A stretch of 64,000 nt of DNA from a virus (Duplodnaviria; Heunggongvirae; Uroviricota; Caudoviricetes). The stretch covers positions 166,155 through 230,154 of IMG/VR virus record IMGVR_UViG_3300044712_000568, one strand, 5' to 3'. Every line of letters starts with the position of its first letter. Positions within the stretch are counted from its first letter, which is position 1. The notes under the pieces were generated by a model. That model did no database searches, had not been told where the DNA came from, and saw nothing but the letters and a program-made list of their open reading frames with translations. The translations under genes were made by a program, and so were the position numbers. Of this stretch, positions 1 through 64,000 are shown in pieces.

Positions 1-75
1 GAGGAAGCCGCCCATTATACCAGTGGATTGAGGTTCAAAATCCTTATAATGATTATAAAGCTTCTTTTTTATCAT
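1..75 (-). CDS. partial ORF (N-terminus only; continues beyond window start)
   Basis: ATG at 73-75 on minus strand, open frame runs to position 1 (MIKKKLYNHYKDFEPQSTGIMGGFL...). Confidence 0.3.
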   Translation of the reverse strand, partial: MIKKKLYNHYKDFEPQSTGIMGGFL

Positions 76-145
76 GGATCTATCCCAGTTCTGCCTTAGA
101 TCATAATACATATAAATATTTTACAAAAGACTATATAGAAATGTT

Positions 146-176
146 AAGAGCGGCTTTCTAGGCCGCTCTTTTTTAT
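146..176. terminator. GC hairpin (aagagcggc/gccgctctt) followed by T-run on + strand
   Basis: 9-bp perfect stem 146-154/162-170, loop tttctag, then tttttattt. Confidence 0.4.
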
Positions 177-982
177 TTGAATACTACTTTTAATGCTTGT
201 TCTTTATCTGGTTTTTCTGGATCTTCCGACAATTTACCTTTGATGTCATCGATATGATGTGATGCTACATCTATTGCGCCAGTCATATCGTCAAGAGCTT
301 CTGCAATATCCGGATCCTTGTCTTCAGGATACTCTGTTTTGGTTTGAGTAATTTTTTCTTTAACTGCAGCAAGATCTGAAGAAATTTCATCAAAGCAGTT
401 TTCTTTGATAAGTTCCTTTTTGATAAATTTAAATGCTTCTACAACAGGAGTAGTTACATAACGCTTACCGAGAATATCAGCAGGATCTAATCCTACCTTA
501 TACATACCAGCGTCGAGATCCTGCGACATCGCTCTCTGTGCGATTTTTTCAGCAGGCACACCATGTAAATTCCGTGACGCTGCGAGTTTAATCGTGTTTT
601 CATCTTTAGGAAAAGCCTTAATTTCAACTTCATAACCGTGTTTAATCCCTTCTTGCACATAGAAATGGCGTTCTTTCTTAGTAATATTAGTATTATCCAC
701 TATTACGAGAGGAACTTCTCGCTGAAGAGCCTGTAGGTATTTTTGTTGGCAATTCATATGTGCAGTACGAAGCTGCATGAAATCAAATTTATAGGATGGA
801 GCATTTGCAGCCTCGGGATCACCAGCAGCTTCTAATTCTGCCCTATGTTTAGCAGCCAAATCTTCAAAATGATGGTCTGCAGAGCAAATTACATATTCTC
901 CACCGTACTGTTTAATATAGTTATTCGTGAAATAGCTTTTGCCACTTCCTGGAATTCCCACTAAAATAAGTACTTTTTTCAT
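173..982 (-). CDS. P-loop polynucleotide-kinase-like protein (Pnk kinase domain only, acidic C-terminal tail, no HAD phosphatase domain)
   Basis: Walker A GIPGSGKS at N-terminus; VIVDNTNITKKER resembles T4 Pnk DTNLNPERR; RNLHGVPAEKIAQRAM resembles Pnk RGTKAVPIDVLRSM. Confidence 0.55.
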   Translation of the reverse strand: MKKVLILVGIPGSGKSYFTNNYIKQYGGEYVICSADHHFEDLAAKHRAELEAAGDPEAANAPSYKFDFMQLRTAHMNCQQKYLQALQREVPLVIVDNTNITKKERHFYVQEGIKHGYEVEIKAFPKDENTIKLAASRNLHGVPAEKIAQRAMSQDLDAGMYKVGLDPADILGKRYVTTPVVEAFKFIKKELIKENCFDEISSDLAAVKEKITQTKTEYPEDKDPDIAEALDDMTGAIDVASHHIDDIKGKLSEDPEKPDKEQALKVVFK

Positions 983-984
983 AG

Positions 985-1656
985 TTATGCCTTAAGTTTG
1001 TTAGCCATTCTAAATTGTAATTCTTTCATTAGCTCTTCGTCACTAATGTCATGTAAAGCAATTATATCTTTGGCTGGAGTTTCAGCTGGCTCGTCCACAA
1101 CTTCTGGCTCAACCTCTCCAAGAACTCCCTCAGGATTATCTAAACCGAATTGCTCTTCGCTATCCATTTCTAAGGGCTCTTCTGAGTGTGGAACTAGTTG
1201 ACGACCAGAAATAGAATAGTCAGGTCCTTCAAAATCTACTGCAACATCAAAATCACCAATATCGTCCACATAGCTCATAGCGTCAGCTGAATTTTTAACG
1301 GCATCGCGCATAGTATCTTCTGGATAATTGTAAAATAAAATATCATCTGCTTGTTTTTCTAAATCTGATGGTTCTTCTTCGGCCATTAATTCACTAGCCT
1401 CTAGTCTATTTTCTTCTCCTCTTGCCTTTTCCTGCGCAGACTCAAGCTCTTCTGGAGTCATTGTATGAAAGGAAGCTTTTACATTACCATCATTAACTCT
1501 ACCAACCTCATCACCTTCTTCAGATTCACCATTTACAATATCTTTATTAGTGTTTCCAAAAGTAAATTTTGGACCTTCTAAAATAGATGCAAATGGATCT
1601 GTGGTATTTTCATATGCTGCAGCATTAAAATTTTCAAATAAATGTTTCTTAGACAC
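985..1656 (-). CDS. acidic hypothetical protein
   Basis: 223-aa ORF, very D/E rich, tightly abuts neighbours. Confidence 0.5.
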   Translation of the reverse strand: MSKKHLFENFNAAAYENTTDPFASILEGPKFTFGNTNKDIVNGESEEGDEVGRVNDGNVKASFHTMTPEELESAQEKARGEENRLEASELMAEEEPSDLEKQADDILFYNYPEDTMRDAVKNSADAMSYVDDIGDFDVAVDFEGPDYSISGRQLVPHSEEPLEMDSEEQFGLDNPEGVLGEVEPEVVDEPAETPAKDIIALHDISDEELMKELQFRMANKLKA

Positions 1657-1658
1657 GA

Positions 1659-1946
1659 TTATATCCCTTTCGTTTTTGACAGAACTGCGTTAACTTTATC
1701 CATTTCATGGGTGAGTAAAATTTCAATAAATCGCATTTGTTGACGCAAATCTGCAGCATTGTAAGCATTTACAATAGCATTTATGCCTTCTTTATGCGGA
1801 TCGGGTGTAACATTTTTAGCTGAAGAAATATCAGTAGCCGGATCTACTACTTCTGGACGAGGGGTTCCAGCCAATTTATCTTTAACCCAATCGGCAGGAC
1901 CTTCGAGCAAGGATACCATGGGATCTGTGTATTTATTATCAGCCAT
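1659..1946 (-). CDS. hypothetical protein
   Basis: 95-aa ORF in operon-like arrangement. Confidence 0.45.
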   Translation of the reverse strand: MADNKYTDPMVSLLEGPADWVKDKLAGTPRPEVVDPATDISSAKNVTPDPHKEGINAIVNAYNAADLRQQMRFIEILLTHEMDKVNAVLSKTKGI

Positions 1947-2058
1947 ATAATTTCCAATTCATTATTTAATTCAAGGCTTGATTGCTCTTCTCAGTCTGTC
2001 ACTACTTAATTCCTCAAGCCACACGCCCTGCGGACGATACTCTATCTTAGAGGTATGA

Positions 2059-3102
2059 ATGACTAAGATTGTCCTGTCCACAGACTGGCACCTCAAGTTT
2101 TCATCCCAATTCGACCGCACAACGGACCAAGGCATACCGTCAAGACTACACGAAATCATAGAGTCTGTTGATTGGGTTTTATCCGTAGGTAAGAAGCAAA
2201 AAGCTACTTATTTCTTGGGATTGGGTGATATATTTGATAGTTCCGAAAAACTCTTAACTAGAGAAGGTCTCTCTATTAAGAATATGTTTAATAGAATTGC
2301 AAAACAATATACAAAAACTGCTATGTTTTTAGTAGGAAATCATGATCAAATTTCATCAGAGCATAATATTTTGGATCTTTTCTCTCCAGTTGTAAAAGTA
2401 TTTTCTTCTCCATCTTTCGTAGATATTCCAGGAGCAAGATTATTCTTTTTACCATATTTGAGAGAATCTGAAGATCTTTATGCTGCATTAAAAGAATTTG
2501 AAAGTCATGATTGTCCTGGTAAGAAATATTTATTTGCTCATTTTTGGGATACTTCCGTAATGAGTGTAGATCCAGAAGCTATCGATTTAAGTAAAGTCAA
2601 TTTGGACTTTTTTAATCGTATCTTTTTAGGTCATTATCATGTGCCATCGTCAAATTTTAATAGTAAAATTATATATCTAGGAACTCTTTTAAATAAACGG
2701 TTTAATGAAACTGGCCCCAAAGGATGCTGGACATTAGATGTCGAAACTAATAAATTGGAATTTTTCGCTAATCCGAGCTCACCTGAGTTTTTTGTTCTTC
2801 AAGATACAAACGTTCTTACTGATGCTGAGAATTTAGTAACAAATGCCTACTATCGTATAGCATGTGATCCAGAAAATGTGTTAGAAGTAACTAAGTTACT
2901 TTCTAAAGTTAAAGGCTTTGAGTTAGTTTCAAAGAAAGATGAAGAAACAGATCCTACTAAAATTTCTATTATGAATGTAGAGAAACGCAATTCTTCTTCA
3001 TTAAAAGATTATATTATGGCTAATTGTACGATGTTTATGCCAGAAGGCGTAACAGAAGATGAATTTAAGGCACAAGGCACTACTTTCTTGGCGAATTTAT
3101 AA
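2059..3102 (+). CDS. Mre11/SbcD-like recombination nuclease subunit (T4 gp47-like metallophosphoesterase)
   Basis: calcineurin-fold motifs TDWHL, GDIFD, GNHD, GHYH; stop overlaps start of next gene. Confidence 0.8.
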   Translation: MTKIVLSTDWHLKFSSQFDRTTDQGIPSRLHEIIESVDWVLSVGKKQKATYFLGLGDIFDSSEKLLTREGLSIKNMFNRIAKQYTKTAMFLVGNHDQISSEHNILDLFSPVVKVFSSPSFVDIPGARLFFLPYLRESEDLYAALKEFESHDCPGKKYLFAHFWDTSVMSVDPEAIDLSKVNLDFFNRIFLGHYHVPSSNFNSKIIYLGTLLNKRFNETGPKGCWTLDVETNKLEFFANPSSPEFFVLQDTNVLTDAENLVTNAYYRIACDPENVLEVTKLLSKVKGFELVSKKDEETDPTKISIMNVEKRNSSSLKDYIMANCTMFMPEGVTEDEFKAQGTTFLANL

Positions 3103-4889
3103 TGGGTTTTAAACTAAAATCTCTCACTGTTGAAAATTTTGTAGTATTTGTAGATAGAACATCTATAGATTTTTCCCAGTCGATAATAAATAATATTGAA
3201 GGTGCATATAAAACAAACAGCCAGCAATCAAATGGAGCAGGCAAATCTTTAATTATTGACGCCATTTCTTTGGCGTTATTTGGCAAAGGAATACGAGCTA
3301 ACTATATATCTGAGTATATTTCAAGCAGTAATCCAAATGGCGGAATTTATATAGCCTTAGATCTAATAGATGATCATAATAATACTCTTAAGATAGAGCG
3401 ATGGCGTAGACCTGATAGTGAGCAAAATAAAGCAAAACTATGGCGCAATGGCGTAGCTATTTCACAAGATTCTACTGTATCTAAAATAGATGAAATGCTC
3501 CAATCTTATATTGGAGTTACTCATAATAATTTCACCTCTTGTATTTTTTCTGTAATGATTCCAGGATTTTTAAAACTTAGACCATCACAAAGATTTGAAA
3601 TCTTAGAACAGGCGCTTGCTGTTAAGAAGATTGAAAGTGTTATTAAAAAAATAAATGCCGCTATTAGATTAGATGAAGAAAAGTTAGAAGCTACTAATAA
3701 AACATTAATTGATTTTAATAACAAATTCATAGCCGAAAATACTAAAAAGCAGATTTATTCTGTCAATTCTCAGTCTATAAAAGATGCTATCGTCGCTCAA
3801 GAAAAAGAGTTGACCGATTATCTAGCAGATGAGAAAGAAAAGGTTACTAAACTTAGTGAATATAAAAAATTACTTAGCGATATCAACGATAAATTAACGC
3901 CCTTGCTTGAAACCAAAGAAGCTCTTACTGCCGATTTGCGTTCTCTTGAAGCTTCAAAACAGACTATGGAACTTAAACTAAAATCTGTTATGAAAGCTTT
4001 TAAGAAAGGTGCTGGAGATTCTCTTGAATGTGCTATATGCAAATCCTCACTTACAGAGTCAAATAAAGACACTGTAAAGGAGCATTATGAAGCAGAAATT
4101 CGTACCCTGGCTTCCTCTATTGAATCTAAGCAAGGAACTGTAAACCAGCTTCTCACTAAGATTAACAAGCTTGCAACTGCTAGACACACCACAGAAACTG
4201 CAGTATCTACGTTTAATCGGCAAGTTTCTTATGTTCAAACTAATATTTTGGCCACTGAAAAGGGCCTTTTAGCTTCAAAAGAAGCACTAAAGACTAGTAA
4301 CTCAGCTTATAGTGAAGCTTTACTCAAGACTATCAAAAAAGAATGCGATAATCTTACCACGGTAAAGCTTTCATTAGAAAAATCATTAAAAATAAACAAT
4401 GCTTGGAAACAAGCTATGTCTAAAAATGGATTACGTCTTGCTTACATTAAGGAAGAAGTAGCCACTCTTAGTGCATTAGCTAGTAAATATGCTTCCGCTG
4501 TTTATGAAAAACCAATGCAGGTGAAATTTTATATCAATGACGATAAAGAAAATCCTACTCTCGATTTTCATGTTAACGGAAAAAATGCTGGACTTTTTTC
4601 TACCGGTGAAGGTAGACGGTTAGAAATTGCAATGACACTCTCTCTTATGTCTTTGTTAAAGACCTCTGGACTAAATTTAGGCTTTCTAATTTTAGATGAA
4701 GCCCTAGATGGATTGTCAGAGTCCAGCAAAAGAGCTGTATTAAAAGTAATCGACTCACTTGCTACAGAATATCAGATTCTTATGATTTCGCACGATCTTC
4801 TAATAAAGCAACGACCTGGATATGTAATCCAAGTCGTTAAAGACGATACAGTGAGCCGCTCGACAGTTAAGACGTATATTCAGAAATAG
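3102..4889 (+). CDS. Rad50/SbcC-like recombination ATPase subunit (T4 gp46-like)
   Basis: N-terminal Walker A GAGKSLIIDAISLALFGK, long coiled-coil middle with CAIC hook-like motif, C-terminal LILDEALDGLSE signature/Walker B. Confidence 0.8.
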   Translation: MGFKLKSLTVENFVVFVDRTSIDFSQSIINNIEGAYKTNSQQSNGAGKSLIIDAISLALFGKGIRANYISEYISSSNPNGGIYIALDLIDDHNNTLKIERWRRPDSEQNKAKLWRNGVAISQDSTVSKIDEMLQSYIGVTHNNFTSCIFSVMIPGFLKLRPSQRFEILEQALAVKKIESVIKKINAAIRLDEEKLEATNKTLIDFNNKFIAENTKKQIYSVNSQSIKDAIVAQEKELTDYLADEKEKVTKLSEYKKLLSDINDKLTPLLETKEALTADLRSLEASKQTMELKLKSVMKAFKKGAGDSLECAICKSSLTESNKDTVKEHYEAEIRTLASSIESKQGTVNQLLTKINKLATARHTTETAVSTFNRQVSYVQTNILATEKGLLASKEALKTSNSAYSEALLKTIKKECDNLTTVKLSLEKSLKINNAWKQAMSKNGLRLAYIKEEVATLSALASKYASAVYEKPMQVKFYINDDKENPTLDFHVNGKNAGLFSTGEGRRLEIAMTLSLMSLLKTSGLNLGFLILDEALDGLSESSKRAVLKVIDSLATEYQILMISHDLLIKQRPGYVIQVVKDDTVSRSTVKTYIQK

Positions 4890-5828
4890 TTATTCCCAAT
4901 TTACCAGCACTGTTTTATACTGCTTTTCTAGTTTTCTGTATTCTTTAGAATCTATTAGGACTAGCTTTATACTAGGATAGTATTTTGCAAATTTCTTTAA
5001 CTTTGATTTACTTTTAGGATCCATCCATCCCTTGACTTCATGATATTCTATAGACTCATCATTGTTAGTTATCTTAAAATCAGGCATATAGCTTTTAGCA
5101 CCTCTTATCTCTTTTTCAAAAATAAAAGTATCGGGTTCAAATTCCCATTTTTTTATTTGCTTGTTTTGTATTAGTAGATTTAAATATCGCGCATAATTAG
5201 CTTCCCAAGAACTTCTAAAGAAAACTTCTCCTAAATCTTCGCGTCTTCCTTTTTTAGTTCTTGAGTAAGCATTGATAGAATTCGCAAAGCCTGGAGCAGG
5301 AGTCCCATACACCTTTATTTTAGTGGAAACTGCCTTTACTGATATTTCGTGTTTTTGTTCTTCTGACAGGCTTTGTGCGAATTTTTTACTACATTCTCCA
5401 ATGCGTTGTTTAGTTTCAGAAGAATGTGTCTTACCTAACATTCCCTTTGGATGTTCTTTATTTTCCCATCTGTTAGGTACGTTTATATCTTTTATTCGAA
5501 TAGACGATTGGTGTTTACTATGCTCCTTGGTAGTTAATCCCAATGTTTTAGCAAATTTACATATACCACTTTTGTCACGCATGATTCTTTTAGCTAACGC
5601 GTTTAAAGAAAACTCAGAGATAGGCTTTTTGTACTCTGCTTCTATTTCTGCTTCTTCTTCCTTACTATAATTTGGATGTTTAATTAGCCCCAGTTTTTGT
5701 AATTGTGCGTGAACAGCTTGCCCAGAGATATTTAAAGCTTCTCCAGTTTTCCATACATTTTTGGTCGTTTTGTACGATGTAATAATTGCAATGATATCGT
5801 CAGCAGTAAACGCTTTACCTTTAGGCAT
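4890..5828 (-). CDS. free-standing homing-endonuclease-like protein (HTH N-terminus, NUMOD-like GKTHSSETKQRI repeat, C-terminal PD-(D/E)xK-like PDF...IEYHEVKG)
   Basis: motif reading only; sits alone on opposite strand between sbcC-like and dut genes. Confidence 0.45.
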   Translation of the reverse strand: MPKGKAFTADDIIAIITSYKTTKNVWKTGEALNISGQAVHAQLQKLGLIKHPNYSKEEEAEIEAEYKKPISEFSLNALAKRIMRDKSGICKFAKTLGLTTKEHSKHQSSIRIKDINVPNRWENKEHPKGMLGKTHSSETKQRIGECSKKFAQSLSEEQKHEISVKAVSTKIKVYGTPAPGFANSINAYSRTKKGRREDLGEVFFRSSWEANYARYLNLLIQNKQIKKWEFEPDTFIFEKEIRGAKSYMPDFKITNNDESIEYHEVKGWMDPKSKSKLKKFAKYYPSIKLVLIDSKEYRKLEKQYKTVLVNWE

Positions 5829-5905
5829 TAAAGACCTCTCGAAATTAATTACATCTGTCCTGCATATTTTTATAGTACTGCCGATACTTTATACGGAGAA
5901 ACTAA

Positions 5906-6397
5906 GTGAATTTACAAATGTCTACAGGATTACCACCAGTTTTAAAGTGTTTAAAACTAAGAGAAGACGCCAAACTTCCCGCAAAAGCTCACACTGGAGT
6001 TTTTGAAGATGCCGCATATGATTTATATCTGCCAGAAAAGGCAGAAAGTCTTAAAATCTCTCCAGAATCACATCAGTTAGTTGATTCCGGTTTAAAAATT
6101 ATTGTACCGGATGGCTATTGGGTAAAATTTCATGACCGCTCAGGATTGGCTGCCAAGAAAGGCATTACAGTAATGGGTGGAGTCATTGATTCAGGCTACA
6201 CTGGAGAATGGAAGGTTATTTTACATAATAATTCCCATTACACTCAATTTATAGATCCTGGTCAAGCTATGGCTCAGTTTACTCTAGAAAAAATTAATAC
6301 TGCCGATATAATACTTATTGACCAAGAAGAATTTGATGTTGAGGATCAAAAGAGACAACGCGGAACTTCTGGCTTTGGGTCTTCGGATAAAAAATGA
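5906..6397 (+). CDS. dut: dUTP pyrophosphatase
   Basis: dUTPase motifs AAYDLYL, RSGLAAKKG, GVIDSGYTGEWKV, RGTSGFGSS; starts GTG 6 nt after ggagaa. Confidence 0.8.
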   Translation: MNLQMSTGLPPVLKCLKLREDAKLPAKAHTGVFEDAAYDLYLPEKAESLKISPESHQLVDSGLKIIVPDGYWVKFHDRSGLAAKKGITVMGGVIDSGYTGEWKVILHNNSHYTQFIDPGQAMAQFTLEKINTADIILIDQEEFDVEDQKRQRGTSGFGSSDKK

Positions 6398-6894
6398 GAG
6401 TTTTGGCACGTAAATTACAAACAATCCCATACGTAATAACACATATTACAAAGAGCATTCACGGAGAAAAATCCCCGTTTGAAATGCTTTCTGAAGCTCC
6501 TTTATGGCTACGATTAGCTAGTAGAGGTCGTTATTGCGCGTATAAAAATATAATTTATGTGCCTAATTTTCATTTAGAATTAGTGTCCTCTAAACACGAA
6601 GCAGATAGAACTCTTGCCACAGCTAAACTATTACCTTGGGTAATGCTTTTACATGATGTAGAAAATATATCTGTTATAACTGCCCTAAAGTCTTTATTTT
6701 ATTTACCATACCAACTGCATTATTTTCTATACGAATTTTTGTTTTTAAAGGCTACTTCCCATAAGTTTTTTGAAGTCATTTCTATGGGTTTTATGACTAC
6801 AAGAACTAAATGGTTTGGTATGAAAAAACTCTCATATGAAGATGTTGAACTTCATATGAGAGTTATTCTTGATTTAAATAAACCTAAAAACTAA
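6394..6894 (+). CDS. hypothetical protein
   Basis: 166-aa ORF overlapping dut stop by 4 nt. Confidence 0.4.
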   Translation: MRVLARKLQTIPYVITHITKSIHGEKSPFEMLSEAPLWLRLASRGRYCAYKNIIYVPNFHLELVSSKHEADRTLATAKLLPWVMLLHDVENISVITALKSLFYLPYQLHYFLYEFLFLKATSHKFFEVISMGFMTTRTKWFGMKKLSYEDVELHMRVILDLNKPKN

Positions 6895-9595
6895 AATTAG
6901 ATAATGGATTTACTTTTTGTGTAGCACCGGTTTCGACTGGTGCTTCTTTTTTGCCTGCAAATGGAGTTCCAAAAGTGCCACGAATAATTTCATTCATTAG
7001 TCGCATTTTAGACATATATCCAGTTTCTGATCCGTAATTTGAACTCTTTAATCTAGCTTCAATTTCATTTTTATTTGAAGCCAAAGCATCTCGTAATAAT
7101 CCAATATTTCCAGTTTGCTCATATTTATTAAATGCTTGTTCAAATGTTGTTTTAAGTGGACCACTAAAAACAGAAGTTATCCATTCCTTAAAATGATTAA
7201 ATGCTGTTTGCATTTGAGGATCATTAATAGGAGAAGTATACGCTGGATTATCTTTATTAGCTTCATAGGCATTTACAATTTTAGAAATTAATACTTCGTC
7301 AATTCGTACATTTCGTAAATCATCGACAAGTTTATTACCCGCAAAATTTTGTTTGTTTGGACCACTAACAAAGAAATCTTGTAAATCTTCTATTTCTTCT
7401 AATTCTTCATTGCTTAATGCCATATATTTATGCTTAGCATCTTCTCCTCTAGCCTTATAATTGTTATAAGCATTAAATAATCTAACCATAGCTACTAAGA
7501 AAGAACTAAGTTTTTTTAATTCTACTAATGTCTGTTGCAGTATCGGTGCTGCTTGATGAGCAAAAAATGTAATGTATGCATTTTCTAAATCTAGAGAAGG
7601 ATCTTCTTTTACAGTAACTGCCTCTGTGATAACGCCACGTAGTTTTAACAGTTCTTTCATAGCATTTGAAAATCCAGTAATAGATGCTTGACCAGAAGCG
7701 CCTGTCTGACTCATAAATGGCGTATTATTTTTATCGCTCATTGGGATAGCGCCACTTTGAATATCTTGCCATAATCTATTTAAATTTTCTGGTGACATAG
7801 TAGAAATAAATGCGGCAATCTCTGGTCTTCCGACATAGGCTCTACCATTATATTCAAATGCTTTATTTACACTATTTGGAATAAATATTCCAAATTTATC
7901 GTATAAAGTATCTCCTATTTTCTTAGCTAGTTTCTTTTCCTCCGGCCCAGACACTTTTTGTGGTTCTGTTGAAGGAACTTCATCTGATTTAGTTACCCCT
8001 AAAAGATTACTGATAGTTTGAGGTTTAATCTTAGCTATTTTTGCAAGGCCTTCAATTCTAACCGGATCTTCAGTTTTTTCAATCTCTTTGATGATATCAA
8101 TTAAATCGTTTTTACGAGAAGGCTCTGCAGTTAATAATTCTCTTTGTAATAAATCTAATACCTTATCTTTAAACGTATTACCTTTTAATATAGTATTTGT
8201 AGATACATTAAAAGATGGGATCGAGTCAAGTTTTAAAGTTTGTCTAATTTCTTCTTTGTATCTAGAAGGTAAGTCTTTTATTTTAAACCAAGGTGTATTT
8301 CGTTCAGTAGTAGATTGTAAAAGAGCTACTTTAACTTTACCTAAAATATCCTCTGTAATTTCTACAGGTTCTCCGGTTAATGTAATTAATAGTTCGGCAG
8401 TATTGCTTAATATATCAAAGGTTAATAAAGATGCTCTAACTGTAGTATCTTCTAAATATACATCAGTATCATCTAACATCATTTTAAGAAATTCTTTATC
8501 TTCGAATTTTAAGTCTACCGTGTTAAAAGATCTAATTTTAGATCCTGGATTTATCATTAAACGCTCGAGTAATTCAGCAGCGATACTCGCCCAATTAGGA
8601 GTGTTAAAGTATTTTAAAAGGATATTACCGTGAGAGAAGATAATCTCTTTGTCTTTTTGTTCTTTTTCACTTTTTGGTTCATATACTAAAGTATCTAGAA
8701 TATCAGGATCTGCAATATATGGAGCAGCTTCGTCTGGCTGAGGAAGATTTTCAAGATCGTTAATAACTTCTCCAGTCCCTTCTCCAGTAACTGGTTCGTA
8801 TTTAGTATAAAGATCGCTCTTAGTATCTGTTTCACCCCTAGTTTTCTTAACACCCTGGGCTTTTAGTCTAATATCTCTAAGTCTAGTATTTACTTTTGAA
8901 GGATTGGAAAATCTTAAATAAATATCCTCATCAATTTTAGGCAAATCTTGTACATTAGCGAATAAAAATGCTCTAATAAACTTATTGAACGCTTCTCCAA
9001 AGAGAATATCCATTGCGCTATGCTGATCATCTGCAATTAAACTACTTAAATCGGTATTTACATCTTCCGTTAGTTTTAGAATTTCTTTTAGTATTATAGA
9101 TTCTTCAAAATTTACCATTAATGCATTAGATAAAATATCATCTTTTTCTAATACTATTTTTTTAAATTCATCTGGCAATTGCTTAAACATATCCACTAAA
9201 TATTTATCTTTAGGTTTTCTTAAAACTGCACCTAAAGCATCATTTCTAATTGTACCATACTTATCTAGCTGATACTGGTATAAATCCATAGCTAAATAAA
9301 AATATAATTTCAATCTAACTAAAGACTGAGCAATTTGATTTGCTAAATCTTCACCAACTAAATCACTTTGAATATTGTATTTAGGTCTAAATTGTTCAAT
9401 AATATCCGCAATTACTTTAGCCTGTTGCTGAATAACAGGCCACCCATCCTGGAAAGAAAGAATCTGCTTATCTGTAATTCCAGCCAATTTAACAGCATCG
9501 TAGACAGGTCTTACATTTATTCCAGCAGAACTTGCAGCCGGTTGTTCATCAGCCTCATTTAATGTGATTTTGATTATTTTTGATAAATTCATCAT
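6884..9595 (-). CDS. large structural protein (baseplate/tail candidate)
   Basis: 903-aa ORF at head of minus-strand block that contains gp5-like and gp25-like genes; no motif recognised. Confidence 0.5.
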   Translation of the reverse strand: MMNLSKIIKITLNEADEQPAASSAGINVRPVYDAVKLAGITDKQILSFQDGWPVIQQQAKVIADIIEQFRPKYNIQSDLVGEDLANQIAQSLVRLKLYFYLAMDLYQYQLDKYGTIRNDALGAVLRKPKDKYLVDMFKQLPDEFKKIVLEKDDILSNALMVNFEESIILKEILKLTEDVNTDLSSLIADDQHSAMDILFGEAFNKFIRAFLFANVQDLPKIDEDIYLRFSNPSKVNTRLRDIRLKAQGVKKTRGETDTKSDLYTKYEPVTGEGTGEVINDLENLPQPDEAAPYIADPDILDTLVYEPKSEKEQKDKEIIFSHGNILLKYFNTPNWASIAAELLERLMINPGSKIRSFNTVDLKFEDKEFLKMMLDDTDVYLEDTTVRASLLTFDILSNTAELLITLTGEPVEITEDILGKVKVALLQSTTERNTPWFKIKDLPSRYKEEIRQTLKLDSIPSFNVSTNTILKGNTFKDKVLDLLQRELLTAEPSRKNDLIDIIKEIEKTEDPVRIEGLAKIAKIKPQTISNLLGVTKSDEVPSTEPQKVSGPEEKKLAKKIGDTLYDKFGIFIPNSVNKAFEYNGRAYVGRPEIAAFISTMSPENLNRLWQDIQSGAIPMSDKNNTPFMSQTGASGQASITGFSNAMKELLKLRGVITEAVTVKEDPSLDLENAYITFFAHQAAPILQQTLVELKKLSSFLVAMVRLFNAYNNYKARGEDAKHKYMALSNEELEEIEDLQDFFVSGPNKQNFAGNKLVDDLRNVRIDEVLISKIVNAYEANKDNPAYTSPINDPQMQTAFNHFKEWITSVFSGPLKTTFEQAFNKYEQTGNIGLLRDALASNKNEIEARLKSSNYGSETGYMSKMRLMNEIIRGTFGTPFAGKKEAPVETGATQKVNPLSNFSF

Positions 9596-9622
9596 ATATA
9601 TATAATTCTAGCATCCACAGTC

Positions 9623-9671
9623 GTGCCCTATTAATAACAGCTTCTAGTAGAGTCAGTTATTAATAGGGCAC
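9623..9671. other. 16-bp perfect inverted repeat gtgccctattaataac / gttattaatagggcac with 17-nt loop
   Basis: read directly; lies between two minus-strand structural genes, no T-run. Confidence 0.5.
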
Positions 9672-9687
9672 TAACTTTAGCAAGTCT

Positions 9688-11826
9688 TTAGGGGTTAGTT
9701 ATAATAAAAATTCCTGCTATATTGCTTACATAAAGATCGCCAGTAGTTCTATTACATCTCACAGAAAGTGGAGATACAATTGTTCCAGCATATGTATTTA
9801 AAGTCTGAGCATCGTCTGAGAGAGGTCCCTCGAAAGAAGCAGTATGACCTCCTGTTACAGTAGAAACAATTCCATTTGCTAATTTCTTAATTTTACTAAC
9901 ACTACTGTCTGCTACATATATAGTTCCAGTAGAATCTATTGCAATTGATACAAGACCTGAGAATTGAGCGGACAATGCTGGTCCATCAACATCACCAGGA
10001 GTTGACGGAGTTCCTGCAAGAGTGGTTACTTCCGCTGTTGTTATATTGATTTTTCTAATTGTTGGATTCCCTTGTTCAACAATATATAAATTATTATCTG
10101 GTCCTAAACACATATCAATAATAGTTCTAAATCGCGCAAGTTCTCCAATACCATCAGTATTTCCGTCAGTTCCGACGCCATTACTTAATACATTGCCAGC
10201 AAAAATAGTGGCATTCCAATTTGAATCTACTTTCCAAATACTGTGATAAGATGCGACATATCTATATCCACCATAAGTAATTATAGGAGCTGTAGGTTGT
10301 GTATAATAACTTCCAGCATTCGTTAGAGTGACCGTAGAAACTATATTATTAAATAATTTTCTCAGTTTAAGTGAAGATGTGTCAGTAATTAAAATGGATC
10401 CATCCGTATCAGTAGTAGCGTAAGTAGGAGACATAAATATAGCCTGAGTCAATGCATCTCCATCTGTTTCAATATATGTAGTGTCTAAAGGATTACCCGC
10501 TAGAGTTGTAACTACACCAGAAGATGTTATTTTTCTGACTGTTCTATTTGCTTGATCGCCAATTAAAATACTACCATCATTTTCAAAATTACCTAAAGTA
10601 CAACCATTAAATTTAGCAACAGATCCGGTACCGTCTGTATATCCAAGTGTTACAGGCTTACCACACAATGTTGATACCGTATTAGTAGTTAAATCAAGCT
10701 GTCTAATAGAATTATTATTTTCATCCGAAATAAACAATTTAGTTCCAGTTGAATCGATTTCTAATTCAAATGGATCATGAAATTGCGCCGTAGCAGCAGC
10801 ACCGTCTAAATATCCCATAGTGCCACTACCCGCAATAGTTGTAACTTCACCCGTTGTTATATTGATATGTCTAATTTTTTGATTAATTCTATCTGCTACA
10901 TATAATGTAGTATTATAGACAGCCAATCCTCTTGGGCCGTTAAATCCGGCAAGAATTCCTATTCCATCTTCTGCTGATCCAGGTTGCAGATTATCGTCTT
11001 TACCAGCTAATAAAGTTAGAGTGTTATCTAGTAAAGAAAATTTATAAATACTATTCGAACTACCGCTACTTAAAAACAAACAATTATTTAATAAACTATA
11101 TTTAAATCCAGATATTCCTAAAAGTTTACTATTAGAATCCGCTATCTCTGAATATAGTACAGTTAATATATTATTTTCTATTTCCGCAATAGAAATAGAA
11201 GTATTTGCACTATCGTATATTGTGGCATAAAACTTAGTAGCTGATGCCATACAAAAAAGTTTAACAATATACGTGCCGTATCCCAATAATGTGAGATCTA
11301 CTACAGGTTCTAAAAGTTTTGTATTTGTATTTAATTTTGATATAAAGGTATCATTTGCTTGTGCATCATTTACATATAAAATACTATTCTTATATATTAA
11401 TGAACCATTAGTATGCCAATTTACCCCATTAGTTAAATTAGAAATTGTTTCTAATTTTTTTGTAGCTATTGTTAGTTTTCTAATATTGAAATCATCTGCA
11501 ATATAAAGAGTATTATCATCTGCTAATGCAATAGCTTCTGGAGAACCTGTTAGTGCTTTTGTTCCATAATTATCAACATCAAAATATCCACCAATAGGAT
11601 CTCCAGCAAATATCTCAACTCCACGAACTGCTACATCTAATTGTTTAGTATCTACTTTACCATCAACTCCAGTTAAAGTATATTGCTCTCGTTTGGATGG
11701 CATTACTTCTAGGCTTGTTTTTCCTGTTACATTTTCTCCATTTATAGTTTGTGATTCTGGAGCACCGTTTTTGTATGTCCAAGATAATAACGCTTTTTTT
11801 CCGTATGGAATTGTGTAATTTGTCAC
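9688..11826 (-). CDS. NHL-repeat beta-propeller protein (tail fibre / receptor-binding candidate)
   Basis: about six degenerate repeats of the form IRKI..TTG.V.T.AG....GY.DG....A.F..P.G...D..G..YVAD. Confidence 0.6.
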   Translation of the reverse strand: MTNYTIPYGKKALLSWTYKNGAPESQTINGENVTGKTSLEVMPSKREQYTLTGVDGKVDTKQLDVAVRGVEIFAGDPIGGYFDVDNYGTKALTGSPEAIALADDNTLYIADDFNIRKLTIATKKLETISNLTNGVNWHTNGSLIYKNSILYVNDAQANDTFISKLNTNTKLLEPVVDLTLLGYGTYIVKLFCMASATKFYATIYDSANTSISIAEIENNILTVLYSEIADSNSKLLGISGFKYSLLNNCLFLSSGSSNSIYKFSLLDNTLTLLAGKDDNLQPGSAEDGIGILAGFNGPRGLAVYNTTLYVADRINQKIRHINITTGEVTTIAGSGTMGYLDGAAATAQFHDPFELEIDSTGTKLFISDENNNSIRQLDLTTNTVSTLCGKPVTLGYTDGTGSVAKFNGCTLGNFENDGSILIGDQANRTVRKITSSGVVTTLAGNPLDTTYIETDGDALTQAIFMSPTYATTDTDGSILITDTSSLKLRKLFNNIVSTVTLTNAGSYYTQPTAPIITYGGYRYVASYHSIWKVDSNWNATIFAGNVLSNGVGTDGNTDGIGELARFRTIIDMCLGPDNNLYIVEQGNPTIRKINITTAEVTTLAGTPSTPGDVDGPALSAQFSGLVSIAIDSTGTIYVADSSVSKIKKLANGIVSTVTGGHTASFEGPLSDDAQTLNTYAGTIVSPLSVRCNRTTGDLYVSNIAGIFIITNP

Positions 11827-11835
11827 AAAATCACC

Positions 11836-12093
11836 TTAAAGTATAGTTAAAATAAAAGAATTGTAGCCAGTAAATGCCATATTTGGAAAAGTTAGTTCAA
11901 CCTTAGCTAAATAATGATTATCTAAATATTGTTTCATAATAAATTCATTATAGTCAGGTGAATTTTTATCCGTTATAACAAAATCTGAAAATAATACGTA
12001 TTGTTTTGGAGACAATTGTAACACTGGTGTATTTTTTATTCCAGTAACCAAAACTATTGGGTGAGGTAGAACATTCATTAACACTGATGTCAT
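11836..12093 (-). CDS. hypothetical protein
   Basis: 85-aa ORF. Confidence 0.4.
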   Translation of the reverse strand: MTSVLMNVLPHPIVLVTGIKNTPVLQLSPKQYVLFSDFVITDKNSPDYNEFIMKQYLDNHYLAKVELTFPNMAFTGYNSFILTIL

Positions 12094-12140
12094 AACTTAT
12101 CTCATCTCTTTCTATATTTAATTAGTTTATCTAGAATCGT

Positions 12141-14774
12141 TTATATTTTTACTCGCGCAGAAATATACATGATATGTGGAGCATAATCTAATGTTTCTTT
12201 GCCTTTTATTTTATCTCTGGTGTATAAGTTATCATTGATAAAACGTTCTTCTAATGCAGCATAACTTAGAGTATTAGATTGATTTAGTACATTAGCATAC
12301 AAATTCTTAATAGCATACGGCCCGAAGTTATATCCCATAAGAGCAGCCATTAATACAGACTTCATATCAGGTTGATTTGGATCATTGCTAATTGTTAATT
12401 TATTTTTATTTACTAAAGTTACCATAATATTAACACAAAGTAATAAATACTGTACACCAATGTCTATATTTAGTTTAGGATCCGCATAGGCTTCTAAATT
12501 AACATTGCTATCTTTAGTGATATCTTCTATTGCTCCAACACTAAGTTGGAATAATCCAATATGACTTTTATTTCTTGCTGTCGGATCTCCATTAGATTCT
12601 TTGAGCATAATACTCTTAATAAGAGCTGGAGTAAGAACTTTAGCTAAAGGATGATTTTGTGGTATGTACGTAGAATGTGCTATTTTGATTAGTGTATCAA
12701 AATCAGCTTTGTCATAAAATTTTTCGGGATATTTAGTAGGATCGAATTCAGATGCATATCCATCTTTTTTAATATCCGCTATAGTTTTACCTAATGTAGA
12801 ATCTTCTAATGAATAATAAGCATTAGCAGAACTTTGCTTTAATGCGTCAGCCATATCTTTTGCTCTAGCTGATTCAATTCTAGCAAATGCTTTAGGAAGA
12901 TCTGTATTAGATGCTGAGGGATTTCCAATATTACTAGTAAATCTAGGACTTATGGTAGACATCAATCTTATTATTGTTTTAGCTCTGCTATATATAGCTA
13001 AACAATTTGTGATAACACCACCCAGCACATCAAAAACTAAACTTCGATTTACTTTGTATTCAGCATTTCCGGGAGTATATACCTTCCAATTACCATCTGC
13101 ATCAAATCCAGCAAATCCTCCAGATGAGTGTCTCATGAATATACTTTCTCCACCTGGAGTAAGCGAAATATCTAGTCCAATAACTTTATTGTATTCTTCA
13201 GTAACTGCACTATTATATACTTCACTGAAGGACTCTAATTGTGCTACATTCATAGATACTTCAGTAACTATGGGATTTCCTGAAGCATCTGTTAAAGTAT
13301 CTTGTTTTAACCACTCTTCTAATGGATGGATTAAGTTATAAGGAAATGAGAAATTTTCTCCCTTAATCGTAATACCCTTCATAGTTCCTTGACCGGGTTT
13401 ACGTAAAATTTCTCTTAATTTTATAATATCCGCTCCAGTTTTAACTAGATCTCCAGCATGAAACACTTCCCAATGTAAATGCCAACCACCGCCAGCCCCT
13501 TCAACTTTTCCAGTATTTCCAGTAACTCCTAAAGGACTTCCAACAGTATATTTTTTATAAATACCATTATTTGTATCTTGTATGATTTCAGGCAATACTG
13601 AGTCTAAATGTAAAAAGGCATGACAGTAACCATCAATTCCTTTAACCAATAACATTTTACCCGCTGTAGGACTATTAATATATGCTAATGGTATACAATC
13701 TATTGGTGCTACTAACTTAGCTTTAGTTACACTTAGATCTACTCCTAAGTGAATTCGCTTCGGACCTCCCGGAACAGTTCTGTCAGTTTTGAAATCTTTA
13801 TATGACCCTTTTACAATTTTAGGCCATGCTATTGTGATTGGTGGAACTTTCTTAACACTAGTGCTAGAAGATACCGCAATCGTCGTAGAAGCCGCATTAG
13901 GACCCGTGGCTGACATAGATGGAGTAACAGGCATCCCAGAAATGGAAGAGGTATTAGTGGGCTTAGAACGCAATACCTGTAAATCAAGTACTGGATTATC
14001 CGTATTTACAGACTGTCTTTTTCTATAGGGTGCTGACGCTGTAGTAGGAAAGTTTGGAAATTCATTAAGAAATGCTGTATACTTAGAATTTGGAGAACCG
14101 TCATCTAGAATCACAGCTTTTTTTAATGGATTTAAAGAACTGCCCAAACTAATTTGTTCTTGGCCATCTAAATCTGTTAAAATTAAATGAGCACCTTTTT
14201 CACTTTGAACAATATAAGATTCTGCTACTCTATTTTCATAGTTATCGCGCTCTTGTTCAGTAGTCAATTCAGCAGATAACAAAATACCAGGACTTAACTC
14301 AATAGATTTAATACGAGCATTTTGAAGTAATTCAGATTCATGAAATACTGCACCCAATACCAAAGGTAAATTTGGATTATCGTCTTCAAAAATAATATAT
14401 ACTTCTGTTCCTACTTTTGGAACATTAAATACTCCAAAAAAGGAACTAGCGAAGTCATTAGAAAAATTAGATGAGGTTGGACCCCAATTATGACCAACTA
14501 CTGGAGCCCATGGCAAACAATTGATTGCAGTTTCTGACAATTTACCTAAAACATCGGTTCCAACAGATTCTCCAAGTAAGGAATCTTCCTGTGGAATATC
14601 GCCAGTAACATCTGTTTCTTCAAATGCTCCACCATGTAGTGTAGGTATCCATACTTTAACTCTACCAGAATATAGTGGATCTTTTGTAGATACTACTAAG
14701 CCACGTGTTAATTTACCACTAATTCCATTAGTAGTATAATCTAAATATTCTTTGCTTTCAAAATCAAATGACAT
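12141..14774 (-). CDS. baseplate central spike / tail-associated lysin (gp5/gpV-like OB-fold N-terminus + M23 peptidase + lytic transglycosylase)
   Basis: N-term GLVVSTKDPLYSGRVKVWIP (gpV/gp5 OB-fold signature); M23 motifs HLGVDL and HLHWEV; SLT motifs LKESNGDP and GLFQLS. Confidence 0.75.
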   Translation of the reverse strand: MSFDFESKEYLDYTTNGISGKLTRGLVVSTKDPLYSGRVKVWIPTLHGGAFEETDVTGDIPQEDSLLGESVGTDVLGKLSETAINCLPWAPVVGHNWGPTSSNFSNDFASSFFGVFNVPKVGTEVYIIFEDDNPNLPLVLGAVFHESELLQNARIKSIELSPGILLSAELTTEQERDNYENRVAESYIVQSEKGAHLILTDLDGQEQISLGSSLNPLKKAVILDDGSPNSKYTAFLNEFPNFPTTASAPYRKRQSVNTDNPVLDLQVLRSKPTNTSSISGMPVTPSMSATGPNAASTTIAVSSSTSVKKVPPITIAWPKIVKGSYKDFKTDRTVPGGPKRIHLGVDLSVTKAKLVAPIDCIPLAYINSPTAGKMLLVKGIDGYCHAFLHLDSVLPEIIQDTNNGIYKKYTVGSPLGVTGNTGKVEGAGGGWHLHWEVFHAGDLVKTGADIIKLREILRKPGQGTMKGITIKGENFSFPYNLIHPLEEWLKQDTLTDASGNPIVTEVSMNVAQLESFSEVYNSAVTEEYNKVIGLDISLTPGGESIFMRHSSGGFAGFDADGNWKVYTPGNAEYKVNRSLVFDVLGGVITNCLAIYSRAKTIIRLMSTISPRFTSNIGNPSASNTDLPKAFARIESARAKDMADALKQSSANAYYSLEDSTLGKTIADIKKDGYASEFDPTKYPEKFYDKADFDTLIKIAHSTYIPQNHPLAKVLTPALIKSIMLKESNGDPTARNKSHIGLFQLSVGAIEDITKDSNVNLEAYADPKLNIDIGVQYLLLCVNIMVTLVNKNKLTISNDPNQPDMKSVLMAALMGYNFGPYAIKNLYANVLNQSNTLSYAALEERFINDNLYTRDKIKGKETLDYAPHIMYISARVKI

Positions 14775-14780
14775 AGAGGA

Positions 14781-15122
14781 TTACTTTAGAAGAGAATTGA
14801 CACGTTTGATATCTGCTACTAATATAATATCCCCTGTTTTTAGGGACGCAAAAGGATCAGTAATACCATTCATCCAATAAACTAACCACCAATAATCTTC
14901 TGATTGATATAAATGTTTAGCTATAAGATCTGCTCTATTTTGGTATGCGGCAGGAATTTTAAATTTACTAGTAACAGGAATAGCCGCCCTATATGCCAAC
15001 GGCAATGGGAAATATGTTAATACTCCCTTAGAAGAAGTAAATAAACCGCCCTTATTACTCCATAGGGCTTCACTCGAAGTAGTAGTTATCTGAGTTCCAT
15101 TCCAGTTTACAATTAGTGGCAT
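14781..15122 (-). CDS. hypothetical protein (possible LysM-like tail protein)
   Basis: 113-aa ORF; C-terminal GDIILVADIKRV weakly LysM-like. Confidence 0.4.
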   Translation of the reverse strand: MPLIVNWNGTQITTTSSEALWSNKGGLFTSSKGVLTYFPLPLAYRAAIPVTSKFKIPAAYQNRADLIAKHLYQSEDYWWLVYWMNGITDPFASLKTGDIILVADIKRVNSLLK

Positions 15123-15154
15123 ATCATAGTCGCTCTCTACTTAATTGATATTAA

Positions 15155-16297
15155 ATGTCGATATTTGTATCGGAGATCTATATGGCGGCAATCAAAAAGG
15201 GAAGTCCTATATCAAATAATAATAACCAAGCAGCAACAGTATCAGCGGTAACAACTACAATAAATAATGTTGCCAATACTCCTCAAATATATGGAACTTC
15301 TGGTAGTATAGTTACGACTAATGGAACTGGACAATTAACATGGGCACAGCCTACTTGGACTATAAACCAAACGCAGGCATTCCCAGGAAATATTTCAGTA
15401 ACTGGTTGGCCATCTGGCGCACAAGGATACGGATTAGGTTCTTACGATTTAAGTACCACGAATAAATTTTCAATGACTTTTTCAGACCCAATTTCATTTT
15501 TAACTGGTAATTTAGTTAAACTTAAAGACCTTCTTATCACATATCCACTTGACGGAAGATGGCATTCTGTCTATGTTGAGCAAGATTTTTCAAACTTAGA
15601 TTTATCCGTAATTACTACACAAGATGTGTATAAAGATAATTTTAGATTATCTATATTTACAATAGATAGATTATTAAACAGATTAGAATTTTGTGCTGTA
15701 TATAAAGAAGCAGACCCAAAAGCTAATTTAGAACATTTAGTACGATCTGATTTTTCTGTTAATCCAGATAAAACTGATTACCTTTCTACTTTATACTGCA
15801 GATTTGTTCCATTACTTCATTTTACAATAGTTAATACCGTACATAAAACTACAGGCTCTCTTAAATCTTTAAATATAGATTTTGAAAGAACTCTCAAAGC
15901 TGGATTAGTTCCTATTGTCCATTTGTCACATGCTGTGTTTGGAGGACTGGAAGTCCCTAAAGCAGCTGATGTTGCACAAGTTTTTGAGAATATGGCAACT
16001 GAAGTTTTGGCGTTGCGAAAAGAAAATTTTCCAAAAGTTCAGCCATATTTTAGCCCAGAATATGGATATCTTACTCTAAATATTGAACTTGATTTATTTA
16101 AAATTAGTAGAGCGCACACAGATTATTCCGAAGAAGGTCTTTATTCACTATTAAATAAAGTGTGTCTTCCCGGCTCTAAAACTAAAGAATTTGCTCAATG
16201 TTTGATGCAACATATTGGTTTAGATCAAAGAATAAAAGACACTGCTGATCAAGCAGTGTCTGATGTCAAACGGTTCATTGAACAAAGTTATAATTAA
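15155..16297 (+). CDS. hypothetical protein
   Basis: 380-aa ORF. Confidence 0.5.
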   Translation: MSIFVSEIYMAAIKKGSPISNNNNQAATVSAVTTTINNVANTPQIYGTSGSIVTTNGTGQLTWAQPTWTINQTQAFPGNISVTGWPSGAQGYGLGSYDLSTTNKFSMTFSDPISFLTGNLVKLKDLLITYPLDGRWHSVYVEQDFSNLDLSVITTQDVYKDNFRLSIFTIDRLLNRLEFCAVYKEADPKANLEHLVRSDFSVNPDKTDYLSTLYCRFVPLLHFTIVNTVHKTTGSLKSLNIDFERTLKAGLVPIVHLSHAVFGGLEVPKAADVAQVFENMATEVLALRKENFPKVQPYFSPEYGYLTLNIELDLFKISRAHTDYSEEGLYSLLNKVCLPGSKTKEFAQCLMQHIGLDQRIKDTADQAVSDVKRFIEQSYN

Positions 16298-16821
16298 ACT
16301 ACCGGAATAACGCTTATAAGGCTGGTTTTCGAAAGAGACCCAGCCTTATTTGTATTTGAATTATATGCAGTTAGAGTAACAGAATATTTTCCAATTGTAT
16401 CAAATCTTACAACAGGATCTTTAGAACTTGATGTAGTACTATTCAAATAGGTAATAGAAGTAGGACCATCTGCATTACTAAATGACCACGAAAATATAGC
16501 AAAATCTAAATCAATAGAGGTTAGATTCTGAAAAGCGATTGGAGAACCTTGACTTATTACTACTGGCAATGCTGGGCTAAAATTTACAATCACTTCAGCA
16601 TAAACAACGCCTTCTTTTATATATGAAGGCATTTGAGTAACAACTGTTAAAATATTTTGTTCTAGATAGGATAAAATTAAAGGCAGATTAAAATCGGCTA
16701 GATTGGGATTTTCTACTACAGCATCGTAATATGACACAGAATCATTTGGATTAATTGATATAGTTCTATTACCAAGAAATAATTGAACCATCTGTCCAGA
16801 AATATTTTTTAATAGTTTCAT
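16294..16821 (-). CDS. hypothetical protein (baseplate module)
   Basis: 175-aa ORF, overlaps neighbours by 4 nt. Confidence 0.45.
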   Translation of the reverse strand: MKLLKNISGQMVQLFLGNRTISINPNDSVSYYDAVVENPNLADFNLPLILSYLEQNILTVVTQMPSYIKEGVVYAEVIVNFSPALPVVISQGSPIAFQNLTSIDLDFAIFSWSFSNADGPTSITYLNSTTSSSKDPVVRFDTIGKYSVTLTAYNSNTNKAGSLSKTSLISVIPVV

Positions 16822-17174
16822 CGGGTTCTACTCAATTCATTCCAAAGATCAGAAAAAATGCTTCTGTTATAAAATCGTAGTAATACTACAAGAGAAATAA
16901 TAGCTAAGCAGATATAAGGGTCTGCACCTTTCATAAAATAATGTCCCGCGCAAAGTATTGCAAAAAATAATCCCAAAAGTCCAAAGTATCTTGGATAAAA
17001 CTGTCGTAATAAATAGTACTCTAATGTTTGATTGTTTGAATTTACAGCTAAAAATTTAAAAATATAATATCTAGTATTTCTAAATGTCTTCATTACTCTA
17101 ATTTGATTAATTGCCTCACATATAAAATATGTTAATACAATTACTGCACTGAAAAAATACATGTTATGCCGCAA
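16818..17174 (-). CDS. hypothetical membrane protein
   Basis: 118-aa ORF with hydrophobic segments. Confidence 0.4.
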   Translation of the reverse strand: MRHNMYFFSAVIVLTYFICEAINQIRVMKTFRNTRYYIFKFLAVNSNNQTLEYYLLRQFYPRYFGLLGLFFAILCAGHYFMKGADPYICLAIISLVVLLRFYNRSIFSDLWNELSRTR

Positions 17175-17544
17175 ATGATACTGTCGTTGTTACTAATTCA
17201 CCCGTTGCTCGTGTTCTTAAAATCAATTCGAAAATTCTAGTATTTTCTAAGCTAGCTGCTTTGATTGAAGCTACTTCAACTCTTGGTTCCCATCTTTCAA
17301 TATCGGCTTTTATTAAGTCGGCTATTAATCCTTGAGTAATTTCATTGATTGGTTCGAATAATAAATCGTGGGCAGAACTTCCAAATTCGTAGTTCATTGG
17401 CATCGACCCTTTTTTAGTATTCAGTATAACATAGATATTATTTTTTAACAGTTCATCATCGACTGCAATATGAAAAAAACCAGTTCCAGCACCTCGTCTT
17501 GGAGGAAACGCTATACCGACATAAGTTGGGTTGCCATTAGTCAT
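17164..17544 (-). CDS. baseplate wedge protein, gp25/GpW family
   Basis: GIAFPPRRGAGTG...NNIYVILNTKKGSMPMNYEFGS...DLLFEP...ERWEPRVEV matches the GpW/gp25 family signature. Confidence 0.75.
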   Translation of the reverse strand: MTNGNPTYVGIAFPPRRGAGTGFFHIAVDDELLKNNIYVILNTKKGSMPMNYEFGSSAHDLLFEPINEITQGLIADLIKADIERWEPRVEVASIKAASLENTRIFELILRTRATGELVTTTVSFAA

Positions 17545-17935
17545 CTGTTGCCTTTCCAGAACCAGCTGGATCTACTGTCTCAGCTACAGGCTCAGCTTTT
17601 TGAGTTTCTGGAGCTTTAGGGTCTGGCTGAGGAACTTGTCCAGCTATTTTAGCTACAGTGCAAGAGATTTCAGGTGCCCACTTTTTACTAAAGGTTTCAG
17701 TAGCTTTGGATGGGATATACAAGGATACCGCAGCTCCCAAAAATTGAAGGGATATAGTGGAACAATAGGATAGCATTTTATCATTTCCGGAATAGAAAAA
17801 TCCAGCACATGCCATAGCCTGCGAAAAGAATAAGCATAAAAATGCTCCTACTCTACCAAAAGACATTTGTCCCTTGTAGTCGTAAAGCACTTCAGAGGCT
17901 TTGTTGGAGGATAAGAAGTTATCTAACCAGTTCAT
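17537..17935 (-). CDS. hypothetical protein
   Basis: 132-aa ORF. Confidence 0.45.
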   Translation of the reverse strand: MNWLDNFLSSNKASEVLYDYKGQMSFGRVGAFLCLFFSQAMACAGFFYSGNDKMLSYCSTISLQFLGAAVSLYIPSKATETFSKKWAPEISCTVAKIAGQVPQPDPKAPETQKAEPVAETVDPAGSGKATDD

Positions 17936-17955
17936 ACTACTTAATTATGTAGCTT

Positions 17956-18366
17956 TTGCCGATACTCCTCTCGGAGTACCTCATGTACGCTATCCTGCAT
18001 TTACCTACTGGTAAATTTTTAGTCAGAGCCAATAGAATAGACTGCCAAGACCTTACAACTTACGACATAGACTATATTGGTAAAACCTTATTTTATAATA
18101 AGAAAGATGCTGAAAACTATAAACGTAAATTTTTAATTTTCTATTATCTAATAATTAAACATCATGCTGAAGCTATTGGAAGTGCAATAGTCTTTCCAAA
18201 AAGAATTCCAAAATTTTTAAGGAAGAAAAATAGATTTAAATCTTTTGGTTTTTCTTACGCTTCTTACGATTTAGGAGATAGATCATTGGATTTTTGGCTA
18301 TCTTCTATTAAAGATAACACTATTATTGTAACAGACCCAAAAGAATTTTTAGTTATTAAGGTATAA
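17956..18366 (+). CDS. HIPTG-family small protein (paralog)
   Basis: YAILHLPTGKFL near N-terminus, C-terminal KEFLVIKV. Confidence 0.5.
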   Translation: MPILLSEYLMYAILHLPTGKFLVRANRIDCQDLTTYDIDYIGKTLFYNKKDAENYKRKFLIFYYLIIKHHAEAIGSAIVFPKRIPKFLRKKNRFKSFGFSYASYDLGDRSLDFWLSSIKDNTIIVTDPKEFLVIKV

Positions 18367-18667
18367 ATAAAGTCTCAAGTTTTTTATGAAGCATTAGTTT
18401 AAGTTTTTTAGTTACTTTAGATTCTTCATAAAATACAATAGAAAAGTCTTCTATATTTGGATAGATATTAAATTTTGCGAAAAGAGTCTCAGCAAACACC
18501 TTTTTAGAATAAAACAAAAGATGTTCATGCAATAATTCAGCATCTGTTAGTTTAGTTTTAAATAGAGTAATTAACATATCTAACTCAGATTTTGCTTCTA
18601 CTTCATTTCCAAAAAGTAGTGGCAAAATCTCTTGCGATGGAATATGCTTAATAACATAAATTCCCAT
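18356..18667 (-). CDS. HIPTG-family variant
   Basis: N-terminal YVIKHIPSQEIL. Confidence 0.4.
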   Translation of the reverse strand: MGIYVIKHIPSQEILPLLFGNEVEAKSELDMLITLFKTKLTDAELLHEHLLFYSKKVFAETLFAKFNIYPNIEDFSIVFYEESKVTKKLKLMLHKKLETLFIP

Positions 18668-19464
18668 TAAGATTTCCTTTTTTTCTTAACTAATATAAAT
18701 CCGCTTAAAAATACAATAATACCACCCAAAGAGTTATATAATATTTGATTTCTAAGATAGTGCTCTCTAAATAAAATAGCCTTGGCTCTAATAAAACCAA
18801 TAGAGGCAACTACTTTTACTTGTTTAGAGTCTGGTTTTTTAAAGGATAAATTATCAGTATCAGAGGTTCCAAATTTAACATTTAATATTTGTTCTCCGGT
18901 TTTTACTGGCGTGACTAAAAAACTCCAAACATTTGCAGAATTTTCCGGCAGTAATGTTTGGAGAGTATTAGTTTTAGATTTAATTATAAATGCATCACTC
19001 TCTAATAAAATACCAACTGTTTTTGCAGACATATCTGTAAACATGGTTATAGTATTACTATTTGAATTTTCTGTTAAAGTCCCTCTAAATACTTTAACAG
19101 TAACTGAATAGTCTTTACCTATATTCATTATTTTATCATAAATAGCTAATACGCCTATTTGAGCGTATTTAACTTGAGTAAATGAATCTATTACTTCTTT
19201 TTTTGGTATAGTTATTGTTATACTTTTCGGAGAAACTGCAGTAAATTCTACATTTTCCATTCGTGCCGCAACAGGCCTAAAATCGATATCTGACATAGCT
19301 TTGTGCATTATAGCAGAAGCTGGTTTAATAGTATCCGGTAAATCTGGAGATATCATTTCTATGACAGGCAAAGCTATCTTAGTCGTTGCTTCCGGAAGTA
19401 CTTTTGGCTTATTGCAAGCTAACGTGAACAATCCCAATATAATTATAGCGTAGAGTTTTCTCAT
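18667..19464 (-). CDS. putative lipoprotein
   Basis: N-terminal signal-peptide-like MRKLYAIIILGLFTLACN, C-terminal TM. Confidence 0.5.
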   Translation of the reverse strand: MRKLYAIIILGLFTLACNKPKVLPEATTKIALPVIEMISPDLPDTIKPASAIMHKAMSDIDFRPVAARMENVEFTAVSPKSITITIPKKEVIDSFTQVKYAQIGVLAIYDKIMNIGKDYSVTVKVFRGTLTENSNSNTITMFTDMSAKTVGILLESDAFIIKSKTNTLQTLLPENSANVWSFLVTPVKTGEQILNVKFGTSDTDNLSFKKPDSKQVKVVASIGFIRAKAILFREHYLRNQILYNSLGGIIVFLSGFILVKKKRKS

Positions 19465-19525
19465 ACCGACCTACGTAATTAATTCCGAATTTCTAATCTT
19501 CGACAAAGACGGGTCGATACTAGCT

Positions 19526-19939
19526 ATGTGGAGTATACTCATGTGGGCAATAACTCATGTGACATCTGGAACGGTAGTCACAAATTATAAAGGATCTTTG
19601 TTCTATTCTGAGCGAGAGGCTAGACTGTTTTTACGTAAGACAAAACGTCTGTTAAATGTTCTTAGAACAATTTATTTATTTGATGATTACTGTGAGATGA
19701 AAGCAACTAGATATCAAGGACCTTTGTTTTTTCTTGGAGCAAAACCTGGAAAAAACAATTATCTTAAATTCAGATTTTATCGGAATCAAGAGAAACACGA
19801 TGCTTGTGAAGAATCTACTAGAAAACTTTTAATGCATTTTGGTAATAACTTAAAATTAATCCCTAATGACAAAATAACAGCTTTTTATAACCAAATAAAG
19901 CAAGCTCATTTATACTTTATCATTCATAGAGTCAATTAA
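19526..19939 (+). CDS. hypothetical protein
   Basis: 137-aa ORF, first of long + strand array. Confidence 0.4.
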   Translation: MWSILMWAITHVTSGTVVTNYKGSLFYSEREARLFLRKTKRLLNVLRTIYLFDDYCEMKATRYQGPLFFLGAKPGKNNYLKFRFYRNQEKHDACEESTRKLLMHFGNNLKLIPNDKITAFYNQIKQAHLYFIIHRVN

Positions 19940-19943
19940 ATAT

Positions 19944-20762
19944 ATGGCACAACTGAAACAGTTAGACTTTGTAAAGACTTCTGCATTAACTGAAATGGCT
20001 TATACTGTAGTAAATACAGTATGGCCTGATGTAGAAACTTATTTAGACTCATATGGCTCTTTGGATAACTGGATGGTTGAACATGATGTTGATTTATTAG
20101 AAATTAAAGATACAATTCTACAGAAATTTTTATTTAACTATTTTAAACAGTTTTTAGCTAAACATTCATTTCATTTACATTTTCTAGCACTTAATTTCTA
20201 TTATTCTGATTTAGAGTATTGGGGAGATGCTGATACTACCTTTATAGCTCACACTAAAAATGAGCAAATTGTTCCTTTGGTTCAAATTAAAATTAATGTG
20301 TATCGTATGAACGATATGAGTTTCTCTGAGTTTAAGCAAACTCTATTTCATGAATTAACCCACATTGAACAGCAATGTAAAGCATTAATCACATACGATC
20401 CAGCAGCTTTGTCTAATGCAATTAAGCCCAATACTCCATTTTCAGTAAATGATTTAATGGATAATTTTTCCAACAAAAGAGATTATAAGGATAGTGTATC
20501 TCCTTTGGAAAATTTACAGGAAATTGGAGCTTATGCTAATGATTTTGCTCTAAAACTATTTGGACAATATAAACAGTTATTAAAATCTCGTTCTCCAAAA
20601 GAGCGGGATATTTTTTTACGCACCGAAATAATTCCAAAGTATTCTTCTTATATGTCAGACGAAATGAGAGCTCATTTTGATTTACTACCATATAATAAGA
20701 GAAATAGTTTTTTAAAGCAAATGGTTAGACAGCTAAAGGAATTAACCTCTGGACTAATCTAA
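19944..20762 (+). CDS. HExxH-motif protein (putative zinc metallopeptidase-like)
   Basis: LFHELTHIEQ motif. Confidence 0.45.
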   Translation: MAQLKQLDFVKTSALTEMAYTVVNTVWPDVETYLDSYGSLDNWMVEHDVDLLEIKDTILQKFLFNYFKQFLAKHSFHLHFLALNFYYSDLEYWGDADTTFIAHTKNEQIVPLVQIKINVYRMNDMSFSEFKQTLFHELTHIEQQCKALITYDPAALSNAIKPNTPFSVNDLMDNFSNKRDYKDSVSPLENLQEIGAYANDFALKLFGQYKQLLKSRSPKERDIFLRTEIIPKYSSYMSDEMRAHFDLLPYNKRNSFLKQMVRQLKELTSGLI

Positions 20763-21034
20763 TGGAAATATATCAGATTCTACATATACCTACTGGAGAA
20801 TACCTGACCTCAGTAAATAGGAATGGAAAACCAGTATTGTGTGCAGATGAGGAATGTGCCAAGAAAATTATATACAGTGTTGTAATGCACACTGCGTATA
20901 TTGGAGGTGCTCCGATAAGTGATTATTTCGTTAAGTCTTTAGATAAACAAGAGTTCTGTCTAGAAGAATTTGACGCAGTAAGCACTACGGCCCCTACTTT
21001 TCAATATCCAAAACCGCGCATACTTTCTCTGTAA
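20762..21034 (+). CDS. HIPTG-family small protein
   Basis: MEIYQILHIPTGEYL; C-term QEFCLEEFD. Confidence 0.5.
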   Translation: MEIYQILHIPTGEYLTSVNRNGKPVLCADEECAKKIIYSVVMHTAYIGGAPISDYFVKSLDKQEFCLEEFDAVSTTAPTFQYPKPRILSL

Positions 21035-21076
21035 TACTCAATGAGAGATAGCCGATAAATAGGTATCGGAGTCTCT

Positions 21077-21331
21077 ATGTCGTTTGATGGAATGACCTTG
21101 CTGTATATACCAGAAGGCCATAGATATAAACTTACGTTATTTGCAAATATAACATCTGTTACAGATTATATGCAATATTTGGATTTTAAAATTCTTCGAG
21201 AAAATCTTTATTTCTCTATTCAAGAATTTGAACACCATGATGAAATATTTTATATTGCTCCAAATTTCTTTAGTCCAGAAGAATTAACCAAAATGTTTGT
21301 TTCAATTCTTCCGGAAGAAGTAGATATTTAA
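21077..21331 (+). CDS. hypothetical protein
   Basis: 84-aa ORF. Confidence 0.4.
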   Translation: MSFDGMTLLYIPEGHRYKLTLFANITSVTDYMQYLDFKILRENLYFSIQEFEHHDEIFYIAPNFFSPEELTKMFVSILPEEVDI

Positions 21332-21588
21332 TGAAATATAAAATTTACGATTTTACTAAAGACGTTTATTTTCCAAGAACTAAAAACATATTTATTCCAT
21401 ATACTGATGCCGTATTAGAATGTATTGATGCATTAGATGATAACGATCAAGTAACAAGATTATCAGTATATATTTATAGCTATGAAAATGGTGCAGAAGA
21501 ACACTCCCCAAAAGAAATTATGTCTTTTGAGGAGTTTTTAGGTTATGCAGCAAAAGCAAAAAATGATTGGTTAAATTGGAGTAACTAA
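21331..21588 (+). CDS. hypothetical protein
   Basis: 85-aa ORF, ATGA-type coupling to previous. Confidence 0.4.
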   Translation: MKYKIYDFTKDVYFPRTKNIFIPYTDAVLECIDALDDNDQVTRLSVYIYSYENGAEEHSPKEIMSFEEFLGYAAKAKNDWLNWSN

Positions 21589-21804
21589 GATTTTACTTGC
21601 ATCTGCTTTTCTGATAGCAATATTAGAAGACTGTCCCTTTATTTGAATTAGAATGGGATCTCCTAATGGAGCTACTGCTTTGATTTTAATTTTTGTTCCT
21701 TTTAGAAATCCCATTTCCAATAATCTATTTCTAGTGGGAGAATCTAAATCGATAAGTCTAATAATGCCTCTGGAATTAATGGGAAGTGTTGAAAGTGTTA
21801 CCAT
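21571..21804 (-). CDS. FeoA-like SH3-fold protein
   Basis: RLLEMGFLKGTKIKIKAVAPLGDPILIQIKGQSSNIAIRKADASKILV matches FeoA pattern. Confidence 0.5.
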   Translation of the reverse strand: MVTLSTLPINSRGIIRLIDLDSPTRNRLLEMGFLKGTKIKIKAVAPLGDPILIQIKGQSSNIAIRKADASKILVTPI

Positions 21805-21955
21805 ACATTTAATTTAGATAATTTATGAAGTATATCAAAATATGGGTAATAACTAAATCTCAAATTTTAGCTTTAGCTAAATTAAGACTGTTAGCAATTC
21901 GTAGGCGGCAATAGATTTTCATTAACCTTGTCTGTCATTTGACGATAATTGAAGC

Positions 21956-22222
21956 ATGAGGGCTATACTGCATATACCAAGCGGTGAATTGGTGGAATTC
22001 GTGAGAATGAACGCACGAGGAGTCTCCATACATAATGGTTTATATATAGTATTTAGACTACATAAAAATTTATATAGTCCAGTATTTCCGGGCGGAATGC
22101 AGGGACCGATTCCTTTTAGAATCTTTCTAAAAGAAGATGAACATGTAGAATTACTAATGCATTCTCTAATGCAATGTAAGGAAAAGTTCTTAGCAGAAGA
22201 ATTTACGATTATAGATTTATGA
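21956..22222 (+). CDS. HIPTG-family small protein
   Basis: MRAILHIPSGELV; C-term LAEEFTIIDL. Confidence 0.5.
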   Translation: MRAILHIPSGELVEFVRMNARGVSIHNGLYIVFRLHKNLYSPVFPGGMQGPIPFRIFLKEDEHVELLMHSLMQCKEKFLAEEFTIIDL

Positions 22223-22367
22223 TGGTATACGCTTTATTAGATTTATTAGATGGTGAATGGCTTGATGTATATGATACCAAGGGAGAGGCTTTAGTATCTC
22301 TTATTTTGTTCTGTTATGAAAATGATCGAGAACTTTGTGAATTTGATATTGTTTATAGGAAAAAGCA

Positions 22368-22622
22368 ATGTATAACGTAGTTTACACCAAAACTGGGGAA
22401 GTAATTAAAGCGGAATTTGTATTAACTATGACTAAAGGCTATACAACTTATTGTATAGGACAAGGAAATCCTGCTAGATTTTATACTAAGTTAGGTGCTT
22501 GGTGGGCTCTCAGAAAAGCGTTGAAAAATAAAAATTGGAGAGTATTGGAACGAGGCCATAAAAATATGGCTCCGTATAGAAAACAACTATTTAAAATTAT
22601 GGAAGCTCCCTCGCTCAATTAA
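22368..22622 (+). CDS. hypothetical (degenerate HIPTG-like N-terminus)
   Basis: VVYTKTGEVI. Confidence 0.4.
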   Translation: MYNVVYTKTGEVIKAEFVLTMTKGYTTYCIGQGNPARFYTKLGAWWALRKALKNKNWRVLERGHKNMAPYRKQLFKIMEAPSLN

Positions 22623-22637
22623 GTATAGAGGTGAGCA

Positions 22638-22802
22638 ATGCAATTGGCTAGTAAGAAAACGTTAGAAGAATTGGTGCTAGATTTTTCAAGTGTTTGGGAT
22701 GCTTATTGGAATTCAAAAGTTGGAAACGGGCCTAGTAAAAAGGACTTAGATAAGGCTTTTGATAAGGTAGTAAAAGAAGCAAAGAAATTAAGTAAGTCAT
22801 AA
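22638..22802 (+). CDS. small ORF (54 aa), not in track
   Basis: ATG 6 nt after gaggtga. Confidence 0.35.
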   Translation: MQLASKKTLEELVLDFSSVWDAYWNSKVGNGPSKKDLDKAFDKVVKEAKKLSKS

Positions 22803-23138
22803 TTCACTGAACGTATCTTATTCGCATACCGTCACTTAGCGGTATGCGATTTCTTTGTAATATCTTACAGCGAGTGGCCGATAATACTCGGGTAGGAGGC
22901 ATAGTGTTCAAATTTCATTTTAGCAATGGCGGCTGTACTTTTCATAGTAATAGCTTACGAATAAAGACAAAAGTATATTCTAGAATATATATTCAATTTG
23001 CTCCAAGTTTAGTATATGAAGCAGAAAATAATTATGCTAATATTTTACTGCTTGAGAGATTTGTTAGAACGCTGCAACAAAATAAAAATATTAGTGCTTT
23101 TAAGGTGAATGTGCATTTAGATAGATGCACAACACCCT

Positions 23139-23441
23139 ATGTTATGTTGGATTCATATGACGTTAACCTATAGAATTTTGCATATGCCATCTGGAGAATG
23201 GATGGTATCGAAACCAAGGTTTAGATCTAAAATTCTTGAATTTAGATATAAATGGTATGCTGAAAGATATTTAAAAAAGATGTTATCTCAGGATTCTACT
23301 ACCTATATTAAAGCTGGAGATAGAGAATATTTTACAGAGTTTTCAAAAGAAGAATTTTGTATTGTTGCTGTGAATGATAATATAACTTTCAATTCTCCTA
23401 AAAATGTTCCAGCACCTCCTAGAGCTAGGATGGTTAAATAA
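23139..23441 (+). CDS. HIPTG-family small protein
   Basis: YRILHMPSGEWMV; C-term KEEFCIVAV. Confidence 0.5.
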   Translation: MLCWIHMTLTYRILHMPSGEWMVSKPRFRSKILEFRYKWYAERYLKKMLSQDSTTYIKAGDREYFTEFSKEEFCIVAVNDNITFNSPKNVPAPPRARMVK

Positions 23442-23791
23442 TGAGATTATTGTATGGCAATGCACGAAATCCGGTTGTTATTATAACTGAGATCTATTAT
23501 AACATACTCAAACAACCTCAAGTTGGATTTTTAAGTATGGTGCCAATGGCAATAGATGTTCAAAAAATAAATCATTATCATATTTTACCCATAGCAGTTA
23601 ACCATTTTGGGCGAGATCCGATGGAAAGCATAAAACGAAACAAAAATAGTAAGGGTAGATTTATTTATGAATTCACTGAGTCTGAAGTTATGGATGCTTT
23701 AACCTTCTTCAAAGACATGGATTTACGACAATTTATTTTAGTAAAAGACAACGGCGAAATGATAAACTATATGGGTAGACAAATCAATTAA
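23441..23791 (+). CDS. hypothetical protein
   Basis: 116-aa ORF. Confidence 0.4.
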   Translation: MRLLYGNARNPVVIITEIYYNILKQPQVGFLSMVPMAIDVQKINHYHILPIAVNHFGRDPMESIKRNKNSKGRFIYEFTESEVMDALTFFKDMDLRQFILVKDNGEMINYMGRQIN

Positions 23792-23807
23792 GTATAGCGA
23801 GGTATTT

Positions 23808-24023
23808 ATGTATGTAGCTACACCATTATCAAAACATATTGCCGGATACGATTACGATACTAGTTCTCAGACTTTGACTATTACTTTTAATCCAAAAGGA
23901 CATAAATATCAATACTATCATGTCCCAGAAAAAATAGTAAAGGGATTATCAGATTCTTCATCTAAATCAGCCTTTTTTGTAAAGTACATTAAAAACCAAT
24001 ATAAAACAATCCGGATTCAGTAA
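23808..24023 (+). CDS. hypothetical protein
   Basis: 71-aa ORF. Confidence 0.4.
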   Translation: MYVATPLSKHIAGYDYDTSSQTLTITFNPKGHKYQYYHVPEKIVKGLSDSSSKSAFFVKYIKNQYKTIRIQ

Positions 24024-24292
24024 TGAGTAACCAACAATCTGCAACACCAAGACAAGATTATTTAAGAGTAACTAGAGATTTTGCAACTGCTTTACAAACA
24101 CATATTAGAGAATTTGAAGATCATCCTGATCTATTTGATCGAGATCTTTTACAGGCAGCATATAGAACTCAAGCGTCCATGGTTCAGCAACATTTTGCAG
24201 TGCTGTCGATTTTGTATGATCGTGAATTTCCAAATATTCCAGAAGTTGTTGAAGAGCCTGCAGCTCCAGCGAGTTCTCTTATTTTACCATAG
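24023..24292 (+). CDS. hypothetical protein
   Basis: 89-aa ORF (alternative overlapping frame 24081..24308 judged less likely). Confidence 0.35.
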   Translation: MSNQQSATPRQDYLRVTRDFATALQTHIREFEDHPDLFDRDLLQAAYRTQASMVQQHFAVLSILYDREFPNIPEVVEEPAAPASSLILP

Positions 24293-24300
24293 GCATATTA

Positions 24301-24495
24301 ATGTATAAAGAAACGCCATTTGAGAAAATCTATCATGTGGATATTCATCTCAGTGCTACCAGTAAATCATTATTAGAAGCTGGTATAGCAACAAAAAATT
24401 TGCCAATGCTTTTACCATTTCTACAAGCTATTTTAGATGATTGTAATAAACAAGACGATGCTTTACTCAATCCAGGTTTCAAACATAAAAAATAA
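24301..24495 (+). CDS. hypothetical protein
   Basis: 64-aa ORF. Confidence 0.35.
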   Translation: MYKETPFEKIYHVDIHLSATSKSLLEAGIATKNLPMLLPFLQAILDDCNKQDDALLNPGFKHKK

Positions 24496-24733
24496 AAACA
24501 GAATTGAATGGCTGAGCGGATTAGCTGTTAATAATATATTAAGTATCTATCGATTCTACAATAAAATATCCGAAGTAAACTCACATGAAATATTAGAATC
24601 ATATAAAGAATTAGAGGCTGCTTTAGATCATTTACCAGCATTTACTTTAAGAATACCAAAAGATTCGGCCGAATTTATTGTAGATCGATTGACTAAACTT
24701 TCACATCCTTGGAATAGATTTACCATTGTATGA
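24458..24733 (+). CDS. hypothetical protein
   Basis: ORF 24437..24733, internal ATG chosen. Confidence 0.3.
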   Translation: MLYSIQVSNIKNKNRIEWLSGLAVNNILSIYRFYNKISEVNSHEILESYKELEAALDHLPAFTLRIPKDSAEFIVDRLTKLSHPWNRFTIV

Positions 24734-24996
24734 TAAAAAAGAAAAATAGTAATTGGAAAAAGGGAGAGCAATATATTGATATTAAATATTGCCAATTTAA
24801 TCTACTAACTAGTGATACTCAATATGAATATTACTTACAGCATAATCTACAGTCAAGAAAAATCACGGTAGATATAGTAGACAAAAATAATAACACAACA
24901 GTAATTCCAAGTTATCGTATATTAAATGACAATGCTATTGTAGTTTATCTACCATCGGTATGTTTTAGAAACTATGTAGTAATGATTAGGGCTTAA
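24730..24996 (+). CDS. hypothetical protein
   Basis: 88-aa ORF. Confidence 0.4.
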   Translation: MIKKKNSNWKKGEQYIDIKYCQFNLLTSDTQYEYYLQHNLQSRKITVDIVDKNNNTTVIPSYRILNDNAIVVYLPSVCFRNYVVMIRA

Positions 24997-24997
24997 T

Positions 24998-25381
24998 ATG
25001 TTATTGATAGAAACTTATTTAGGATTATCCAAAATTCCAAATGCTGGTTTAGGTTTGTTTACTTCAAACTTTATTCCAGAAGGAACGGTAATTTGGAGAG
25101 AACATAATATTTTTGATCTGACTTTTACTTCAGAAGAGGTAAACCGATTGGGCGATACTTTTTGGCCGGCTAAAGAAAAGATGGAATCTTATGCTTGGTT
25201 TGATAGTATTCGTGGAGTATGGGTTCTTCCTGGAGATGATACACGCTTCTTAAATCACTCAGAAAATCCTAATTGTGATGATTCTGAGCTATATGTTACT
25301 ACTGCAGCTAGAGATATTATGGCTGGTGAAGAATTGACAGTAGATTATAGAACATTTCATACGGGTCCGCTTGGATTTTAA
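24998..25381 (+). CDS. minimal SET-domain protein (putative lysine methyltransferase)
   Basis: NAGLGLFT...GTVI near N-term, RFLNHSENPNCDD (NHSxxPN motif), ELTVDY near C-term. Confidence 0.65.
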   Translation: MLLIETYLGLSKIPNAGLGLFTSNFIPEGTVIWREHNIFDLTFTSEEVNRLGDTFWPAKEKMESYAWFDSIRGVWVLPGDDTRFLNHSENPNCDDSELYVTTAARDIMAGEELTVDYRTFHTGPLGF

Positions 25382-25971
25382 TACGATATCTTAAAAGTAC
25401 TTGCGTATTTATTCCAAGCTCTCGGATCAGTTTTTATTAGATCTTCTATTTGTTTATTATATCGTTTATGTTTGAAACCATTCGCATATAACATAGCAGC
25501 ATATGGATGTGCTTCAATATTAGGTTCTGCTAATACGAAGTCAAATTGATATCTAACTGCATATCTAGCAGCACCTTCAGGATCTTTTGCAATTAAATAT
25601 TCCAAATCTGGAATTCTGTGCCCAGCGTTCATTGCATAAAAGAATGCATCTTGTGGAGTATCTACCCCAGCTGGTAATTGCACTTCACGTTCTTTGTTTT
25701 TATTGCTTGGTTGAGTTGGGCTATTTACCGCATGAGAATTGTCTCTGCGCATTTGATAGATAGGATGGTCATATTGAAAGAAAAACAAATCACCAGATCT
25801 AGTATTGCGGCCTCTTAATAATCTCCATTCCCAACCCTGTCTTCCAGTATCTTGTTTGACTGCTTCATAATAAGAACCGTTATATAAAACTCTGGTTCCT
25901 TTAGATATAGGAAGTTCAGTTTCATTAACTCCCTCATCAATTTTTATAAATTCGACAGACAATAGTTTCAT
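25378..25971 (-). CDS. hypothetical protein
   Basis: 197-aa ORF, lone minus-strand gene inside plus-strand array. Confidence 0.45.
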   Translation of the reverse strand: MKLLSVEFIKIDEGVNETELPISKGTRVLYNGSYYEAVKQDTGRQGWEWRLLRGRNTRSGDLFFFQYDHPIYQMRRDNSHAVNSPTQPSNKNKEREVQLPAGVDTPQDAFFYAMNAGHRIPDLEYLIAKDPEGAARYAVRYQFDFVLAEPNIEAHPYAAMLYANGFKHKRYNKQIEDLIKTDPRAWNKYASTFKISY

Positions 25972-26005
25972 ATTAAATATCTCATACTTAATTACCGAGC
26001 ATTGA

Positions 26006-26257
26006 ATGAGTTACCAACTCGGCCGCGTATCAAAAAATTTCATGTATATTTCGTCATCTGGCAGTATCTTGTGTCCCATCAGAGACTTAAAAGATTCTTC
26101 CGGAGGTCATGCTTTGATCGTAGTTGACGATAATTGCTATGTACTGTACATTAAGAGTTCGACAGGGGTTTTTAGATCTGTCACTCATTGGTTTCCAGAA
26201 GTTATCCAAGTAATGCACACATTACCACTTATCCCAAGATCGGCTATTGTTTTATGA
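26006..26257 (+). CDS. hypothetical protein
   Basis: 83-aa ORF. Confidence 0.35.
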   Translation: MSYQLGRVSKNFMYISSSGSILCPIRDLKDSSGGHALIVVDDNCYVLYIKSSTGVFRSVTHWFPEVIQVMHTLPLIPRSAIVL

Positions 26258-26565
26258 TATACTACATTTCTATTTGGGAAAAGAATAACAAGAATACGGC
26301 ATACCATTCAATATCTAATGTAATAACTTCTAGATATGTTGCAAATCATAGACGGAAATTTAAGAAATTTTTAGAGCGCAATTTAAAAGTTTGCCCAATT
26401 AAAAATTCAAACGATGTGTTAGATTTACTTGGGGGTAAATTTCTTGGTCCCATTCTAACAAATAGAGCTATATTTACTGACAAGGAAATGGCTTCTTTAT
26501 TTGTAGAATTTGTATCATTACTTAACGATAAGAAATTGTTTAAGTTAGAAGAAGTGGATATTTAA
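26254..26565 (+). CDS. hypothetical protein
   Basis: internal ATG of 26188..26565 ORF, ATGA overlap with previous stop. Confidence 0.35.
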   Translation: MIYYISIWEKNNKNTAYHSISNVITSRYVANHRRKFKKFLERNLKVCPIKNSNDVLDLLGGKFLGPILTNRAIFTDKEMASLFVEFVSLLNDKKLFKLEEVDI

Positions 26566-26939
26566 TGTACGCTGTTAGATTATTAGAAAATAATAATAAA
26601 AATTCTATTACCTATTTTCCATTAAAAATATTCTTTGCTATGACAGATTTATTAGATGCTTATGTTAAAGTAAATAGATTAGATACTTCTTTATTTGTTG
26701 GAAGCTCAATGCACAGGAATATACACTGGAAACGAAGTGGCTTTCAAGAAACTGAGATTGTATTATTTGCAGAAAAATTAGGAGCTATGCACTTCGCTAA
26801 ATTTATTCAAGAGCAAAATAATTATGTATTAGCTGTAATGAATATGACAGACTGTGTATTAGTTCCAGAAGAAGTTGCACCTGAACTAATGGATAGAGAA
26901 TATGAACGATTTATAAATGGCTTAGAGGAAACTGTTTAG
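26565..26939 (+). CDS. hypothetical protein
   Basis: 124-aa ORF. Confidence 0.4.
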   Translation: MYAVRLLENNNKNSITYFPLKIFFAMTDLLDAYVKVNRLDTSLFVGSSMHRNIHWKRSGFQETEIVLFAEKLGAMHFAKFIQEQNNYVLAVMNMTDCVLVPEEVAPELMDREYERFINGLEETV

Positions 26940-26941
26940 TT

Positions 26942-27355
26942 ATGACTTTTAATTTTGACAATCATAAAAATGTAAAGCATGCTCCTTTGCCCATTACTCT
27001 AGTTCAGGCTGAACTTATCTTTTGGCTTTTAGCTAGAGAAGTTATTTTTCTTAGTACTTTTGATAATGATGTTCAAGATTGGTCCAATCATTGGTATGCT
27101 GTAGTAAATTTAAATGACACATTTTATTATGCTACTGCAGATGCTGAAAGCGTTACTTTGAATGGCTTAGCAGACCTTAAATATTATTTTGATAAGTATT
27201 CTTGGGACGGTATTACAGCCTGGGCTTCTTTTAAACGGGAAGGAATGGAACCAGTTGCTCGTCTAAGAACTAAAGAATATTACGCAGCTATGGAAGAAAT
27301 TAAAGACAACTATGCTAAAGCTGAATTAGTGCGCATAGAAAATATGGAGATTTAA
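26942..27355 (+). CDS. hypothetical protein
   Basis: 137-aa ORF. Confidence 0.4.
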   Translation: MTFNFDNHKNVKHAPLPITLVQAELIFWLLAREVIFLSTFDNDVQDWSNHWYAVVNLNDTFYYATADAESVTLNGLADLKYYFDKYSWDGITAWASFKREGMEPVARLRTKEYYAAMEEIKDNYAKAELVRIENMEI

Positions 27356-27781
27356 ATGGGAAATACTTTAGAACAAGACATGCCAGGATGGGTAAGCAAT
27401 TTACAAGAGCATCATCATAAGAATAGATTCGAGATGATTCCTAATGGAGATACTGGAGTCACTGATATTGATGCATTACGTTTAAACTGTCATAGTATTA
27501 TTAGAGACTCTAAAACTGGATTTTTAGTTTTATCTTTTTATGATGACGTTGAAAATAAAGTTTACAAGGCTTTAGATAATTGGACTAATTGTAAGAATAT
27601 ATCGTTTGATATTATTGGATTTAATGGTAACCATGAAGTAGCCAGAAAAATCCATGTTACCGCCAAGTCAGAATTAACCAATTGGTCTACTTATATAGAT
27701 TTTAGCTGGGCTGATTCTAGTAGGGCTCCCTCTATTGACTTGACTATTAGAGTTTACGATAGACTTCACACTAGATACTAA
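27356..27781 (+). CDS. hypothetical protein
   Basis: 141-aa ORF. Confidence 0.4.
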   Translation: MGNTLEQDMPGWVSNLQEHHHKNRFEMIPNGDTGVTDIDALRLNCHSIIRDSKTGFLVLSFYDDVENKVYKALDNWTNCKNISFDIIGFNGNHEVARKIHVTAKSELTNWSTYIDFSWADSSRAPSIDLTIRVYDRLHTRY

Positions 27782-28050
27782 TGGTATATAGAATTTACCA
27801 TATTCCAACTGGCGTATTTTTACGTAATGCAGATATGTATTCTGCAGAAGCCTTGATTGAGTTTACGGAAAAAGCATATGCTGAACGTCTTATAGATCAG
27901 ATTATTACGATAAATAATGATTTTGCTAATGCGACATATGTAAAAGAAGAGTTTGATATTATTCCCATAAAAGAAGAGAGTTGGCCAGTTACTTATGTAC
28001 ATTTTGACGAACTTTCTATGGATGCTAGATTAAAATTAGGAATAGGATAA
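27781..28050 (+). CDS. HIPTG-family small protein
   Basis: MVYRIYHIPTGVFL; C-term VKEEFDIIPI. Confidence 0.5.
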   Translation: MVYRIYHIPTGVFLRNADMYSAEALIEFTEKAYAERLIDQIITINNDFANATYVKEEFDIIPIKEESWPVTYVHFDELSMDARLKLGIG

Positions 28051-28053
28051 AAT

Positions 28054-28266
28054 ATGAGTGATAACACTAAGGGATTATATAAAAAGTTTATTGTTACTAG
28101 GACCGATGGTGCCAGTGGTCCAGGAATGAAGCACGAGGATTGCAGTTATTTTGTCCTTGATTTAGACCATGACCCATATGCAAAGGCTGCATTAACCATG
28201 TATGCTCTTGCCTGTGCTGAAACTCATCCACAATTATCTAAAGAATTATTAGAACTGGTGAGATAA
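28054..28266 (+). CDS. hypothetical protein
   Basis: 70-aa ORF. Confidence 0.4.
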   Translation: MSDNTKGLYKKFIVTRTDGASGPGMKHEDCSYFVLDLDHDPYAKAALTMYALACAETHPQLSKELLELVR

Positions 28267-28267
28267 C

Positions 28268-28516
28268 ATGGGATTAGGTCCACCAATTTGTCCCGTATGT
28301 CACATAGAATGTTCCTTTACCAAAGAGTTAAAGGAAGGTATGGTTATTGATTTACATAATAAAAATGAGAAAAGAAGAGAATTTTCCCATTATGTTTGTG
28401 ATACTTGTGGGGTAGTTGGTGGGTACGATCATTTATATTCTCGTCCGTCCGCTAGGACCGCGACATCTTCTCCAAAATTCGTAAAAATTCCCAAAATAAT
28501 CTCAACACTCTGTTGA
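28268..28516 (+). CDS. small zinc-ribbon protein
   Basis: CPVCH...C...CDTCG. Confidence 0.4.
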   Translation: MGLGPPICPVCHIECSFTKELKEGMVIDLHNKNEKRREFSHYVCDTCGVVGGYDHLYSRPSARTATSSPKFVKIPKIISTLC

Positions 28517-28517
28517 A

Positions 28518-28548
28518 ATTAAAACGGGACCCGAAAGTCCCGAATTTA
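28518..28548. terminator. bidirectional terminator-like hairpin cgggac-ccgaaa-gtcccg flanked by A/T runs
   Basis: between convergent genes 28268..28516(+) and 28571..28870(-). Confidence 0.5.
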
Positions 28549-28570
28549 ACAAATCTGAGTAGATTTTATA

Positions 28571-28870
28571 TTAATAAACAATCTTATAAACGATTGTAGA
28601 TGTATCAGTTGCTGAAGATGATGTAAATGTATAAGAAGTTCCATTTACAATTGCGTAAGAAAGATGGCCAAGAGTTCCACCTGCGGTAGATCTTTCATAA
28701 AGAATTACGGATGTTGTTTTAATATTAGCATCCAAAATAGCGCCACTGCTTCCTGTTGTTAAAGTCACTGTCTTAAACTGACCTAACTGAGCATCAACTA
28801 AAGAAGTGAATTTAGTCATGTCTTCGCAATATACATCTGGAATTGCAATTCCAAGATTCGGTAATTTCAT
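28571..28870 (-). CDS. hypothetical protein
   Basis: 99-aa ORF, T/S-rich. Confidence 0.4.
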   Translation of the reverse strand: MKLPNLGIAIPDVYCEDMTKFTSLVDAQLGQFKTVTLTTGSSGAILDANIKTTSVILYERSTAGGTLGHLSYAIVNGTSYTFTSSSATDTSTIVYKIVY

Positions 28871-28901
28871 TAATAGACTCCTTAGACTATATACTTAATT
28901 C

Positions 28902-29006
28902 CTAATAGCGCTCGTGCTTCTTTACTTTCTTACCCTTAGGACTAGTCTTCTTAATCTTAGTGTGCTTTACTTTCTTTGGTTTAGTCTTTGTAGTTCCTAC
29001 AGCCAT
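28902..29006 (-). CDS. 34-aa highly basic peptide (MAVGTTKTKPKKVKHTKIKKTSPKGKKVKKHERY), not in track
   Basis: translated by hand; directly upstream of 28571..28870 on same strand. Confidence 0.3.
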   Translation of the reverse strand: MAVGTTKTKPKKVKHTKIKKTSPKGKKVKKHERY

Positions 29007-29032
29007 TTAGAAACCCTCCTTTATTTAAATCT

Positions 29033-29401
29033 ATGTTTTATTTAATCCAACATATTCCAACTGGTTCTTATTATCATAAGATAGGAGTTTATAACTTATT
29101 TCAAGATATTCCTAAAGATGTTAATAGTAACGCGGAGTATTCGAAGTTTTTAAGTGATGCTAATTTTTACGAACTAAACAAACGAGAGCAACTACTTAAA
29201 GATTTACGAGAAGCTACTTATGTTAGTGATCATATATACAGTTCTCCTAGAAAGATTAATTTTAAATATGATGCTAGGAAAATAATTTCCGCTGTAGTAA
29301 AACGTAAATATATGACAATAGATAATGGCGAAATATTTAAAATTTATTCTAGTAAAGAGTTTATGATATTAGGAGTAGAACAAAATGAACGAGCACAATA
29401 A
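29033..29401 (+). CDS. HIPTG-family small protein
   Basis: MFYLIQHIPTGSYY; C-term SSKEFMILGV. Confidence 0.5.
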   Translation: MFYLIQHIPTGSYYHKIGVYNLFQDIPKDVNSNAEYSKFLSDANFYELNKREQLLKDLREATYVSDHIYSSPRKINFKYDARKIISAVVKRKYMTIDNGEIFKIYSSKEFMILGVEQNERAQ

Positions 29402-29642
29402 AAATGCTCCCGATTATGTAGCTAAGGCTAAAACTATACTAGCTATTCTAGAAGAAAATTTAAAAGTAGAAAAACTATCTGAAACTGAAATAGCTTCATT
29501 ATTTAAAAAACTTAACCCAATTCGATTAAAACTACCGGCAACTGAACTTCAAATCAAATATAGAATTAGTGATATGAATGTGACATATATAACTAGAGCA
29601 TATACTGACGCTGGAATAGCTATAGGAAATTATGATGAGTAA
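29385..29642 (+). CDS. hypothetical protein
   Basis: 85-aa ORF. Confidence 0.4.
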   Translation: MNEHNKNAPDYVAKAKTILAILEENLKVEKLSETEIASLFKKLNPIRLKLPATELQIKYRISDMNVTYITRAYTDAGIAIGNYDE

Positions 29643-29880
29643 TATAGGATATAAGAGATGTTGGCAATGTGGCGCTGAAAACGCTGACGATAGAGATTTC
29701 TGCGGTATCTGTAAAGAACCCTTAGATATCAATTTAATTTCTTCAATGCTAACAAAAGAAGAAAAGATTAAATTAAAGAAATTACTTTCAATTATTGAAA
29801 TAGATCAATTTAATAATATTAAAATAAACGGAATACTCCAACCCATAGATATTATATTTTTTCCCAATGATAAATCCTGA
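29632..29880 (+). CDS. small zinc-ribbon protein
   Basis: CWQCG...CGIC. Confidence 0.4.
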   Translation: MMSNIGYKRCWQCGAENADDRDFCGICKEPLDINLISSMLTKEEKIKLKKLLSIIEIDQFNNIKINGILQPIDIIFFPNDKS

Positions 29881-30145
29881 AATCAAACCCTGTGATAATT
29901 CCGCCTACACTGAGGCTATAGCTTTTGAATCCATGGAACCAAAAGATGGTACCTACGATTTTGAAAATAATGTGTATAATGGAATAACCCATAAAGATGT
30001 AGAGCGTTTTGCTAGAATAGTCGCATACAAAGTAGCAAAAAATATTAAAAATGGATATACTATGGATCCTTACGCTGATCCTCTAGTTTATGTGGATTGC
30101 GAAGATTATCCCTGCCTTGGAGGATTTACTGATGAGACATGTTAG
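29867..30145 (+). CDS. hypothetical protein
   Basis: 92-aa ORF. Confidence 0.4.
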   Translation: MINPEIKPCDNSAYTEAIAFESMEPKDGTYDFENNVYNGITHKDVERFARIVAYKVAKNIKNGYTMDPYADPLVYVDCEDYPCLGGFTDETC

Positions 30146-30524
30146 ACAACGCTATGACTCTGACTGTGGGATTGCTGGTGCCGCCTGTATTGCTGGAACT
30201 GGCTATTGGAAAATGCACAATAAAGCTATAGAGGTTATTTGGAAAAACAAACGACCCTCTAGCTATGTAACCTGCTCTGAAGATATAAAAAAACTATTAA
30301 AGAAATTTAAAGTTAAAGTGTCTGATGCAGTTAGAGTTAAAAAGTGGTCTAGAATTCCTGATAAAGCTTTAGTGCGAATTCTATATGCGAATGGTTGTGG
30401 GCATCTTGTAATTTTTACTAGAGATGAAAAAGGCCGTATGCAATGCTATGATCCCTATCTAGATAAAGTTCGTAGAGATCTTCATAAGATGCGACCACCT
30501 ACTCATTACATGGAGATTTTATAA
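30132..30524 (+). CDS. C39-like papain-fold cysteine peptidase domain protein
   Basis: QRYDSDCGIAGAACIAG (Q..DCG.A.L signature) and GHLVIFTRDEKGRMQCYDP (catalytic His ... DP). Confidence 0.5.
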   Translation: MRHVRQRYDSDCGIAGAACIAGTGYWKMHNKAIEVIWKNKRPSSYVTCSEDIKKLLKKFKVKVSDAVRVKKWSRIPDKALVRILYANGCGHLVIFTRDEKGRMQCYDPYLDKVRRDLHKMRPPTHYMEIL

Positions 30525-30871
30525 TGGCCTGCCAATGTGACGATTGCAAAATGAAAGGGTATTTACATATACCCACTGGAATCATCTTTTATAACCTGAA
30601 TATGAATGCCATATTATCGCATGGCACCTTCAAAAAAGTATTTCCTGATTGGTATGAATCAGCTTTTGAGCGATTGGACGATAATATATTGAGCAAGGAT
30701 CCCGCATTCCTTAAAGCTGACTTTGATTGGAAGGCTGAGGGAATTCATAGAGTATCTAAGCAATGTTCAATATTAGTCAACTTACCTAGTGGATATGTTC
30801 CCGAAATTGCTATTGAGGGTTATTGTAGGGAATACATGGAAAAATGTCAAAATACTCTTTTAATGGGATAA
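30524..30871 (+). CDS. HIPTG-family small protein
   Basis: GYLHIPTGIIFYNL after a CxxC N-terminal extension. Confidence 0.45.
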   Translation: MACQCDDCKMKGYLHIPTGIIFYNLNMNAILSHGTFKKVFPDWYESAFERLDDNILSKDPAFLKADFDWKAEGIHRVSKQCSILVNLPSGYVPEIAIEGYCREYMEKCQNTLLMG

Positions 30872-31158
30872 CTAGATCCGTAATATCGCCAACTAATAAA
30901 AATGGTTGGCCTGCGGAGATGCTCTATCTACAAGCGGAAAAGCTATTATTAGAGGGTAGAGTAAATAGCACTCTTACAAATGAACAAGAAGATGAACTGC
31001 TAGAAGCTATGGATTATATTTGGCGATATTTAACCGATGAACAAAGAATCGCCGCTGATAGAAGAGCGCAAGCATATCACGAAACTCAATTAAAAGGTAT
31101 TATAAGAAACTCTAAAAACCCTAATATATTTTTCCTACATGGTAAATACAATGTATAA
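30844..31158 (+). CDS. hypothetical protein
   Basis: 104-aa ORF. Confidence 0.4.
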   Translation: MSKYSFNGITRSVISPTNKNGWPAEMLYLQAEKLLLEGRVNSTLTNEQEDELLEAMDYIWRYLTDEQRIAADRRAQAYHETQLKGIIRNSKNPNIFFLHGKYNV

Positions 31159-31384
31159 AACTCTAACATATAAAACCTTCACTATAACCTTTCATAGATT
31201 TTCAAAGACTGCTAAAAATGTATCACCATCCTATAAGATGGGATTTCATTATTGGGTTGATGATACTCAACGCCGTTTTAGTATTGTATTCCCATTCTGT
31301 TTTAGGATTATCCTTTCAAAGGATCTTCCAAATTCCTGTTGCCAAGCTGAGGCTCCCGTTAGAAATAGAAAAAGAAATTCATAA
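31139..31384 (+). CDS. hypothetical protein (an overlapping alternative frame 31218..31424 encodes a hydrophobic peptide)
   Basis: ORF track only. Confidence 0.3.
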   Translation: MVNTMYKTLTYKTFTITFHRFSKTAKNVSPSYKMGFHYWVDDTQRRFSIVFPFCFRIILSKDLPNSCCQAEAPVRNRKRNS

Positions 31385-31596
31385 TGATATACCCTATAAA
31401 GGAATTAAAGACTTTTGTAACTAACTGGGGAAAGATAGTAAATGGTTTCCCAGAAGCTACCCATTTTATATTTAAACAAAATAGAGATGGTGATAAAGTA
31501 ATTTGGATATTAAAAGATACTGATAAGGCTAGTTGGGCATATGAGATAACAGATGCTCCTCATCCACATTGGTTTAATCGAATTAATGACGTTTAA
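31384..31596 (+). CDS. hypothetical protein
   Basis: 70-aa ORF. Confidence 0.4.
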   Translation: MIYPIKELKTFVTNWGKIVNGFPEATHFIFKQNRDGDKVIWILKDTDKASWAYEITDAPHPHWFNRINDV

Positions 31597-31609
31597 CACA
31601 GGAGATAAT

Positions 31610-31753
31610 ATGTTTATAGGTTTAATGGGCGTTGATAATGATGGACAGACATTGTATTCACCCTCTGGAAAAAAGTTATTTAAAGTCCCTAGGGTAATGG
31701 CTAGAATAATTCAAAGAGCTCAACATAAAATTGCTAGCCTAACATGGAAATAA
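31610..31753 (+). CDS. small hypothetical protein
   Basis: ATG preceded by acaggagataat; internal start of 31553..31753 ORF. Confidence 0.35.
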   Translation: MFIGLMGVDNDGQTLYSPSGKKLFKVPRVMARIIQRAQHKIASLTWK

Positions 31754-31760
31754 GATAATA

Positions 31761-31952
31761 ATGTATCCTTTAAGCTATTTACCTGAATATTATCCTATAT
31801 TAAGTGAGTGGGATAAAGGATTCATAGGGTATTTAATAAATAAAGATCCACATAATTATTACTTTATTCCCACAGATGAGCGTAATACATTTATTATAGT
31901 AGATAAGCGTAATAAGAATGCGGAAAAGAGTCTAGTGGGATTTTCTGAATAA
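31761..31952 (+). CDS. hypothetical protein
   Basis: 63-aa ORF. Confidence 0.35.
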   Translation: MYPLSYLPEYYPILSEWDKGFIGYLINKDPHNYYFIPTDERNTFIIVDKRNKNAEKSLVGFSE

Positions 31953-31994
31953 TTTTTGATTAAATTAATAAATTAGTCTAAACTAGAGGGTCAA

Positions 31995-32420
31995 ATGGAA
32001 TTTTTGAAAAATAATGTTATTAATTTAAAAGTGTTAGATATTCTTATTAATGCAGAATTAGAAGAACACTGCGTTAGGGTGTATGAAGAACATCTAGACA
32101 ATGGGACTATTTTAGTACATTTAGGGTTTAATTTAGCAATTTTTCCAAAGGATCATGCGCTTTCTTATTCTATTGAAGATCTCCTGCACTATTGGAAAAA
32201 CAAAACTTTACATTATCGCTTTGCAATAATTGACTCGTTCAAATCCTCAGAATATACAAAGAATTGCACTGTAGTAGAAAGCAATCTAATGGAAATTAAT
32301 CCTCCTAAATTATGCCGCAATGTTTATTATTCTGAGAGTCAATCTGAGGCGCCAATTGCAATCGTAGCAACTTTTAGAAACTGTACTATTTCTAGAAAAG
32401 ACCGGTCCAAAATTTCCTAA
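31995..32420 (+). CDS. hypothetical protein
   Basis: 141-aa ORF, last gene of AT-rich block. Confidence 0.45.
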   Translation: MEFLKNNVINLKVLDILINAELEEHCVRVYEEHLDNGTILVHLGFNLAIFPKDHALSYSIEDLLHYWKNKTLHYRFAIIDSFKSSEYTKNCTVVESNLMEINPPKLCRNVYYSESQSEAPIAIVATFRNCTISRKDRSKIS

Positions 32421-32630
32421 AAATTTTTTGGTAGTGATTTTCTAATGGCATCGGAAACAACTCTATAACTATATTCGCATTGTAAGATATAATCATATAC
32501 CCATATAGCCACATAATTTTCCGGGTATATTATTCCATGAGAATATTCGCATAAAGACTACGCAAAACCCATGCCAAAAACGGAGCTAGGTCAAACATGC
32601 CTAGCAAACGATGAGTTAATATCCCGAAGG

Positions 32631-32692
32631 GACCAAGCAACCGACACAAGATAAAGTCTATCAAAAGACAATATCTAATCGGTTGCTTGGTC
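32631..32692. other. 14-bp perfect inverted repeat gaccaagcaaccga / tcggttgcttggtc with 34-nt loop, followed by T-rich tract
   Basis: read directly in the 490-bp intergenic/compositional-boundary region. Confidence 0.5.
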
Positions 32693-32908
32693 TATTTTTC
32701 TTTGGGTTTATGTTCCTTTGAATGGTAGATTAACAAAGGAATACATAGCATTATGGGACCAGACTGGACTGGTAATCTACTGGTTAATAGATACCATAAC
32801 ATCTATCGCAATCGTCATACTAGAGTGCGTGAAGCTCTAGTCGAATTGCTTTGCAGTTCAACCTCGCCTACCTTTGTGTAGGCTATTTTAATTGAAAGGA
32901 GATTCCTA

Positions 32909-33616
32909 ATGGAACTCTCAGCTCTCAAGACCGCAGCTCTCTCGCTGCTCACCTACAAGGTCACCACTCCTGAAAAGGAAGGTGAAAAGACCATCCTCTC
33001 GTTCTTCCTCAACGACTTCACCGAGGAAATCGGGAAGAAGGGCGCCAAGGTTGTCGTTCCGGCCGCCATCTCCAAGATCGCCGTCAACAAGGTGATCGAG
33101 AAGATCCTGGTCAAGACGGATATGGAAGATGCCGTCACCCTGGAAGAGAAGTCCAAGGCCATCGCTTCCGTCAGCGGTCCTCACCTCGTCAGCTACATGG
33201 ACAAGGCCATCTCCGGCTTCGGTTCGTATCTTTCGAGCCGTCCTGAGTTCAGCACTCCGGAAGAGCGTCAGAACGCTTCCCGTTTCATGCTGGCTTCCAT
33301 GCTCTCCGTCATCGTGGAGAACGAGAAGACCGCTTCCGTGGCCGATCCTTTCCTGGACTGCAAGCGGCGCTTCGCTTCTTCCGACACCTACGAGAAGCTG
33401 GTGGCCTCCAGCAATCCCTCCGTCCTCGTGATCCGCAACATCCAGGATCAGATCGACGAACTGGAGAAGCTGAAGGAGAAGGCCGAGGAAGTGTCCAACG
33501 AGGACTACATCGCCTTCCTGAACGCCAAGAAGGAAGCCAACGGTCTGCAGGAGGACAAGGATTCGGCCAAGTTCGGCTATGTCCTGCTCCGCGGCAAGAA
33601 GGACGAGAGCAAGTAG
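32909..33616 (+). CDS. hypothetical protein with strongly GC3-biased codon usage
   Basis: strong SD gaaaggagattcctaATG preceded by hairpin gcctac-ctttgt-gtaggc and T-run; 235 aa, Lys/Glu-rich. Confidence 0.6.
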   Translation: MELSALKTAALSLLTYKVTTPEKEGEKTILSFFLNDFTEEIGKKGAKVVVPAAISKIAVNKVIEKILVKTDMEDAVTLEEKSKAIASVSGPHLVSYMDKAISGFGSYLSSRPEFSTPEERQNASRFMLASMLSVIVENEKTASVADPFLDCKRRFASSDTYEKLVASSNPSVLVIRNIQDQIDELEKLKEKAEEVSNEDYIAFLNAKKEANGLQEDKDSAKFGYVLLRGKKDESK

Positions 33617-33643
33617 TCTCTCGTTCTCTCTAGGATATGGGAT

Positions 33644-33670
33644 AGGGTATCTTGATGTTTGAGATACCCT
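33644..33670 (+). terminator. hairpin agggtatct-tgatgtttg-agataccct immediately after stop codon
   Basis: 9-bp perfect stem; no clean T-run. Confidence 0.4.
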
Positions 33671-33848
33671 TCCCATTCCTTTTGTTATACCCATGATGTA
33701 GTCTTAGTGATGGGTATAGTAAAGGGAATTGATAGTGTTGTCCCGGAATTAGGAATAATTGAGAAATAAACTGAGGTAAAGTGCATTAGTTTGTATATCC
33801 CTCTGTTAGTAGTATAAACGATTCTCGCCCATCTTTTAGGAGATCCGA

Positions 33849-34103
33849 ATGGTTCCCAATCCTATCATTGAACAGACTATTGCAAGATTTGCTCAAGATA
33901 ACGGATTTACTACACTTCCTAGAAGTATTGGAATCTTGGCAGGTATTGAAGGATGTCGAGTGTTCCAGCTAGGTCCTGGATTTGTGGATGCTCTGGCTGA
34001 TGATAGCAACATGGGAGACTCTCTCATTACTTGCTTACAGGGTATCGGGCTTAGGACCTTCAGGTTTCATTCAAGGTTCGATAGTATCATTGTCATTGAT
34101 TAG
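33849..34103 (+). CDS. hypothetical protein
   Basis: 84 aa; SD aggagatccgaATG. Confidence 0.5.
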   Translation: MVPNPIIEQTIARFAQDNGFTTLPRSIGILAGIEGCRVFQLGPGFVDALADDSNMGDSLITCLQGIGLRTFRFHSRFDSIIVID

Positions 34104-34210
34104 TTTTATACCGATGCCTCAGACGGCAAGCTGAGGTCGCTAGAGTCCATACTTCATACAGGATGCGTTAAGTCCTGTTTCCCTTTCTTTAGTTCTCTCT
34201 GGAGTCTATC

Positions 34211-34342
34211 ATGCTCTCTCATGTTGCCTACTGGGATTCCTTCCATAAGCCTGTGACTGTGGGTGTCTCCTTCTTCCTCGGCTATACGAATAAGGCTGAG
34301 GAGTTCATCGGCTTCCATATCCCTAACTTCACCTTCTAGAAT
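34211..34342 (+). CDS. small ORF (43 aa), not in track
   Basis: ctggagtctatcATG. Confidence 0.3.
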
Positions 34343-35011
34343 CTGTCATGGCGGATCTGGGTGGAATACATCAAGTCAAGGATACTGTCCTGGATAAGAT
34401 CTACTTTGAAGGAACCTATAAGATGTGCATTGGGTTCCTTCGGAGACAGAGAAGGAAGGATCTGGAGTTCCTGGATATTGTGTCCTACGAGTCGGGTCGT
34501 TGTGTCTCTTGGGTTCTCTGAGGGTTGTCCTTAATCCCTCTCACTCTAGCCTAAAAGGAAAAGATTGAGGCTAGGTGTTCTAACATGCTGGACTATCATT
34601 GGTCTATGGGTAGATCCAGGCTTAGTAATAGACTAGGGTGAAAACATCCTCTTTGTATGGGGTTTCCAGGAAAGATGATGCTTTATATCATAGAGAGTGA
34701 GGCTTGTCCTAGCTTCTTGCTCTAGTAGGGACAGAAGGACCATGAGTATAAACCTACATCTTTGCCTGCCTACTGAACTGGATTGAACAACAGGACACAC
34801 TAGAGGAATAGCTAACTTCTTTTGTAGTCCACAATCCGAGACGCAGGTGAATCCCGGTGATGGTGCTAGGACTGATGGTGTATTGTTACTATCAGTTCTA
34901 GCATTGTTCCTATCTTTCTTTATGTAAGGACATATACATTATCCAGGCTTGCATTAGTATAAGTCAGCCTAGTGATCCCTGTATGTTCTTTCATAAGTAA
35001 AGATATAAATC

Positions 35012-35190
35012 GTAGGTAATGAGGATAGATAGTGGAAACAATTCCTATGCCCCTTGATCCTCTCTAGGATTTGGTAAGGATGATTCATGACTCTACCTAC
35101 CTATGTAAAGAGTTAGTCTGGTATAATGAGGATAAGATAATGGATAACATTCCATGACTCTACCTATGCCGGGCTGATTCTTTTTGCCGG
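35012..35190. repeat. imperfect direct repeats (units beginning 35012 and 35118, about 106 bp apart; sub-repeat catgactctacctac(c)tatg at 35084 and 35150) with extended -10 tggtataat at 35120-35128
   Basis: read directly; inside 740-bp ORF-free region upstream of helicase gene. Confidence 0.5.
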
Positions 35191-35266
35191 AAGTAGTAAA
35201 TCAGGCGTAATTCCTTCTGAGCGTGTTTAATACTACCGCTCTCCCACTAGCTGAAGGAGTAATAAA

Positions 35267-36772
35267 ATGTCTCCCCTGGGTAACGCTGTTGTTGCTGGTG
35301 CTGGACGATTCATTGTCCTCACCAAAGACATGGAAGTTAAGGATACCCTGGCTTCTTTCCCAGATGCCAAGAGCATTATCCTCTGGAAGCCCGTGCAAAG
35401 TGGCAAGACTTCTGATGTTCTCAAGCTGGCTGAAGTGTTCTACAAGACTTCTGCCATGATCTTCATTAGCGATAAGAATACCTCTCTCGCTGGCCAGACA
35501 AATGGTCGGGCGAGGGTTCTGGGATTCGAGGTCGTGAATTACCGTGATGACATCAAGCTGGGTAAGTTCATTCGTGAGAGTGTGGGAAAGAAGCGTATCC
35601 TTCATTTGCTCATGGAAGTGAATAACCTGGAGAAGTTGGAGTCTCTTCTTGATGTTCTGGAAGATACTCCTGTTACCATCGTTATCGACGAGGCTGACAA
35701 GTCCCGAAATACGGAAGCGGCGAACAAGAAGAAGACCAAGAGTAAGACTTCTGTTCTCCAAGAAGTAGATGAGGACGAAGATGATGACGAAGAAGTCATC
35801 GAGAAGGCTGATGGTTCCATGTTGCCTCCCGTTACCCTTCTCCTTCTCCAGATCAAGAACATGGTGAAGGAGCGTGAGAATAGCAGAACGATCTTTGTTT
35901 CTGCTACTCCTGCGGCTGTTCTCACGGCTGAGAAGGATAACTGGTTGGTTCTCTACAAAGAACCTTATCAGAATTATGTCGGAGTTGGTATTGACCATCC
36001 GGCACAGATTCACATGAACAACCATATCACCGAGAATAGCTGCAAGGCTCGTGATCGGTGGACTGGTAATGAAAGGGATATCAAGACGAATACTTTCTAC
36101 CATTCCCTTTCTTTCGGTGTCGATCAATTCTGTAAGGCTCCGAATCGTAGTGATGATGAAATCACTCAGGTCATGCTTGTTTCCCTGGAGAATCGTAAAC
36201 TCCAGCAGTTCAAGATGAGTCAAGTGGTATGCGATCAGATCCGGGAGAGTGGATTTGCCGGAAAGGTGAGTGTTGTCGTATTTAATAGCGACACTAAGGA
36301 ATCCAGCGAAGTTACCCTAGCCTCTCTGATTCTCCAGGAAAAACTCCGGGGATTCTCCAAGGTCATCATCATCGCTGGGTTTATGGCGGCCCGTGGTGTT
36401 AGCTTTACTGACTTCTCCGATAAGGACAATCAGTTCGAGCTAATCCTTCAGGTTCACTACACCAAGAAGGATTTTCCTCTCAATTCCTCCATGCAGAACA
36501 TGAGGCTCTTTGGGCCTGCCCGTAGGACTGTCTCTCGTCCTGCTTTGATCTGCAATTCTTGGGCGGCTCAGGATGTTTCCGTTAATTTTGCGGAATCCTA
36601 CCGTATCATCAAGGAACTGGCTGAGAATGGCTTTGCTACTCAGGGTGCTTACAATCCTCAGCGTCCTCTGACTCAGCCCTACAACTTCCGTTACCTGAAG
36701 CAAGGTTGGGTGCGGGAACGCTTCATCTACCCTTCTACGAACGAAGCGGATCATCTTCCAATCGTTCCTTAG
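35267..36772 (+). CDS. SF2 DEAD-like helicase/ATPase
   Basis: motif I PVQSGKT, motif II VIDEAD, motif III VSATP, acidic DEDDDEE linker; SD gaaggagt 5 nt upstream. Confidence 0.55.
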   Translation: MSPLGNAVVAGAGRFIVLTKDMEVKDTLASFPDAKSIILWKPVQSGKTSDVLKLAEVFYKTSAMIFISDKNTSLAGQTNGRARVLGFEVVNYRDDIKLGKFIRESVGKKRILHLLMEVNNLEKLESLLDVLEDTPVTIVIDEADKSRNTEAANKKKTKSKTSVLQEVDEDEDDDEEVIEKADGSMLPPVTLLLLQIKNMVKERENSRTIFVSATPAAVLTAEKDNWLVLYKEPYQNYVGVGIDHPAQIHMNNHITENSCKARDRWTGNERDIKTNTFYHSLSFGVDQFCKAPNRSDDEITQVMLVSLENRKLQQFKMSQVVCDQIRESGFAGKVSVVVFNSDTKESSEVTLASLILQEKLRGFSKVIIIAGFMAARGVSFTDFSDKDNQFELILQVHYTKKDFPLNSSMQNMRLFGPARRTVSRPALICNSWAAQDVSVNFAESYRIIKELAENGFATQGAYNPQRPLTQPYNFRYLKQGWVRERFIYPSTNEADHLPIVP

Positions 36773-37010
36773 TAAAAGATAACTAAACCCTTACAGATCA
36801 TATCGGGCGGTGAAGGTAGAATACCGAGAGATCGCAGATACCTGTCTGGGGAGTGGGCCTTCTACTTCGGGAGGTTAATCCTGCTCTAGTTGCCTCTAGA
36901 TACCTAGGATCTGTCTAGAGGATTTCTTTTAGTCGTGAATGATCCGCACGAATCGTTTGTGAGTATCGAAAAACTCTCGTCTTTCCAATCTACCTCATAA
37001 GGAGAACATC

Positions 37011-37166
37011 GTGAAAGCCATGATGTTTGCTCTCACCAAGGCTGGTATCCTCCCGTCCGAGAAGTTCATGCGGCAGGAAGAGGAAATCAAGAAGAAGAAG
37101 GCTGAAGCCAAGGCCAAGCGTCTCGAAGAGCAGGCAAAGGCGAAGGCTCCCATCACTGTTGAATAA
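37011..37166 (+). CDS. small Lys/Ala-rich protein (about 51 aa), not in track
   Basis: GTG 6 nt after aaggaga; KKKKAEAKAKRLEEQAKAKA. Confidence 0.4.
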   Translation: MKAMMFALTKAGILPSEKFMRQEEEIKKKKAEAKAKRLEEQAKAKAPITVE

Positions 37167-37847
37167 ACAGTGATAAAATCCTCAACGGCTGGCGGATACG
37201 ATCCGTCTATCGTGTCTACATTGAGGTAGCTGGATATAATTGACTAACTCCAGCATTGTTTTACCTTCCGAGATGCGGACTCCGAGCTGGCGTTGTTCCA
37301 GCCCATCTTTTAGCTGACAAACATCTTCTAATCCTGGCAGATTAGGAGAACAATTCAGCACCTTGCCAGAGGTTAGCGGAATATAGATAGTATCGTGAGT
37401 CCCAGGTGGCAGAGAAATCTATAAGTTCGCCGGAAGTATATTTTCCACACGATGGCCACTATTATCCCGGCGAAGGCTCTGCGAAAGCATCCAACAGGCT
37501 GCCATCAGTCAGCGTATCGTGTGTTTTATAAAACAAATTCCTTCGTTAAGATAATGAGTCTTCTCCCTCCAAAGGAGCAAATCTTGGAAACCCGTATCCA
37601 AGGCGAAGGATAACTTAGTTGTTCTCGATGCCGGTTGTAATGGGTTCAACCCGGCTAGGTGCTAATCGGATTCCAATAAGCAACCCGTTTGAAGGAATCT
37701 GAGCTAAGGTTTGTTTTAGGAGAACCCTTTATAAAGCTCTATTGGACGAGCGTCACCCTAAAAAGGTGAAGGTGTGTGGTTCAAATCCCACTATAATAGG
37801 GTTGTCTCAAGACAAATTTGTTTAATAGTTTTGTTTTAGGAGGAGTG

Positions 37848-37988
37848 CATGAATCAAGTTCCTTGGTATCACTTCTGGGATATGGGAAGCGGAGTAGGCG
37901 GCGGAATGATCGTCGGTATTCTTGTTTCTATTCCCTTCATCTATCTCTTTCTCAAGATCAGGAGTAGTCGTGCCCCGAGGGATTGAAA
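37848..37988 (+). CDS. small membrane protein (46 aa), not in track
   Basis: ttaggaggagtgcATG; hydrophobic core GMIVGILVSIPFIYLFL. Confidence 0.45.
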
Positions 37989-38812
37989 AGACTCCAAAGA
38001 TTCTTACCAAACTCACGGCTGTGTCCATGAGTTGCAATGGAAGGAAAATCAATACCTTCATTCATCTTCCCATCATTGGTGGAAAGGCTGTGCTTCCCAA
38101 TGATATTGTTACTGAGATGGAAAAAGATCTTGGTGCGGGAAGAGGAGATACGGTGAGTCTTGGCTAAAATTTCAGATTAGCCAATAACAAAGCGGTCCCG
38201 CCTATTCTATCATTCCACTACGGGTAAACAAATCCCGAGTAAAGATCGCCAATGATCGTGGATGATAATTACCTACTATCCAGAGACGCGTAAGCGCCAC
38301 TAAGATAGCAAGGGTTTGGATTAAGCTCCAGACAAATCCTAATGTTGAGATACATTAGGTTGTAGTCAAAGAAATGATCTCGCTGAGACTCTCGATAGGG
38401 TTCGTGGCTTAAACCTGGGACGAGTTGGATCTAGCTTTCTTTGGCGGAACCCGTAGACAGATAAGTAAACATCGGGCAGGCCCTGGATATGTTGCAGGGC
38501 ATTGAGATAATTGTAGCGAAATGAGATAGTCATTCTACTCCAGCAACAACATGGTATGTCCCATAGTTGTTCTGTTAAACATCTGAGTCATACTCAGGCT
38601 ACAATCTCACTCGTTTTGAAGGTGTCGTAAACCTATCTCCAGGGTTAGACTTCCTTGGGTTATCAGTTAAAAAGTGAAGTAGTCTAAAGAATACTAGACT
38701 TCCATTAGTGATAGAGAAACAACTATCACTTCCATGCGCTCTAGTCACAATGTCTTTAGATTCCTTGGGTAAAATGTAACCCTCTACCTTTTCTTCTTTC
38801 TCTACGGAGAGC

Positions 38813-38935
38813 CCATGACCACCGTCATCAAGACCACCAGGAAGAAGGCCAAGCGCCTCGCAAACGGGACGCAGAAGCGTCCGAACCGTGGCAAGGGACA
38901 GTCTCCCAAGTCCGGTAGTTCCAAGCATCAGTAGA
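38813..38935 (+). CDS. small basic protein (40 aa), not in track
   Basis: ggagagcccATG; MTTVIKTTRKKAKRLANG... Confidence 0.35.
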
Positions 38936-39011
38936 GCAAAGAAGTTACGGAAGTGGAGAGTGTAGTTAAAACATATGCTCTCCATTTCAGCAACTTCTCC
39001 AAGGAGATTTA

Positions 39012-39340
39012 TGCGCAGTCTTAAAAAGATCTGGTCTGACCTTCTTGATTCATTCATGGTAGTCCAGAACACTCCGAAGAAGATCGGTAATGTATTCGGA
39101 GAGGACAAATTACGCTTGGGTAAGATTTATGCCCGAGAGAAGCGAGTAGGATTCAAAGTAGTAGTCATCTATTGCTTTGAGGGAGTAAACAAGAATCGAC
39201 CCGCCTTCTTTGGTTGGTGCGAAGACATTAAGACCATTGAAAATCATATCCAGGAAAGATACCCGAATTGTTTCTTTACTCGTAATACCCCTTTTGATGA
39301 TGCTCTTGACGGAATTGAAAAACAACTTCAGGAGATTTAA
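39012..39340 (+). CDS. hypothetical protein
   Basis: internal ATG of 38975..39340 ORF preceded by aaggagatttATG. Confidence 0.45.
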
Positions 39341-39693
39341 TGATCTGCACAAAGTTTGCAAATCAAGTAGAGTCGCTGAAAACTCCTCAGAAACCAATCC
39401 GTCCCAATGTCTTTTTAAAGACAGTAGAAGAACTGTCGTTAGAAGAACTGCAGGCTCTTCCACAGATCAAACAGACCTACACAGATGAGCTAGCCTCTTA
39501 CGAGGAAGCTAAAATTTTTAATCAGAACTGTAAAAGTTCTGTTCTGATTGATTTTCATAAAGCTCTCGCTGAGGAATATGGAGAGTCGATGGGAACAATC
39601 CGAGAGCATTACATCTGGAAGGCGGCCAGTGCTGAAAGGAATTACTACGAGATCGAATGTAAGTATATGGAACTTGCAGGAGTTCCGAGGTAA
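39340..39693 (+). CDS. hypothetical protein
   Basis: 117 aa, TAATG coupling. Confidence 0.45.
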   Translation: MICTKFANQVESLKTPQKPIRPNVFLKTVEELSLEELQALPQIKQTYTDELASYEEAKIFNQNCKSSVLIDFHKALAEEYGESMGTIREHYIWKAASAERNYYEIECKYMELAGVPR

Positions 39694-40087
39694 TTGAGCT
39701 TCGAGAAGAATAACCTCCTTCTCTCCAATGTCCTAACGCATGGACAGGATTACAATGATGCCAATGGGAAGGTGAAACGATAGATCCGTCCCGCAATCCT
39801 GGAATAAACGGCAATTTGCTGAAAGAATTGGAGAGCGTTAGGGCTCTCCGATTCATACAGATGTTTTCAAAGGAGGTTCCTATGCGTTAAGTTTAGGGCC
39901 TATCAGAGACTCCCATTCGGTCATGGATGGGAGTCTCATTTTTTTGATTTGCTTTGAGAAGTCCTGAAAATGACATGCTCTAGGTGAGCGCCTGCTAAAA
40001 TAAGGGCTTGGCCAAGCTGGTAGGAACAAGAGACTAGGCTTCCCTCATTAACAGGATTTCTTAAAACAAATCAATTTCGAGGATACA

Positions 40088-40705
40088 ATGACCAACATTA
40101 ATCATCTGGCATTACTTATCCTAGGCTTTGATGAAAGTTATACTCCCACGCGGGATGAGCTGGCACAAGCCTTTAGATCCGCAAGCCTCAAGTTCCATCC
40201 GGATGCTGGAGGTAATGCTTTAACTTTCAGAGGATTGACCCTAGCGAAAGAGGTTGTGGAATCGAATTTGCCGGTTGTGAAGAAACCTGCTCAATCCTCT
40301 ACGAAGGCTAAGAGTAACTACCGAAATAAGACTAATGACGAGGTAATTCAAGAATTACACAATGAAATTCATCATTGGGCTCGTATGGCTGTGGTTAACC
40401 TCTCTGGAGGAACCAAACGAGTTAAGGAAATCACAGTTACTGCAGAAGGTGTCGGAACTCTCACTGTAACTTGCTCAAATAAGTGGGATGTTGATAGCAT
40501 TTCTATTCCGAGTAAGTATCATAAGAATGAAGATGTTCTTGTGATGTTTAGAACCTGTCTGAACTGGATTAGCAATAAGCCCAGAGAAAAGTATAAACAA
40601 GATGGGCATATTACCTTCCAGGGCAGAGAAATAAACATTCAATTCGATTGCGAGTTTGAATCGTCTTGGGAGCAGTTCAAAAACTTCTTCCATAACATCT
40701 TCTGA
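40088..40705 (+). CDS. J-domain (DnaJ-like) protein
   Basis: N-terminal LKFHPDAGGN (HPD motif) after helix I/II-like segment. Confidence 0.55.
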   Translation: MTNINHLALLILGFDESYTPTRDELAQAFRSASLKFHPDAGGNALTFRGLTLAKEVVESNLPVVKKPAQSSTKAKSNYRNKTNDEVIQELHNEIHHWARMAVVNLSGGTKRVKEITVTAEGVGTLTVTCSNKWDVDSISIPSKYHKNEDVLVMFRTCLNWISNKPREKYKQDGHITFQGREINIQFDCEFESSWEQFKNFFHNIF

Positions 40706-40712
40706 GGATAAC

Positions 40713-41006
40713 ATGGCTTACTTGATGAACGCTATTCTTATCTTTGTTGTTATTCTCATCTTCAACATGTTCGACAAACCTTCCCATATCTGGATAGCTC
40801 TGATGGTTATGACCTTCTTAGCTTCCACCTTGACTGAAGATCTCTGGACTTCTTTCAAGTATGGGATTACCGCTGGCATTATTTCTTTACTCCTGGGTGG
40901 CCTCTTCTGGTGGTTGCTTCATACCATTTTGGGAGTGCAGACTGCTCCTATCTATTTCATTGGTGTGGTTCATGCCATCGCATCTTTTGCTGGCAATAGG
41001 GAGTAG
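40713..41006 (+). CDS. small membrane protein (2-3 TM; holin-like size)
   Basis: gaggataacATG; internal start of 40656..41006 ORF. Confidence 0.45.
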   Translation: MAYLMNAILIFVVILIFNMFDKPSHIWIALMVMTFLASTLTEDLWTSFKYGITAGIISLLLGGLFWWLLHTILGVQTAPIYFIGVVHAIASFAGNRE

Positions 41007-41094
41007 GTGATTCATGAACAAGGGACTTTCTAAACAAGCTCCGTTCTTTCGGCGTCTTTGGTCAGCCTTGATCTCTTTCTTCAAGGGAGAGTAA

Positions 41095-41382
41095 ATGGAC
41101 ATCAAAGAGATTTCAACTAAGGATCTTCAAGCTGAGCTTCAAAGGCGAGAGCATGAAGCAGCCTTAGAGGCTCAGCGAAAGAGAGAAGCAAAAGAACAGT
41201 TCTGGATTGAGCATCTGGAACTGATACTTCAGCTAATTCCGGAACATTCCAGAACTTCTTGCTCCGATGAGAATCCTAATAACTATGGAAGGTGTGATCG
41301 TTGCACTCTTCTTGAAATGAGAGGCTCTACTTATTGGAACAGTAGTTATGAACTCACGCTTTATTTGAGTGAGCGTAGCTAA
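41095..41382 (+). CDS. hypothetical coiled-coil protein
   Basis: 95 aa. Confidence 0.45.
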   Translation: MDIKEISTKDLQAELQRREHEAALEAQRKREAKEQFWIEHLELILQLIPEHSRTSCSDENPNNYGRCDRCTLLEMRGSTYWNSSYELTLYLSERS

Positions 41383-41540
41383 TGAGCAACCAATTCACTG
41401 AAGCGTTCGACTACATCACTGGTGGCAAAGAGGGAAAGCTAGAAAAGTTTTTGAGAAGGCTTAGTCTCTTCGTGCTACTCGTTGGAGTTCCTGCAGGATT
41501 TATTCTCTTGGGCTGGTGGCTCCGTGGCTTCTATCTTTAA
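41382..41540 (+). CDS. small membrane protein (52 aa), not in track
   Basis: TAATG overlap with upstream stop; hydrophobic LSLFVLLVGVPAGFILLGWW. Confidence 0.35.
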   Translation: MSNQFTEAFDYITGGKEGKLEKFLRRLSLFVLLVGVPAGFILLGWWLRGFYL

Positions 41541-41675
41541 GGTCACTCTCTTTAACCACAAGCGAGAACCTTTAACAGAGGTTAGGGTTCACGCCTCACA
41601 TTTCGTAGAAGCTCCTGCAATTGCTCTTAGACAATACAAAAGTCTTGGGGCTGTATTTGCTTCCGTGAGGATTCA

Positions 41676-42062
41676 GTGAAGCTTAAAATAGTGTGTGGAA
41701 GGTGCTGTCTAATTCAGGCAGTATCCAAGATAGCAATCGGATACTGGTATAAGTCCCATGTGGGCAAATATCATTCTATCCGACTAAAGAAGAAGAAGTT
41801 TATTGTATTAGGTTATTGGAAACACAGTGAGCTGTCAACCATTCCCGCATACAAAGGAGCTATTCCTTCTTCCTTGTTTATTTATCCGGTAGATCTTCCG
41901 TTTAGATCCTGGGTAGATGTTCAAGTGTCTACTTGGTGTAGACTTTATTTCTATACCTTCCTCGCACTAGAAGGAGATCCTCTTGGAGCTAACAGCTTTA
42001 GGAGTTTCTTCTATGTCTCCAAGATGAAAAACAAGTCTCTGTTTCATGGACATATCATCTGA
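41676..42062 (+). CDS. hypothetical protein
   Basis: 128 aa. Confidence 0.4.
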   Translation: MKLKIVCGRCCLIQAVSKIAIGYWYKSHVGKYHSIRLKKKKFIVLGYWKHSELSTIPAYKGAIPSSLFIYPVDLPFRSWVDVQVSTWCRLYFYTFLALEGDPLGANSFRSFFYVSKMKNKSLFHGHII

Positions 42063-42402
42063 GGTAATTGTGGATAACATCACTCTTCACAACATTAAGA
42101 AACATGCTAAGAGCATGGAAGGTGTTGCGATTGGTGTCTGCGGTTATCTTTATATGGCTGCGTCTGTTGGTTGTGGAATAGACGAAGGACATTTTAATGG
42201 AGAGTTTGGTGAACGACTCTCTAAGAAAGATGCGGCTGAAACAATGCTCTGGGGTTTAGAGTATGCTGCTAAACAATCCAATCCTGATACATGGAGACTG
42301 ATATATGCTCTCGGATTTCCTATTGAAGTGGAGAAGAAAGAGAGCGATCAGGCAGCTAGAAAAGATGTTGGATCAGGCAGAAAAGGACGCCGAGAAATAT
42401 GA
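42046..42402 (+). CDS. hypothetical protein
   Basis: 118 aa. Confidence 0.4.
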   Translation: MDISSEVIVDNITLHNIKKHAKSMEGVAIGVCGYLYMAASVGCGIDEGHFNGEFGERLSKKDAAETMLWGLEYAAKQSNPDTWRLIYALGFPIEVEKKESDQAARKDVGSGRKGRREI

Positions 42403-42473
42403 ACTGAGCTATGAATTTAAAACATTCTTAGCTAAGATGCGACTGAAGCTGATCCAACTGAAGGACAAACACA

Positions 42474-42974
42474 ATGTCGGATGATAAGGTTCTCAGCCAT
42501 TACTGGAATTGGATGGGTTCCTTTACCAAAGGGCCTCAACCATGTGGATGCGGTGGACCTTCTGACTGTCCCAAAAGAGAAGAACACATTCCTCAAGCAA
42601 TCAAAAAGTTGGCGCAAAAGCAAGAAGAAGGCCAACTTCGTTATCGCCAGCAACAAAGGGAAGCAGCGGGAATTACAAATCTTCTGATTCATTCTGGTGC
42701 TGCGTTAACAAGAGTAAGAGTGACAGATTTAGAATTTGTCACGATGTTGCTTAGCACTATTCCTTCTGGTATTGAGAGTCAGGATGATCTTAATCTGGTA
42801 AAAGGAATTGGTGTTAGGTTATTCAAGGTACTGAACGCTTTTCTTTGGAAGAATGGAGCTGGAGTAAATCAAGATGAGTTTGACAGTGATGTTAACTCGT
42901 TAATGATTCTTCACTCCAATGTTCCTGACAAATTCAATGTAGTTCGGAAACAAGGAGCATCTGATGTTGGCTGA
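42474..42974 (+). CDS. hypothetical protein
   Basis: 166 aa; aaggacaaacacaATG. Confidence 0.45.
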   Translation: MSDDKVLSHYWNWMGSFTKGPQPCGCGGPSDCPKREEHIPQAIKKLAQKQEEGQLRYRQQQREAAGITNLLIHSGAALTRVRVTDLEFVTMLLSTIPSGIESQDDLNLVKGIGVRLFKVLNAFLWKNGAGVNQDEFDSDVNSLMILHSNVPDKFNVVRKQGASDVG

Positions 42975-43142
42975 TCTGGAATATCAAGCAATTGCCATGC
43001 AAGTGTGTGCCTTATCCTTTAACTGTGTTGCAGATCCGGTGAAAACTGTTGATCTTCTCACTGGTTATCTGTGGGATGAGGAAGAGGCGCGGAAGATCAA
43101 AAAGCACTTGGTTCCCATCACTTAACCCTTCTGGAGAAGCCA

Positions 43143-43511
43143 ATGAGAGTTCTAATCATTGATGATGATATGGAAACTCGAAAGGATATCATTCTTCCTT
43201 TCTATCAGCGCAGAGGATCGGAAGATACTTTCTGGCTGGATCGTTGGCCTACCCTATTCCTCGAATTCATGAAAGACAATCCTTCCTTCACTCATATTTC
43301 ATTTGATCATGATCTTGGTCATACGGATGTGAGTGTTGAACTGAATCGAATGATGTTTCGGAATCCTGATCTCTTCGATGAGGTTTTTAAGGATAAACAT
43401 ATCGTCATTCATTCAATGAATGTGGTGGGAGCAACTAATATTCTTCACAAGCTGAAGGACCATGTTACTTCTGTTGCAGTCATTCCTCTTCATCTGATGA
43501 AGGAGTTATAA
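43143..43511 (+). CDS. hypothetical protein (N-terminus MRVLIIDDD resembles response-regulator receiver start)
   Basis: motif reading only. Confidence 0.4.
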   Translation: MRVLIIDDDMETRKDIILPFYQRRGSEDTFWLDRWPTLFLEFMKDNPSFTHISFDHDLGHTDVSVELNRMMFRNPDLFDEVFKDKHIVIHSMNVVGATNILHKLKDHVTSVAVIPLHLMKEL

Positions 43512-43891
43512 TGATTCCTAACATTGATCCACGACTCACTCAAGCGTTTAACCAGAGAGTTGAACGCTATCTGACCAAGATCCTGAAATACATCGCGGAA
43601 GGAAATGAAGAGCCTATTACAGAGTTCTCAGCTTCATACGCTGGTGGAACTCTGTGTCTGGCGATGCCTTTCTGGAAGCCTTCTCCGAATCTTTCAGCAG
43701 ACAACGCTGTCACTGAATTGATTCTGTTGAATATGGATGGTCAGGCCAATTCAACAATTTACGGAGACTTCAGACTCACTTCTGAAAACCTTCATCGAGT
43801 TCGGGAGATCTATCGTGAGTCAAAAGGAGAAACCGATTACTATCGAGAGTCCCTCAGAAGTGAACTCCACCCTTCTTCACAAGGTCTGTGA
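43511..43891 (+). CDS. hypothetical protein
   Basis: 126 aa, ATGA coupling. Confidence 0.45.
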   Translation: MIPNIDPRLTQAFNQRVERYLTKILKYIAEGNEEPITEFSASYAGGTLCLAMPFWKPSPNLSADNAVTELILLNMDGQANSTIYGDFRLTSENLHRVREIYRESKGETDYYRESLRSELHPSSQGL

Positions 43892-44466
43892 AATAAGGAA
43901 TCTTCCTAAGAGAAAGAAAGCAAACTTCTCAAAATTTCAAATGATATGGCTCAAGGGTGGTCTTAACTAGAGTCATACATAGGTCTATTGAGCGTTTCTC
44001 TTTAGACTTAGCAATAAGCCTGCTATCAAGGATGGCTACCTTGACCCACTGTTGTCGTTGAAATAGCAAATGGCATTACGCCCAGAGAACCGATTCGGCT
44101 CCCTATCTCCTGACAACAAGGAATGGCTAAAATCCAAAAGCAATCGGCAAGCTGAGGTTACGCATTCCACCGCACATAGAAAGAGTAGACGGATCTCTGT
44201 AACTAAAACCGCCTAGGGAGCGTAGACACTAGACAGTCGAGGCTTTTACATTCCGCGTCCTATATAGGAGGGTTCTGTTTCTCTCTTTGCTCAGAGAGGA
44301 CATCCTAGCCAAGCTCAGTGGAACTACCATTACGGAAAGCTGAGTAGTCTAAGAGCAATCAATTTGTTTCGGGAAGATCATTATCTACCTCTTGATGGCG
44401 CTTTCAGTGTCCTGTTAGATTAGCTCTAATGATCTTCACGAAGCGAATACGCTTCATGGAGGACTT

Positions 44467-44643
44467 ATGACCAAGTCCAGTAAGGCTCTGGCAGCTGAAG
44501 TAGAAGCTGTCAATTCTTCCCTCCCAATTGATTTGGTGGCTCTCAGAGAAGAGTCAGCCATTTTAGAAGAGCTGGAAGAAACAGGAATTATGGAGGGCTG
44601 GTGTGAACAAGACGAAGACGCTGAAGAAGTTTAGCGTATCTTT
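44467..44643 (+). CDS. small acidic protein (58 aa), not in track
   Basis: tggaggacttATG. Confidence 0.4.
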
Positions 44644-44791
44644 GATCGGTCTTTTTAGGAATGTAATATTCCAACAAGAGATCTACGCATCAGACAAATA
44701 CCATGCCATTAAGATTGCTGCGGCGATCTACAATGACTGTTATTTGAAAGGTGATGCGGTTGAGATTTTGCCGGAAGCGGTGATTTCTTAG
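44603..44791 (+). CDS. hypothetical protein (GTG start)
   Basis: 62 aa ORF overlapping previous by 41 nt. Confidence 0.3.
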   Translation: MNKTKTLKKFSVSLIGLFRNVIFQQEIYASDKYHAIKIAAAIYNDCYLKGDAVEILPEAVIS

Positions 44792-44966
44792 CAAAGTCAA
44801 CTCTCTCTTATAGATTCGCCAAGTTATGCTTGTTCCATGATTTGGCGAAATTTCTTCCTGGAGCTTTACATGCAGTTTATGTTTCTGATTTTTGGCACAT
44901 TGACTGAGGAAAAAGAAGATTTCCTCGATTTTCTACTTCCGAGTTTCTTTAAGAGAAAGGATAAAC

Positions 44967-45350
44967 ATGTGTGAGCGGTGTCGGAGACCTTCTCCGTTTG
45001 AGACGAAGGAAAAGATGGACGCATACATCAATCAGTGTTACGCTTACGGGCAAGATTTGGGTAAGCGAAATGTCTCGGTTGAAGATGCGGTTCAGAATGC
45101 TTTTGAGTTCTGTGAAACCTTTCTTCCTCAAACGATGGAAGGTAAGATCGGAATGACTTTTGTCCAGGTTGGCTGGGAACATCCTGACGATGGGCCGCTG
45201 ACTGGTGGCGACAAAGGTGTCATCATTTCTCGTGTTCTTATTGCTTCTGGCCATATTGCTGAAGTTTTGAGCATGCTTCTTTCTTCTGCCGATGACAAGG
45301 AAGATTCACAAGAATCCTCCGGTCCTGGCCCTGACGAAACAATTCATTAA
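44967..45350 (+). CDS. hypothetical protein
   Basis: 127 aa. Confidence 0.45.
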   Translation: MCERCRRPSPFETKEKMDAYINQCYAYGQDLGKRNVSVEDAVQNAFEFCETFLPQTMEGKIGMTFVQVGWEHPDDGPLTGGDKGVIISRVLIASGHIAEVLSMLLSSADDKEDSQESSGPGPDETIH

Positions 45351-45359
45351 GGAGTCATC

Positions 45360-45704
45360 ATGGCTCGTAAGATTCGTAGATCTAACCGAGACGGCTACAC
45401 TCTTTTGTTTTCCGATGAGGCGTATGCAATCGAATGGAAAACTGGAAATCTTTCTCGGTTCTTCCGTAATCTCTGGAATGTCAACGAAGTTCTTCGCCAA
45501 GCGTGGCCGAAGATCAAAACAGACCATCAATTTGCGATGGTAATGGTTGACAAGTGCTGTCATTCCCTTCGATATTACAGGGATAAATACGGATATAACT
45601 CTGCTCCGTTCTATCTTGTCCCTAAGGAGCATCTTCATTTCAAGGCCCTTCAGGGTCAGATTAACCGCCATGCGCCGGTTTCGATTAAGGGCCTTCAGGA
45701 TTAG
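45360..45704 (+). CDS. hypothetical protein
   Basis: 114 aa; ggagtcatcATG. Confidence 0.45.
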   Translation: MARKIRRSNRDGYTLLFSDEAYAIEWKTGNLSRFFRNLWNVNEVLRQAWPKIKTDHQFAMVMVDKCCHSLRYYRDKYGYNSAPFYLVPKEHLHFKALQGQINRHAPVSIKGLQD

Positions 45705-45736
45705 GCAATTTGACCGATACTAGGAGTAGAGCATTA

Positions 45737-45910
45737 TGAGTATCGAAGTAATTCTTACTGACAGAAACAATCAGAGGACTACACAGTCCTTCGGTTCTGA
45801 CCTAAAGGCAGCCAGCAAAGTTTTAGTTGCCTCATGGAAAGATCAAACCCACAAAGAGGGCGAAATCCGTAAGAACGGAGAAGTTCTCATGCAGTTTGGT
45901 TATTCCTAAT
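45737..45910 (+). CDS. small protein (57 aa), not in track
   Basis: ctaggagtagagcattATG; ends 1 nt before tRNA. Confidence 0.35.
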
Positions 45911-45984
45911 CGCCCTATAGCTTAATGGTAGAGCGGCGGCCTTATAAGCCGTTGGCGATGGTTCAATTCCATCTAGGGCGACCA
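45911..45984 (+). tRNA. tRNA, anticodon UAU (Ile, AUA-decoding) by hand fold
   Basis: acceptor cgcccta/tagggcg, D arm gctt-aatggta-gagc, anticodon arm gcggc-cttataa-gccgt, T arm gatgg-ttcaatt-ccatc, CCA encoded. Confidence 0.65.
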
Positions 45985-46036
45985 TACCCTTATAAGCATT
46001 GCAAAAGGATTATAATTAAGTATAGGAGCTTCCTAT

Positions 46037-46453
46037 ATGAAATTATGTCCTTCCTGCAAAGAACAAAAACAAGAAACAGAATTTAATCTTACTGGCAATA
46101 AACTTCAATCTTGGTGTAAAAGTTGTCAGTGCGTAAAAGCAAAAAAGCAATACGAAGCTAACAAGGAAGAACAAAAGAAAAAAATAGAAGAGAATAGAAA
46201 GAAACGACGATCTCTTCTACAACAATACTTGTTGGATAGATTTAAATCAGGTTGCTTAGACTGTGGAATTACAGATCCTAGAGTATTAGAATGGGATCAT
46301 GTAAATGGTAAATCTTGGGATATTTCTAAGTTAATCCACGATGGTGCATCCATAGAACGAGCAGAGAAAGAATTGGCCAAGTGTGAATTAGTTTGCTCAA
46401 ATTGTCACAAAATACGGACATATGAGAGAACTTCTTCATATCGAAGCAAGTAA
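46037..46453 (+). CDS. HNH homing endonuclease
   Basis: LEWDHVNG ... CSNCH; N-terminal CxxC/CxxC; AT-rich island between two tRNA genes. Confidence 0.75.
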   Translation: MKLCPSCKEQKQETEFNLTGNKLQSWCKSCQCVKAKKQYEANKEEQKKKIEENRKKRRSLLQQYLLDRFKSGCLDCGITDPRVLEWDHVNGKSWDISKLIHDGASIERAEKELAKCELVCSNCHKIRTYERTSSYRSK

Positions 46454-46560
46454 TTTCCATTCCTGTTGAATGGTTGGATAGTCGAAAGAAGATAGAAACT
46501 GTCTATAAAATAAGCATACCCTGTTGCTTGACCAAGAAATCTAAAACAGGACTTCACCAA

Positions 46561-46646
46561 GCCCCGGTGGCGGAACGGTAGACGCTGCGGACTTAAAATC
46601 CGTTGATCGTAAGATCGTAGGGGTTCGATTCCCTTGCGGGGCACCA
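46561..46646 (+). tRNA. tRNA-Leu (anticodon UAA), type II
   Basis: anticodon arm gcgga-cttaaaa-tccgt, long variable arm, T arm agggg-ttcgatt-ccctt, acceptor gccccgg/gcggggc (one G:G mismatch), CCA encoded. Confidence 0.65.
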
Positions 46647-46816
46647 ATTTTGAGGATTCAATGATCAAAGAATTGAAAGATATGTCATTAAATGAATTAA
46701 TAGACTACCACACTGGTATTTTTATTATTTCACTTGGCAGAGGCGATTCAATCCGATCACTCATCACTGAAATCGTTCGAGTTACTTTAACATGGAAAGC
46801 CGAACACTCTAAATAA
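46634..46816 (+). CDS. hypothetical small protein
   Basis: 60-aa ORF overlapping tRNA 3 prime end; uncertain. Confidence 0.2.
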   Translation: MRGTNFEDSMIKELKDMSLNELIDYHTGIFIISLGRGDSIRSLITEIVRVTLTWKAEHSK

Positions 46817-46828
46817 TCTGGAGACACA

Positions 46829-47044
46829 ATGGAATCCATCTGTCCGTGTTGTGCTGTTCATATCGAGAAGTTAACTCCTGAGATTCGAGAAGCGAATAAT
46901 GGAGCAACTCTCGATTGTCCTAATTGTGAGGCTTTGCTGATCATTAAAGACAATCGGCTGTATGAATTCCATTCCCATCTGAATAAAGAAACTGAGGGAC
47001 AGTGGCCGGTTGACGGAAAGAACACTGGCTTCATTGAACTCTGA
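46829..47044 (+). CDS. small CxxC...CxxC protein
   Basis: ggagacacaATG; CPCC...CPNC. Confidence 0.45.
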   Translation: MESICPCCAVHIEKLTPEIREANNGATLDCPNCEALLIIKDNRLYEFHSHLNKETEGQWPVDGKNTGFIEL

Positions 47045-47629
47045 TTGTTCATGGGAAGGTTGGCTTAGAAGTAGCAACGAACTAGTAAATATCATACTCC
47101 TTGTGGCTTGAAACCTAAAGGGTTTCTGATAAACTAGTCCCTTTAAAGAGTGGATTTGCGAAAAGCAAGAGAGTAAATCTCTTGGTAACAAGAGATCCTT
47201 CAAGTTTCGTTATGGGTTTGTAAAATAACTGGATAACTACCAAAGACTCCAGAATTGTATCCTATTTCATGTAGATAACGGTGTTCGTATTAGATTTAAT
47301 CTAATACAAAGAAATAGGTTAAACCTAAGAGATCCCAAGGCATCCGTAATCCCGGACGGTGGTAGTCGAAATCAAAGAAGGCTAGGGTTTCTCTCATATG
47401 AATGAACTCTAGATTCCTTAGATCCTTTGGCGTAAGAAGCACACCAACGCAGCTAAGTTTAAGTTTCCGGTATAGCAAACTGCCGCATGTTAGGCAGAAA
47501 CTATCGGACGGTTAGTGAGTCCGTAACTCTGGTTCCCAATAGAATACCCTTTCTGGAAATTGGCGCGATTCTGACGAAGTATAAGGATCATCCAAGGACT
47601 GCGTAAATGTCCTCTTTCAAACTCACGGA

Positions 47630-47896
47630 TTGGCAAAAGGAGCCAAAATGAAGTGCGTTAAAAACAGTAATACCAATGAAGTCAAGCGTGTTTCCAACGA
47701 AACCGCTGATCGGCTCGTAGCTACGGGCAACTTCTCCTTCTGTCCCAAGGCTGAGTGGAAGGCCATGCGTCCCAAGGATTTCGTGAATCCTGAGCCACTG
47801 GCACCGAAACTTACTCAGGAAGAAAAGGCTCTGCGTCAGCGTTCCAAGAAGGATGCTTACAAGGCTCAGAAGAAGGCTGCGCGTCTCAATAAGTAA
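47630..47896 (+). CDS. basic hypothetical protein
   Basis: aaaggagccaaaATG. Confidence 0.5.
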   Translation: MAKGAKMKCVKNSNTNEVKRVSNETADRLVATGNFSFCPKAEWKAMRPKDFVNPEPLAPKLTQEEKALRQRSKKDAYKAQKKAARLNK

Positions 47897-47923
47897 CTCT
47901 CAATTCTTTTCTGGAGGTAACTA

Positions 47924-48099
47924 TGGATTGGCAACTCCAAAGGTTGGACGGAACTTGGATCGAGGCGACAAGTTTGCCCGTTGACTCCACAGGCTACCAG
48001 TGCGCTATTCTTATGCACGGTAAGATCGAACATCTTCGCCTCATTCCCACTCTCAACGCTGATAACGACCAGGATACTTGGTTCGTTGTTCAAAAGTAA
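47924..48099 (+). CDS. small protein (58 aa), not in track
   Basis: ctggaggtaactATG. Confidence 0.4.
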
Positions 48100-48109
48100 A
48101 GGAAAAGCT

Positions 48110-48430
48110 ATGAAGCTCAAGCAGTATATTCGTGAAGAGGATGGCGGTCAGCCCTTCGGCATCATGGTGGCCGATAAGACTGATACTGGCATTCGCTTTG
48201 GGTGGAGCATCGTTCATCCCAACGACAAGTTCAACAAGGCGCTTGGTGAGAAGATCGCCAATAACCGGCTTGAGTCTTGCGAACCTGACCAGATGTTTGT
48301 GGTCCCGACTGCTATGGTCGAGGATCTCAATGTTTTCATCAATCGGGCCAAGCGGTATTTCCGTGTGAATACGGAAAGTGTTGCCGTGGATGGTTACGCT
48401 CTTGCTGAGAGTGTTCGCAAGAAGAAGTAA
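48110..48430 (+). CDS. hypothetical protein
   Basis: internal ATG of 47981..48430 ORF preceded by taaaggaaaagct. Confidence 0.45.
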   Translation: MKLKQYIREEDGGQPFGIMVADKTDTGIRFGWSIVHPNDKFNKALGEKIANNRLESCEPDQMFVVPTAMVEDLNVFINRAKRYFRVNTESVAVDGYALAESVRKKK

Positions 48431-48673
48431 TCGCTTTCGATAAAGCATCTACCGGATAGGTGCCTCTTATCTACTCATAAAAGTGAAGCGTTAGTCTGGA
48501 ACTAGGGATCTGGTTGACAGTAACGAACTGATCATCACTGAGTAGGTCTTATATGCTCAGGTGAGTAGTCTGTAGACAAAGCGATTTAAATATCACTGGC
48601 AATTTCTAGTCATGCTTTGGAAACTAGCCTAAGGGCACAGATAAGCTACTGACTGGCGGACAGTGATTGAACG

Positions 48674-48717
48674 GTAGGGACACTGGTGAAAATCGGTGTC
48701 CCTACTTTCTCCTTTAG
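48674..48717 (+). terminator. rho-independent terminator (gtagggacac / gtgtccctac 10-bp stem + tttctccttt)
   Basis: read directly. Confidence 0.6.
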
Positions 48718-48794
48718 GCCCTAAAGGTTTTATGAAACAATGCGATAATTAAATAGTTAGATGTCGTATTATTTGATGAAACCTAGTTTGCCAT

Positions 48795-48871
48795 GTGCCT
48801 GTAGCTCAGCGGACAGTAGCAATTGCCTTCTAAGCAATAGGTCGGGGGTTCGAGTCCCTCCAGGCACACCA
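48795..48871 (+). tRNA. tRNA-Arg (anticodon UCU)
   Basis: acceptor gtgcctg/caggcac, anticodon arm attgc-cttctaa-gcaat, T arm ggggg-ttcgagt-ccctc, CCA encoded. Confidence 0.7.
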
Positions 48872-48876
48872 ACTTT

Positions 48877-48921
48877 TAAGTTCAGAGTCTTGTAAACAAG
48901 AAAAACAAGACTCTGAACTTA
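48877..48921. other. 16-bp perfect inverted repeat taagttcagagtcttg / caagactctgaactta, 13-nt loop
   Basis: begins 6 nt after tRNA-Arg CCA; no T-run. Confidence 0.6.
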
Positions 48922-48946
48922 CTAGAAATAAATCATACAAATCATA

Positions 48947-49022
48947 GAATCCGTAGCTCAATTGGCAGAGCATCGCCCTTTTAAGGCGAGGGTTGTGGGA
49001 TCATACCCCACCGGGTTCACCA
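48947..49022 (+). tRNA. tRNA-Lys (anticodon UUU)
   Basis: acceptor gaatccg/cgggttc (one G:U), D arm gctc-aattggca-gagc, anticodon arm tcgcc-cttttaa-ggcga, T arm gtggg-atcatac-cccac (unusual T-loop), CCA encoded. Confidence 0.65.
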
Positions 49023-49026
49023 GTTT

Positions 49027-49143
49027 GTGCCCATAGCTCAACGGTTAGAGCATCAGCCTTTATCGTTTCTTATGTTGTAGGTGGAACATAAGAAACTTGC
49101 AGTAAGCTGAGGGTTCCGGGTTCGAATCCCGGTGGGCACACCA
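49027..49143 (+). tRNA. tRNA gene interrupted by a 41-nt insertion in the anticodon loop (intron-like or pseudogene)
   Basis: perfect acceptor gtgccca/tgggcac, D arm gctc-aacggtta-gagc, anticodon stem tcagc...gctga separated by 48 nt instead of 7, T arm ccggg-ttcgaat-cccgg, CCA encoded. Confidence 0.55.
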
Positions 49144-49255
49144 ATCAATTTCCTTTCGGCGTATACCTAACAATTAGTCGGACAAGAGCCGATGAAAGCT
49201 ACCTTGAGTGTTAGGTCAAGGAATCTAAGTAGCGAACGCCATCAATTGAAATCTC

Positions 49256-49286
49256 AGCCTCTCTTGTAGAGGCTTTTCTTTTGGAG
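49256..49286 (+). promoter_or_regulatory. hairpin-T-run-SD cassette copy a (agcctct-cttgt-agaggct tttcttttggag)
   Basis: one of three near-identical cassettes. Confidence 0.5.
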
Positions 49287-49291
49287 TATAT

Positions 49292-49408
49292 GTGGGACAT
49301 TCATTTACTCGTAAACTTCGTTGTATTCCTTGGCCCATTTGTATTCATTGCGGCCCGATTCGACTGAACAATGAAGCAACAAAGAAATCTAAATGTGATC
49401 GAGAGTAA
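49292..49408 (+). CDS. 38-aa zinc-ribbon-like peptide (paralog 1), not in track
   Basis: GTG 5 nt after ggag; VGHSFTRKLRCIPWPICIHCGPIRLNNEATKKSKCDRE. Confidence 0.4.
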   Translation: MGHSFTRKLRCIPWPICIHCGPIRLNNEATKKSKCDRE

Positions 49409-49411
49409 CAA

Positions 49412-49570
49412 ATGGAACCCACAGAAGAGCAGATCTTAGAAGCTGCTAAAACCAAACACGGTATCATTAACACAGATGAACAATCTTTGTTAGCTCTTAT
49501 TCGATATGCTAGACATATTGGATATAATGAAGGTTGGGAAGATCATAAAAACGCTACTAAAGAAAAGTGA
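49412..49570 (+). CDS. small protein (52 aa), not in track
   Basis: ATG 4 nt after previous stop. Confidence 0.35.
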   Translation: MEPTEEQILEAAKTKHGIINTDEQSLLALIRYARHIGYNEGWEDHKNATKEK

Positions 49571-49694
49571 GACTCATATGGCTGGGAAATATAAACTTGG
49601 TTGAAAAAATTACGCCGAAAGGATTCTGTCCTTCAAGCTGTTAATTTCTTTAGACTCACTCCAAGGTTTTTACGTTTCATGCGTTAACTTCAGT

Positions 49695-49725
49695 AGCCTC
49701 TCTCGCAGAGGCTTTTCTTTTGGAG
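49695..49725 (+). promoter_or_regulatory. hairpin-T-run-SD cassette copy b (agcctct-ctcgc-agaggct tttcttttggag)
   Basis: read directly. Confidence 0.5.
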
Positions 49726-49733
49726 AGTTTATT

Positions 49734-50006
49734 ATGTTTAATAGCAATCTTTGGAAAAATCTAGAAGAATATATAAGTGGTCTTAGAAAAGAAGCAGACG
49801 CTGCTTGTGTCTGTAAATTTTGTGGAAACAAAAAGAAGAAACAAGAATATAGACCGGATAATAACTATCGCTGTCATGGGTGCGCTGCTCCTTGGCCTAC
49901 TCTATTCAAAAACTATTTCTGGGTAGAGAGGCACAAAGGTTTATATGATGACCTTGATCCTTCTTATTTGAAACGATCTCATACCAATTCTTCAGGATCT
50001 CGATAA
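49734..50006 (+). CDS. hypothetical Cys-rich protein
   Basis: 90 aa; CVCKFCGN...CHGC. Confidence 0.5.
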   Translation: MFNSNLWKNLEEYISGLRKEADAACVCKFCGNKKKKQEYRPDNNYRCHGCAAPWPTLFKNYFWVERHKGLYDDLDPSYLKRSHTNSSGSR

Positions 50007-50122
50007 TGGGACACTCGTTTACTCGTAAGCTTCGTTGTATTCCTTGGCCTATTTGTATCCATTGCGGATTAATACGATTAAATAACGAGGCAACTAGAAA
50101 GTCTAAGTGTGAACGTGAATGA
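50006..50122 (+). CDS. 38-aa zinc-ribbon-like peptide (paralog 2), not in track
   Basis: TAATG coupling; MGHSFTRKLRCIPWPICIHCGLIRLNNEATRKSKCERE. Confidence 0.45.
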   Translation: MGHSFTRKLRCIPWPICIHCGLIRLNNEATRKSKCERE

Positions 50123-50976
50123 GCTTCAATCCACATGATAACATACTTAATAACAATATTAATGCTCTTCAAGAAGACCCAGACTCTGCTTTTAATCGGC
50201 TTGCCCTAGGTGATTTTCAATCTGAGTTTAATATCCTTTTAAAGGAATCTGGTATGTCTTTCGATTCCGTTTCACCTGGATACTCATTTCCAGTCGAAAA
50301 AGAAAAAAAATCTACTTATTATTCCATTGAATCGACAGATAATCTGTATGTTTTAAAATATTCTCAAAAAGAACTTGAAAATTTAGGTGATCGGTTTATT
50401 ATAGTTCAACCGAATCAAACAATTCACAATCTTAACTGGAGAATTATTTCAAGTGATTGGCGATCTGGTGTTTTTCATATATTAGATGAAGTTTTAATTA
50501 AAGAAACTTTAGAAATATATAAAAAACAACTTGATAACTCTCCAAAAGAACGAATTGACGATATACATTTAAAAACTTTTTCCGATCCTCTCACAGGATA
50601 CCCAACCGATATTTTATATTTCATTCAAGACTATCTCAACGATCTTGGACTTAGAGCAACCAAAGATAGTAAAATTGCGTTAAAAATAATCAAACCGAAA
50701 GCAAAAGAACAAAAACTCTTACAGAGTGACCTTAACAACACTCTTTCGCTTATGATTAATCATCATATGCAATCGGTTTTGGGTCTTCATGGATCCTTTA
50801 AAATTCACAGTAAGAACTTAGTAGCTACGCTTAAATTTTTCAAGGCGGCTGCTCCTAATGTTACCTATGACGAATTATTAAGTAACACTCCGTATATTAC
50901 AGACCTAAAAGGAATTAAAGAAATCTGGAATAACCCAGATTCGTTCAAACCAAAATCTTCGAAGGAGAAGAAATAA
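50119..50976 (+). CDS. hypothetical protein
   Basis: 285 aa, ATGA coupling. Confidence 0.5.
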   Translation: MSFNPHDNILNNNINALQEDPDSAFNRLALGDFQSEFNILLKESGMSFDSVSPGYSFPVEKEKKSTYYSIESTDNLYVLKYSQKELENLGDRFIIVQPNQTIHNLNWRIISSDWRSGVFHILDEVLIKETLEIYKKQLDNSPKERIDDIHLKTFSDPLTGYPTDILYFIQDYLNDLGLRATKDSKIALKIIKPKAKEQKLLQSDLNNTLSLMINHHMQSVLGLHGSFKIHSKNLVATLKFFKAAAPNVTYDELLSNTPYITDLKGIKEIWNNPDSFKPKSSKEKK

Positions 50977-51593
50977 TGGGCAAGACTGAAGTCGCTACCC
51001 CGCGTAAGTTGTCGGAAGTTGTCAAAACGGACACTTCTGTTAATCTCGACAGCGTTGTCGCTTACTTTATTAGTAAGTATGAGAACGGCCTTCTCGAACA
51101 GAAGAAGATTCTGTCTGATCGAATTCGTGAAATCAATACTACTACCTTTAAGACACTTTCAGATGAAGTTGAAGCTGAAGTTAAACCGGCTTCTTATTCA
51201 TTTGTAAATAAGAAACTGGGACTTACGGTAAAAGCCTCTCTTCTTATGGATGTCACTAGACTTATTCACCACAAGACTGTTCTCATCAATTTTGAATCTT
51301 CTTGTAAAACCAATGAAGTGTCTATTCATGGCCAAAAGAAGATCACTATTTCTGCTGAGCTAGTTCAGAAATTTGTTGATGCTTCTAAAGAACTTTCGGA
51401 TCTTAGAACTGAACTGGAACAGACTCTTGTTAATCTGGGGAATGTTTCTCGTAAGGAACGAGAGGTTCGTGGTCAGCTTGCAGAGAGGACTCTCAGGGAT
51501 GCTGGAGTCGGTGAACTCTTTGACGATGAGGCTCTTCTCAAAATCGTCACGGTTCCCTCATTGGCGATGAAGGATGTTACTCCCTCTGAGTAA
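50976..51593 (+). CDS. hypothetical protein
   Basis: 205 aa, ATGA coupling. Confidence 0.5.
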   Translation: MGKTEVATPRKLSEVVKTDTSVNLDSVVAYFISKYENGLLEQKKILSDRIREINTTTFKTLSDEVEAEVKPASYSFVNKKLGLTVKASLLMDVTRLIHHKTVLINFESSCKTNEVSIHGQKKITISAELVQKFVDASKELSDLRTELEQTLVNLGNVSRKEREVRGQLAERTLRDAGVGELFDDEALLKIVTVPSLAMKDVTPSE

Positions 51594-51654
51594 CTTTATT
51601 TGTTTTGGGAATGGGCTTTCGAGCCTATTCTCAAGATAAAGGAGAAACACAATT

Positions 51655-51951
51655 ATGTCTGGACAATATAAACTCGATTGGGAATACTGTGAGTGCGGTT
51701 GTAGAGGTTCCGTATGTATGGAACTCTGGATGACCACCGATAATAGAACTTTTTGGGTTCTTCAGGAGGGCCACGGTATTCTTGGAAGATCCTTGGGTAG
51801 ATTTGGATCCATCAATGAAATGGAAGACAGAGCTATTGACTATCTTCGCAAAGATATCGCAAAGAAACGAGCTGTTTTACAGAGAGAAGAAAAGATTCTG
51901 GATGATGCTGTAAGAGAACAAGAAACACATTTTCATAGGAGTGAGGTATGA
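51655..51951 (+). CDS. hypothetical protein
   Basis: 98 aa. Confidence 0.45.
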   Translation: MSGQYKLDWEYCECGCRGSVCMELWMTTDNRTFWVLQEGHGILGRSLGRFGSINEMEDRAIDYLRKDIAKKRAVLQREEKILDDAVREQETHFHRSEV

Positions 51952-52054
51952 CTTCTTTAACTTGGCCTGAAGCTTTTGCTATTGTAGGTGGAGCATTCGC
52001 TTTTGCTTGGCTTGGTCGATCTTTCTTCCGGTCTTTAACTGGAGATAAAGCGTA

Positions 52055-52498
52055 ATGAAGTTGATTAATAAGATTACACATAGACTGTATGATCTAATCG
52101 TAACTTGTTCTTTTTTAAGTTATGATGAACGACATTGGCTTCTTTCTTTTTTTAAAATTGCAAAGATTCCTAAGAAAGATGTTAAAAAGTTGTTAGTATC
52201 TTTGTCTGCTATGGAAGCAGATGAACTTTTTAATTTGCTTTCTGAAGAAAGAACCGCCTTCTTTAAACTTCGAAAAGAATGTTTAGAAGATCTTACAAAA
52301 GCTGAAAAACTTTTGGATTTGAATACTTATACTTCAATTTATTTCGCTAGAAAACAATACGCAGACATGTTTAATCGACTTAGATCGAATGCTCGTGATA
52401 TGGAATCTTTTATTCTTTTAGAGAGACCTAAACTGGTTAACTTTGTAATAAAGAGTAACGAAGCATTCAATGCTAACTTCGAAGTAATTTACGATTAA
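52055..52498 (+). CDS. hypothetical protein
   Basis: 147 aa. Confidence 0.45.
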   Translation: MKLINKITHRLYDLIVTCSFLSYDERHWLLSFFKIAKIPKKDVKKLLVSLSAMEADELFNLLSEERTAFFKLRKECLEDLTKAEKLLDLNTYTSIYFARKQYADMFNRLRSNARDMESFILLERPKLVNFVIKSNEAFNANFEVIYD

Positions 52499-52561
52499 TG
52501 GATGTCTTTTTAAATCAAGAGCAGGAACTCTGTTCCTGTTTTTTCTTAAGGAGACAACACT

Positions 52562-52762
52562 ATGTCTATGCAAACTCTTACCGTTGGTGAGTTGGAAGAA
52601 ATTCTATCTAAGATTACAGACAAATCTCTTCCTGTGGTTATGGCGGAAGGTCATGACCATTGGGGAACTGTTTACAATGCAATCGAATTTGTTCATACCC
52701 AACAGGCTGCTATTATGGGGCCTAAAACTGGCACTCTCCATACTGCGGTGATCCTATCATGA
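52562..52762 (+). CDS. hypothetical protein
   Basis: 66 aa. Confidence 0.4.
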   Translation: MSMQTLTVGELEEILSKITDKSLPVVMAEGHDHWGTVYNAIEFVHTQQAAIMGPKTGTLHTAVILS

Positions 52763-53148
52763 AACTCAAATCGTTAGCCCTTGCCCTATTGCTGGCGCTT
52801 CCCGGGCTCTCTCAAGAGACAGCTAAGTGGACCAAAACAGAAATTACTCTTGAGATCACTTATCAGACTCTTCTACTTATAGATTGGCGACAGACTTCCA
52901 ATTTCCATAAGTATCGTAAAGTAGATGCCGATGGAACAGAGCATACTGTCAGCGAGAGAAACTGGTTGCTAGGATCTCATCCTAAGCAGTCAGCAATCAA
53001 TATTGCGTGCCTTCTTTCTGCCGTGGGACATTTTGCCATGTCTCAAATTATGGGGCACGATAGAAAATATTGGCAATATGCTACAGTTGCTGTAGAATTG
53101 TTTGCAGTAGGAAATAATTACAATGTTGGAGTTAGGATTACATGGTAG
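52759..53148 (+). CDS. secreted/lipoprotein-like hypothetical protein
   Basis: signal-peptide-like MKLKSLALALLLALPGLSQ. Confidence 0.45.
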   Translation: MKLKSLALALLLALPGLSQETAKWTKTEITLEITYQTLLLIDWRQTSNFHKYRKVDADGTEHTVSERNWLLGSHPKQSAINIACLLSAVGHFAMSQIMGHDRKYWQYATVAVELFAVGNNYNVGVRITW

Positions 53149-53299
53149 ATTTGCGTAGTCCTGAAGAAAGGACTTGTATGCATCATCAGGTCATGGCAGA
53201 ATTGATTGGAGATACCATTTCGCCAGACCCTTCTTGTAAGAACTGCACTTTCATTGCCGGGATAGATTTAGATCCCAGAAAGTTGTCTTCCAGTTTTGA

Positions 53300-53560
53300 T
53301 TAAGCGTGTTTGTGAATTTCCATATCCCTAAGATGAGCTTCTGCTTCTTCTTTAGTTTTATGTGAAGATAGAATCTCTTTAGTTTCATGTGAAATAATTA
53401 CCCAAGGCGCAGCTTCTCCCTTAGAGTTTTTATGCCCTGGGCGATGTTCAACAAATTCGATTAATCTTACGAATTGTTTTATTTCTAATTTCTGTCTCAT
53501 GCATTTAATTCTGGAGAATATGTGGCCAAATTTGAATCCTCTATTCCACTTAAACGACAC
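53300..53560 (-). CDS. hypothetical protein (weak HicB-antitoxin-like pattern)
   Basis: 86 aa, lone minus-strand gene. Confidence 0.35.
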   Translation of the reverse strand: MSFKWNRGFKFGHIFSRIKCMRQKLEIKQFVRLIEFVEHRPGHKNSKGEAAPWVIISHETKEILSSHKTKEEAEAHLRDMEIHKHA

Positions 53561-53728
53561 GACAAAATCATTTTAACAATTGTAATTATTGCGTTCATGA
53601 TTCAGATGTTTGTTACTCTGGGATTTGGAATTACGGAAGGTCGCATAGTTTCTCCCATTGTCTGCTTCATTGTTATTGCTTTAGTTACTAGATCTCTGGT
53701 AAAAATGTGGATTTCGTATGAAAATTAA
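53522..53728 (+). CDS. small membrane protein
   Basis: 68 aa hydrophobic. Confidence 0.35.
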   Translation: MAKFESSIPLKRHDKIILTIVIIAFMIQMFVTLGFGITEGRIVSPIVCFIVIALVTRSLVKMWISYEN

Positions 53729-53906
53729 TGCTAAGCTGGCATTTAATTGTTGGGCAAGCCTTTCTGCTGGAAACATTCTAGCGTATTGGTTGAGATGGGC
53801 AACAGAATCACAAATGATTGAGCGTATTATTTTTCAGGGAATTGCTATTATTATTCTTGCTCATTCTTCTTTAATTAATACTCAGGAGAATAGTGATGAA
53901 GCCTGA
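53718..53906 (+). CDS. small membrane protein
   Basis: 62 aa hydrophobic. Confidence 0.35.
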   Translation: MKINAKLAFNCWASLSAGNILAYWLRWATESQMIERIIFQGIAIIILAHSSLINTQENSDEA

Positions 53907-54160
53907 ACCAGGTATTGGCATATTGTCCAGCAACCGAAATATGGCTGGGGCCCAGTTACACCTGAAAGCATTGGTGAAATTTTTCATATCAGCGGTGATC
54001 GAGCTATTATAAATTTTCCGGAACATAGTCATTGGAATGGATTACTAAGTGAACTGGAAGTGGTTTCTCGTGAATCTGATTCGGATTTACTAGATCTTTC
54101 CGATGTTTCTAACATTTAAGCATTAAGATTTACAAATACCAGACGATATTATTCATCTAT

Positions 54161-54234
54161 TGGGGCGTAGGCTAGCGGTAAACCCGGAGACTTTGACTCT
54201 CCTTTCCCAAGTTCGAATCTTGGCGCCCCATCCA
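54161..54234 (+). tRNA. tRNA-Gln (anticodon UUG)
   Basis: perfect acceptor tggggcg/cgcccca, anticodon arm ggaga-ctttgac-tctcc, T arm ccaag-ttcgaat-cttgg, CCA encoded; D stem has one mismatch. Confidence 0.65.
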
Positions 54235-54257
54235 TTTTCTTTGTCCTAGGAGGACTT

Positions 54258-54797
54258 ATGTCAGAACAGATTTCTCTCGGTCAGCTCTTTCTTCTTCGCC
54301 GGAATGTGAAGAATGAAATCGGTGAGCTTGAACATCAGCTTACTCCTCTCGGTTTTCATCGAGAAGATCAGGAAGCTCCTGTGGAAAGCTACAATGAAGT
54401 GTTTTCTACCCTTGAACAGAAGCGTGACTATCTGCTCAAGATCGACACCCTCATCAATGAGGCTAACAGTCTTTCTCGGACTGTTGAGTTTAATGGTGAG
54501 CGATATTCTTTGAATATGGCTCGTCATATCAAGACTCATCTTGCTGGTGCTCAGGGTTCCATCGAGAATCAGATTCGCCACCTGGAGATTTATGTCAAGC
54601 GTCAGGAACAGGAAATGTTCTTTGATACTTCTCTTACTCCTCCTGCAATGCGTCCGAAGAAGTTTGGCTACAAGATTTTAGCCGATCTTCCTCGACTCAA
54701 GGCTGACTCACTGAAGCTCAAGAAGGATGTCAGACTTCTGGATAGCTTGATCCAGAAGGCCGATTGGACTATTATGGTGGATGCTCCTCAGGAGTAA
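54258..54797 (+). CDS. hypothetical helical protein
   Basis: 179 aa; ctaggaggacttATG. Confidence 0.5.
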   Translation: MSEQISLGQLFLLRRNVKNEIGELEHQLTPLGFHREDQEAPVESYNEVFSTLEQKRDYLLKIDTLINEANSLSRTVEFNGERYSLNMARHIKTHLAGAQGSIENQIRHLEIYVKRQEQEMFFDTSLTPPAMRPKKFGYKILADLPRLKADSLKLKKDVRLLDSLIQKADWTIMVDAPQE

Positions 54798-55135
54798 TTG
54801 CCATAGTAGTTTAGTCAATGCTAATAGGGATTTAAACAAGCCGCCCACTCTTTGCGTTATAAGAGACACAATCCTGGACTAGCCTATTAAGCTAATTTGC
54901 CTCGGTCTGTAGTGGGAAGGCCAAAACATATGCGCGTAATGCTCATTGCTTTGTCTCACTATTGCCCAATGCTCCGTTGCTTAATGTTGATTGCCTATTG
55001 CGAGATTGTATCGGCTCTTTTGAAGCCACCTTCATCCCTTTAGCATCTGACCCTGAGAGGTTTGTTCTCTAGCCGGGAACAATCAAATGGTTGGCCTAAT
55101 CCAGCCTCTCACAATTTCTTAATTAAATACATTAC

Positions 55136-55212
55136 GGTCCCATCGTCTAGCGGCCAAGGACACCTCCCTTTCACGGAGAAGATCGCGGGTTCAAATCCCG
55201 CTGGGACTACCA
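55136..55212 (+). tRNA. tRNA-Glu (anticodon UUC)
   Basis: close to E. coli tRNA-Glu (GTCCC..TCGTCTAG.GGCC.AGGACACC.CCCTTTCACGG); T arm gcggg-ttcaaat-cccgc; CCA encoded. Confidence 0.75.
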
Positions 55213-55221
55213 ACATCTTTC

Positions 55222-55259
55222 AGGGCATCTATCAGGTGCCCTTTTTTCTTTTTTCTTTT
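55222..55259 (+). terminator. rho-independent terminator (agggca / tgccct + tttttctttttt)
   Basis: directly after tRNA-Glu. Confidence 0.55.
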
Positions 55260-55411
55260 GGAGATCGTTTCTCTTCCTCAGCCTCCTAAGAGTAAAGATA
55301 AGGTGGATATTGGTTACACCAAAAAAACCAACTAATCGGTTACCTTCAGGGAATTGTAAAAGAACTTCTTGAGCCTTAAGATTAGTTTCAGTCTGACGAT
55401 ACTCAGTTTAT

Positions 55412-55497
55412 GCGGGTGTTGCTGAATTGGTATAAGCAGAAGACTCAAAATCTTCCGTCCCTAGGAATTGTGGGTTCGAGTCCCACCACCCGCACCA
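55412..55497 (+). tRNA. tRNA-Leu (anticodon CAA), type II
   Basis: perfect acceptor gcgggtg/cacccgc, anticodon arm gaaga-ctcaaaa-tcttc, long variable arm, T arm gtggg-ttcgagt-cccac, CCA encoded. Confidence 0.7.
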
Positions 55498-55592
55498 TTA
55501 TCTTTTCTTATTCTTTCCTGCGTGTGTCTCAGTTTGAGCATGGCAATTAGGACAGATAATTCTGAGATTAGATAAAGTATTATCAGATACCT

Positions 55593-55628
55593 AGCCTCTC
55601 CCTAAAAAGAGAGGCTTTTCTTTTGGAG
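55593..55628 (+). promoter_or_regulatory. hairpin-T-run-SD cassette copy c (agcctctc-cctaaaaa-gagaggct tttcttttggag)
   Basis: read directly. Confidence 0.5.
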
Positions 55629-55633
55629 TGAGA

Positions 55634-55858
55634 ATGATTGTCAGAACAAAAGAGGAATCTTATCTAGAAGTTAGTTGGTGGGATTCTTGGAAAGAAATGT
55701 TGTTTGCTCTGGAATTAAGAACACAGAAAACACAAGTCGGTAGAGTCTGGACATTTGGACTCACTGTTTTGTATAGAGTTCTTTTCTTCATCGAATATAC
55801 TCGGTTCAATGAAAAAAGCCGGGCCGAACGAAAGAATAGATTAACCGAGTCTTCGTAA
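55634..55858 (+). CDS. hypothetical protein
   Basis: first ATG 5 nt after cassette ggag (track starts 6 nt earlier at GTG). Confidence 0.45.
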   Translation: MIVRTKEESYLEVSWWDSWKEMLFALELRTQKTQVGRVWTFGLTVLYRVLFFIEYTRFNEKSRAERKNRLTESS

Positions 55859-55882
55859 GAGTTATACTATTTTATCCTTCTT

Positions 55883-56149
55883 TTGGTGATTTATCAATTT
55901 TTCTTCGGAGAGTTTATGGATCTCAAAGAACGATCAGAATTTTGGTCTAAAGTTAGTGAGTTAGTTCCTCCCGAAGAAAAACAAATCAAAAGTTTGATCG
56001 AGCAGTTGCAGAAACACAATGCAGATCCTGTGAAGGCTCAATCGAGTTTTCTAAGGTTTTTTGACTTCATTGCAAATGAAGCCACTCCCAATAAACAATG
56101 GTCAGAAAAGATTTGGAATCTTTTTGACCGTCTCAACGAAGGTGAATAG
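55883..56149 (+). CDS. hypothetical protein
   Basis: 88 aa, ATGA coupling to next gene. Confidence 0.45.
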   Translation: MVIYQFFFGEFMDLKERSEFWSKVSELVPPEEKQIKSLIEQLQKHNADPVKAQSSFLRFFDFIANEATPNKQWSEKIWNLFDRLNEGE

Positions 56150-57996
56150 TGACTGGAAAGCGTATCTCTCCTCTCAATCTCCATCAGATGCTGGCTGAGG
56201 CCGCTAGTCCTGAAGCTGCTGAAGCAGTTGCTCAGGTAACTGGTGTTTCTGTTTCTGAACAGGCTCCTGAACAGGCTCCTGAAACGGTGAATAAGCCTGC
56301 CACTAAGGCTGCTTTCATTGTGATGGAAGATCCTAAGGATATTTTCCTTAGTCGAATCCAGATCAATGAAAATGATATCAAGCATCAGCTCATCATGCAT
56401 GATACTGAAATTCTTTCTCATGGGGCTATCTTTCCTGACGGATTGACTGGTAAGGCTCTTGAACGGGCTGAGGCAGCTTCTCGTTATAACATTCTGGATC
56501 TTATTAATGATGGTAAGGCTCAGAATTGGATCTACGACAATCATCGAGATAAGAACTGGAAGCAGTTTATCAAGGTTCTTAATCAGTATGATGTTAAGTT
56601 CACTAAGTTGTTCAATGAGGTTTCTCACAAGAACACCGTTAAGTTCCAGCTTCTTCCCTATTTCATCAAGAAGGATATGCTTCTTGCTGTGAAGTTGGAT
56701 GAGGATACTTGGGGTGGCCTCAAGGTTACTGATGCGAAGATTCAGTATTCTTGGATGGGTGCTCGATTTGTCATCACTGGTCGAATGCTTTTGCATGATG
56801 GTAAGGGTTTCAAGGAAGCTCAGATCCAGCATGCTATCGGATCTTTCGACGATGAAAAGACTTTTGTGGCCCTTGGCATTAAGCTGGCCGATCAGGATGA
56901 AGAACTTCGCAACAATCTGATTGAGCGTGGTAAGAAGTATGAAAAGCTTCATTCCGGCGGTCCTGTTTACATGTCGAATAAGGGACCGATTGTTCGTCGC
57001 TCTTGGTGGTTCGATCATGAATTTCCTGCTACTGGTCGAGTGATGATTGATCGTGTTGGTATGGTCAACATTGATCCTAATTATGACAAGTATTTCGGTC
57101 ATAATCGGTATCATGACAACGATGACTCTACTCAGATGGCCATTCAATTCACGGATGAGCATCATTTCATCTGTTCTCCGTATTGCTATGGCTTCTCTTT
57201 CGTAGCTAAGCAGTGGGGTGAAATTAAGATTGATCAGCTTACTGATATCAATTTCCGCGCTGAATCCTACGATAACCTCGTTCTGAATCCTGAAACTAAG
57301 GATATTCTGTTCTCTCTCACTGAGACTTCCGAACAGGGCAAGGATCTTATCGACGGTAAGGGCGGCGGTTGTATCTTCCTCCTTCATGGAACTCCCGGAG
57401 TTGGTAAGACTCTGACTGCTGAAACTATTGCTGAGACGCTCAAGCGTCCTCTTTATATGGTTTCTGTTGGTGAGCTTGGAACTGATGTTTCTTCTCTGGA
57501 ACAGAATCTCAGGAACATTCTTCAGGTTTCTTCTTCGTGGAACGCTGTTCTTCTCATTGACGAGGTTGATATCTTCCTTGAGAAGCGCGATCTCGATATC
57601 CATCGTAATGCTTTGGTGGGTGTGTTCCTTCGCCTTCTCGAATACTACAATGGTATTCTGTTCTTGACTACGAACCGAGTCAATCACATTGACCCTGCGT
57701 TCTATTCTCGTATCAGTCTTGCCATTAAGTATCCTGAACTTTCTCCTGAGGCTCGGACTCAGATTTGGAAGGTTCAGGCTAATTTGTATCAGGTCAAGAT
57801 GACTGATGAAGAATATGAGAGGCTTGGCAAGACTTATATGGTTAATGGTCGCCAGATCAAAAACTGTGTGAGAATTGTAACTTCTCTGTGCAAGCGCAGG
57901 GAGACTGAACCGGGATTTGATGACTTTGTGGCTGTCGTGAACAAAGTTGAGGAATTCAATCAGGTTCTTGATCGTCCTGAGGAAGCTGTCAAGTAA
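56149..57996 (+). CDS. AAA+ ATPase with about 380-aa N-terminal domain of unknown function
   Basis: Walker A LLHGTPGVGKT, Walker B LLIDEVDIF, sensor/arginine region GILFLTTNRVNHIDPAFYSR. Confidence 0.7.
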   Translation: MTGKRISPLNLHQMLAEAASPEAAEAVAQVTGVSVSEQAPEQAPETVNKPATKAAFIVMEDPKDIFLSRIQINENDIKHQLIMHDTEILSHGAIFPDGLTGKALERAEAASRYNILDLINDGKAQNWIYDNHRDKNWKQFIKVLNQYDVKFTKLFNEVSHKNTVKFQLLPYFIKKDMLLAVKLDEDTWGGLKVTDAKIQYSWMGARFVITGRMLLHDGKGFKEAQIQHAIGSFDDEKTFVALGIKLADQDEELRNNLIERGKKYEKLHSGGPVYMSNKGPIVRRSWWFDHEFPATGRVMIDRVGMVNIDPNYDKYFGHNRYHDNDDSTQMAIQFTDEHHFICSPYCYGFSFVAKQWGEIKIDQLTDINFRAESYDNLVLNPETKDILFSLTETSEQGKDLIDGKGGGCIFLLHGTPGVGKTLTAETIAETLKRPLYMVSVGELGTDVSSLEQNLRNILQVSSSWNAVLLIDEVDIFLEKRDLDIHRNALVGVFLRLLEYYNGILFLTTNRVNHIDPAFYSRISLAIKYPELSPEARTQIWKVQANLYQVKMTDEEYERLGKTYMVNGRQIKNCVRIVTSLCKRRETEPGFDDFVAVVNKVEEFNQVLDRPEEAVK

Positions 57997-58068
57997 TACT
58001 GTAATGAGCTTAAGGAAGTGCCTCTTAGATATTAAGAGGCATTTTATTAAACTCATGGAGGCAATAAA

Positions 58069-58206
58069 ATGGCTAAAAATCCTAAATTACTACGAATGCG
58101 TCCCAGAGCAGTAAGAAATACGCCATCTGCTCGTAGACACACAAAAAAGTATATGAGATATTTTCGTAAACTTCTCAAAGGAGAAATTAAGAATGAAAAT
58201 CATTAG
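58069..58206 (+). CDS. small basic protein (45 aa), not in track
   Basis: ggaggcaataaaATG. Confidence 0.35.
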   Translation: MAKNPKLLRMRPRAVRNTPSARRHTKKYMRYFRKLLKGEIKNENH

Positions 58207-58326
58207 TCTCTGTGTGTCTTGTAAGGCACAAGAGGTTCTTTACGAAGATCCCAAAGATCAACGCAAGGACGAAATTGAAAAAGATTTGTGTGAAGATTGT
58301 CGCCATCTTCAATTCGGAGACACTTA
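58192..58326 (+). CDS. small zinc-ribbon protein (44 aa), not in track
   Basis: CVSC...CEDC; gagaaattaagaATG. Confidence 0.35.
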
Positions 58327-58560
58327 ATGGAACCTAAGACAAAAATGACTAAGCTTCAAAGAAAGCGTTTGGAGCGAGAACTGATTCGTAATCATCGACA
58401 GCGTAAGGAAAATAAGCGAGAAGTTAATCGTTTATTCTCTTTATATCCAGCTTACTCCGTATTAAGTCGTAAACGAACTTTCATTCCTATGGAGGATGAA
58501 GAAGATTCCGCTACGACAGGACGAGTTTACGGAGAATCCGTAAGAGGACTTTTGGCATGA
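58327..58560 (+). CDS. basic hypothetical protein
   Basis: internal ATG of 58297..58560 ORF directly after previous stop. Confidence 0.4.
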   Translation: MEPKTKMTKLQRKRLERELIRNHRQRKENKREVNRLFSLYPAYSVLSRKRTFIPMEDEEDSATTGRVYGESVRGLLA

Positions 58561-58691
58561 AGATCAGTAAAGAAGAACGAAAACAACATAAAGATTTTTT
58601 AAAAGAAGAAAAGAGAAAGGACAGAGAGGCAAGAAAGGTTCTAAAAAAGACTAAACCCGAAAAGTCTGGAATCATTCGCTAGGAGCTTCTC

Positions 58692-58925
58692 TTGATTTTG
58701 TCTACTTCTGCTGCATTATTAGCTTTCGCTACACCCGAAGATCGACGGACCTTTCTCCAACAACACGATATCGTTGGAATCTATAATGATTCAACTATCT
58801 GTTTTAATAACAAAACAGGAGATTTTTGGTCAGTCCTTAAAGATAGGCGTTCTCTGGTGTCACGATCTGAAGTAAGAAAAATGGGATTAAACACTGCTAA
58901 TTACAAAAAAGTAAGTAGACATTAA
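58692..58925 (+). CDS. hypothetical protein
   Basis: 77 aa; ctaggagcttctcttgATT... start uncertain. Confidence 0.35.
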   Translation: MILSTSAALLAFATPEDRRTFLQQHDIVGIYNDSTICFNNKTGDFWSVLKDRRSLVSRSEVRKMGLNTANYKKVSRH

Positions 58926-58967
58926 ATTTAGAATAAATTAGGAAGGTTATTATAGACTGGAGGAATT

Positions 58968-59252
58968 GTGACAAGAGAGTTAGTGCCATTAGAGTTGGAA
59001 ACATTAGCGCGTATAGCAGAAGCTGAGCAAGTTCTTTATCATTTTCCAGCTAAGCGGCATACTACTTCTCATAAAACAGTTCTTCTTATCAATCCAGCTA
59101 CTAATAGTCCTTCTACTAGTCATCTTAATGTTACAATAGTGGATGCCTTGCGCTTGGAAGGTTATATTCAACTGTTAGATAAAAATGCAGATCGATATGC
59201 CCGTATTGGTTTAACCGATAAGGGTAAATCTCTCTTACAAGGTATTCAATGA
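58968..59252 (+). CDS. hypothetical protein (possible winged-helix DNA-binding fold)
   Basis: 94 aa; ctggaggaattGTG. Confidence 0.4.
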   Translation: MTRELVPLELETLARIAEAEQVLYHFPAKRHTTSHKTVLLINPATNSPSTSHLNVTIVDALRLEGYIQLLDKNADRYARIGLTDKGKSLLQGIQ

Positions 59253-59566
59253 ATCCGCATTATTACGAAGACAAAACGCTCACTACTTCAGATGCATTTA
59301 AACATTTGCGTGAGTTCAAAGAAGAAAGTCCTCATGCTATTGTTAATATGTCTTTTGAAGCTGTTGTATCTTTTTACCGTTCAAAGCCTCTTTCTAGATT
59401 TTTGGATGAGGCTGGCTGTAAAGAAGGAATTAAGTCAATTCACGTAAAAGTAACAGGATTCCTTCTCAAGACATACAAGATTACTATTTGTGGCACGGCG
59501 GCTCCGGTCTATTCCGTGATAACAGATATTGCATCTATGTATCCCAACGCAGACTATGACGATTAA
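59249..59566 (+). CDS. hypothetical protein
   Basis: 105 aa, ATGA coupling. Confidence 0.45.
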   Translation: MNPHYYEDKTLTTSDAFKHLREFKEESPHAIVNMSFEAVVSFYRSKPLSRFLDEAGCKEGIKSIHVKVTGFLLKTYKITICGTAAPVYSVITDIASMYPNADYDD

Positions 59567-59577
59567 ATTGGAGTAAT

Positions 59578-60708
59578 ATGTTAAAAGTTCAAGAATTTCT
59601 TCGTGCAGGTAATTCCTTGGACTTACTTGAATCTGAATTTAAGATTAAGGTAAGACACCATGAGGAACTTAATGTAGTGTGTCTTAACTATGATCAAATC
59701 AATTCGCCGTTGAGTGAAACGATTGTCCAAGAATGTCGGGCTCTTATTCTTGAGCGAGGCACTTGGGAAGTAAAATCTTGGCCATTCAAAAAGTTTTTTA
59801 ATGTTGGTGAATTTCTTGCAGTCAAAGAGTTTGACTGGGATGACTTCGATACATTTGAGAAATTGGATGGCTCAATTATTCATTTCTGGCACCACAATGC
59901 GTTAGGGTGGCAAGTGGGCACCCGGTCAGTTCCTGATTCAAAGACGCCTTATTGTGATGATCCATCTAAAACCTTCTATGATCTTATCTGCGCTACTTTG
60001 ATAGAACAGAAAACCTCATTTGAGGAACTTACCAGCTTTTTTACTCCCGGTTATTGTTATACTTTCGAATTAACTGGCCCAGAAAATCAAGTTGTTGTAT
60101 TTTATGAACAGCGTAGAATTTCTTTACTAGCTGTTAGAAATCTTAGCACTTTGGAGGAAGAAAACGCTGAGGACTGGATTAAATACAATCTTCCTCCTTG
60201 GATTGATGTTCATGAAGCTAAAGCCTATCATGGTTGGACTTTAGATCAAATTTCTAAGACAGTTCAAGAATTAAATCCTACTCAACAGGAAGGTTTCGTT
60301 CTTGTAGATAAAAATTGGAATAGGTTGAAGATTAAATCTGAAGCCTATTGCTTAATGTCTCATAGCAGAGACTCGCTAGGTAAATCTAACCGAGCAAGGC
60401 TTGAATTGATCTTTGCTGGAAAGGAAGACGATGTTCTTTCTATTCTTCCGCAAACAGTTCAAGATAAAATTTTATTCTTGAAAAGTGCATTGATGAAACT
60501 TCAAAATGAGGTGAGTCTTGCATACACAAGAATTTCTCATATTCACGATCAGAAAGAATTTGCTGCGGAAGCATTGAAAACAAAATATTCCGGTATGTTG
60601 TTTACTCTGCGAAAGAATCCGTTATTGAAACCGTCTGATGTAATTAAACAAACCATGCCTAAAAAGGTATTGGAACTTCTCTCACTGCAAGAAGAAGATT
60701 CGGAGTAA
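59578..60708 (+). CDS. RNA ligase, Rnl1 (T4 RnlA)-type nucleotidyltransferase
   Basis: motif I EKLDGS (KxDG), motif IV EGFVLVD, motif V RLKIKS; length 376 aa matches T4 Rnl1 (374 aa). Confidence 0.75.
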   Translation: MLKVQEFLRAGNSLDLLESEFKIKVRHHEELNVVCLNYDQINSPLSETIVQECRALILERGTWEVKSWPFKKFFNVGEFLAVKEFDWDDFDTFEKLDGSIIHFWHHNALGWQVGTRSVPDSKTPYCDDPSKTFYDLICATLIEQKTSFEELTSFFTPGYCYTFELTGPENQVVVFYEQRRISLLAVRNLSTLEEENAEDWIKYNLPPWIDVHEAKAYHGWTLDQISKTVQELNPTQQEGFVLVDKNWNRLKIKSEAYCLMSHSRDSLGKSNRARLELIFAGKEDDVLSILPQTVQDKILFLKSALMKLQNEVSLAYTRISHIHDQKEFAAEALKTKYSGMLFTLRKNPLLKPSDVIKQTMPKKVLELLSLQEEDSE

Positions 60709-60710
60709 TT

Positions 60711-61049
60711 ATGTTCAAGTGGTTTACAACTCAGCTTTTGCGTGTTGAATTTAAGAAAGTGGATTTGCCTATTCGAATCAATGATAAGGCAATCACTCTT
60801 CTTGCTCCGAATGAAAATGCTGAACTTGTTGAAGCATTTTTCATTGCTCACAGCAAAATTCAATCCGATCTGTTGGAGGAACTTCATTCGGCTTTTAATG
60901 CGTTGCTGAAATCTTCTGGTAAGTCTCCTGAAGAGGATGCTGAGCGATTAGTTGTTTTGAATGTTCTTCGGTCTAAATATCAAGCACTTTTTAATGCTCT
61001 CGACGAGTTGAAAGAAGCGCAAGCTACTAAGGAATCTAATGAAGTTTAA
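60711..61049 (+). CDS. hypothetical helical protein
   Basis: 112 aa between ligase and phosphoesterase. Confidence 0.45.
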   Translation: MFKWFTTQLLRVEFKKVDLPIRINDKAITLLAPNENAELVEAFFIAHSKIQSDLLEELHSAFNALLKSSGKSPEEDAERLVVLNVLRSKYQALFNALDELKEAQATKESNEV

Positions 61050-61689
61050 AAATATCTGGCTTACCTCAGATCCTCATTATGGGCATGTTCGAGCACTGGA
61101 GATCATGCCTAATCGTCCCTGGAAAACAGTGGATGAAATGAACGCTGGTTTAGCTGAGAATCATAACAGCACTGTTGGTAAGAATGACGCTGTTATTTTT
61201 GTCGGTGATGTTGTTATGGGTAAGAAATACGAAAATGTTCCTAAGTTTATTCCTCAGCTTAATGGAACAAAAATTCTTGTTCGTGGCAACCATGATGCGG
61301 GATTTCAAGAAACTGATGTGACAAAGGCTGGAAAAGCCGTGTCTCTTTATAAGGATAATGGATTTGTTGAAGTCTATGATGGATTAGTCAATCTTAACAC
61401 GCTTTTAGCTATGCTTAAAGTGGAAGAGGAACTTCCGTATAGAATCAACTTATGTCATTTTCCTTATCAAGGAACTCCCGATCATGACGATCAAGCTGAA
61501 TATGAGGCTAGGTATTTACATCTAATGCCTCCCAGGACTGAACATCTTCTCTTACATGGACATACTCACAAACCTTTTCAGGTGACTGATGATACTATGA
61601 TTCATGTTGGAGTGGATGCTTGGGAATGGAAACCTGTGAATCTGATCGATTTACTTAGCATTGCGGAACTTTACTGCAAAGTTAAATAA
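61039..61689 (+). CDS. calcineurin-type metallophosphoesterase (candidate RNA end-healing phosphatase)
   Basis: motifs DPHYGH, GDVVMG, GNHD, HGHTH. Confidence 0.7.
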   Translation: MKFKNIWLTSDPHYGHVRALEIMPNRPWKTVDEMNAGLAENHNSTVGKNDAVIFVGDVVMGKKYENVPKFIPQLNGTKILVRGNHDAGFQETDVTKAGKAVSLYKDNGFVEVYDGLVNLNTLLAMLKVEEELPYRINLCHFPYQGTPDHDDQAEYEARYLHLMPPRTEHLLLHGHTHKPFQVTDDTMIHVGVDAWEWKPVNLIDLLSIAELYCKVK

Positions 61690-62343
61690 ATCATTCTTTA
61701 TATGTGGGGAACAACTTAAATACATTCCTTAGAGATATTACGAGGAAACAAATCGAACAAGCGATAGTCTTGTAAAGTTCTCCACGCGTATTGAATAACT
61801 AACAAATCCATAGTATCACAAAATAATGTATAATCATTTCAACACTTAAAGCATATTGTAAAACTCAATGTGTCCCAGTGAGTTAGATATTTAATATTCA
61901 GTTACTCCCAAAAGATCGGGTTCCACCGATAATCGGGATAGGCTCTCCAGCCTTCGAGGTCGAGATAGACAGCGACTAGATTACTTTGAAGAGTCTAAAG
62001 ATCCTACGGGTATGGTGATGACTTCCACCGTAGGACATAGCGTTAGCTATGAGTGCTTATTTGCTATTTCAGTGGTGGATAAGTGATACGGTCTGGCCTT
62101 TTGGCAGGATAACTCAACTATACTCATCTATGCAGACAACGTGAGTGTTGAGACTGAAACATGTCTTTCTTGGCTCTTGAAAGAATGAAGTATCTCTTTT
62201 CCTTGGTGATTTCGATTGAATAGCCAAGGAAAAGTCATGCCTACTCTGGATTGAAGAATGAAGTGAAAACAAAGCACTTAGAGCACAAGGAGGAAGTAAA
62301 GAAACTACTCTTTGAAACTTAATAAATCTAATAAAGGAGAATC

Positions 62344-62595
62344 ATGATTTTTGCAATTCTTGAACTGTTACTGGCTATGCTAGTAATTTTAGGGGTAGTA
62401 ACACAGGTTATTATTCCTCTCTTTAAACAGACTCCTTTCTTTCCTGCTTTTAAGTCTAACTCAAGTATTGAGCGAGAACTAGCTGCAGCAAAAGAAAAAG
62501 TCGAACTCGCTGAACTCGAAAATAGACGAGATCAGTATCTCAAACAAGCGGAAGACCTCCGCAAACCTCAGGAGAAAGTTAATGATCAACAGTAA
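62344..62595 (+). CDS. small membrane protein
   Basis: 83 aa, N-terminal TM, aaggagaatcATG. Confidence 0.5.
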   Translation: MIFAILELLLAMLVILGVVTQVIIPLFKQTPFFPAFKSNSSIERELAAAKEKVELAELENRRDQYLKQAEDLRKPQEKVNDQQ

Positions 62596-63847
62596 CCCTG
62601 CTGACCTTTTTACAGATATCGGCTTCAAGCGTTTGCTTAAGGCTGGAAGCTATATTGCCGCTGCAGTTCTTTTTATCTTCCTTCTTTTTGGAGTCGTTGA
62701 ATATAACGATGCTAATGAGATTCTCGTTGTTCAGGGCATCGGAGGCGGCCTGACTGCTTATACTGATGCTGGTCCTAAGCCTCAGTGGTTCGGCAAATGC
62801 ACAACCTATAAGAAGCGCGATCAATTCTCTTTCAGTAGCAAAACTGATCAGGGAAATAAGAAGGATGAGAGTCTTCCTGTTCAGTTTAATGACGGTGGCA
62901 CGGCTAAGGTTAGCGGTGTTATCTCATGGGAAATGCCCATGAGTCAGGAGAAGATTCTTAAGCTTCATACGCTGTATGGTTCTCAGCAGGCTATTGATCA
63001 ACAGCTGATTCGTCCTGCTATCGAGCGTTCTATTTACCTTACTGGTCCTCTGATGTCATCCGCTGAAGCGTATTCTGCGCGTAAGCCTGACCTGCTTCGT
63101 TTCTTTGAAGATCAGGCTCGTAATGGTGTATATCAGATGGAAACCATTTCTGAAAAGCAGCCTGATCCTATTACTGGTATCATGAAGACGGTTTCACTCG
63201 TCAAGATTGCTACTGATGATAAGAACCAGCCCAAGCGTCAGAGCAGTTCGCAAGTTGCCGATTTCGGTATTGTTCTTCTGTCTCCTGCTATTGATGCAGT
63301 GACTTTTGAACAGTCTGTGCAGAAACAGATCAGTGATCAGCAGTCAAATTACATGGCTGTTCAGACTTCCCGCAGTAAGGCTCTCCAGGCGGAACAGGAT
63401 GCTTTAACTGCCGCCAAAAATGGTGAAGCTAACGCTGCCAAGGCCAAATGGGAGCAGGAAGTAGTTAAGGCTACTGAAGTTACCAAGGCTGAAAAGGATC
63501 GTGATGTTGCGGCTCTCGGTGTTAAGACCGCCGAGCTTAACAAACAGAAGTCTATCCTTGAAGGTCAGGGTGAAGCTACTAAGCGTCAGCTGATTATGTC
63601 TGCTGACGGTGCTCTTGATAAGAAGTTGGCTGCTTGGCTTGAGGCTCAGAAGTATTGGGCTGAAGGCTTTGCTAAGCATGAAGGTCAGCTTGTTCCTACT
63701 ATGCAGTGGGGTGGCAACGGTGCTGGTGTCGGTGGCAATGCTGGAACTCAGTTCATGGATCTAATGTCTGCTAAGGCGGCTCGTGATCTTGGACTGGATC
63801 TTGGAATGTCTCGCAGTCAGGCCAAGGCTGAAAAGAAGCAGAAGTAA
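62582..63847 (+). CDS. SPFH/band-7 (HflK/flotillin-like) membrane protein
   Basis: N-terminal TM, beta-rich core, C-terminal Ala/Glu/Lys coiled-coil repeats (AEQDALTAAKNGEANAAKAKWEQEV...). Confidence 0.5.
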   Translation: MINSNPADLFTDIGFKRLLKAGSYIAAAVLFIFLLFGVVEYNDANEILVVQGIGGGLTAYTDAGPKPQWFGKCTTYKKRDQFSFSSKTDQGNKKDESLPVQFNDGGTAKVSGVISWEMPMSQEKILKLHTLYGSQQAIDQQLIRPAIERSIYLTGPLMSSAEAYSARKPDLLRFFEDQARNGVYQMETISEKQPDPITGIMKTVSLVKIATDDKNQPKRQSSSQVADFGIVLLSPAIDAVTFEQSVQKQISDQQSNYMAVQTSRSKALQAEQDALTAAKNGEANAAKAKWEQEVVKATEVTKAEKDRDVAALGVKTAELNKQKSILEGQGEATKRQLIMSADGALDKKLAAWLEAQKYWAEGFAKHEGQLVPTMQWGGNGAGVGGNAGTQFMDLMSAKAARDLGLDLGMSRSQAKAEKKQK

Positions 63848-63890
63848 TTTAACAGGGGTTGGGTTCTTTTTGAGCCCAACCCCACTTCTA
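63848..63890 (+). terminator. hairpin gggttgggttc-ttttgagc-ccaaccccac after SPFH gene
   Basis: aacaggggttgggttctttttgagcccaacccc read directly; stem about 9 bp. Confidence 0.4.
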
Positions 63891-64000
63891 CAGAAAGAAG
63901 GTTTTCCATGGGTAAACGAGATTCACAACGAAGTCATTTTCGTAGAAGAGTCTACGAAAGATATTCATTATCTATTAATGAGGGTGAATATGATTTTTTA

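Follow-up and report, generated by a model that had tools for sequence, protein, structure and literature searches.

Why should one giant phage carry so many small proteins that start in nearly the same way and otherwise look unlike each other? We asked this of a 64,000-nt stretch of an uncultured giant phage (the window), where the initial annotation had described a family of small paralogs with a shared N-terminal HIPTG motif and a shared C-terminal motif. Judging from the sequence, a small protein domain that is absent from databases occurs in nine to eleven copies in this phage. Its predicted role, and the most probable one, is as a scaffold on which binders of host or phage molecules are built. 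We use the name HIPTG-EF domain family, which was defined in this analysis and has no database accession.

All eight ORFs that had been said to carry the N-terminal motif do carry it, in the places described. When we searched the six-frame translation of the window for H[ILMV]P[TS]G, there were seven matches, all on the plus strand between 17998 and 30566 and each 6–26 residues from the preceding in-frame stop; 50 shuffled windows gave a mean of 0.08 matches and a maximum of 1. Two further ORFs have near-variants, HIPSQ in 18356–18667 (minus strand) and HVTSG in 19541–19939. Among the 72 unique family sequences the His is conserved in 67, the Pro in 65, the Thr/Ser in 71 and the Gly in 64. The family shares the N-terminal block [YW]-x-I-[LT]-H-[ILV]-P-[TS]-G, which forms the first beta-hairpin in the models; the ORF at 22368 has this block in part (YTKTG) and the one at 22219 lacks it (DLLDG). 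Because different copies encode the motif with different synonymous codons (ATA/ATT/ATG/TTA, CCT/CCA/CCC, ACT/AGC/TCT/TCG, GGA/GGT/GGC) and DNA-level repeats are confined to the motif, at 70–80% identity, we place the conservation at the protein level. The synonymous variation also led us to reject a DNA-level repeat or promoter as the cause of the motif.

The similarity is not limited to the five or six residues of the motif, as three conserved blocks align collinearly across members. At the C-terminus, [ED]Fx[IVL][IVL] occurs in 7 of 11 candidates; among the remaining stop-to-stop segments (50 aa or longer) it occurs in 8 of 366 (Fisher p ~1e-8), and this enrichment bears out the second motif that had been proposed. 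This strand block reads EF or YFxIH (the latter is the form of the G3 subfamily) in 64 of the 72 family sequences, and it is degenerate in 30524 and 22368. We then scored each member with a family HMM built without its own cluster. Nine window members had E-values of 3e-8 to 9e-3 and outscored all non-family segments; together with the three collinear blocks this makes the paralogous family genuine. A search of 1.84e9 proteins gave 31 clusters at E<=1e-3, and every one of them has the three blocks. In P0047 the domain is preceded by 70 aa rich in Cys and His, and in G11 by a conserved CxCxxC; it is therefore an autonomous domain and not an N-terminal tag.

We number the candidates G1 to G11 along the window, and all are on the plus strand except G2. 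There are two long basic forms. G1 (17983..18366, 127 aa, pI 9.6, cluster P0002) reads MYAILHLPTGK ... LFYNKKDAENY ... KEFLVIKV and has a leave-out HMM E of 3.1e-8; its likely true start is 17983, where the ORF list has a TTG at 17956, and it has orthologs in L001, L007, L009 and L010. G3 (19541..19939, 132 aa, pI 9.9, cluster P0004, E 4.5e-7) was missed in the initial annotation. It likely starts at 19541, in an ORF that runs from 19526, and reads MWAITHVTSGT ... LFYSEREARLF ... LYFIIHRVN; its orthologs have HVPTG or HIPTG in place of HVTSG. Between the two, G2 (18356..18667, minus strand, 103 aa; IYVIKHIPSQE ... LLFGNEVEAK ... EDFSIVFY) overlaps G1 with its 3' end and has a 265-aa membrane or lipoprotein-like gene upstream. 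It scores E 0.0043, above all non-family segments, and its orthologs in L007, L009 and L010 read HIPTQ, HKPTD and HTPTN, respectively.

Directly 3' of an HExxH protein (19944–20762) lies G4 (20762..21034, 90 aa, acidic, pI 5.2, E 1.6e-7), with the blocks EIYQILHIPTGEYL ... VLCADEECAKK ... LEEFDAV and an L007 ortholog at 93% identity and dN/dS 0.02. G5 (21956..22222, 88 aa, P0003, E 8.7e-6) reads MRAILHIPSGELV ... AEEFTIIDL. G8 (23157..23441, 94 aa, basic, E 8.5e-7) reads TYRILHMPSGEWM ... ILEFRYKWYAERYL ... KEEFCIVAV, and 23157 is its likely true start, against 23139 in the ORF list. G9 (27781..28050, 89 aa, acidic, pI 4.6, E 6.4e-8) reads VYRIYHIPTGVFL ... LIEFTEKAYAERLI ... KEEFDIIPI; it is part of a four-gene block at 26942–28266 that is absent from L007 and L004, and it has an ortholog, P0044, in L014. 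G10 (29033..29401, 122 aa, E 3.2e-4; MFYLIQHIPTGSYY ... SKEFMILGV) has no L007 counterpart. G11 (30524..30871, 115 aa, clusters P0007 and P0041) starts MACQCDDCKM-KGYLHIPTGIIF and scores E 0.0094, above all non-family segments. Its CxCxxC extension before the motif is kept in orthologs, which supports the upstream start at 30524, and its C-terminal block is the degenerate IEGYCREY.

Two ORFs had been put forward as degenerate copies, and they fared differently. G7 (22368..22622, 84 aa, basic, pI 10.1; MYNVVYTKTGEVI ... QLFKIMEAP) is a marginal member, with a leave-out E of 0.12 (rank 11). In hhalign against the family alignment A6 it reached E 0.0018 over 45 columns, vs 0.028 or worse for 15 control families. 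Its ortholog in L009 is MYEVVYSPTGERL (YSPTGE), L001 has a truncated remnant and L004 has none. G6 (22219..22380, 53 aa; MMVYALLDLLDGEWL ... CEFDIVYR), a possible minimal member whose motif is without the His and Pro, is a real, conserved ORF (L007 ortholog at 73% identity, dN/dS 0.16). Its likeness to the family is by eye and from weak pairwise matches, and with a leave-out E of 3.6 (rank 22) membership is not statistically supported. Four more ORFs that we had suspected by eye (21077, 21331, 26188 and 26565) have hairpin-like starts and EEVDI/EEF-like ends, but we rejected them as members because hhalign could not tell them from the 15 control families.

Copy number was checked among related phages, and copy content does differ. 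For seven paralogs (17983, 18356, 19541, 20762, 21956, 22368 and 23157) the close relative L007 has a positional ortholog, and for most of them L009 and L010, which are more distant, have one as well. In contrast, 27781 (with the rest of its four-gene block), 29033 and 22219 are missing from some relatives, and the window has no counterpart of at least two L010 members. Paralog identity to L007 is 47–93%, neighbouring non-family genes fall in the same range, and dN/dS is 0.02–0.31 with dS near saturation. Taken together, the positional orthologs, the neighbour-like identity and the dN/dS therefore argue for old duplications with each copy under purifying selection, so the description of the family as rapidly diversifying is not supported. 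The family would have originated in such old duplications, and the set would be mostly stable beside the baseplate genes, with a few lineage-specific gains and losses.

The AF2 models of P0004 (G3; pLDDT 84.5, pTM 0.78) and P0012 (G9; pLDDT 76, pTM 0.64) score 91–94 over the first 10 residues. They predict a core of ~60–65 residues with the topology beta1-beta2-beta3-alpha1-beta4, in which the near-invariant H-I-P-T/S-G would be the end of beta1 and the first hairpin loop, 'FYSxKEA' would lead from beta3 into alpha1 and 'EEFxIIxV' would be the last strand. Between alpha1 and beta4 is a predicted paralog-specific insert of ~10 to 80 residues, modelled as a basic helical bundle in the long forms. 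The N-terminal hairpin and C-terminal strand would close one sheet, and on that basis the domain would act as a clasp that holds the variable insert. The exposed conserved loop would serve either as a contact site common to all paralogs or as a nucleus for folding, and each paralog's target would be set by its insert and by its surface charge (pI 4.2 to 10.1), with acidic short forms acting on protein targets and basic long forms possibly on nucleic acid. We infer cytoplasmic, non-enzymatic binders or modulators, and binders rather than enzymes because of the size (53–144 aa), the lack of a catalytic-family match and the long forms, which are uniformly basic (pI 9.1–10.0) across distant G1/G3 homologs with a conserved P[KR]FLKKxNR patch. 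The conserved His, Thr/Ser and Glu could in principle be catalytic; such a triad is disfavoured since Tyr replaces the Glu throughout the G3 subfamily. P-T/S-G is also a sequence typical of hairpin turns, so the motif may have a structural role only. To the reading as a whole, in which all members are paralogs of one undescribed domain that arose by old duplications, forms a clasp with a variable insert and makes cytoplasmic binders or modulators, we give about an even chance.

The initial annotation suggested an anti-defence set, which would make the paralogs Acr-like stoichiometric inhibitors of different host immune systems. The proteins are small and varied in charge, the region looks accessory and there is some presence/absence variation. 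T-even phages offer a precedent, as their internal proteins are diverse anti-restriction proteins (PMC3012670). But most copies here are stable orthologs under purifying selection that evolve no faster than their neighbours, which is unlike typical fast-turnover anti-defence loci, and there is no PADLOC signal and no HTH (aca-like) gene seen nearby. The family also has no sequence relation to any Acr in PDB. Against AcrIC8 (PDB 8g9s_A) and AcrIC9 (8hjj_A), both small phage anti-CRISPR proteins, no relation was detectable; 8g9s was not listed when the family profile was run against all PDB sequences at E<=10, the conserved residues of AcrIC8 homologs (Y11, E22, R58) correspond to nothing evident in the HIPTG or EF blocks, and no CRISPR context is known for the phage here. 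We consider an anti-defence role rather unlikely.

The long basic forms G1 and G3, which are widely conserved and in every case adjacent to the baseplate operon, might instead be DNA/RNA-binding regulators or baseplate/tail assembly chaperones, with the short forms as derived copies, and this too we judge fairly unlikely. It would suit the basic pI and conserved patch of all G1/G3 homologs, and a gp25-like gene adjoins G1/G3-like genes even in distant contigs (L013, L009, L010). The top fold match is the Tic22 repeat unit (PDB 4e6z, 8xqw_Q, 4ev1; Pfam PF04278), and Tic22 is described as a chaperone. However, several paralogs are acidic, there is no match to nucleic-acid-binding or chaperone families, and the structural genes are on the opposite strand, where adjacency need not mean co-expression. 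Tic22-like proteins have a two-repeat architecture of ~200 residues, whereas family members have a single core of ~65 residues. There is no sequence match to PF04278 (42 members vs Pfam at E<=0.1 gave scattered noise only), and ClpS (PF02617) gave neither a sequence match nor a strong fold match. Among viral models, the top BFVD Foldseek matches were A0A8S5Q9L3, A0A6J5S6S3 and A0A6J5LK40, uncharacterised phage proteins of 49–56 aa (target TM-score 0.67–0.82, probability 0.99–1.0, E 0.04–0.07, identity 15–16%). Like the family members they are small, and they share the core topology, but because they are unannotated and have no known shared motif they say nothing about function.

It is unlikely that the HIPTG hairpin is a docking loop by which all paralogs reach a single hub, which might be host RNA polymerase, the ribosome, a protease or a complex built by the phage, with the insert giving each paralog its own activity or target. 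If so, this would be a phage-encoded adaptor toolkit on a new clasp-like fold.

The motif could also be a capsid-targeting or processing signal on unrelated cargo that is packaged and injected, like the T4 CTS, and we think this very unlikely. The T4 internal proteins have only a CTS in common (PMC3012670), and like the T4-type IPI–III the present family consists of several small proteins of one large myovirus with a common N-terminal stretch, here no more than 14 residues from the N-terminus in any window member, and divergent bodies. The phage is also T4-like in several modules (SbcCD, gp5- and gp25-like, RNA ligase). Unlike in IPI–III, the motif belongs to a folded domain and is co-conserved with the middle and C-terminal blocks: blocks 2 and 4 are collinear and co-conserved, so conservation extends past the N-terminus and is not restricted to a tag on unrelated bodies, and AF2 puts the motif inside the fold as a high-confidence hairpin. 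A T4-type tag is obligatorily N-terminal and is removed by the prohead protease at (L/I)xE. Here the domain can be internal, following 70 residues in P0047 and CxCxxC in G11, and there is no (L/I)xE protease-site context, with Glu directly after the motif Gly in 22 of 72 sequences.

That a short motif merely recurs by chance, without a family behind it, can be dismissed. Pairwise BLAST of the motif-free bodies is weak (best E 0.003 against 11 sequences), and a body-only profile from the long forms gives two short forms E of only 0.09–0.15, though they rank first among non-self segments, but chance is refuted by the seven motif matches vs 0.08 expected, the C-terminal enrichment, the leave-out E-values and the same three blocks in 31 independent clusters.

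As far as we can detect from sequence, the domain is known only from an uncultured T4-like jumbo phage clade. FeoA similarity gives a weak pointer to Desulfobacterales as candidate hosts. That the motif was not a recognised domain agrees with our searches, which found no well-characterised family among Pfam, PHROGs, PADLOC and NCBIfam (only scattered single near-threshold matches for 42 members) and nothing below E 0.25 in a PDB sequence profile search. Neither megablast of the region nor tblastn of three family members at E<=1 matched any of 50,697 GenBank phages. Pattern scans gave 10 matches in IMG/VR (hand-estimated chance ~20), 131 in JGI metagenome_contigs (the source samples are apparently outside the collection) and 1 in GTDB species genomes, none of them confirmed, and 'HIPTG' in full-text literature returned only irrelevant matches.

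For now the finding is of an ordinary kind, namely an orphan family that has expanded in one lineage and has no function attached. The array is nonetheless a definable family, with a diagnostic motif, a confident fold prediction, about ten paralogs that differ in inserts and charges, and orthologs in relatives, and it gives a tractable handle on phage 'dark matter', the small-protein arrays of large phages. The same conserved loop is open to mutation in every paralog, and inserts can be exchanged between them. Should the proteins turn out to be inhibitors or adaptors, the known set would gain a new small scaffold; if not, this is still a clean new family for Pfam and PHROGs.

'Early gene' status for the region is an assumption from the small, tightly packed genes. 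A sigma-70 promoter scan found 60 sites vs 76 expected from shuffles and is uninformative on timing because there are fewer sites than in the shuffles. The baseplate hub protein has a single match, at 28%, to a Streptococcus phage.

The motif H[ILMV]P[TS]G occurs seven times in the six-frame translation of the window, always on the + strand (17998-30566) and 6-26 residues past the preceding in-frame stop, against a mean of 0.08 occurrences in 50 shuffled windows. The minus-strand ORF 18356-18667 reads HIPSQ, and ORF 19541-19939 (G3), which the initial annotation had missed and which slightly extends the family it proposed, reads HVTSG where its orthologs have HVPTG or HIPTG. Across 72 unique family sequences the His is retained in 67, the Pro in 65, the Thr or Ser in 71 and the Gly in 64. 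Motif codons vary synonymously among copies and DNA repeats are restricted to the motif (70-80% identity), so it is the protein that is conserved, and the copies did not arise by recent duplication. At the C-terminal end, [ED]Fx[IVL][IVL] is found in 7 of the 11 candidates versus 8 of 366 other window segments (p about 1e-8), and alignments reveal a third block, 'FYSxKEAxxF' or a looser variant, lying between these two.

For membership, we dropped each member's entire cluster in turn from the family alignment, rebuilt the HMM and scored the window segments. Nine window members scored E 3e-8 to 9e-3, and every one outranked all non-family segments, which confirms that the family is real. The two copies that had been called degenerate fared differently: 22368 is marginal (E 0.12, with weak profile-profile support at E 0.0018 versus 0.028 or worse in 15 control families), and 22219 fails (E 3.6). 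Judged from sequence, the window set comprises nine solid members plus one marginal and one doubtful case. The genes at 21077, 21331, 26188 and 26565 were suspected by eye and rejected by profile-profile comparison (hhalign) against 15 control families.

Searched exhaustively with HMMER, 1.84 billion cluster representatives gave 31 matches at E<=1e-3 (13 at E<=1e-10), all of 86-144 aa. Except for P0030 and P0038, all have H-x-P-[TS] near the N-terminus, with Gly next in nearly all; a majority have the FYSxKEA block and a majority terminate in EFxIIxV or YFxIHRVN. A few short forms (70-99 aa) came in addition from word-indexed searches of 5.8 billion proteins, as did one fusion, P0047 (L012, 1346-1750), in which a Cys/His-rich region of 70 residues with no Pfam match lies ahead of the family domain. 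The member at 30524 (G11) and its orthologs carry a conserved CxCxxC (30524-30553) ahead of the domain, making two independent cases of an upstream Cys-rich element, each a possible zinc site. The retrieved homologs had no names or Pfam domains. The initial annotation did not recognise a known domain, and we likewise found no match in Pfam, PHROGs, NCBIfam, PADLOC or PDB sequences; IMG/VR, GTDB genomes, a JGI contig collection and GenBank phages also gave no match to the family. The family is new, but its kind is familiar: small orphan proteins that underwent a lineage-specific expansion in a large phage. Its significance is modest pending a function.

The window is part of a JGI metagenome contig of 230,154 bp, and none of 50,697 GenBank phage records is a near relative. 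The phage looks like a large T4-like myovirus, with SbcCD-like genes (2059-4889), a gp5-like hub with SLT and M23 domains (12141-14774, minus strand) and a gp25-like gene (17164-17544, minus strand). The family sits in a 14-kb run of small, tightly packed genes, mostly on the + strand, which begins directly past the baseplate genes and stops near 32.4 kb, where GC jumps from about 0.32 to about 0.44 and stays at the higher level.

Related-phage contigs L001, L004-L011, L013 and L014 are syntenic with the window. The close relative L007 has positional orthologs of 17983, 18356, 19541, 20762, 21956, 22368 and 23157, most of them also in L009 and L010, which are more distant, and long forms of the 17983 (G1) and G3 types adjoin the gp25-like gene even in the distant contig L013. 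Family members are 47-93% identical to their L007 counterparts, versus 27-98% for neighbouring genes, and dN/dS (Nei-Gojobori) is 0.02-0.31 with dS near saturation. These values and the stable positional orthologs do not support the earlier description of the family as rapidly diversifying. Copy content does vary among related phages. L001 and L004 are without 18356 and 22219, and their 22368 is truncated or absent; L007 has no copy of 29033, and at least two members in L010 lack a window counterpart. Four genes at 26942-28266 (137, 141, 89 and 70 aa), including 27781, are missing in both close relatives, L007 and L004, and look like an insertion/deletion cassette; L014 has orthologs of 27781 and 28054. 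Overall this is an old family that has stayed mostly stable while gaining and losing some members.

The AlphaFold2 model from the G3 alignment (pLDDT 84.5, pTM 0.78) opens with strands at residues 2-6, 12-13 and 21, followed by a helix (24-44) and a low-confidence hairpin; helices spanning 76-103 and 112-125 then precede the final strand (126-130). For the short form at 27781 (pLDDT 76, pTM 0.64), the model places strands at residues 2-7, 12-13, 25-28 and 58-63, and a helix spans 31-47. In both models H-I-P-T-G forms the end of beta1 and a four-residue hairpin loop. The EF block makes up the final strand, which probably pairs with the first. Paralogs differ in length in the stretch that links the helix to this final strand. 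Foldseek against BFVD matched only uncharacterised phage proteins (49-56 aa, E 0.04-0.07).

From observation and prediction together, we have one autonomous domain with a conserved hairpin loop and a variable insert, under purifying selection. An enzyme role is unlikely given the small size and few conserved polar residues, and all of the G3 group has Tyr in place of the EEF Glu. AcrIC8, among the nearest folds, is a binder that acts by wedging into Cascade. Since the proteins do not look like enzymes and their nearest folds are binders, we favour a role as stoichiometric binders or modulators that share a clasp-like scaffold. We give this reading an even chance; most of the weight goes to 'non-enzymatic binder', little to any particular target. 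Each paralog's target would be set by its insert and surface, and the hairpin loop could be a contact site common to the paralogs or just a turn from which folding nucleates. Predicted pI is 4.2-5.2 for 22219, 27781 and 20762 and 9.0-10.1 for 17983, 19541, 22368, 23157 and 29033, and the basic charge of the long forms is kept in every homolog; by eye, no signal peptide or membrane segment is evident. G1 and G3, basic and baseplate-adjacent, may act in nucleic-acid binding or in assembly. The paralogs could also form an anti-defence set, but this has no specific support, and the stable orthology speaks against an arms-race locus. We disfavour a capsid targeting tag, which has a T4-like precedent (PMC3012670), because the motif belongs to the fold, two other blocks are conserved along with it, and in P0047 and G11 it lies internally. 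Chance recurrence of a short motif with no alignable body is excluded by the third block, the C-terminal enrichment and the leave-out scores.

Other genes in the array encode a KTSC-domain protein (23808-24023), a SET-domain protein (24998-25381; notable for a phage), a K1-lyase_C-like protein of 99 aa (28571-28870, minus strand) and a C39-like peptidase (30090-30524). A 272-aa HExxH protein (HELTH; 19944-20762), with a faint PhageMetallopep match (E 0.088), lies between G3 and the 20762 member in every related phage contig, and its stop codon overlaps the start codon of that member at 20762. A FeoA-domain protein of the array (21571-21804, minus strand) has its closest genomic homologs at 34-47% identity, mostly in Desulfobacterales and Thermodesulfobacteriota MAGs from sediments (L015-L032), a weak hint at the host lineage. 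One contig of a related phage comes from a sediment metagenome.

The region's strongest terminator-like hairpin (22822-22849; 11 pairs, 6 GC, then TTTCTTTG on the + strand) lies between genes 22638-22802 and 22844-23173 and may divide the array into separate transcription units. Positions 21314-21333 and 26548-26567 are 95% identical over 20 nt, covering the ...EEVDI ends, then TAATG, of genes 21077-21331 and 26188-26565, which otherwise look unrelated.

Few long ORFs are found in 32000-64000, alongside tRNAs and RNA ligase 1-like (59578-60708), Metallophos (61039-61689) and SPFH/Band 7 (62582-63847) genes. Eight or nine tRNAs lie within 37.7-55.5 kb: ARAGORN lists 8 (37725-55497), and a possible ninth, absent from that list, is an Rfam match of 114 nt (49027-49140, 62 bits) directly after tRNA-Lys; this match could be a tRNA carrying an intron or long insertion. 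Three pairs of long ORFs overlap almost completely on opposite strands (32909-33694, 35201-36772 and 56038-58056), for example an AAA ATPase (56149-57996, + strand) and a 672-aa ORF (56038-58056, minus strand).

Follow-up and report, generated by a model that had tools for sequence, protein, structure and literature searches.

A 41-nt insert in the anticodon loop of a phage tRNA gene as a probable mini-intron of tRNA-Lys(UUU)

A complete tRNA gene of 117 nt, including the encoded CCA (49141-49143), was identified at 49027-49143 on the plus strand of the window, as we call the whole 64,000-nt stretch of jumbo-phage DNA analysed herein, and its anticodon loop is interrupted by an insert of 41 nt. 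After comparison with related phage tRNA sequences, we consider that this gene probably encodes a precursor of tRNA-Lys(UUU), from which the insert, situated between U35 and U36, would be removed by protein-dependent cut-and-ligate splicing. The insert is predicted to fold into a 12-bp hairpin stacked upon the anticodon stem, and may belong, in a reduced form with nothing but the hairpin, to a class of tRNA mini-introns carried by large phages.

The interrupted tRNA gene and its insert

The acceptor arm of the gene is formed by GTGCCCA (49027-49033) and TGGGCAC (49133-49139), the D arm by GCTC and GAGC, and the T arm by CCGGG-TTCGAAT-CCCGG, with A73 present, while the 5-bp anticodon stem, TCAGC (49053-49057) and GCTGA (49106-49110), encloses 48 nt instead of the usual 7. 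Rfam alignment and ARAGORN with the -i option indicated intact base pairs in all four arms (7/7, 4/4, 5/5 and 5/5), and the conserved U8, A14, G18G19, T loop TTCGAAT, A73 and CCA are all retained; with every stem perfect, the gene shows neither the degraded stems nor the lost conserved nucleotides of a tRNA pseudogene. The Rfam tRNA model RF00005 gave 62.0 bits (E 5e-11; gathering score 29), a score as high as those of the intronless tRNAs of the window, every model position from 1 to 71 being matched and the insert (44 nt by Rfam) lying solely in the anticodon loop. The gene was not called by ARAGORN under default setting, and ARAGORN -i returned a 76-nt tRNA plus a 41-nt intron. Thus the four arms and the CCA as placed in the earlier note, together with its count of 48 nt between the stem halves and of 41 nt in the insertion, are borne out. 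The earlier note also named an assembly artefact as a finding that would overturn it; since a region of 541 nt recurs without any change in a 145-kb contig of a Logan assembly (SRR26046407) and again in another, separate contig from JGI (3300042876), the insertion is present identically in three assemblies, and a single-assembly artefact is unlikely.

The 5' exon (49027-49061, plus strand) comprises the 5' strand of the acceptor, the D arm with C16 and U20, TCAGC, and C32 U33 U34 U35, as delimited by Rfam alignment, ARAGORN -i and alignment with the intronless tRNA-Lys of phage Phosso and with three intron-bearing relatives. The 3' exon (49103-49143, plus strand) contains U36 A37 A38, GCTGA with G39, C40 and U41, the variable loop GGGTT, the T arm, the 3' strand of the acceptor, A73 and CCA. 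The intervening sequence is placed at 49062-49102 (plus strand), its boundaries being deduced from the alignment, the requirement for a 7-nt loop and the shared ...CAG/UAA end.

The insert reads AUC (49062-49064), the 5' arm of a stem (49065-49076), the loop GUAGGUGG (49077-49084), the 3' arm (49085-49096) and the tail UUGCAG (49097-49102). The two arms are 100% complementary, and inverted-repeat search gave a 12-bp stem with a loop of 8 nt; the hairpin is therefore perfect, as described in the earlier note, and longer than the 10 bp given there. After 20,000 shuffles of the 48-nt loop, a stem of at least 12 bp was obtained in none and one of at least 10 bp in 8, so that the 12-bp stem is not expected of a random insertion. 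The whole 117-mer folds with -46.5 kcal/mol (z = -4.4), and no second copy of the hairpin exists within the 64-kb window. When the hairpin sequence TTTCTTATG...CATAAGAAA was used as a scan pattern, the matches were dominated by a palindromic motif in the coding sequence of giant viruses (KLSYE...HKKV), and a resemblance between the window intron and that of locus L079 was therefore taken as chance.

At 41 nt, the insert is far too small for a group I ribozyme (about 200 nt or more, with the P1-P9 core recognised by Rfam Intron_gpI), and hence its maturation would have to rely on proteins. Rfam searches at E up to 1 detected no intron or ribozyme family in 48900-49300, and likewise none in 36-58 kb. 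These results support the earlier description of a small interruption, other than a group I intron, in an otherwise perfect phage tRNA gene.

Related tRNA genes and the class of phage mini-introns

The closest relatives are intron-bearing tRNA-Lys(UUU) genes in three phages, the cultured Agrobacterium phage Atu_ph07 and the phages L014 and L499. The intronless tRNA-Lys(ttt) of Sinorhizobium phage Phosso aligns with the exons of Atu_ph07, compensatory changes included, which locates the intron of this family exactly between CTTT and TAA (U35/U36). In the junction alignment (A3) of Phosso, Atu_ph07, L014, L499 and the window, the window gene aligns at the junctions of its relatives, with CCTTT on the 5' side and CAGTAAGC on the 3' side, and the window intron ends with GCAG followed by TAA, in good agreement with the 3' end N-(C/G)AG of the family. 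Because the insert lies at the site used by the relatives and shares the CAG/UAA end, maturation would most likely yield Lys(UUU), with the junction at U35/U36. As expected of a mini-intron, its removal joins CUUU to UAA, giving the 7-nt loop CUUUUAA with a sense anticodon for Lys(UUU), and the spliced 76-nt product would carry the junction ...CAGCCUUU/UAAGCUG.... The earlier note had left the splice point free among the anticodons UGU, UUU and UUA; for the homologous family, the Phosso orthologue pins it at U35/U36, leading to Lys(UUU) and not Thr(UGU).

With its intron removed, the window tRNA shares 78% identity with the Lys tRNA of L499 (85% when the core alone is compared) and likewise 78% with that of Phosso, and the exons of Atu_ph07, L014 and L499 share 71-78% identity with those of the window. 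The intron structure covaries among the family members, stem position 3 being C:G, U:A or A:U, and several pairs of the T stem also change in a compensatory manner. The three introns resemble that of the window in host tRNA, site (CTTT/.../TAA), terminal (C/G)AG and stem base, and Atu_ph07, like the window, encodes an Rnl1 (a T4-like RnlA, 200670-201863 of the Atu_ph07 genome). In contrast, they are 48-49 nt long against 41 nt, have a 5' spacer of 1 nt against 3 nt, and form a tRNA-like minihelix, in which an acceptor-like stem of 7 positions with conserved G.A mismatches is followed by a 15-nt linker and a T-arm-like hairpin with the loop UGCRAAU, whereas the window intron is a single perfect 12-bp stem with an 8-nt loop and no T-loop motif. 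The homology of the intron interior is limited to short resemblances (TTCTTA/TAAGAA versus GTCTGA/TAAGAC, and the terminal CAG).

Neither GenBank phages nor IMG/VR yielded a diverged orthologue of this very gene. Blastn and tblastn against GenBank phages gave just generic tRNA or about 30% Rnl1 matches, searches of IMG/VR with exact tRNA patterns and neighbouring proteins gave nothing or merely giant-virus ATPases, and a neighbouring protein of 285 aa matched only itself. By BLAST, the tRNA body resembles some tRNA-Arg genes as closely as tRNA-Lys; an Arg identity was rejected, as no excision yields C35 and the gene has U20, not A20. A metagenome scan with the pattern of the intronless allele returned 120 ordinary bacterial tRNAs that mix Arg, Gly and a few Lys, and thus the anticodon arm does not identify the isotype.

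In Atu_ph07, ARAGORN analysis of the whole genome detected 30 intronless tRNAs, none of which is for Asn, Thr or Lys(UUU), in agreement with the published tRNA table, from which Asn and Thr are absent. Three intron-bearing tRNA genes are present, and these are exactly Lys(UUU), Asn(GUU) and Thr(UGU), each with matching identity elements. In genome order they lie at 68156-68280, 323904-324023 and 335105-335213, and excision of the introns would give tRNAs of 76-77 nt with the junctions CUUU/UAA, CUGU/UAA and UUUG/UAA. Since the intron-bearing genes are the sole source of these tRNAs in Atu_ph07, it can be argued that this class is processed to working tRNAs. Atu_ph07 grows in culture on A. tumefaciens C58, and splicing is therefore directly testable. 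The intron of its Lys gene is not annotated in GenBank MF403008.1.

Pattern scans identified dozens of phage tRNAs with anticodon-loop inserts of 26-56 nt, including those of one cultured phage; a scan of the genome collection returned mostly archaeal introns of the bulge-helix-bulge type. In a scan free of anticodon constraint, the pattern of which also admits Val, Ala, Phe and Gly tRNAs, all 14 bacterial-type cases (14/14) could be read as U36 tRNAs decoding ANN codons. From these sequences, the class appears to be concentrated in ANN-codon tRNAs, above all Lys(UUU), Thr(UGU) and Asn(GUU), and its members diverge widely in sequence and fold. A small insertion of this kind is indeed unusual for the bacterial world, as the earlier note held; it is not unprecedented, in view of these dozens of cases and of the 'enigmatic' tRNA introns of Lak megaphages (Devoto et al. 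2019, PMC6784885).

Processing enzymes and alternative fates of the transcript

Upstream of the interrupted gene lie tRNA-Arg(UCU) (48795-48871, plus strand), a perfect 17-bp hairpin found by inverted-repeat search (48877-48921) and an intronless tRNA-Lys(UUU) with the atypical T loop ATCATAC (48947-49022, plus strand), both tRNAs being predicted by ARAGORN and Rfam. The intronless Lys gene ends 4 nt before the intron-bearing one, and the upstream genes (48795-49022, plus strand) appear to share a transcription unit with it. An intrinsic-terminator-like hairpin with a T run, detected by terminator scan at 49256-49283 (plus strand), about 110 nt past the CCA, appears to close this Arg-Lys-Lys* unit. 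The same element recurs at 49695 and 55598.

The window also encodes candidate enzymes for joining and healing of RNA ends. A T4 Rnl1-family RNA ligase of 376 aa (59578-60708, plus strand; Pfam RNA_lig_T4_1 8e-16; PHROG 562 8e-44; best PDB match T4 RNA ligase 1, 2C5U, 1.5e-9) is the candidate exon-joining enzyme. The adjoining calcineurin-type metallophosphoesterase (61039-61689, plus strand; Pfam Metallophos 9e-10), a homologue of which is located near the intron-bearing tRNA of locus L031, is the candidate for healing of 3' ends, and a Pnk-like P-loop kinase of 269 aa (173-982, minus strand; Pfam AAA_33 5e-11; best PDB matches the T4 polynucleotide kinase entries 1LY1 and 1LTQ, kinase domain, E 1.4e-4) is the candidate 5'-OH polynucleotide kinase. 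A protein with a cREC_REC domain (43143-43511, plus strand; Pfam PF20274 1.6e-9) is predicted to process cyclic phosphates, this domain having been tied to RNA-repair loci (Iyer et al. 2021, PMC7824862). Since large phages commonly carry Rnl1, Pnk and phosphoesterases to repair tRNAs, these enzymes are not specific evidence for splicing. Between tRNA-Ile and tRNA-Leu lies a gene for a free-standing HNH homing endonuclease (46037-46453, plus strand; PHROG 2255 3e-27), and homologues thereof are found beside intron-bearing tRNAs in loci L119, L131, L050 and L043; this gene may bear on the spread or retention of such introns.

For maturation of tRNA-Lys(UUU), two endonucleolytic cuts would be made, one after U35 and the other after the terminal CAG, and the broken anticodon loop would then be sealed, most likely by the phage's own T4-type RNA ligase 1. 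If the cuts leave a 2',3'-cyclic phosphate and a 5'-OH, the ends would be healed by the Pnk-like kinase and the phosphoesterases. The product would decode AAA, which in the AT-rich half of the window is used more often than any other codon (62 per 1000 in the first 32 kb). More speculatively, the cutter could be a tRNA-end-processing enzyme recognising the tRNA-like minihelix of such introns, a phage enzyme, or even a tRNA-targeting defence nuclease of the host; among the ORFs of the window, no candidate for a splicing endonuclease was found. Several rules for the cut sites were tried and set aside. The geometry of RNase III, with its 2-nt 3' overhang, fits the hairpin-type introns inconsistently, and pairing of nucleotides 32-35 with the last four intron nucleotides is seen in the window, L014 and L105 but not in L119 and L050. 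RNase P cleavage combined with a cut after the CCA-equivalent position fits the tRNA-like introns numerically; when the 12-bp stem of the window is read as a minihelix and cut at +1 and the 76-equivalent, the loop left behind would count 12 nt in place of 7.

The most serious of the other readings, which we still regard as unlikely, is that no splicing takes place and the 117-nt RNA is either a tRNA-shaped decoy or sponge for defence nucleases or tRNA-binding proteins, or a functionless, recently inactivated tRNA-Lys. With a normal tRNA-Lys(UUU) directly upstream, translation can proceed without the interrupted gene, a copy that the phage could in principle lose and that might be a dead allele; C32-U35 and U36-A38 stay beside the stem in a mimic-like manner, the insert is devoid of the tRNA-like features of its relatives, and no endonuclease was found among the window ORFs. 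The three available copies are identical, and hence there is no divergence that could show purifying selection. The exons are, however, free of decay, the insert is located exactly at the site of a conserved and covarying intron family, the perfect 12-bp stem was never reproduced by shuffling, and the sole genes of Atu_ph07 for three needed tRNAs bear introns. Of the options listed in the earlier note, a novel small intron thus fits best, and an inactivated copy is weakened by the flawless exons and by the sole Asn, Thr and Lys(UUU) genes of Atu_ph07.

If the junction lay one nucleotide upstream (CUU/.../GUAA), splicing would yield tRNA-Thr(UGU) after RNase III-like cuts with a 2-nt 3' overhang on an extended helix, an overhang that these cuts do leave when C32:G is paired. 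The products of RNase III, with 3'-OH and 5'-phosphate, are direct substrates of Rnl1. A Thr(UGU) tRNA would extend the NNA-reading set of the phage, for which Lys would be a duplicate, and the usage of ACA, 22 per 1000 codons, is similar to that of ATA and AGA, both of which are served by phage tRNAs. We nevertheless regard this junction as improbable and the Thr identity as less likely than Lys: a like ambiguity in Atu_ph07 was settled in favour of Lys by the orthologue without intron in Phosso, the Thr(UGU) tRNA of Atu_ph07 has an intron-bearing gene to itself, with C2-G71 where the window gene has U2-A71, and among the tRNAs having the anticodon arm of the window in the metagenome scan, TTT was found and TGT was not. 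The junction k-mers are GAGCATCAGCCTTTTAAGCTGAGGGTT for the Lys splice, ...CCTTGTAAGC... for Thr and ...CCTTTAAAGC... for the ochre suppressor.

It is highly improbable that the insert is an archaeal/eukaryal-type intron at 37/38 with a relaxed bulge-helix-bulge, which would leave the loop CUUUAUA and the anticodon UUA of an ochre suppressor, as considered in the earlier note. The check for a bulge-helix-bulge recommended there was made by constrained folding, and the canonical motif (3-nt bulge, 4-bp helix, 3-nt bulge) is absent: the 3-nt bulge UAA on the 3' side adjoins the anticodon stem, the central helix of four positions consists of C32:G, U33:A, a U34.C mismatch and U35:G, and AUC on the 5' side, being opposite two unpaired U, forms an internal loop, not a bulge. 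This geometry is only half realised, even if cuts two nucleotides into the UAA bulge and into the three unpaired nucleotides AUC, on either side of the 4-position helix, would leave exactly 7 nt. Position 37 would become U, and the 35/36 junction pinned by the orthologue is impossible by bulge-helix-bulge geometry. No tRNA-intron endonuclease domain (tRNA_int_endo, EndA family) was detected among about 90 window ORFs scanned (64 kb of a 230-kb phage), and the rho-independent terminators, a tRNA-Gln with U1-A72 and T4-like genes point to a bacterial host. A UUA anticodon needs another junction, and an ochre suppressor is unlikely since TAA terminates 29 of the 40 ORFs. Equally hard to credit is a novel RNA of very small size able to splice or cleave itself, a reading that has no direct support and would account for the missing endonuclease, since 32 of the 41 nt are in a plain hairpin that leaves no room for a catalytic core, Rfam gave no ribozyme or intron match even at E up to 1, and class members differ widely in sequence and fold.

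Relation to tRNA-targeting defence and to known intron systems

Bacteria and phages are, to our knowledge, generally held to have only self-splicing introns of group I or II, and protein-spliced tRNA introns are regarded as a hallmark of archaea and eukaryotes. The present results point to a widespread class of phage tRNA introns of 26-56 nt, too small for self-splicing, of which the carriers Atu_ph07 and the phage of the window encode a T4-type RNA ligase. It is concentrated in three tRNAs destroyed by a known defence nuclease: AriB of the PARIS system targets Lys(UUU), Thr(UGU) and Asn(GUU) and requires U36AAU39, A41 and U16 (PMC12409363), and the intron-bearing trio of Atu_ph07 is exactly this set. 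The window tRNA carries G39, U41 and C16, and its spliced product would be without the AriB determinants U16, U39 and A41.

We propose tentatively, as a possibility for which we would not yet claim an even chance, that large phages have a tRNA splicing pathway of their own, catalysed by proteins, which would be the first known from the bacterial world; by this route, 35/36 mini-introns of Lys(UUU), Thr(UGU) and Asn(GUU) would be excised, and an Rnl1-type ligase would join the exons. Such splicing could form part of an arms race with PARIS-type and anticodon nucleases, replacement tRNAs being kept as nuclease-proof precursors or their supply being made dependent on phage enzymes. If these introns are spliced, phage RNA ligase 1 and Pnkp would gain a second job beside repair, the tRNA supply of infected cells could be gated by phage enzymes, and phage tRNA sets would be systematically under-annotated, as for Atu_ph07, which was published without Asn and Thr tRNAs.

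Among known systems, the introns of Lak phages and the window insert are both short, other than group I, situated in the anticodon loop of a phage tRNA, missed by tRNA finders in bacterial mode and highly conserved between samples. Neither has an Rfam family, and no mechanism for such introns was found in the literature. The Lak introns differ in being 79-114 nt long, in residing in Tyr, Phe, Gly and Thr tRNAs, and in carrying a leader hairpin plus a tRNA-like unit, with one of these introns matching the Rfam tRNA model, against 41 nt, tRNA-Lys, position 35/36 and a hairpin only in the window. Group I introns of bacterial and phage tRNA genes likewise occupy the anticodon loop and are associated with homing endonucleases (PMC3984707); these are about 200 nt or more with a catalytic core, whereas the insert of 41 nt has no core and no Rfam match. 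The protein-spliced introns of archaea and eukaryotes (EndA/Sen plus ligase) are of like size range and anticodon-loop position and need a protein endonuclease and an RNA ligase, but lie at 37/38 with a bulge-helix-bulge, in contrast to the window with its 35/36 site, no canonical motif, no EndA homologue among the scanned ORFs and a bacterial host. The set of phage Rnl1, kinase and phosphoesterase resembles the heal-and-seal chemistry of fungal and plant Trl1. With T4 Pnkp/Rnl1 repair, the model presented here shares the enzyme family and the substrate geometry, a nick in the anticodon loop of tRNA-Lys. The rescue tRNAs of T5 are the same trio as the AriB targets and the intron-bearing tRNAs (PMC12409363). 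In T4 repair and among the AriB-evading phage tRNA variants, intact tRNAs are repaired or replaced, and no intervening sequence is involved.

A tRNA gene with an insert in its anticodon loop

The gene at 49027-49143 (+) of the window reads, in order, GTGCCCA-TA-GCTC-AACGGTTA-GAGC-A-TCAGC-[48 nt]-GCTGA-GGGTT-CCGGG-TTCGAAT-CCCGG-TGGGCAC-A-CCA. The Rfam tRNA model matched it end to end with 62.0 bits (gathering score, 29), comparable to the scores of eight ordinary tRNAs in the window, and the alignment placed a 44-nt insertion in the anticodon loop and nowhere else, in agreement with the earlier note, which described canonical arms with anticodon-stem halves 48 nt apart. ARAGORN missed the gene in default bacterial mode, and with the intron search proposed in that note it returned a 76-nt tRNA plus a 41-nt intron, exactly the length of extra sequence claimed there. 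The insert carries a perfect hairpin, as had been noticed, the stem of which proved by inverted-repeat search to be 12 bp (49065-76 / 49085-96; loop, 8 nt) instead of 10 bp; such a 12-bp stem was reached in 0 of 20,000 shuffles of the 48-mer anticodon-loop sequence. The whole 117-mer folds as a cloverleaf with an extended anticodon arm (-46.5 kcal/mol, z = -4.4), and in the constrained fold of the insert the anticodon stem is followed by a 3-nt UAA bulge, C32:G, U33:A, U34.C, U35:G and A:U, then by a 2x1 internal loop and the 12-bp stem.

A 541-nt region including this tRNA showed zero differences from the Logan assembly SRR26046407 (145-kb contig), and a JGI contig of 7.4 kb, separate from both, likewise had it without difference (for the parent protein cluster a 230-kb contig is recorded). 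Since other assemblies carry the identical 541 nt, the insert is a genuine feature of the gene and not an artefact of one assembly, as considered in the earlier note.

We regard the insert as most likely a protein-dependent mini-intron of tRNA-Lys(UUU), with both splicing and its mechanism being predictions; the option of a novel small intron fits best, the exons being flawless and the site being common to an intron family. A canonical bulge-helix-bulge (BHB) intron was the reading for which folding with flanks had been suggested, and the 3-nt UAA bulge is indeed present, but the insert is not of this canonical type, its central helix being mismatched (U34.C) and its 5' 'bulge' facing unpaired U; an EndA-like domain was detected in none of about 90 scanned window ORFs. 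A group I intron or known ribozyme was rejected on the size of only 41 nt and the lack of any Rfam family match even at E up to 1. A repeated mobile hairpin and a terminator were dismissed, as the hairpin is not repeated in the window and no U tract follows it.

Predicted splice junction, probable tRNA identity and genomic setting

By pattern scan, a homologous intron family was recovered in tRNA-Lys(UUU) genes of L014 (208 kb), L499 and L502, the last being the cultured Agrobacterium phage Atu_ph07, in which the Lys gene lies within an unannotated gap (68156-68280). Sinorhizobium phage Phosso carries an intronless orthologue, annotated tRNA-Lys(ttt), that differs from the Atu_ph07 exons by compensatory stem changes only, and this orthologue comparison, of the kind advised in the earlier note, fixes the family intron exactly at U35|U36, with CTTT on its 5' side and TAA on its 3' side. 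In L014, L499 and Atu_ph07, both intron helices show covariation, and two G.A mismatches are conserved. The same 35/36 junction is independently needed by the Asn(GUU) genes, which have U1-A72 and G73 (L014, L119, L050, Atu_ph07).

When aligned to the Lys family, the window gene has the junctions CCTTT and CAG|TAAGC in common, and its exons are 78% identical (85% in the core) to the Lys genes of L499 and Phosso. The intron begins with an A that can pair with U(-5), leaving a 4-nt tail, GCAG, that resembles the ACAG and UGAG tails of the relatives. The family junction and the alignment together set the window exons at 49027-49061 and 49103-49143, and the product is most likely tRNA-Lys(UUU). 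Among the anticodons UGU, UUU and UUA formerly left to the choice of splice point, UUU is thus supported, and the splice point is not free, being U35|U36 in the family. Internally, the window intron consists of a plain hairpin, whereas the relatives have a stem, a linker and a T arm, and for this reason we term it a reduced variant and not a typical member.

The window encodes an SbcCD-like nuclease, a gp25-like baseplate wedge, a dUTPase, an HNH endonuclease and nine tRNAs, and its source is a large tailed phage, for which no close relative was found in GenBank phages or IMG/VR. The host is probably bacterial, to judge from the intrinsic terminators, the GGAG motifs of Shine-Dalgarno type and a tRNA-Gln with U1-A72. 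The intron-bearing gene is the last of a tight Arg-Lys-Lys unit, consisting of tRNA-Arg(UCU), a perfect 17-bp hairpin with an 11-nt loop (48877-48921; this could be a processing signal), tRNA-Lys(UUU) (48947-49022), 4 nt, the intron-bearing gene, a non-coding stretch of about 110 nt from CCA to terminator (49144-49255; weak fold, z = -1.35) and an intrinsic-terminator-like hairpin. The intronless tRNA-Lys(UUU) has G39 and an odd T loop, ATCATAC (A54, U58), against TTCRANY; the metagenomic tRNA-Lys L229 has a comparably unusual one, ATCGTGC. A near-identical terminator plus TTTTCTTTTGGAG module is present in three to five copies (49256-49286, 49695-49725, 55598-55628), and a 112-nt direct repeat (80% identity) links 49293-49404 with 50007-50118. 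The motif ACAAT...TAATTAAATA (48737-48755, 55111-55129), 7-40 nt upstream of the tRNA-Arg and tRNA-Glu units, is possibly a phage promoter from which the tRNAs are transcribed. A low-scoring tRNA-Phe (42 bits) with the unusual anticodon AAA lies at 37725-37801, within a stretch of low coding density (36800-40000).

The composition changes abruptly near 32000, from GC about 0.33 (1-32000) to about 0.42-0.45 (32001-64000). AAA and AAG account for 62 and 18 per 1000 codons in the first part and for 33 and 50 in the second, TTA falls from 50 to 12, and AAA is the commonest codon of the AT-rich first 32 kb. The window tRNAs fit the NNA codons enriched in the AT-rich half, a match restricted to that half; TAA is the stop codon of 29 of 40 ORFs.

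Related inserts in other phages

The IMG/VR scan for a bacterial-type D arm, YT, 38-68 nt and a T arm gave at least 120 loci, which were then passed through a cloverleaf filter. The matches listed comprised eukaryote-style tRNA-Tyr introns on giant-virus contigs, and bacterial-type tRNAs with anticodon loops of 33-56 nt, many with encoded CCA, on phage contigs up to 490 kb. In several phages, two or three intron-bearing tRNA genes directly follow one another. All 14 distinct bacterial-type cases among the matches listed are readable as U36 (ANN-decoding: Lys, Asn, Thr, Arg(UCU) and Ile), and none of these matches is an insert-bearing Val, Ala, Phe or Gly tRNA, all of which the pattern allowed. 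Many inserts of the class are tRNA-like, comprising an acceptor-like stem of 7 positions, a linker that contains GG and a hairpin resembling a T arm, with a tail of 4 nt at the place of NCCA, so that the intron ends are equivalent to tRNA positions +1 and 76. Our literature search found a single earlier description, that of 'enigmatic introns' in the tRNAs of Lak megaphages, with one intron resembling a tRNA itself (Devoto et al. 2019, PMC6784885), and found no mechanistic follow-up. The window intron is most likely a new hairpin-only variant of this scarcely described phage class.

The whole Atu_ph07 genome (MF403008.1, 490 kb) was assembled from the annotated record and analyzed by ARAGORN with and without intron search. 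Its 30 intronless tRNAs cover all amino acids but Asn and Thr (neither is listed in the Atu_ph07 publication), with Lys(CUU) present and Lys(UUU) absent. The intron-bearing tRNAs, unannotated in GenBank, are exactly three, each with the identity elements that match its isotype, namely Lys(UUU) (68156-68280, L509; A73), Asn(GUU) (323904-324023, L516; U1-A72, G73) and Thr(UGU) (335105-335213, L517; G1-C72, C2-G71, A73). It is unlikely that this phage would keep its sole genes for three tRNAs as dead copies amid an otherwise full set, and this speaks for function of the intron-bearing class.

Several further observations were made. The hexamer GUAGGU, placed in the loop or the linker, is shared by three introns with no other relationship (window, 49078-49083; Atu_ph07 Thr; L119 Asn), and most intron linkers contain RGGU/GGG, recalling G18G19 of the D-loop; these motifs are possibly an elbow mimic, or chance. 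Bacterial MAGs and genomes (L273, L299, L297, L374, L290, L358, L365; Dongiaceae, Betaproteobacteria, Elioraea, Bradyrhizobium and others) contain tRNA-like genes in which the acceptor, D and T arms are intact, NCCA forms the end and the 'anticodon loop' measures 38-43 nt (for instance TTTTCTACA...GTATGGG and CTTCCTGCG...ACAGTACGGG); these loops, unlike those of the phage class, lack the AA end. In L015 (945-1105) the 5' half of a tRNA-Lys is joined to another tRNA-Lys-like gene, one with a long variable arm, and in L013 (2076-2357) an AT-rich tRNA-like gene with an insert of roughly 40-50 nt is present twice in tandem. The palindrome (A/G)AAC-TTTCTTATG-N11-CATAAGAAA-GTT, with more than 80 occurrences (L375-L494; IMG/VR, many GVMAG contigs), codes for a protein motif conserved in giant viruses, ...KLSYExxxHKKV..., and is unrelated to the tRNA hairpin.

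Proposed maturation and possible relations to RNA repair, homing and defence

To judge from sequence matches, the window has a complete T4-style RNA heal-and-seal kit, consisting of an Rnl1-family ligase (59578-60708; best PDB match, T4 RNA ligase 1), an adjoining calcineurin-type phosphoesterase, a cREC domain protein and a Pnk-like kinase (173-982; best PDB match, T4 polynucleotide kinase); Atu_ph07 encodes a T4-like RnlA. Sealing of anticodon loops is the speciality of T4 Rnl1, which together with Pnkp repairs PrrC-cut tRNA-Lys. In the maturation that we propose, the precursor would be cut behind U35 and again behind the terminal CAG, and U35-3' would then be joined to 5'-U36 across the anticodon loop. 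For 3'-OH and 5'-P ends, the kind left by RNase P, RNase Z, RNase III and Toprim enzymes, Rnl1 alone would be enough; ends with 2',3'-cyclic phosphate and 5'-OH would require the phosphoesterases and the Pnk-like kinase. If tRNA end-processing enzymes cut the tRNA-like introns at positions +1 and 76 of the intron itself, the numbers would fit; the same register on the window intron leaves a residual loop of 12 nt.

Many intron-bearing tRNAs have a free-standing homing-endonuclease gene as a neighbour. In Atu_ph07, the Lys gene has an HNH gene at a distance of 67 nt and the Thr gene an annotated homing endonuclease at 83 nt; GIY-YIG genes are present in L007, L017 and L040, and HNH genes in L045, L067, L105, L119 and L131 and in the window (46037-46453). 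A possible origin of the insert, by analogy with collaborative homing, is as a shield of the tRNA gene against endonuclease cleavage. As to its role, the intron may protect the precursor, gate tRNA supply or be a mere passenger.

AriB, the nuclease of the PARIS anti-phage defence, attacks tRNA-Lys(UUU), Thr(UGU) and Asn(GUU); it cuts between C40 and A41, leaving 3'-OH and 5'-P ends, and needs U39, A41 and U16, within a conserved U36AAU39 motif (Belukhina et al., PMC12409363); the window tRNA has G39, U41 and C16 instead. PARIS is neutralised by phage T5 variants of Lys(UUU), Thr(UGU) and Asn(GUU) (PMC12409363), the same trio that bears introns in Atu_ph07.
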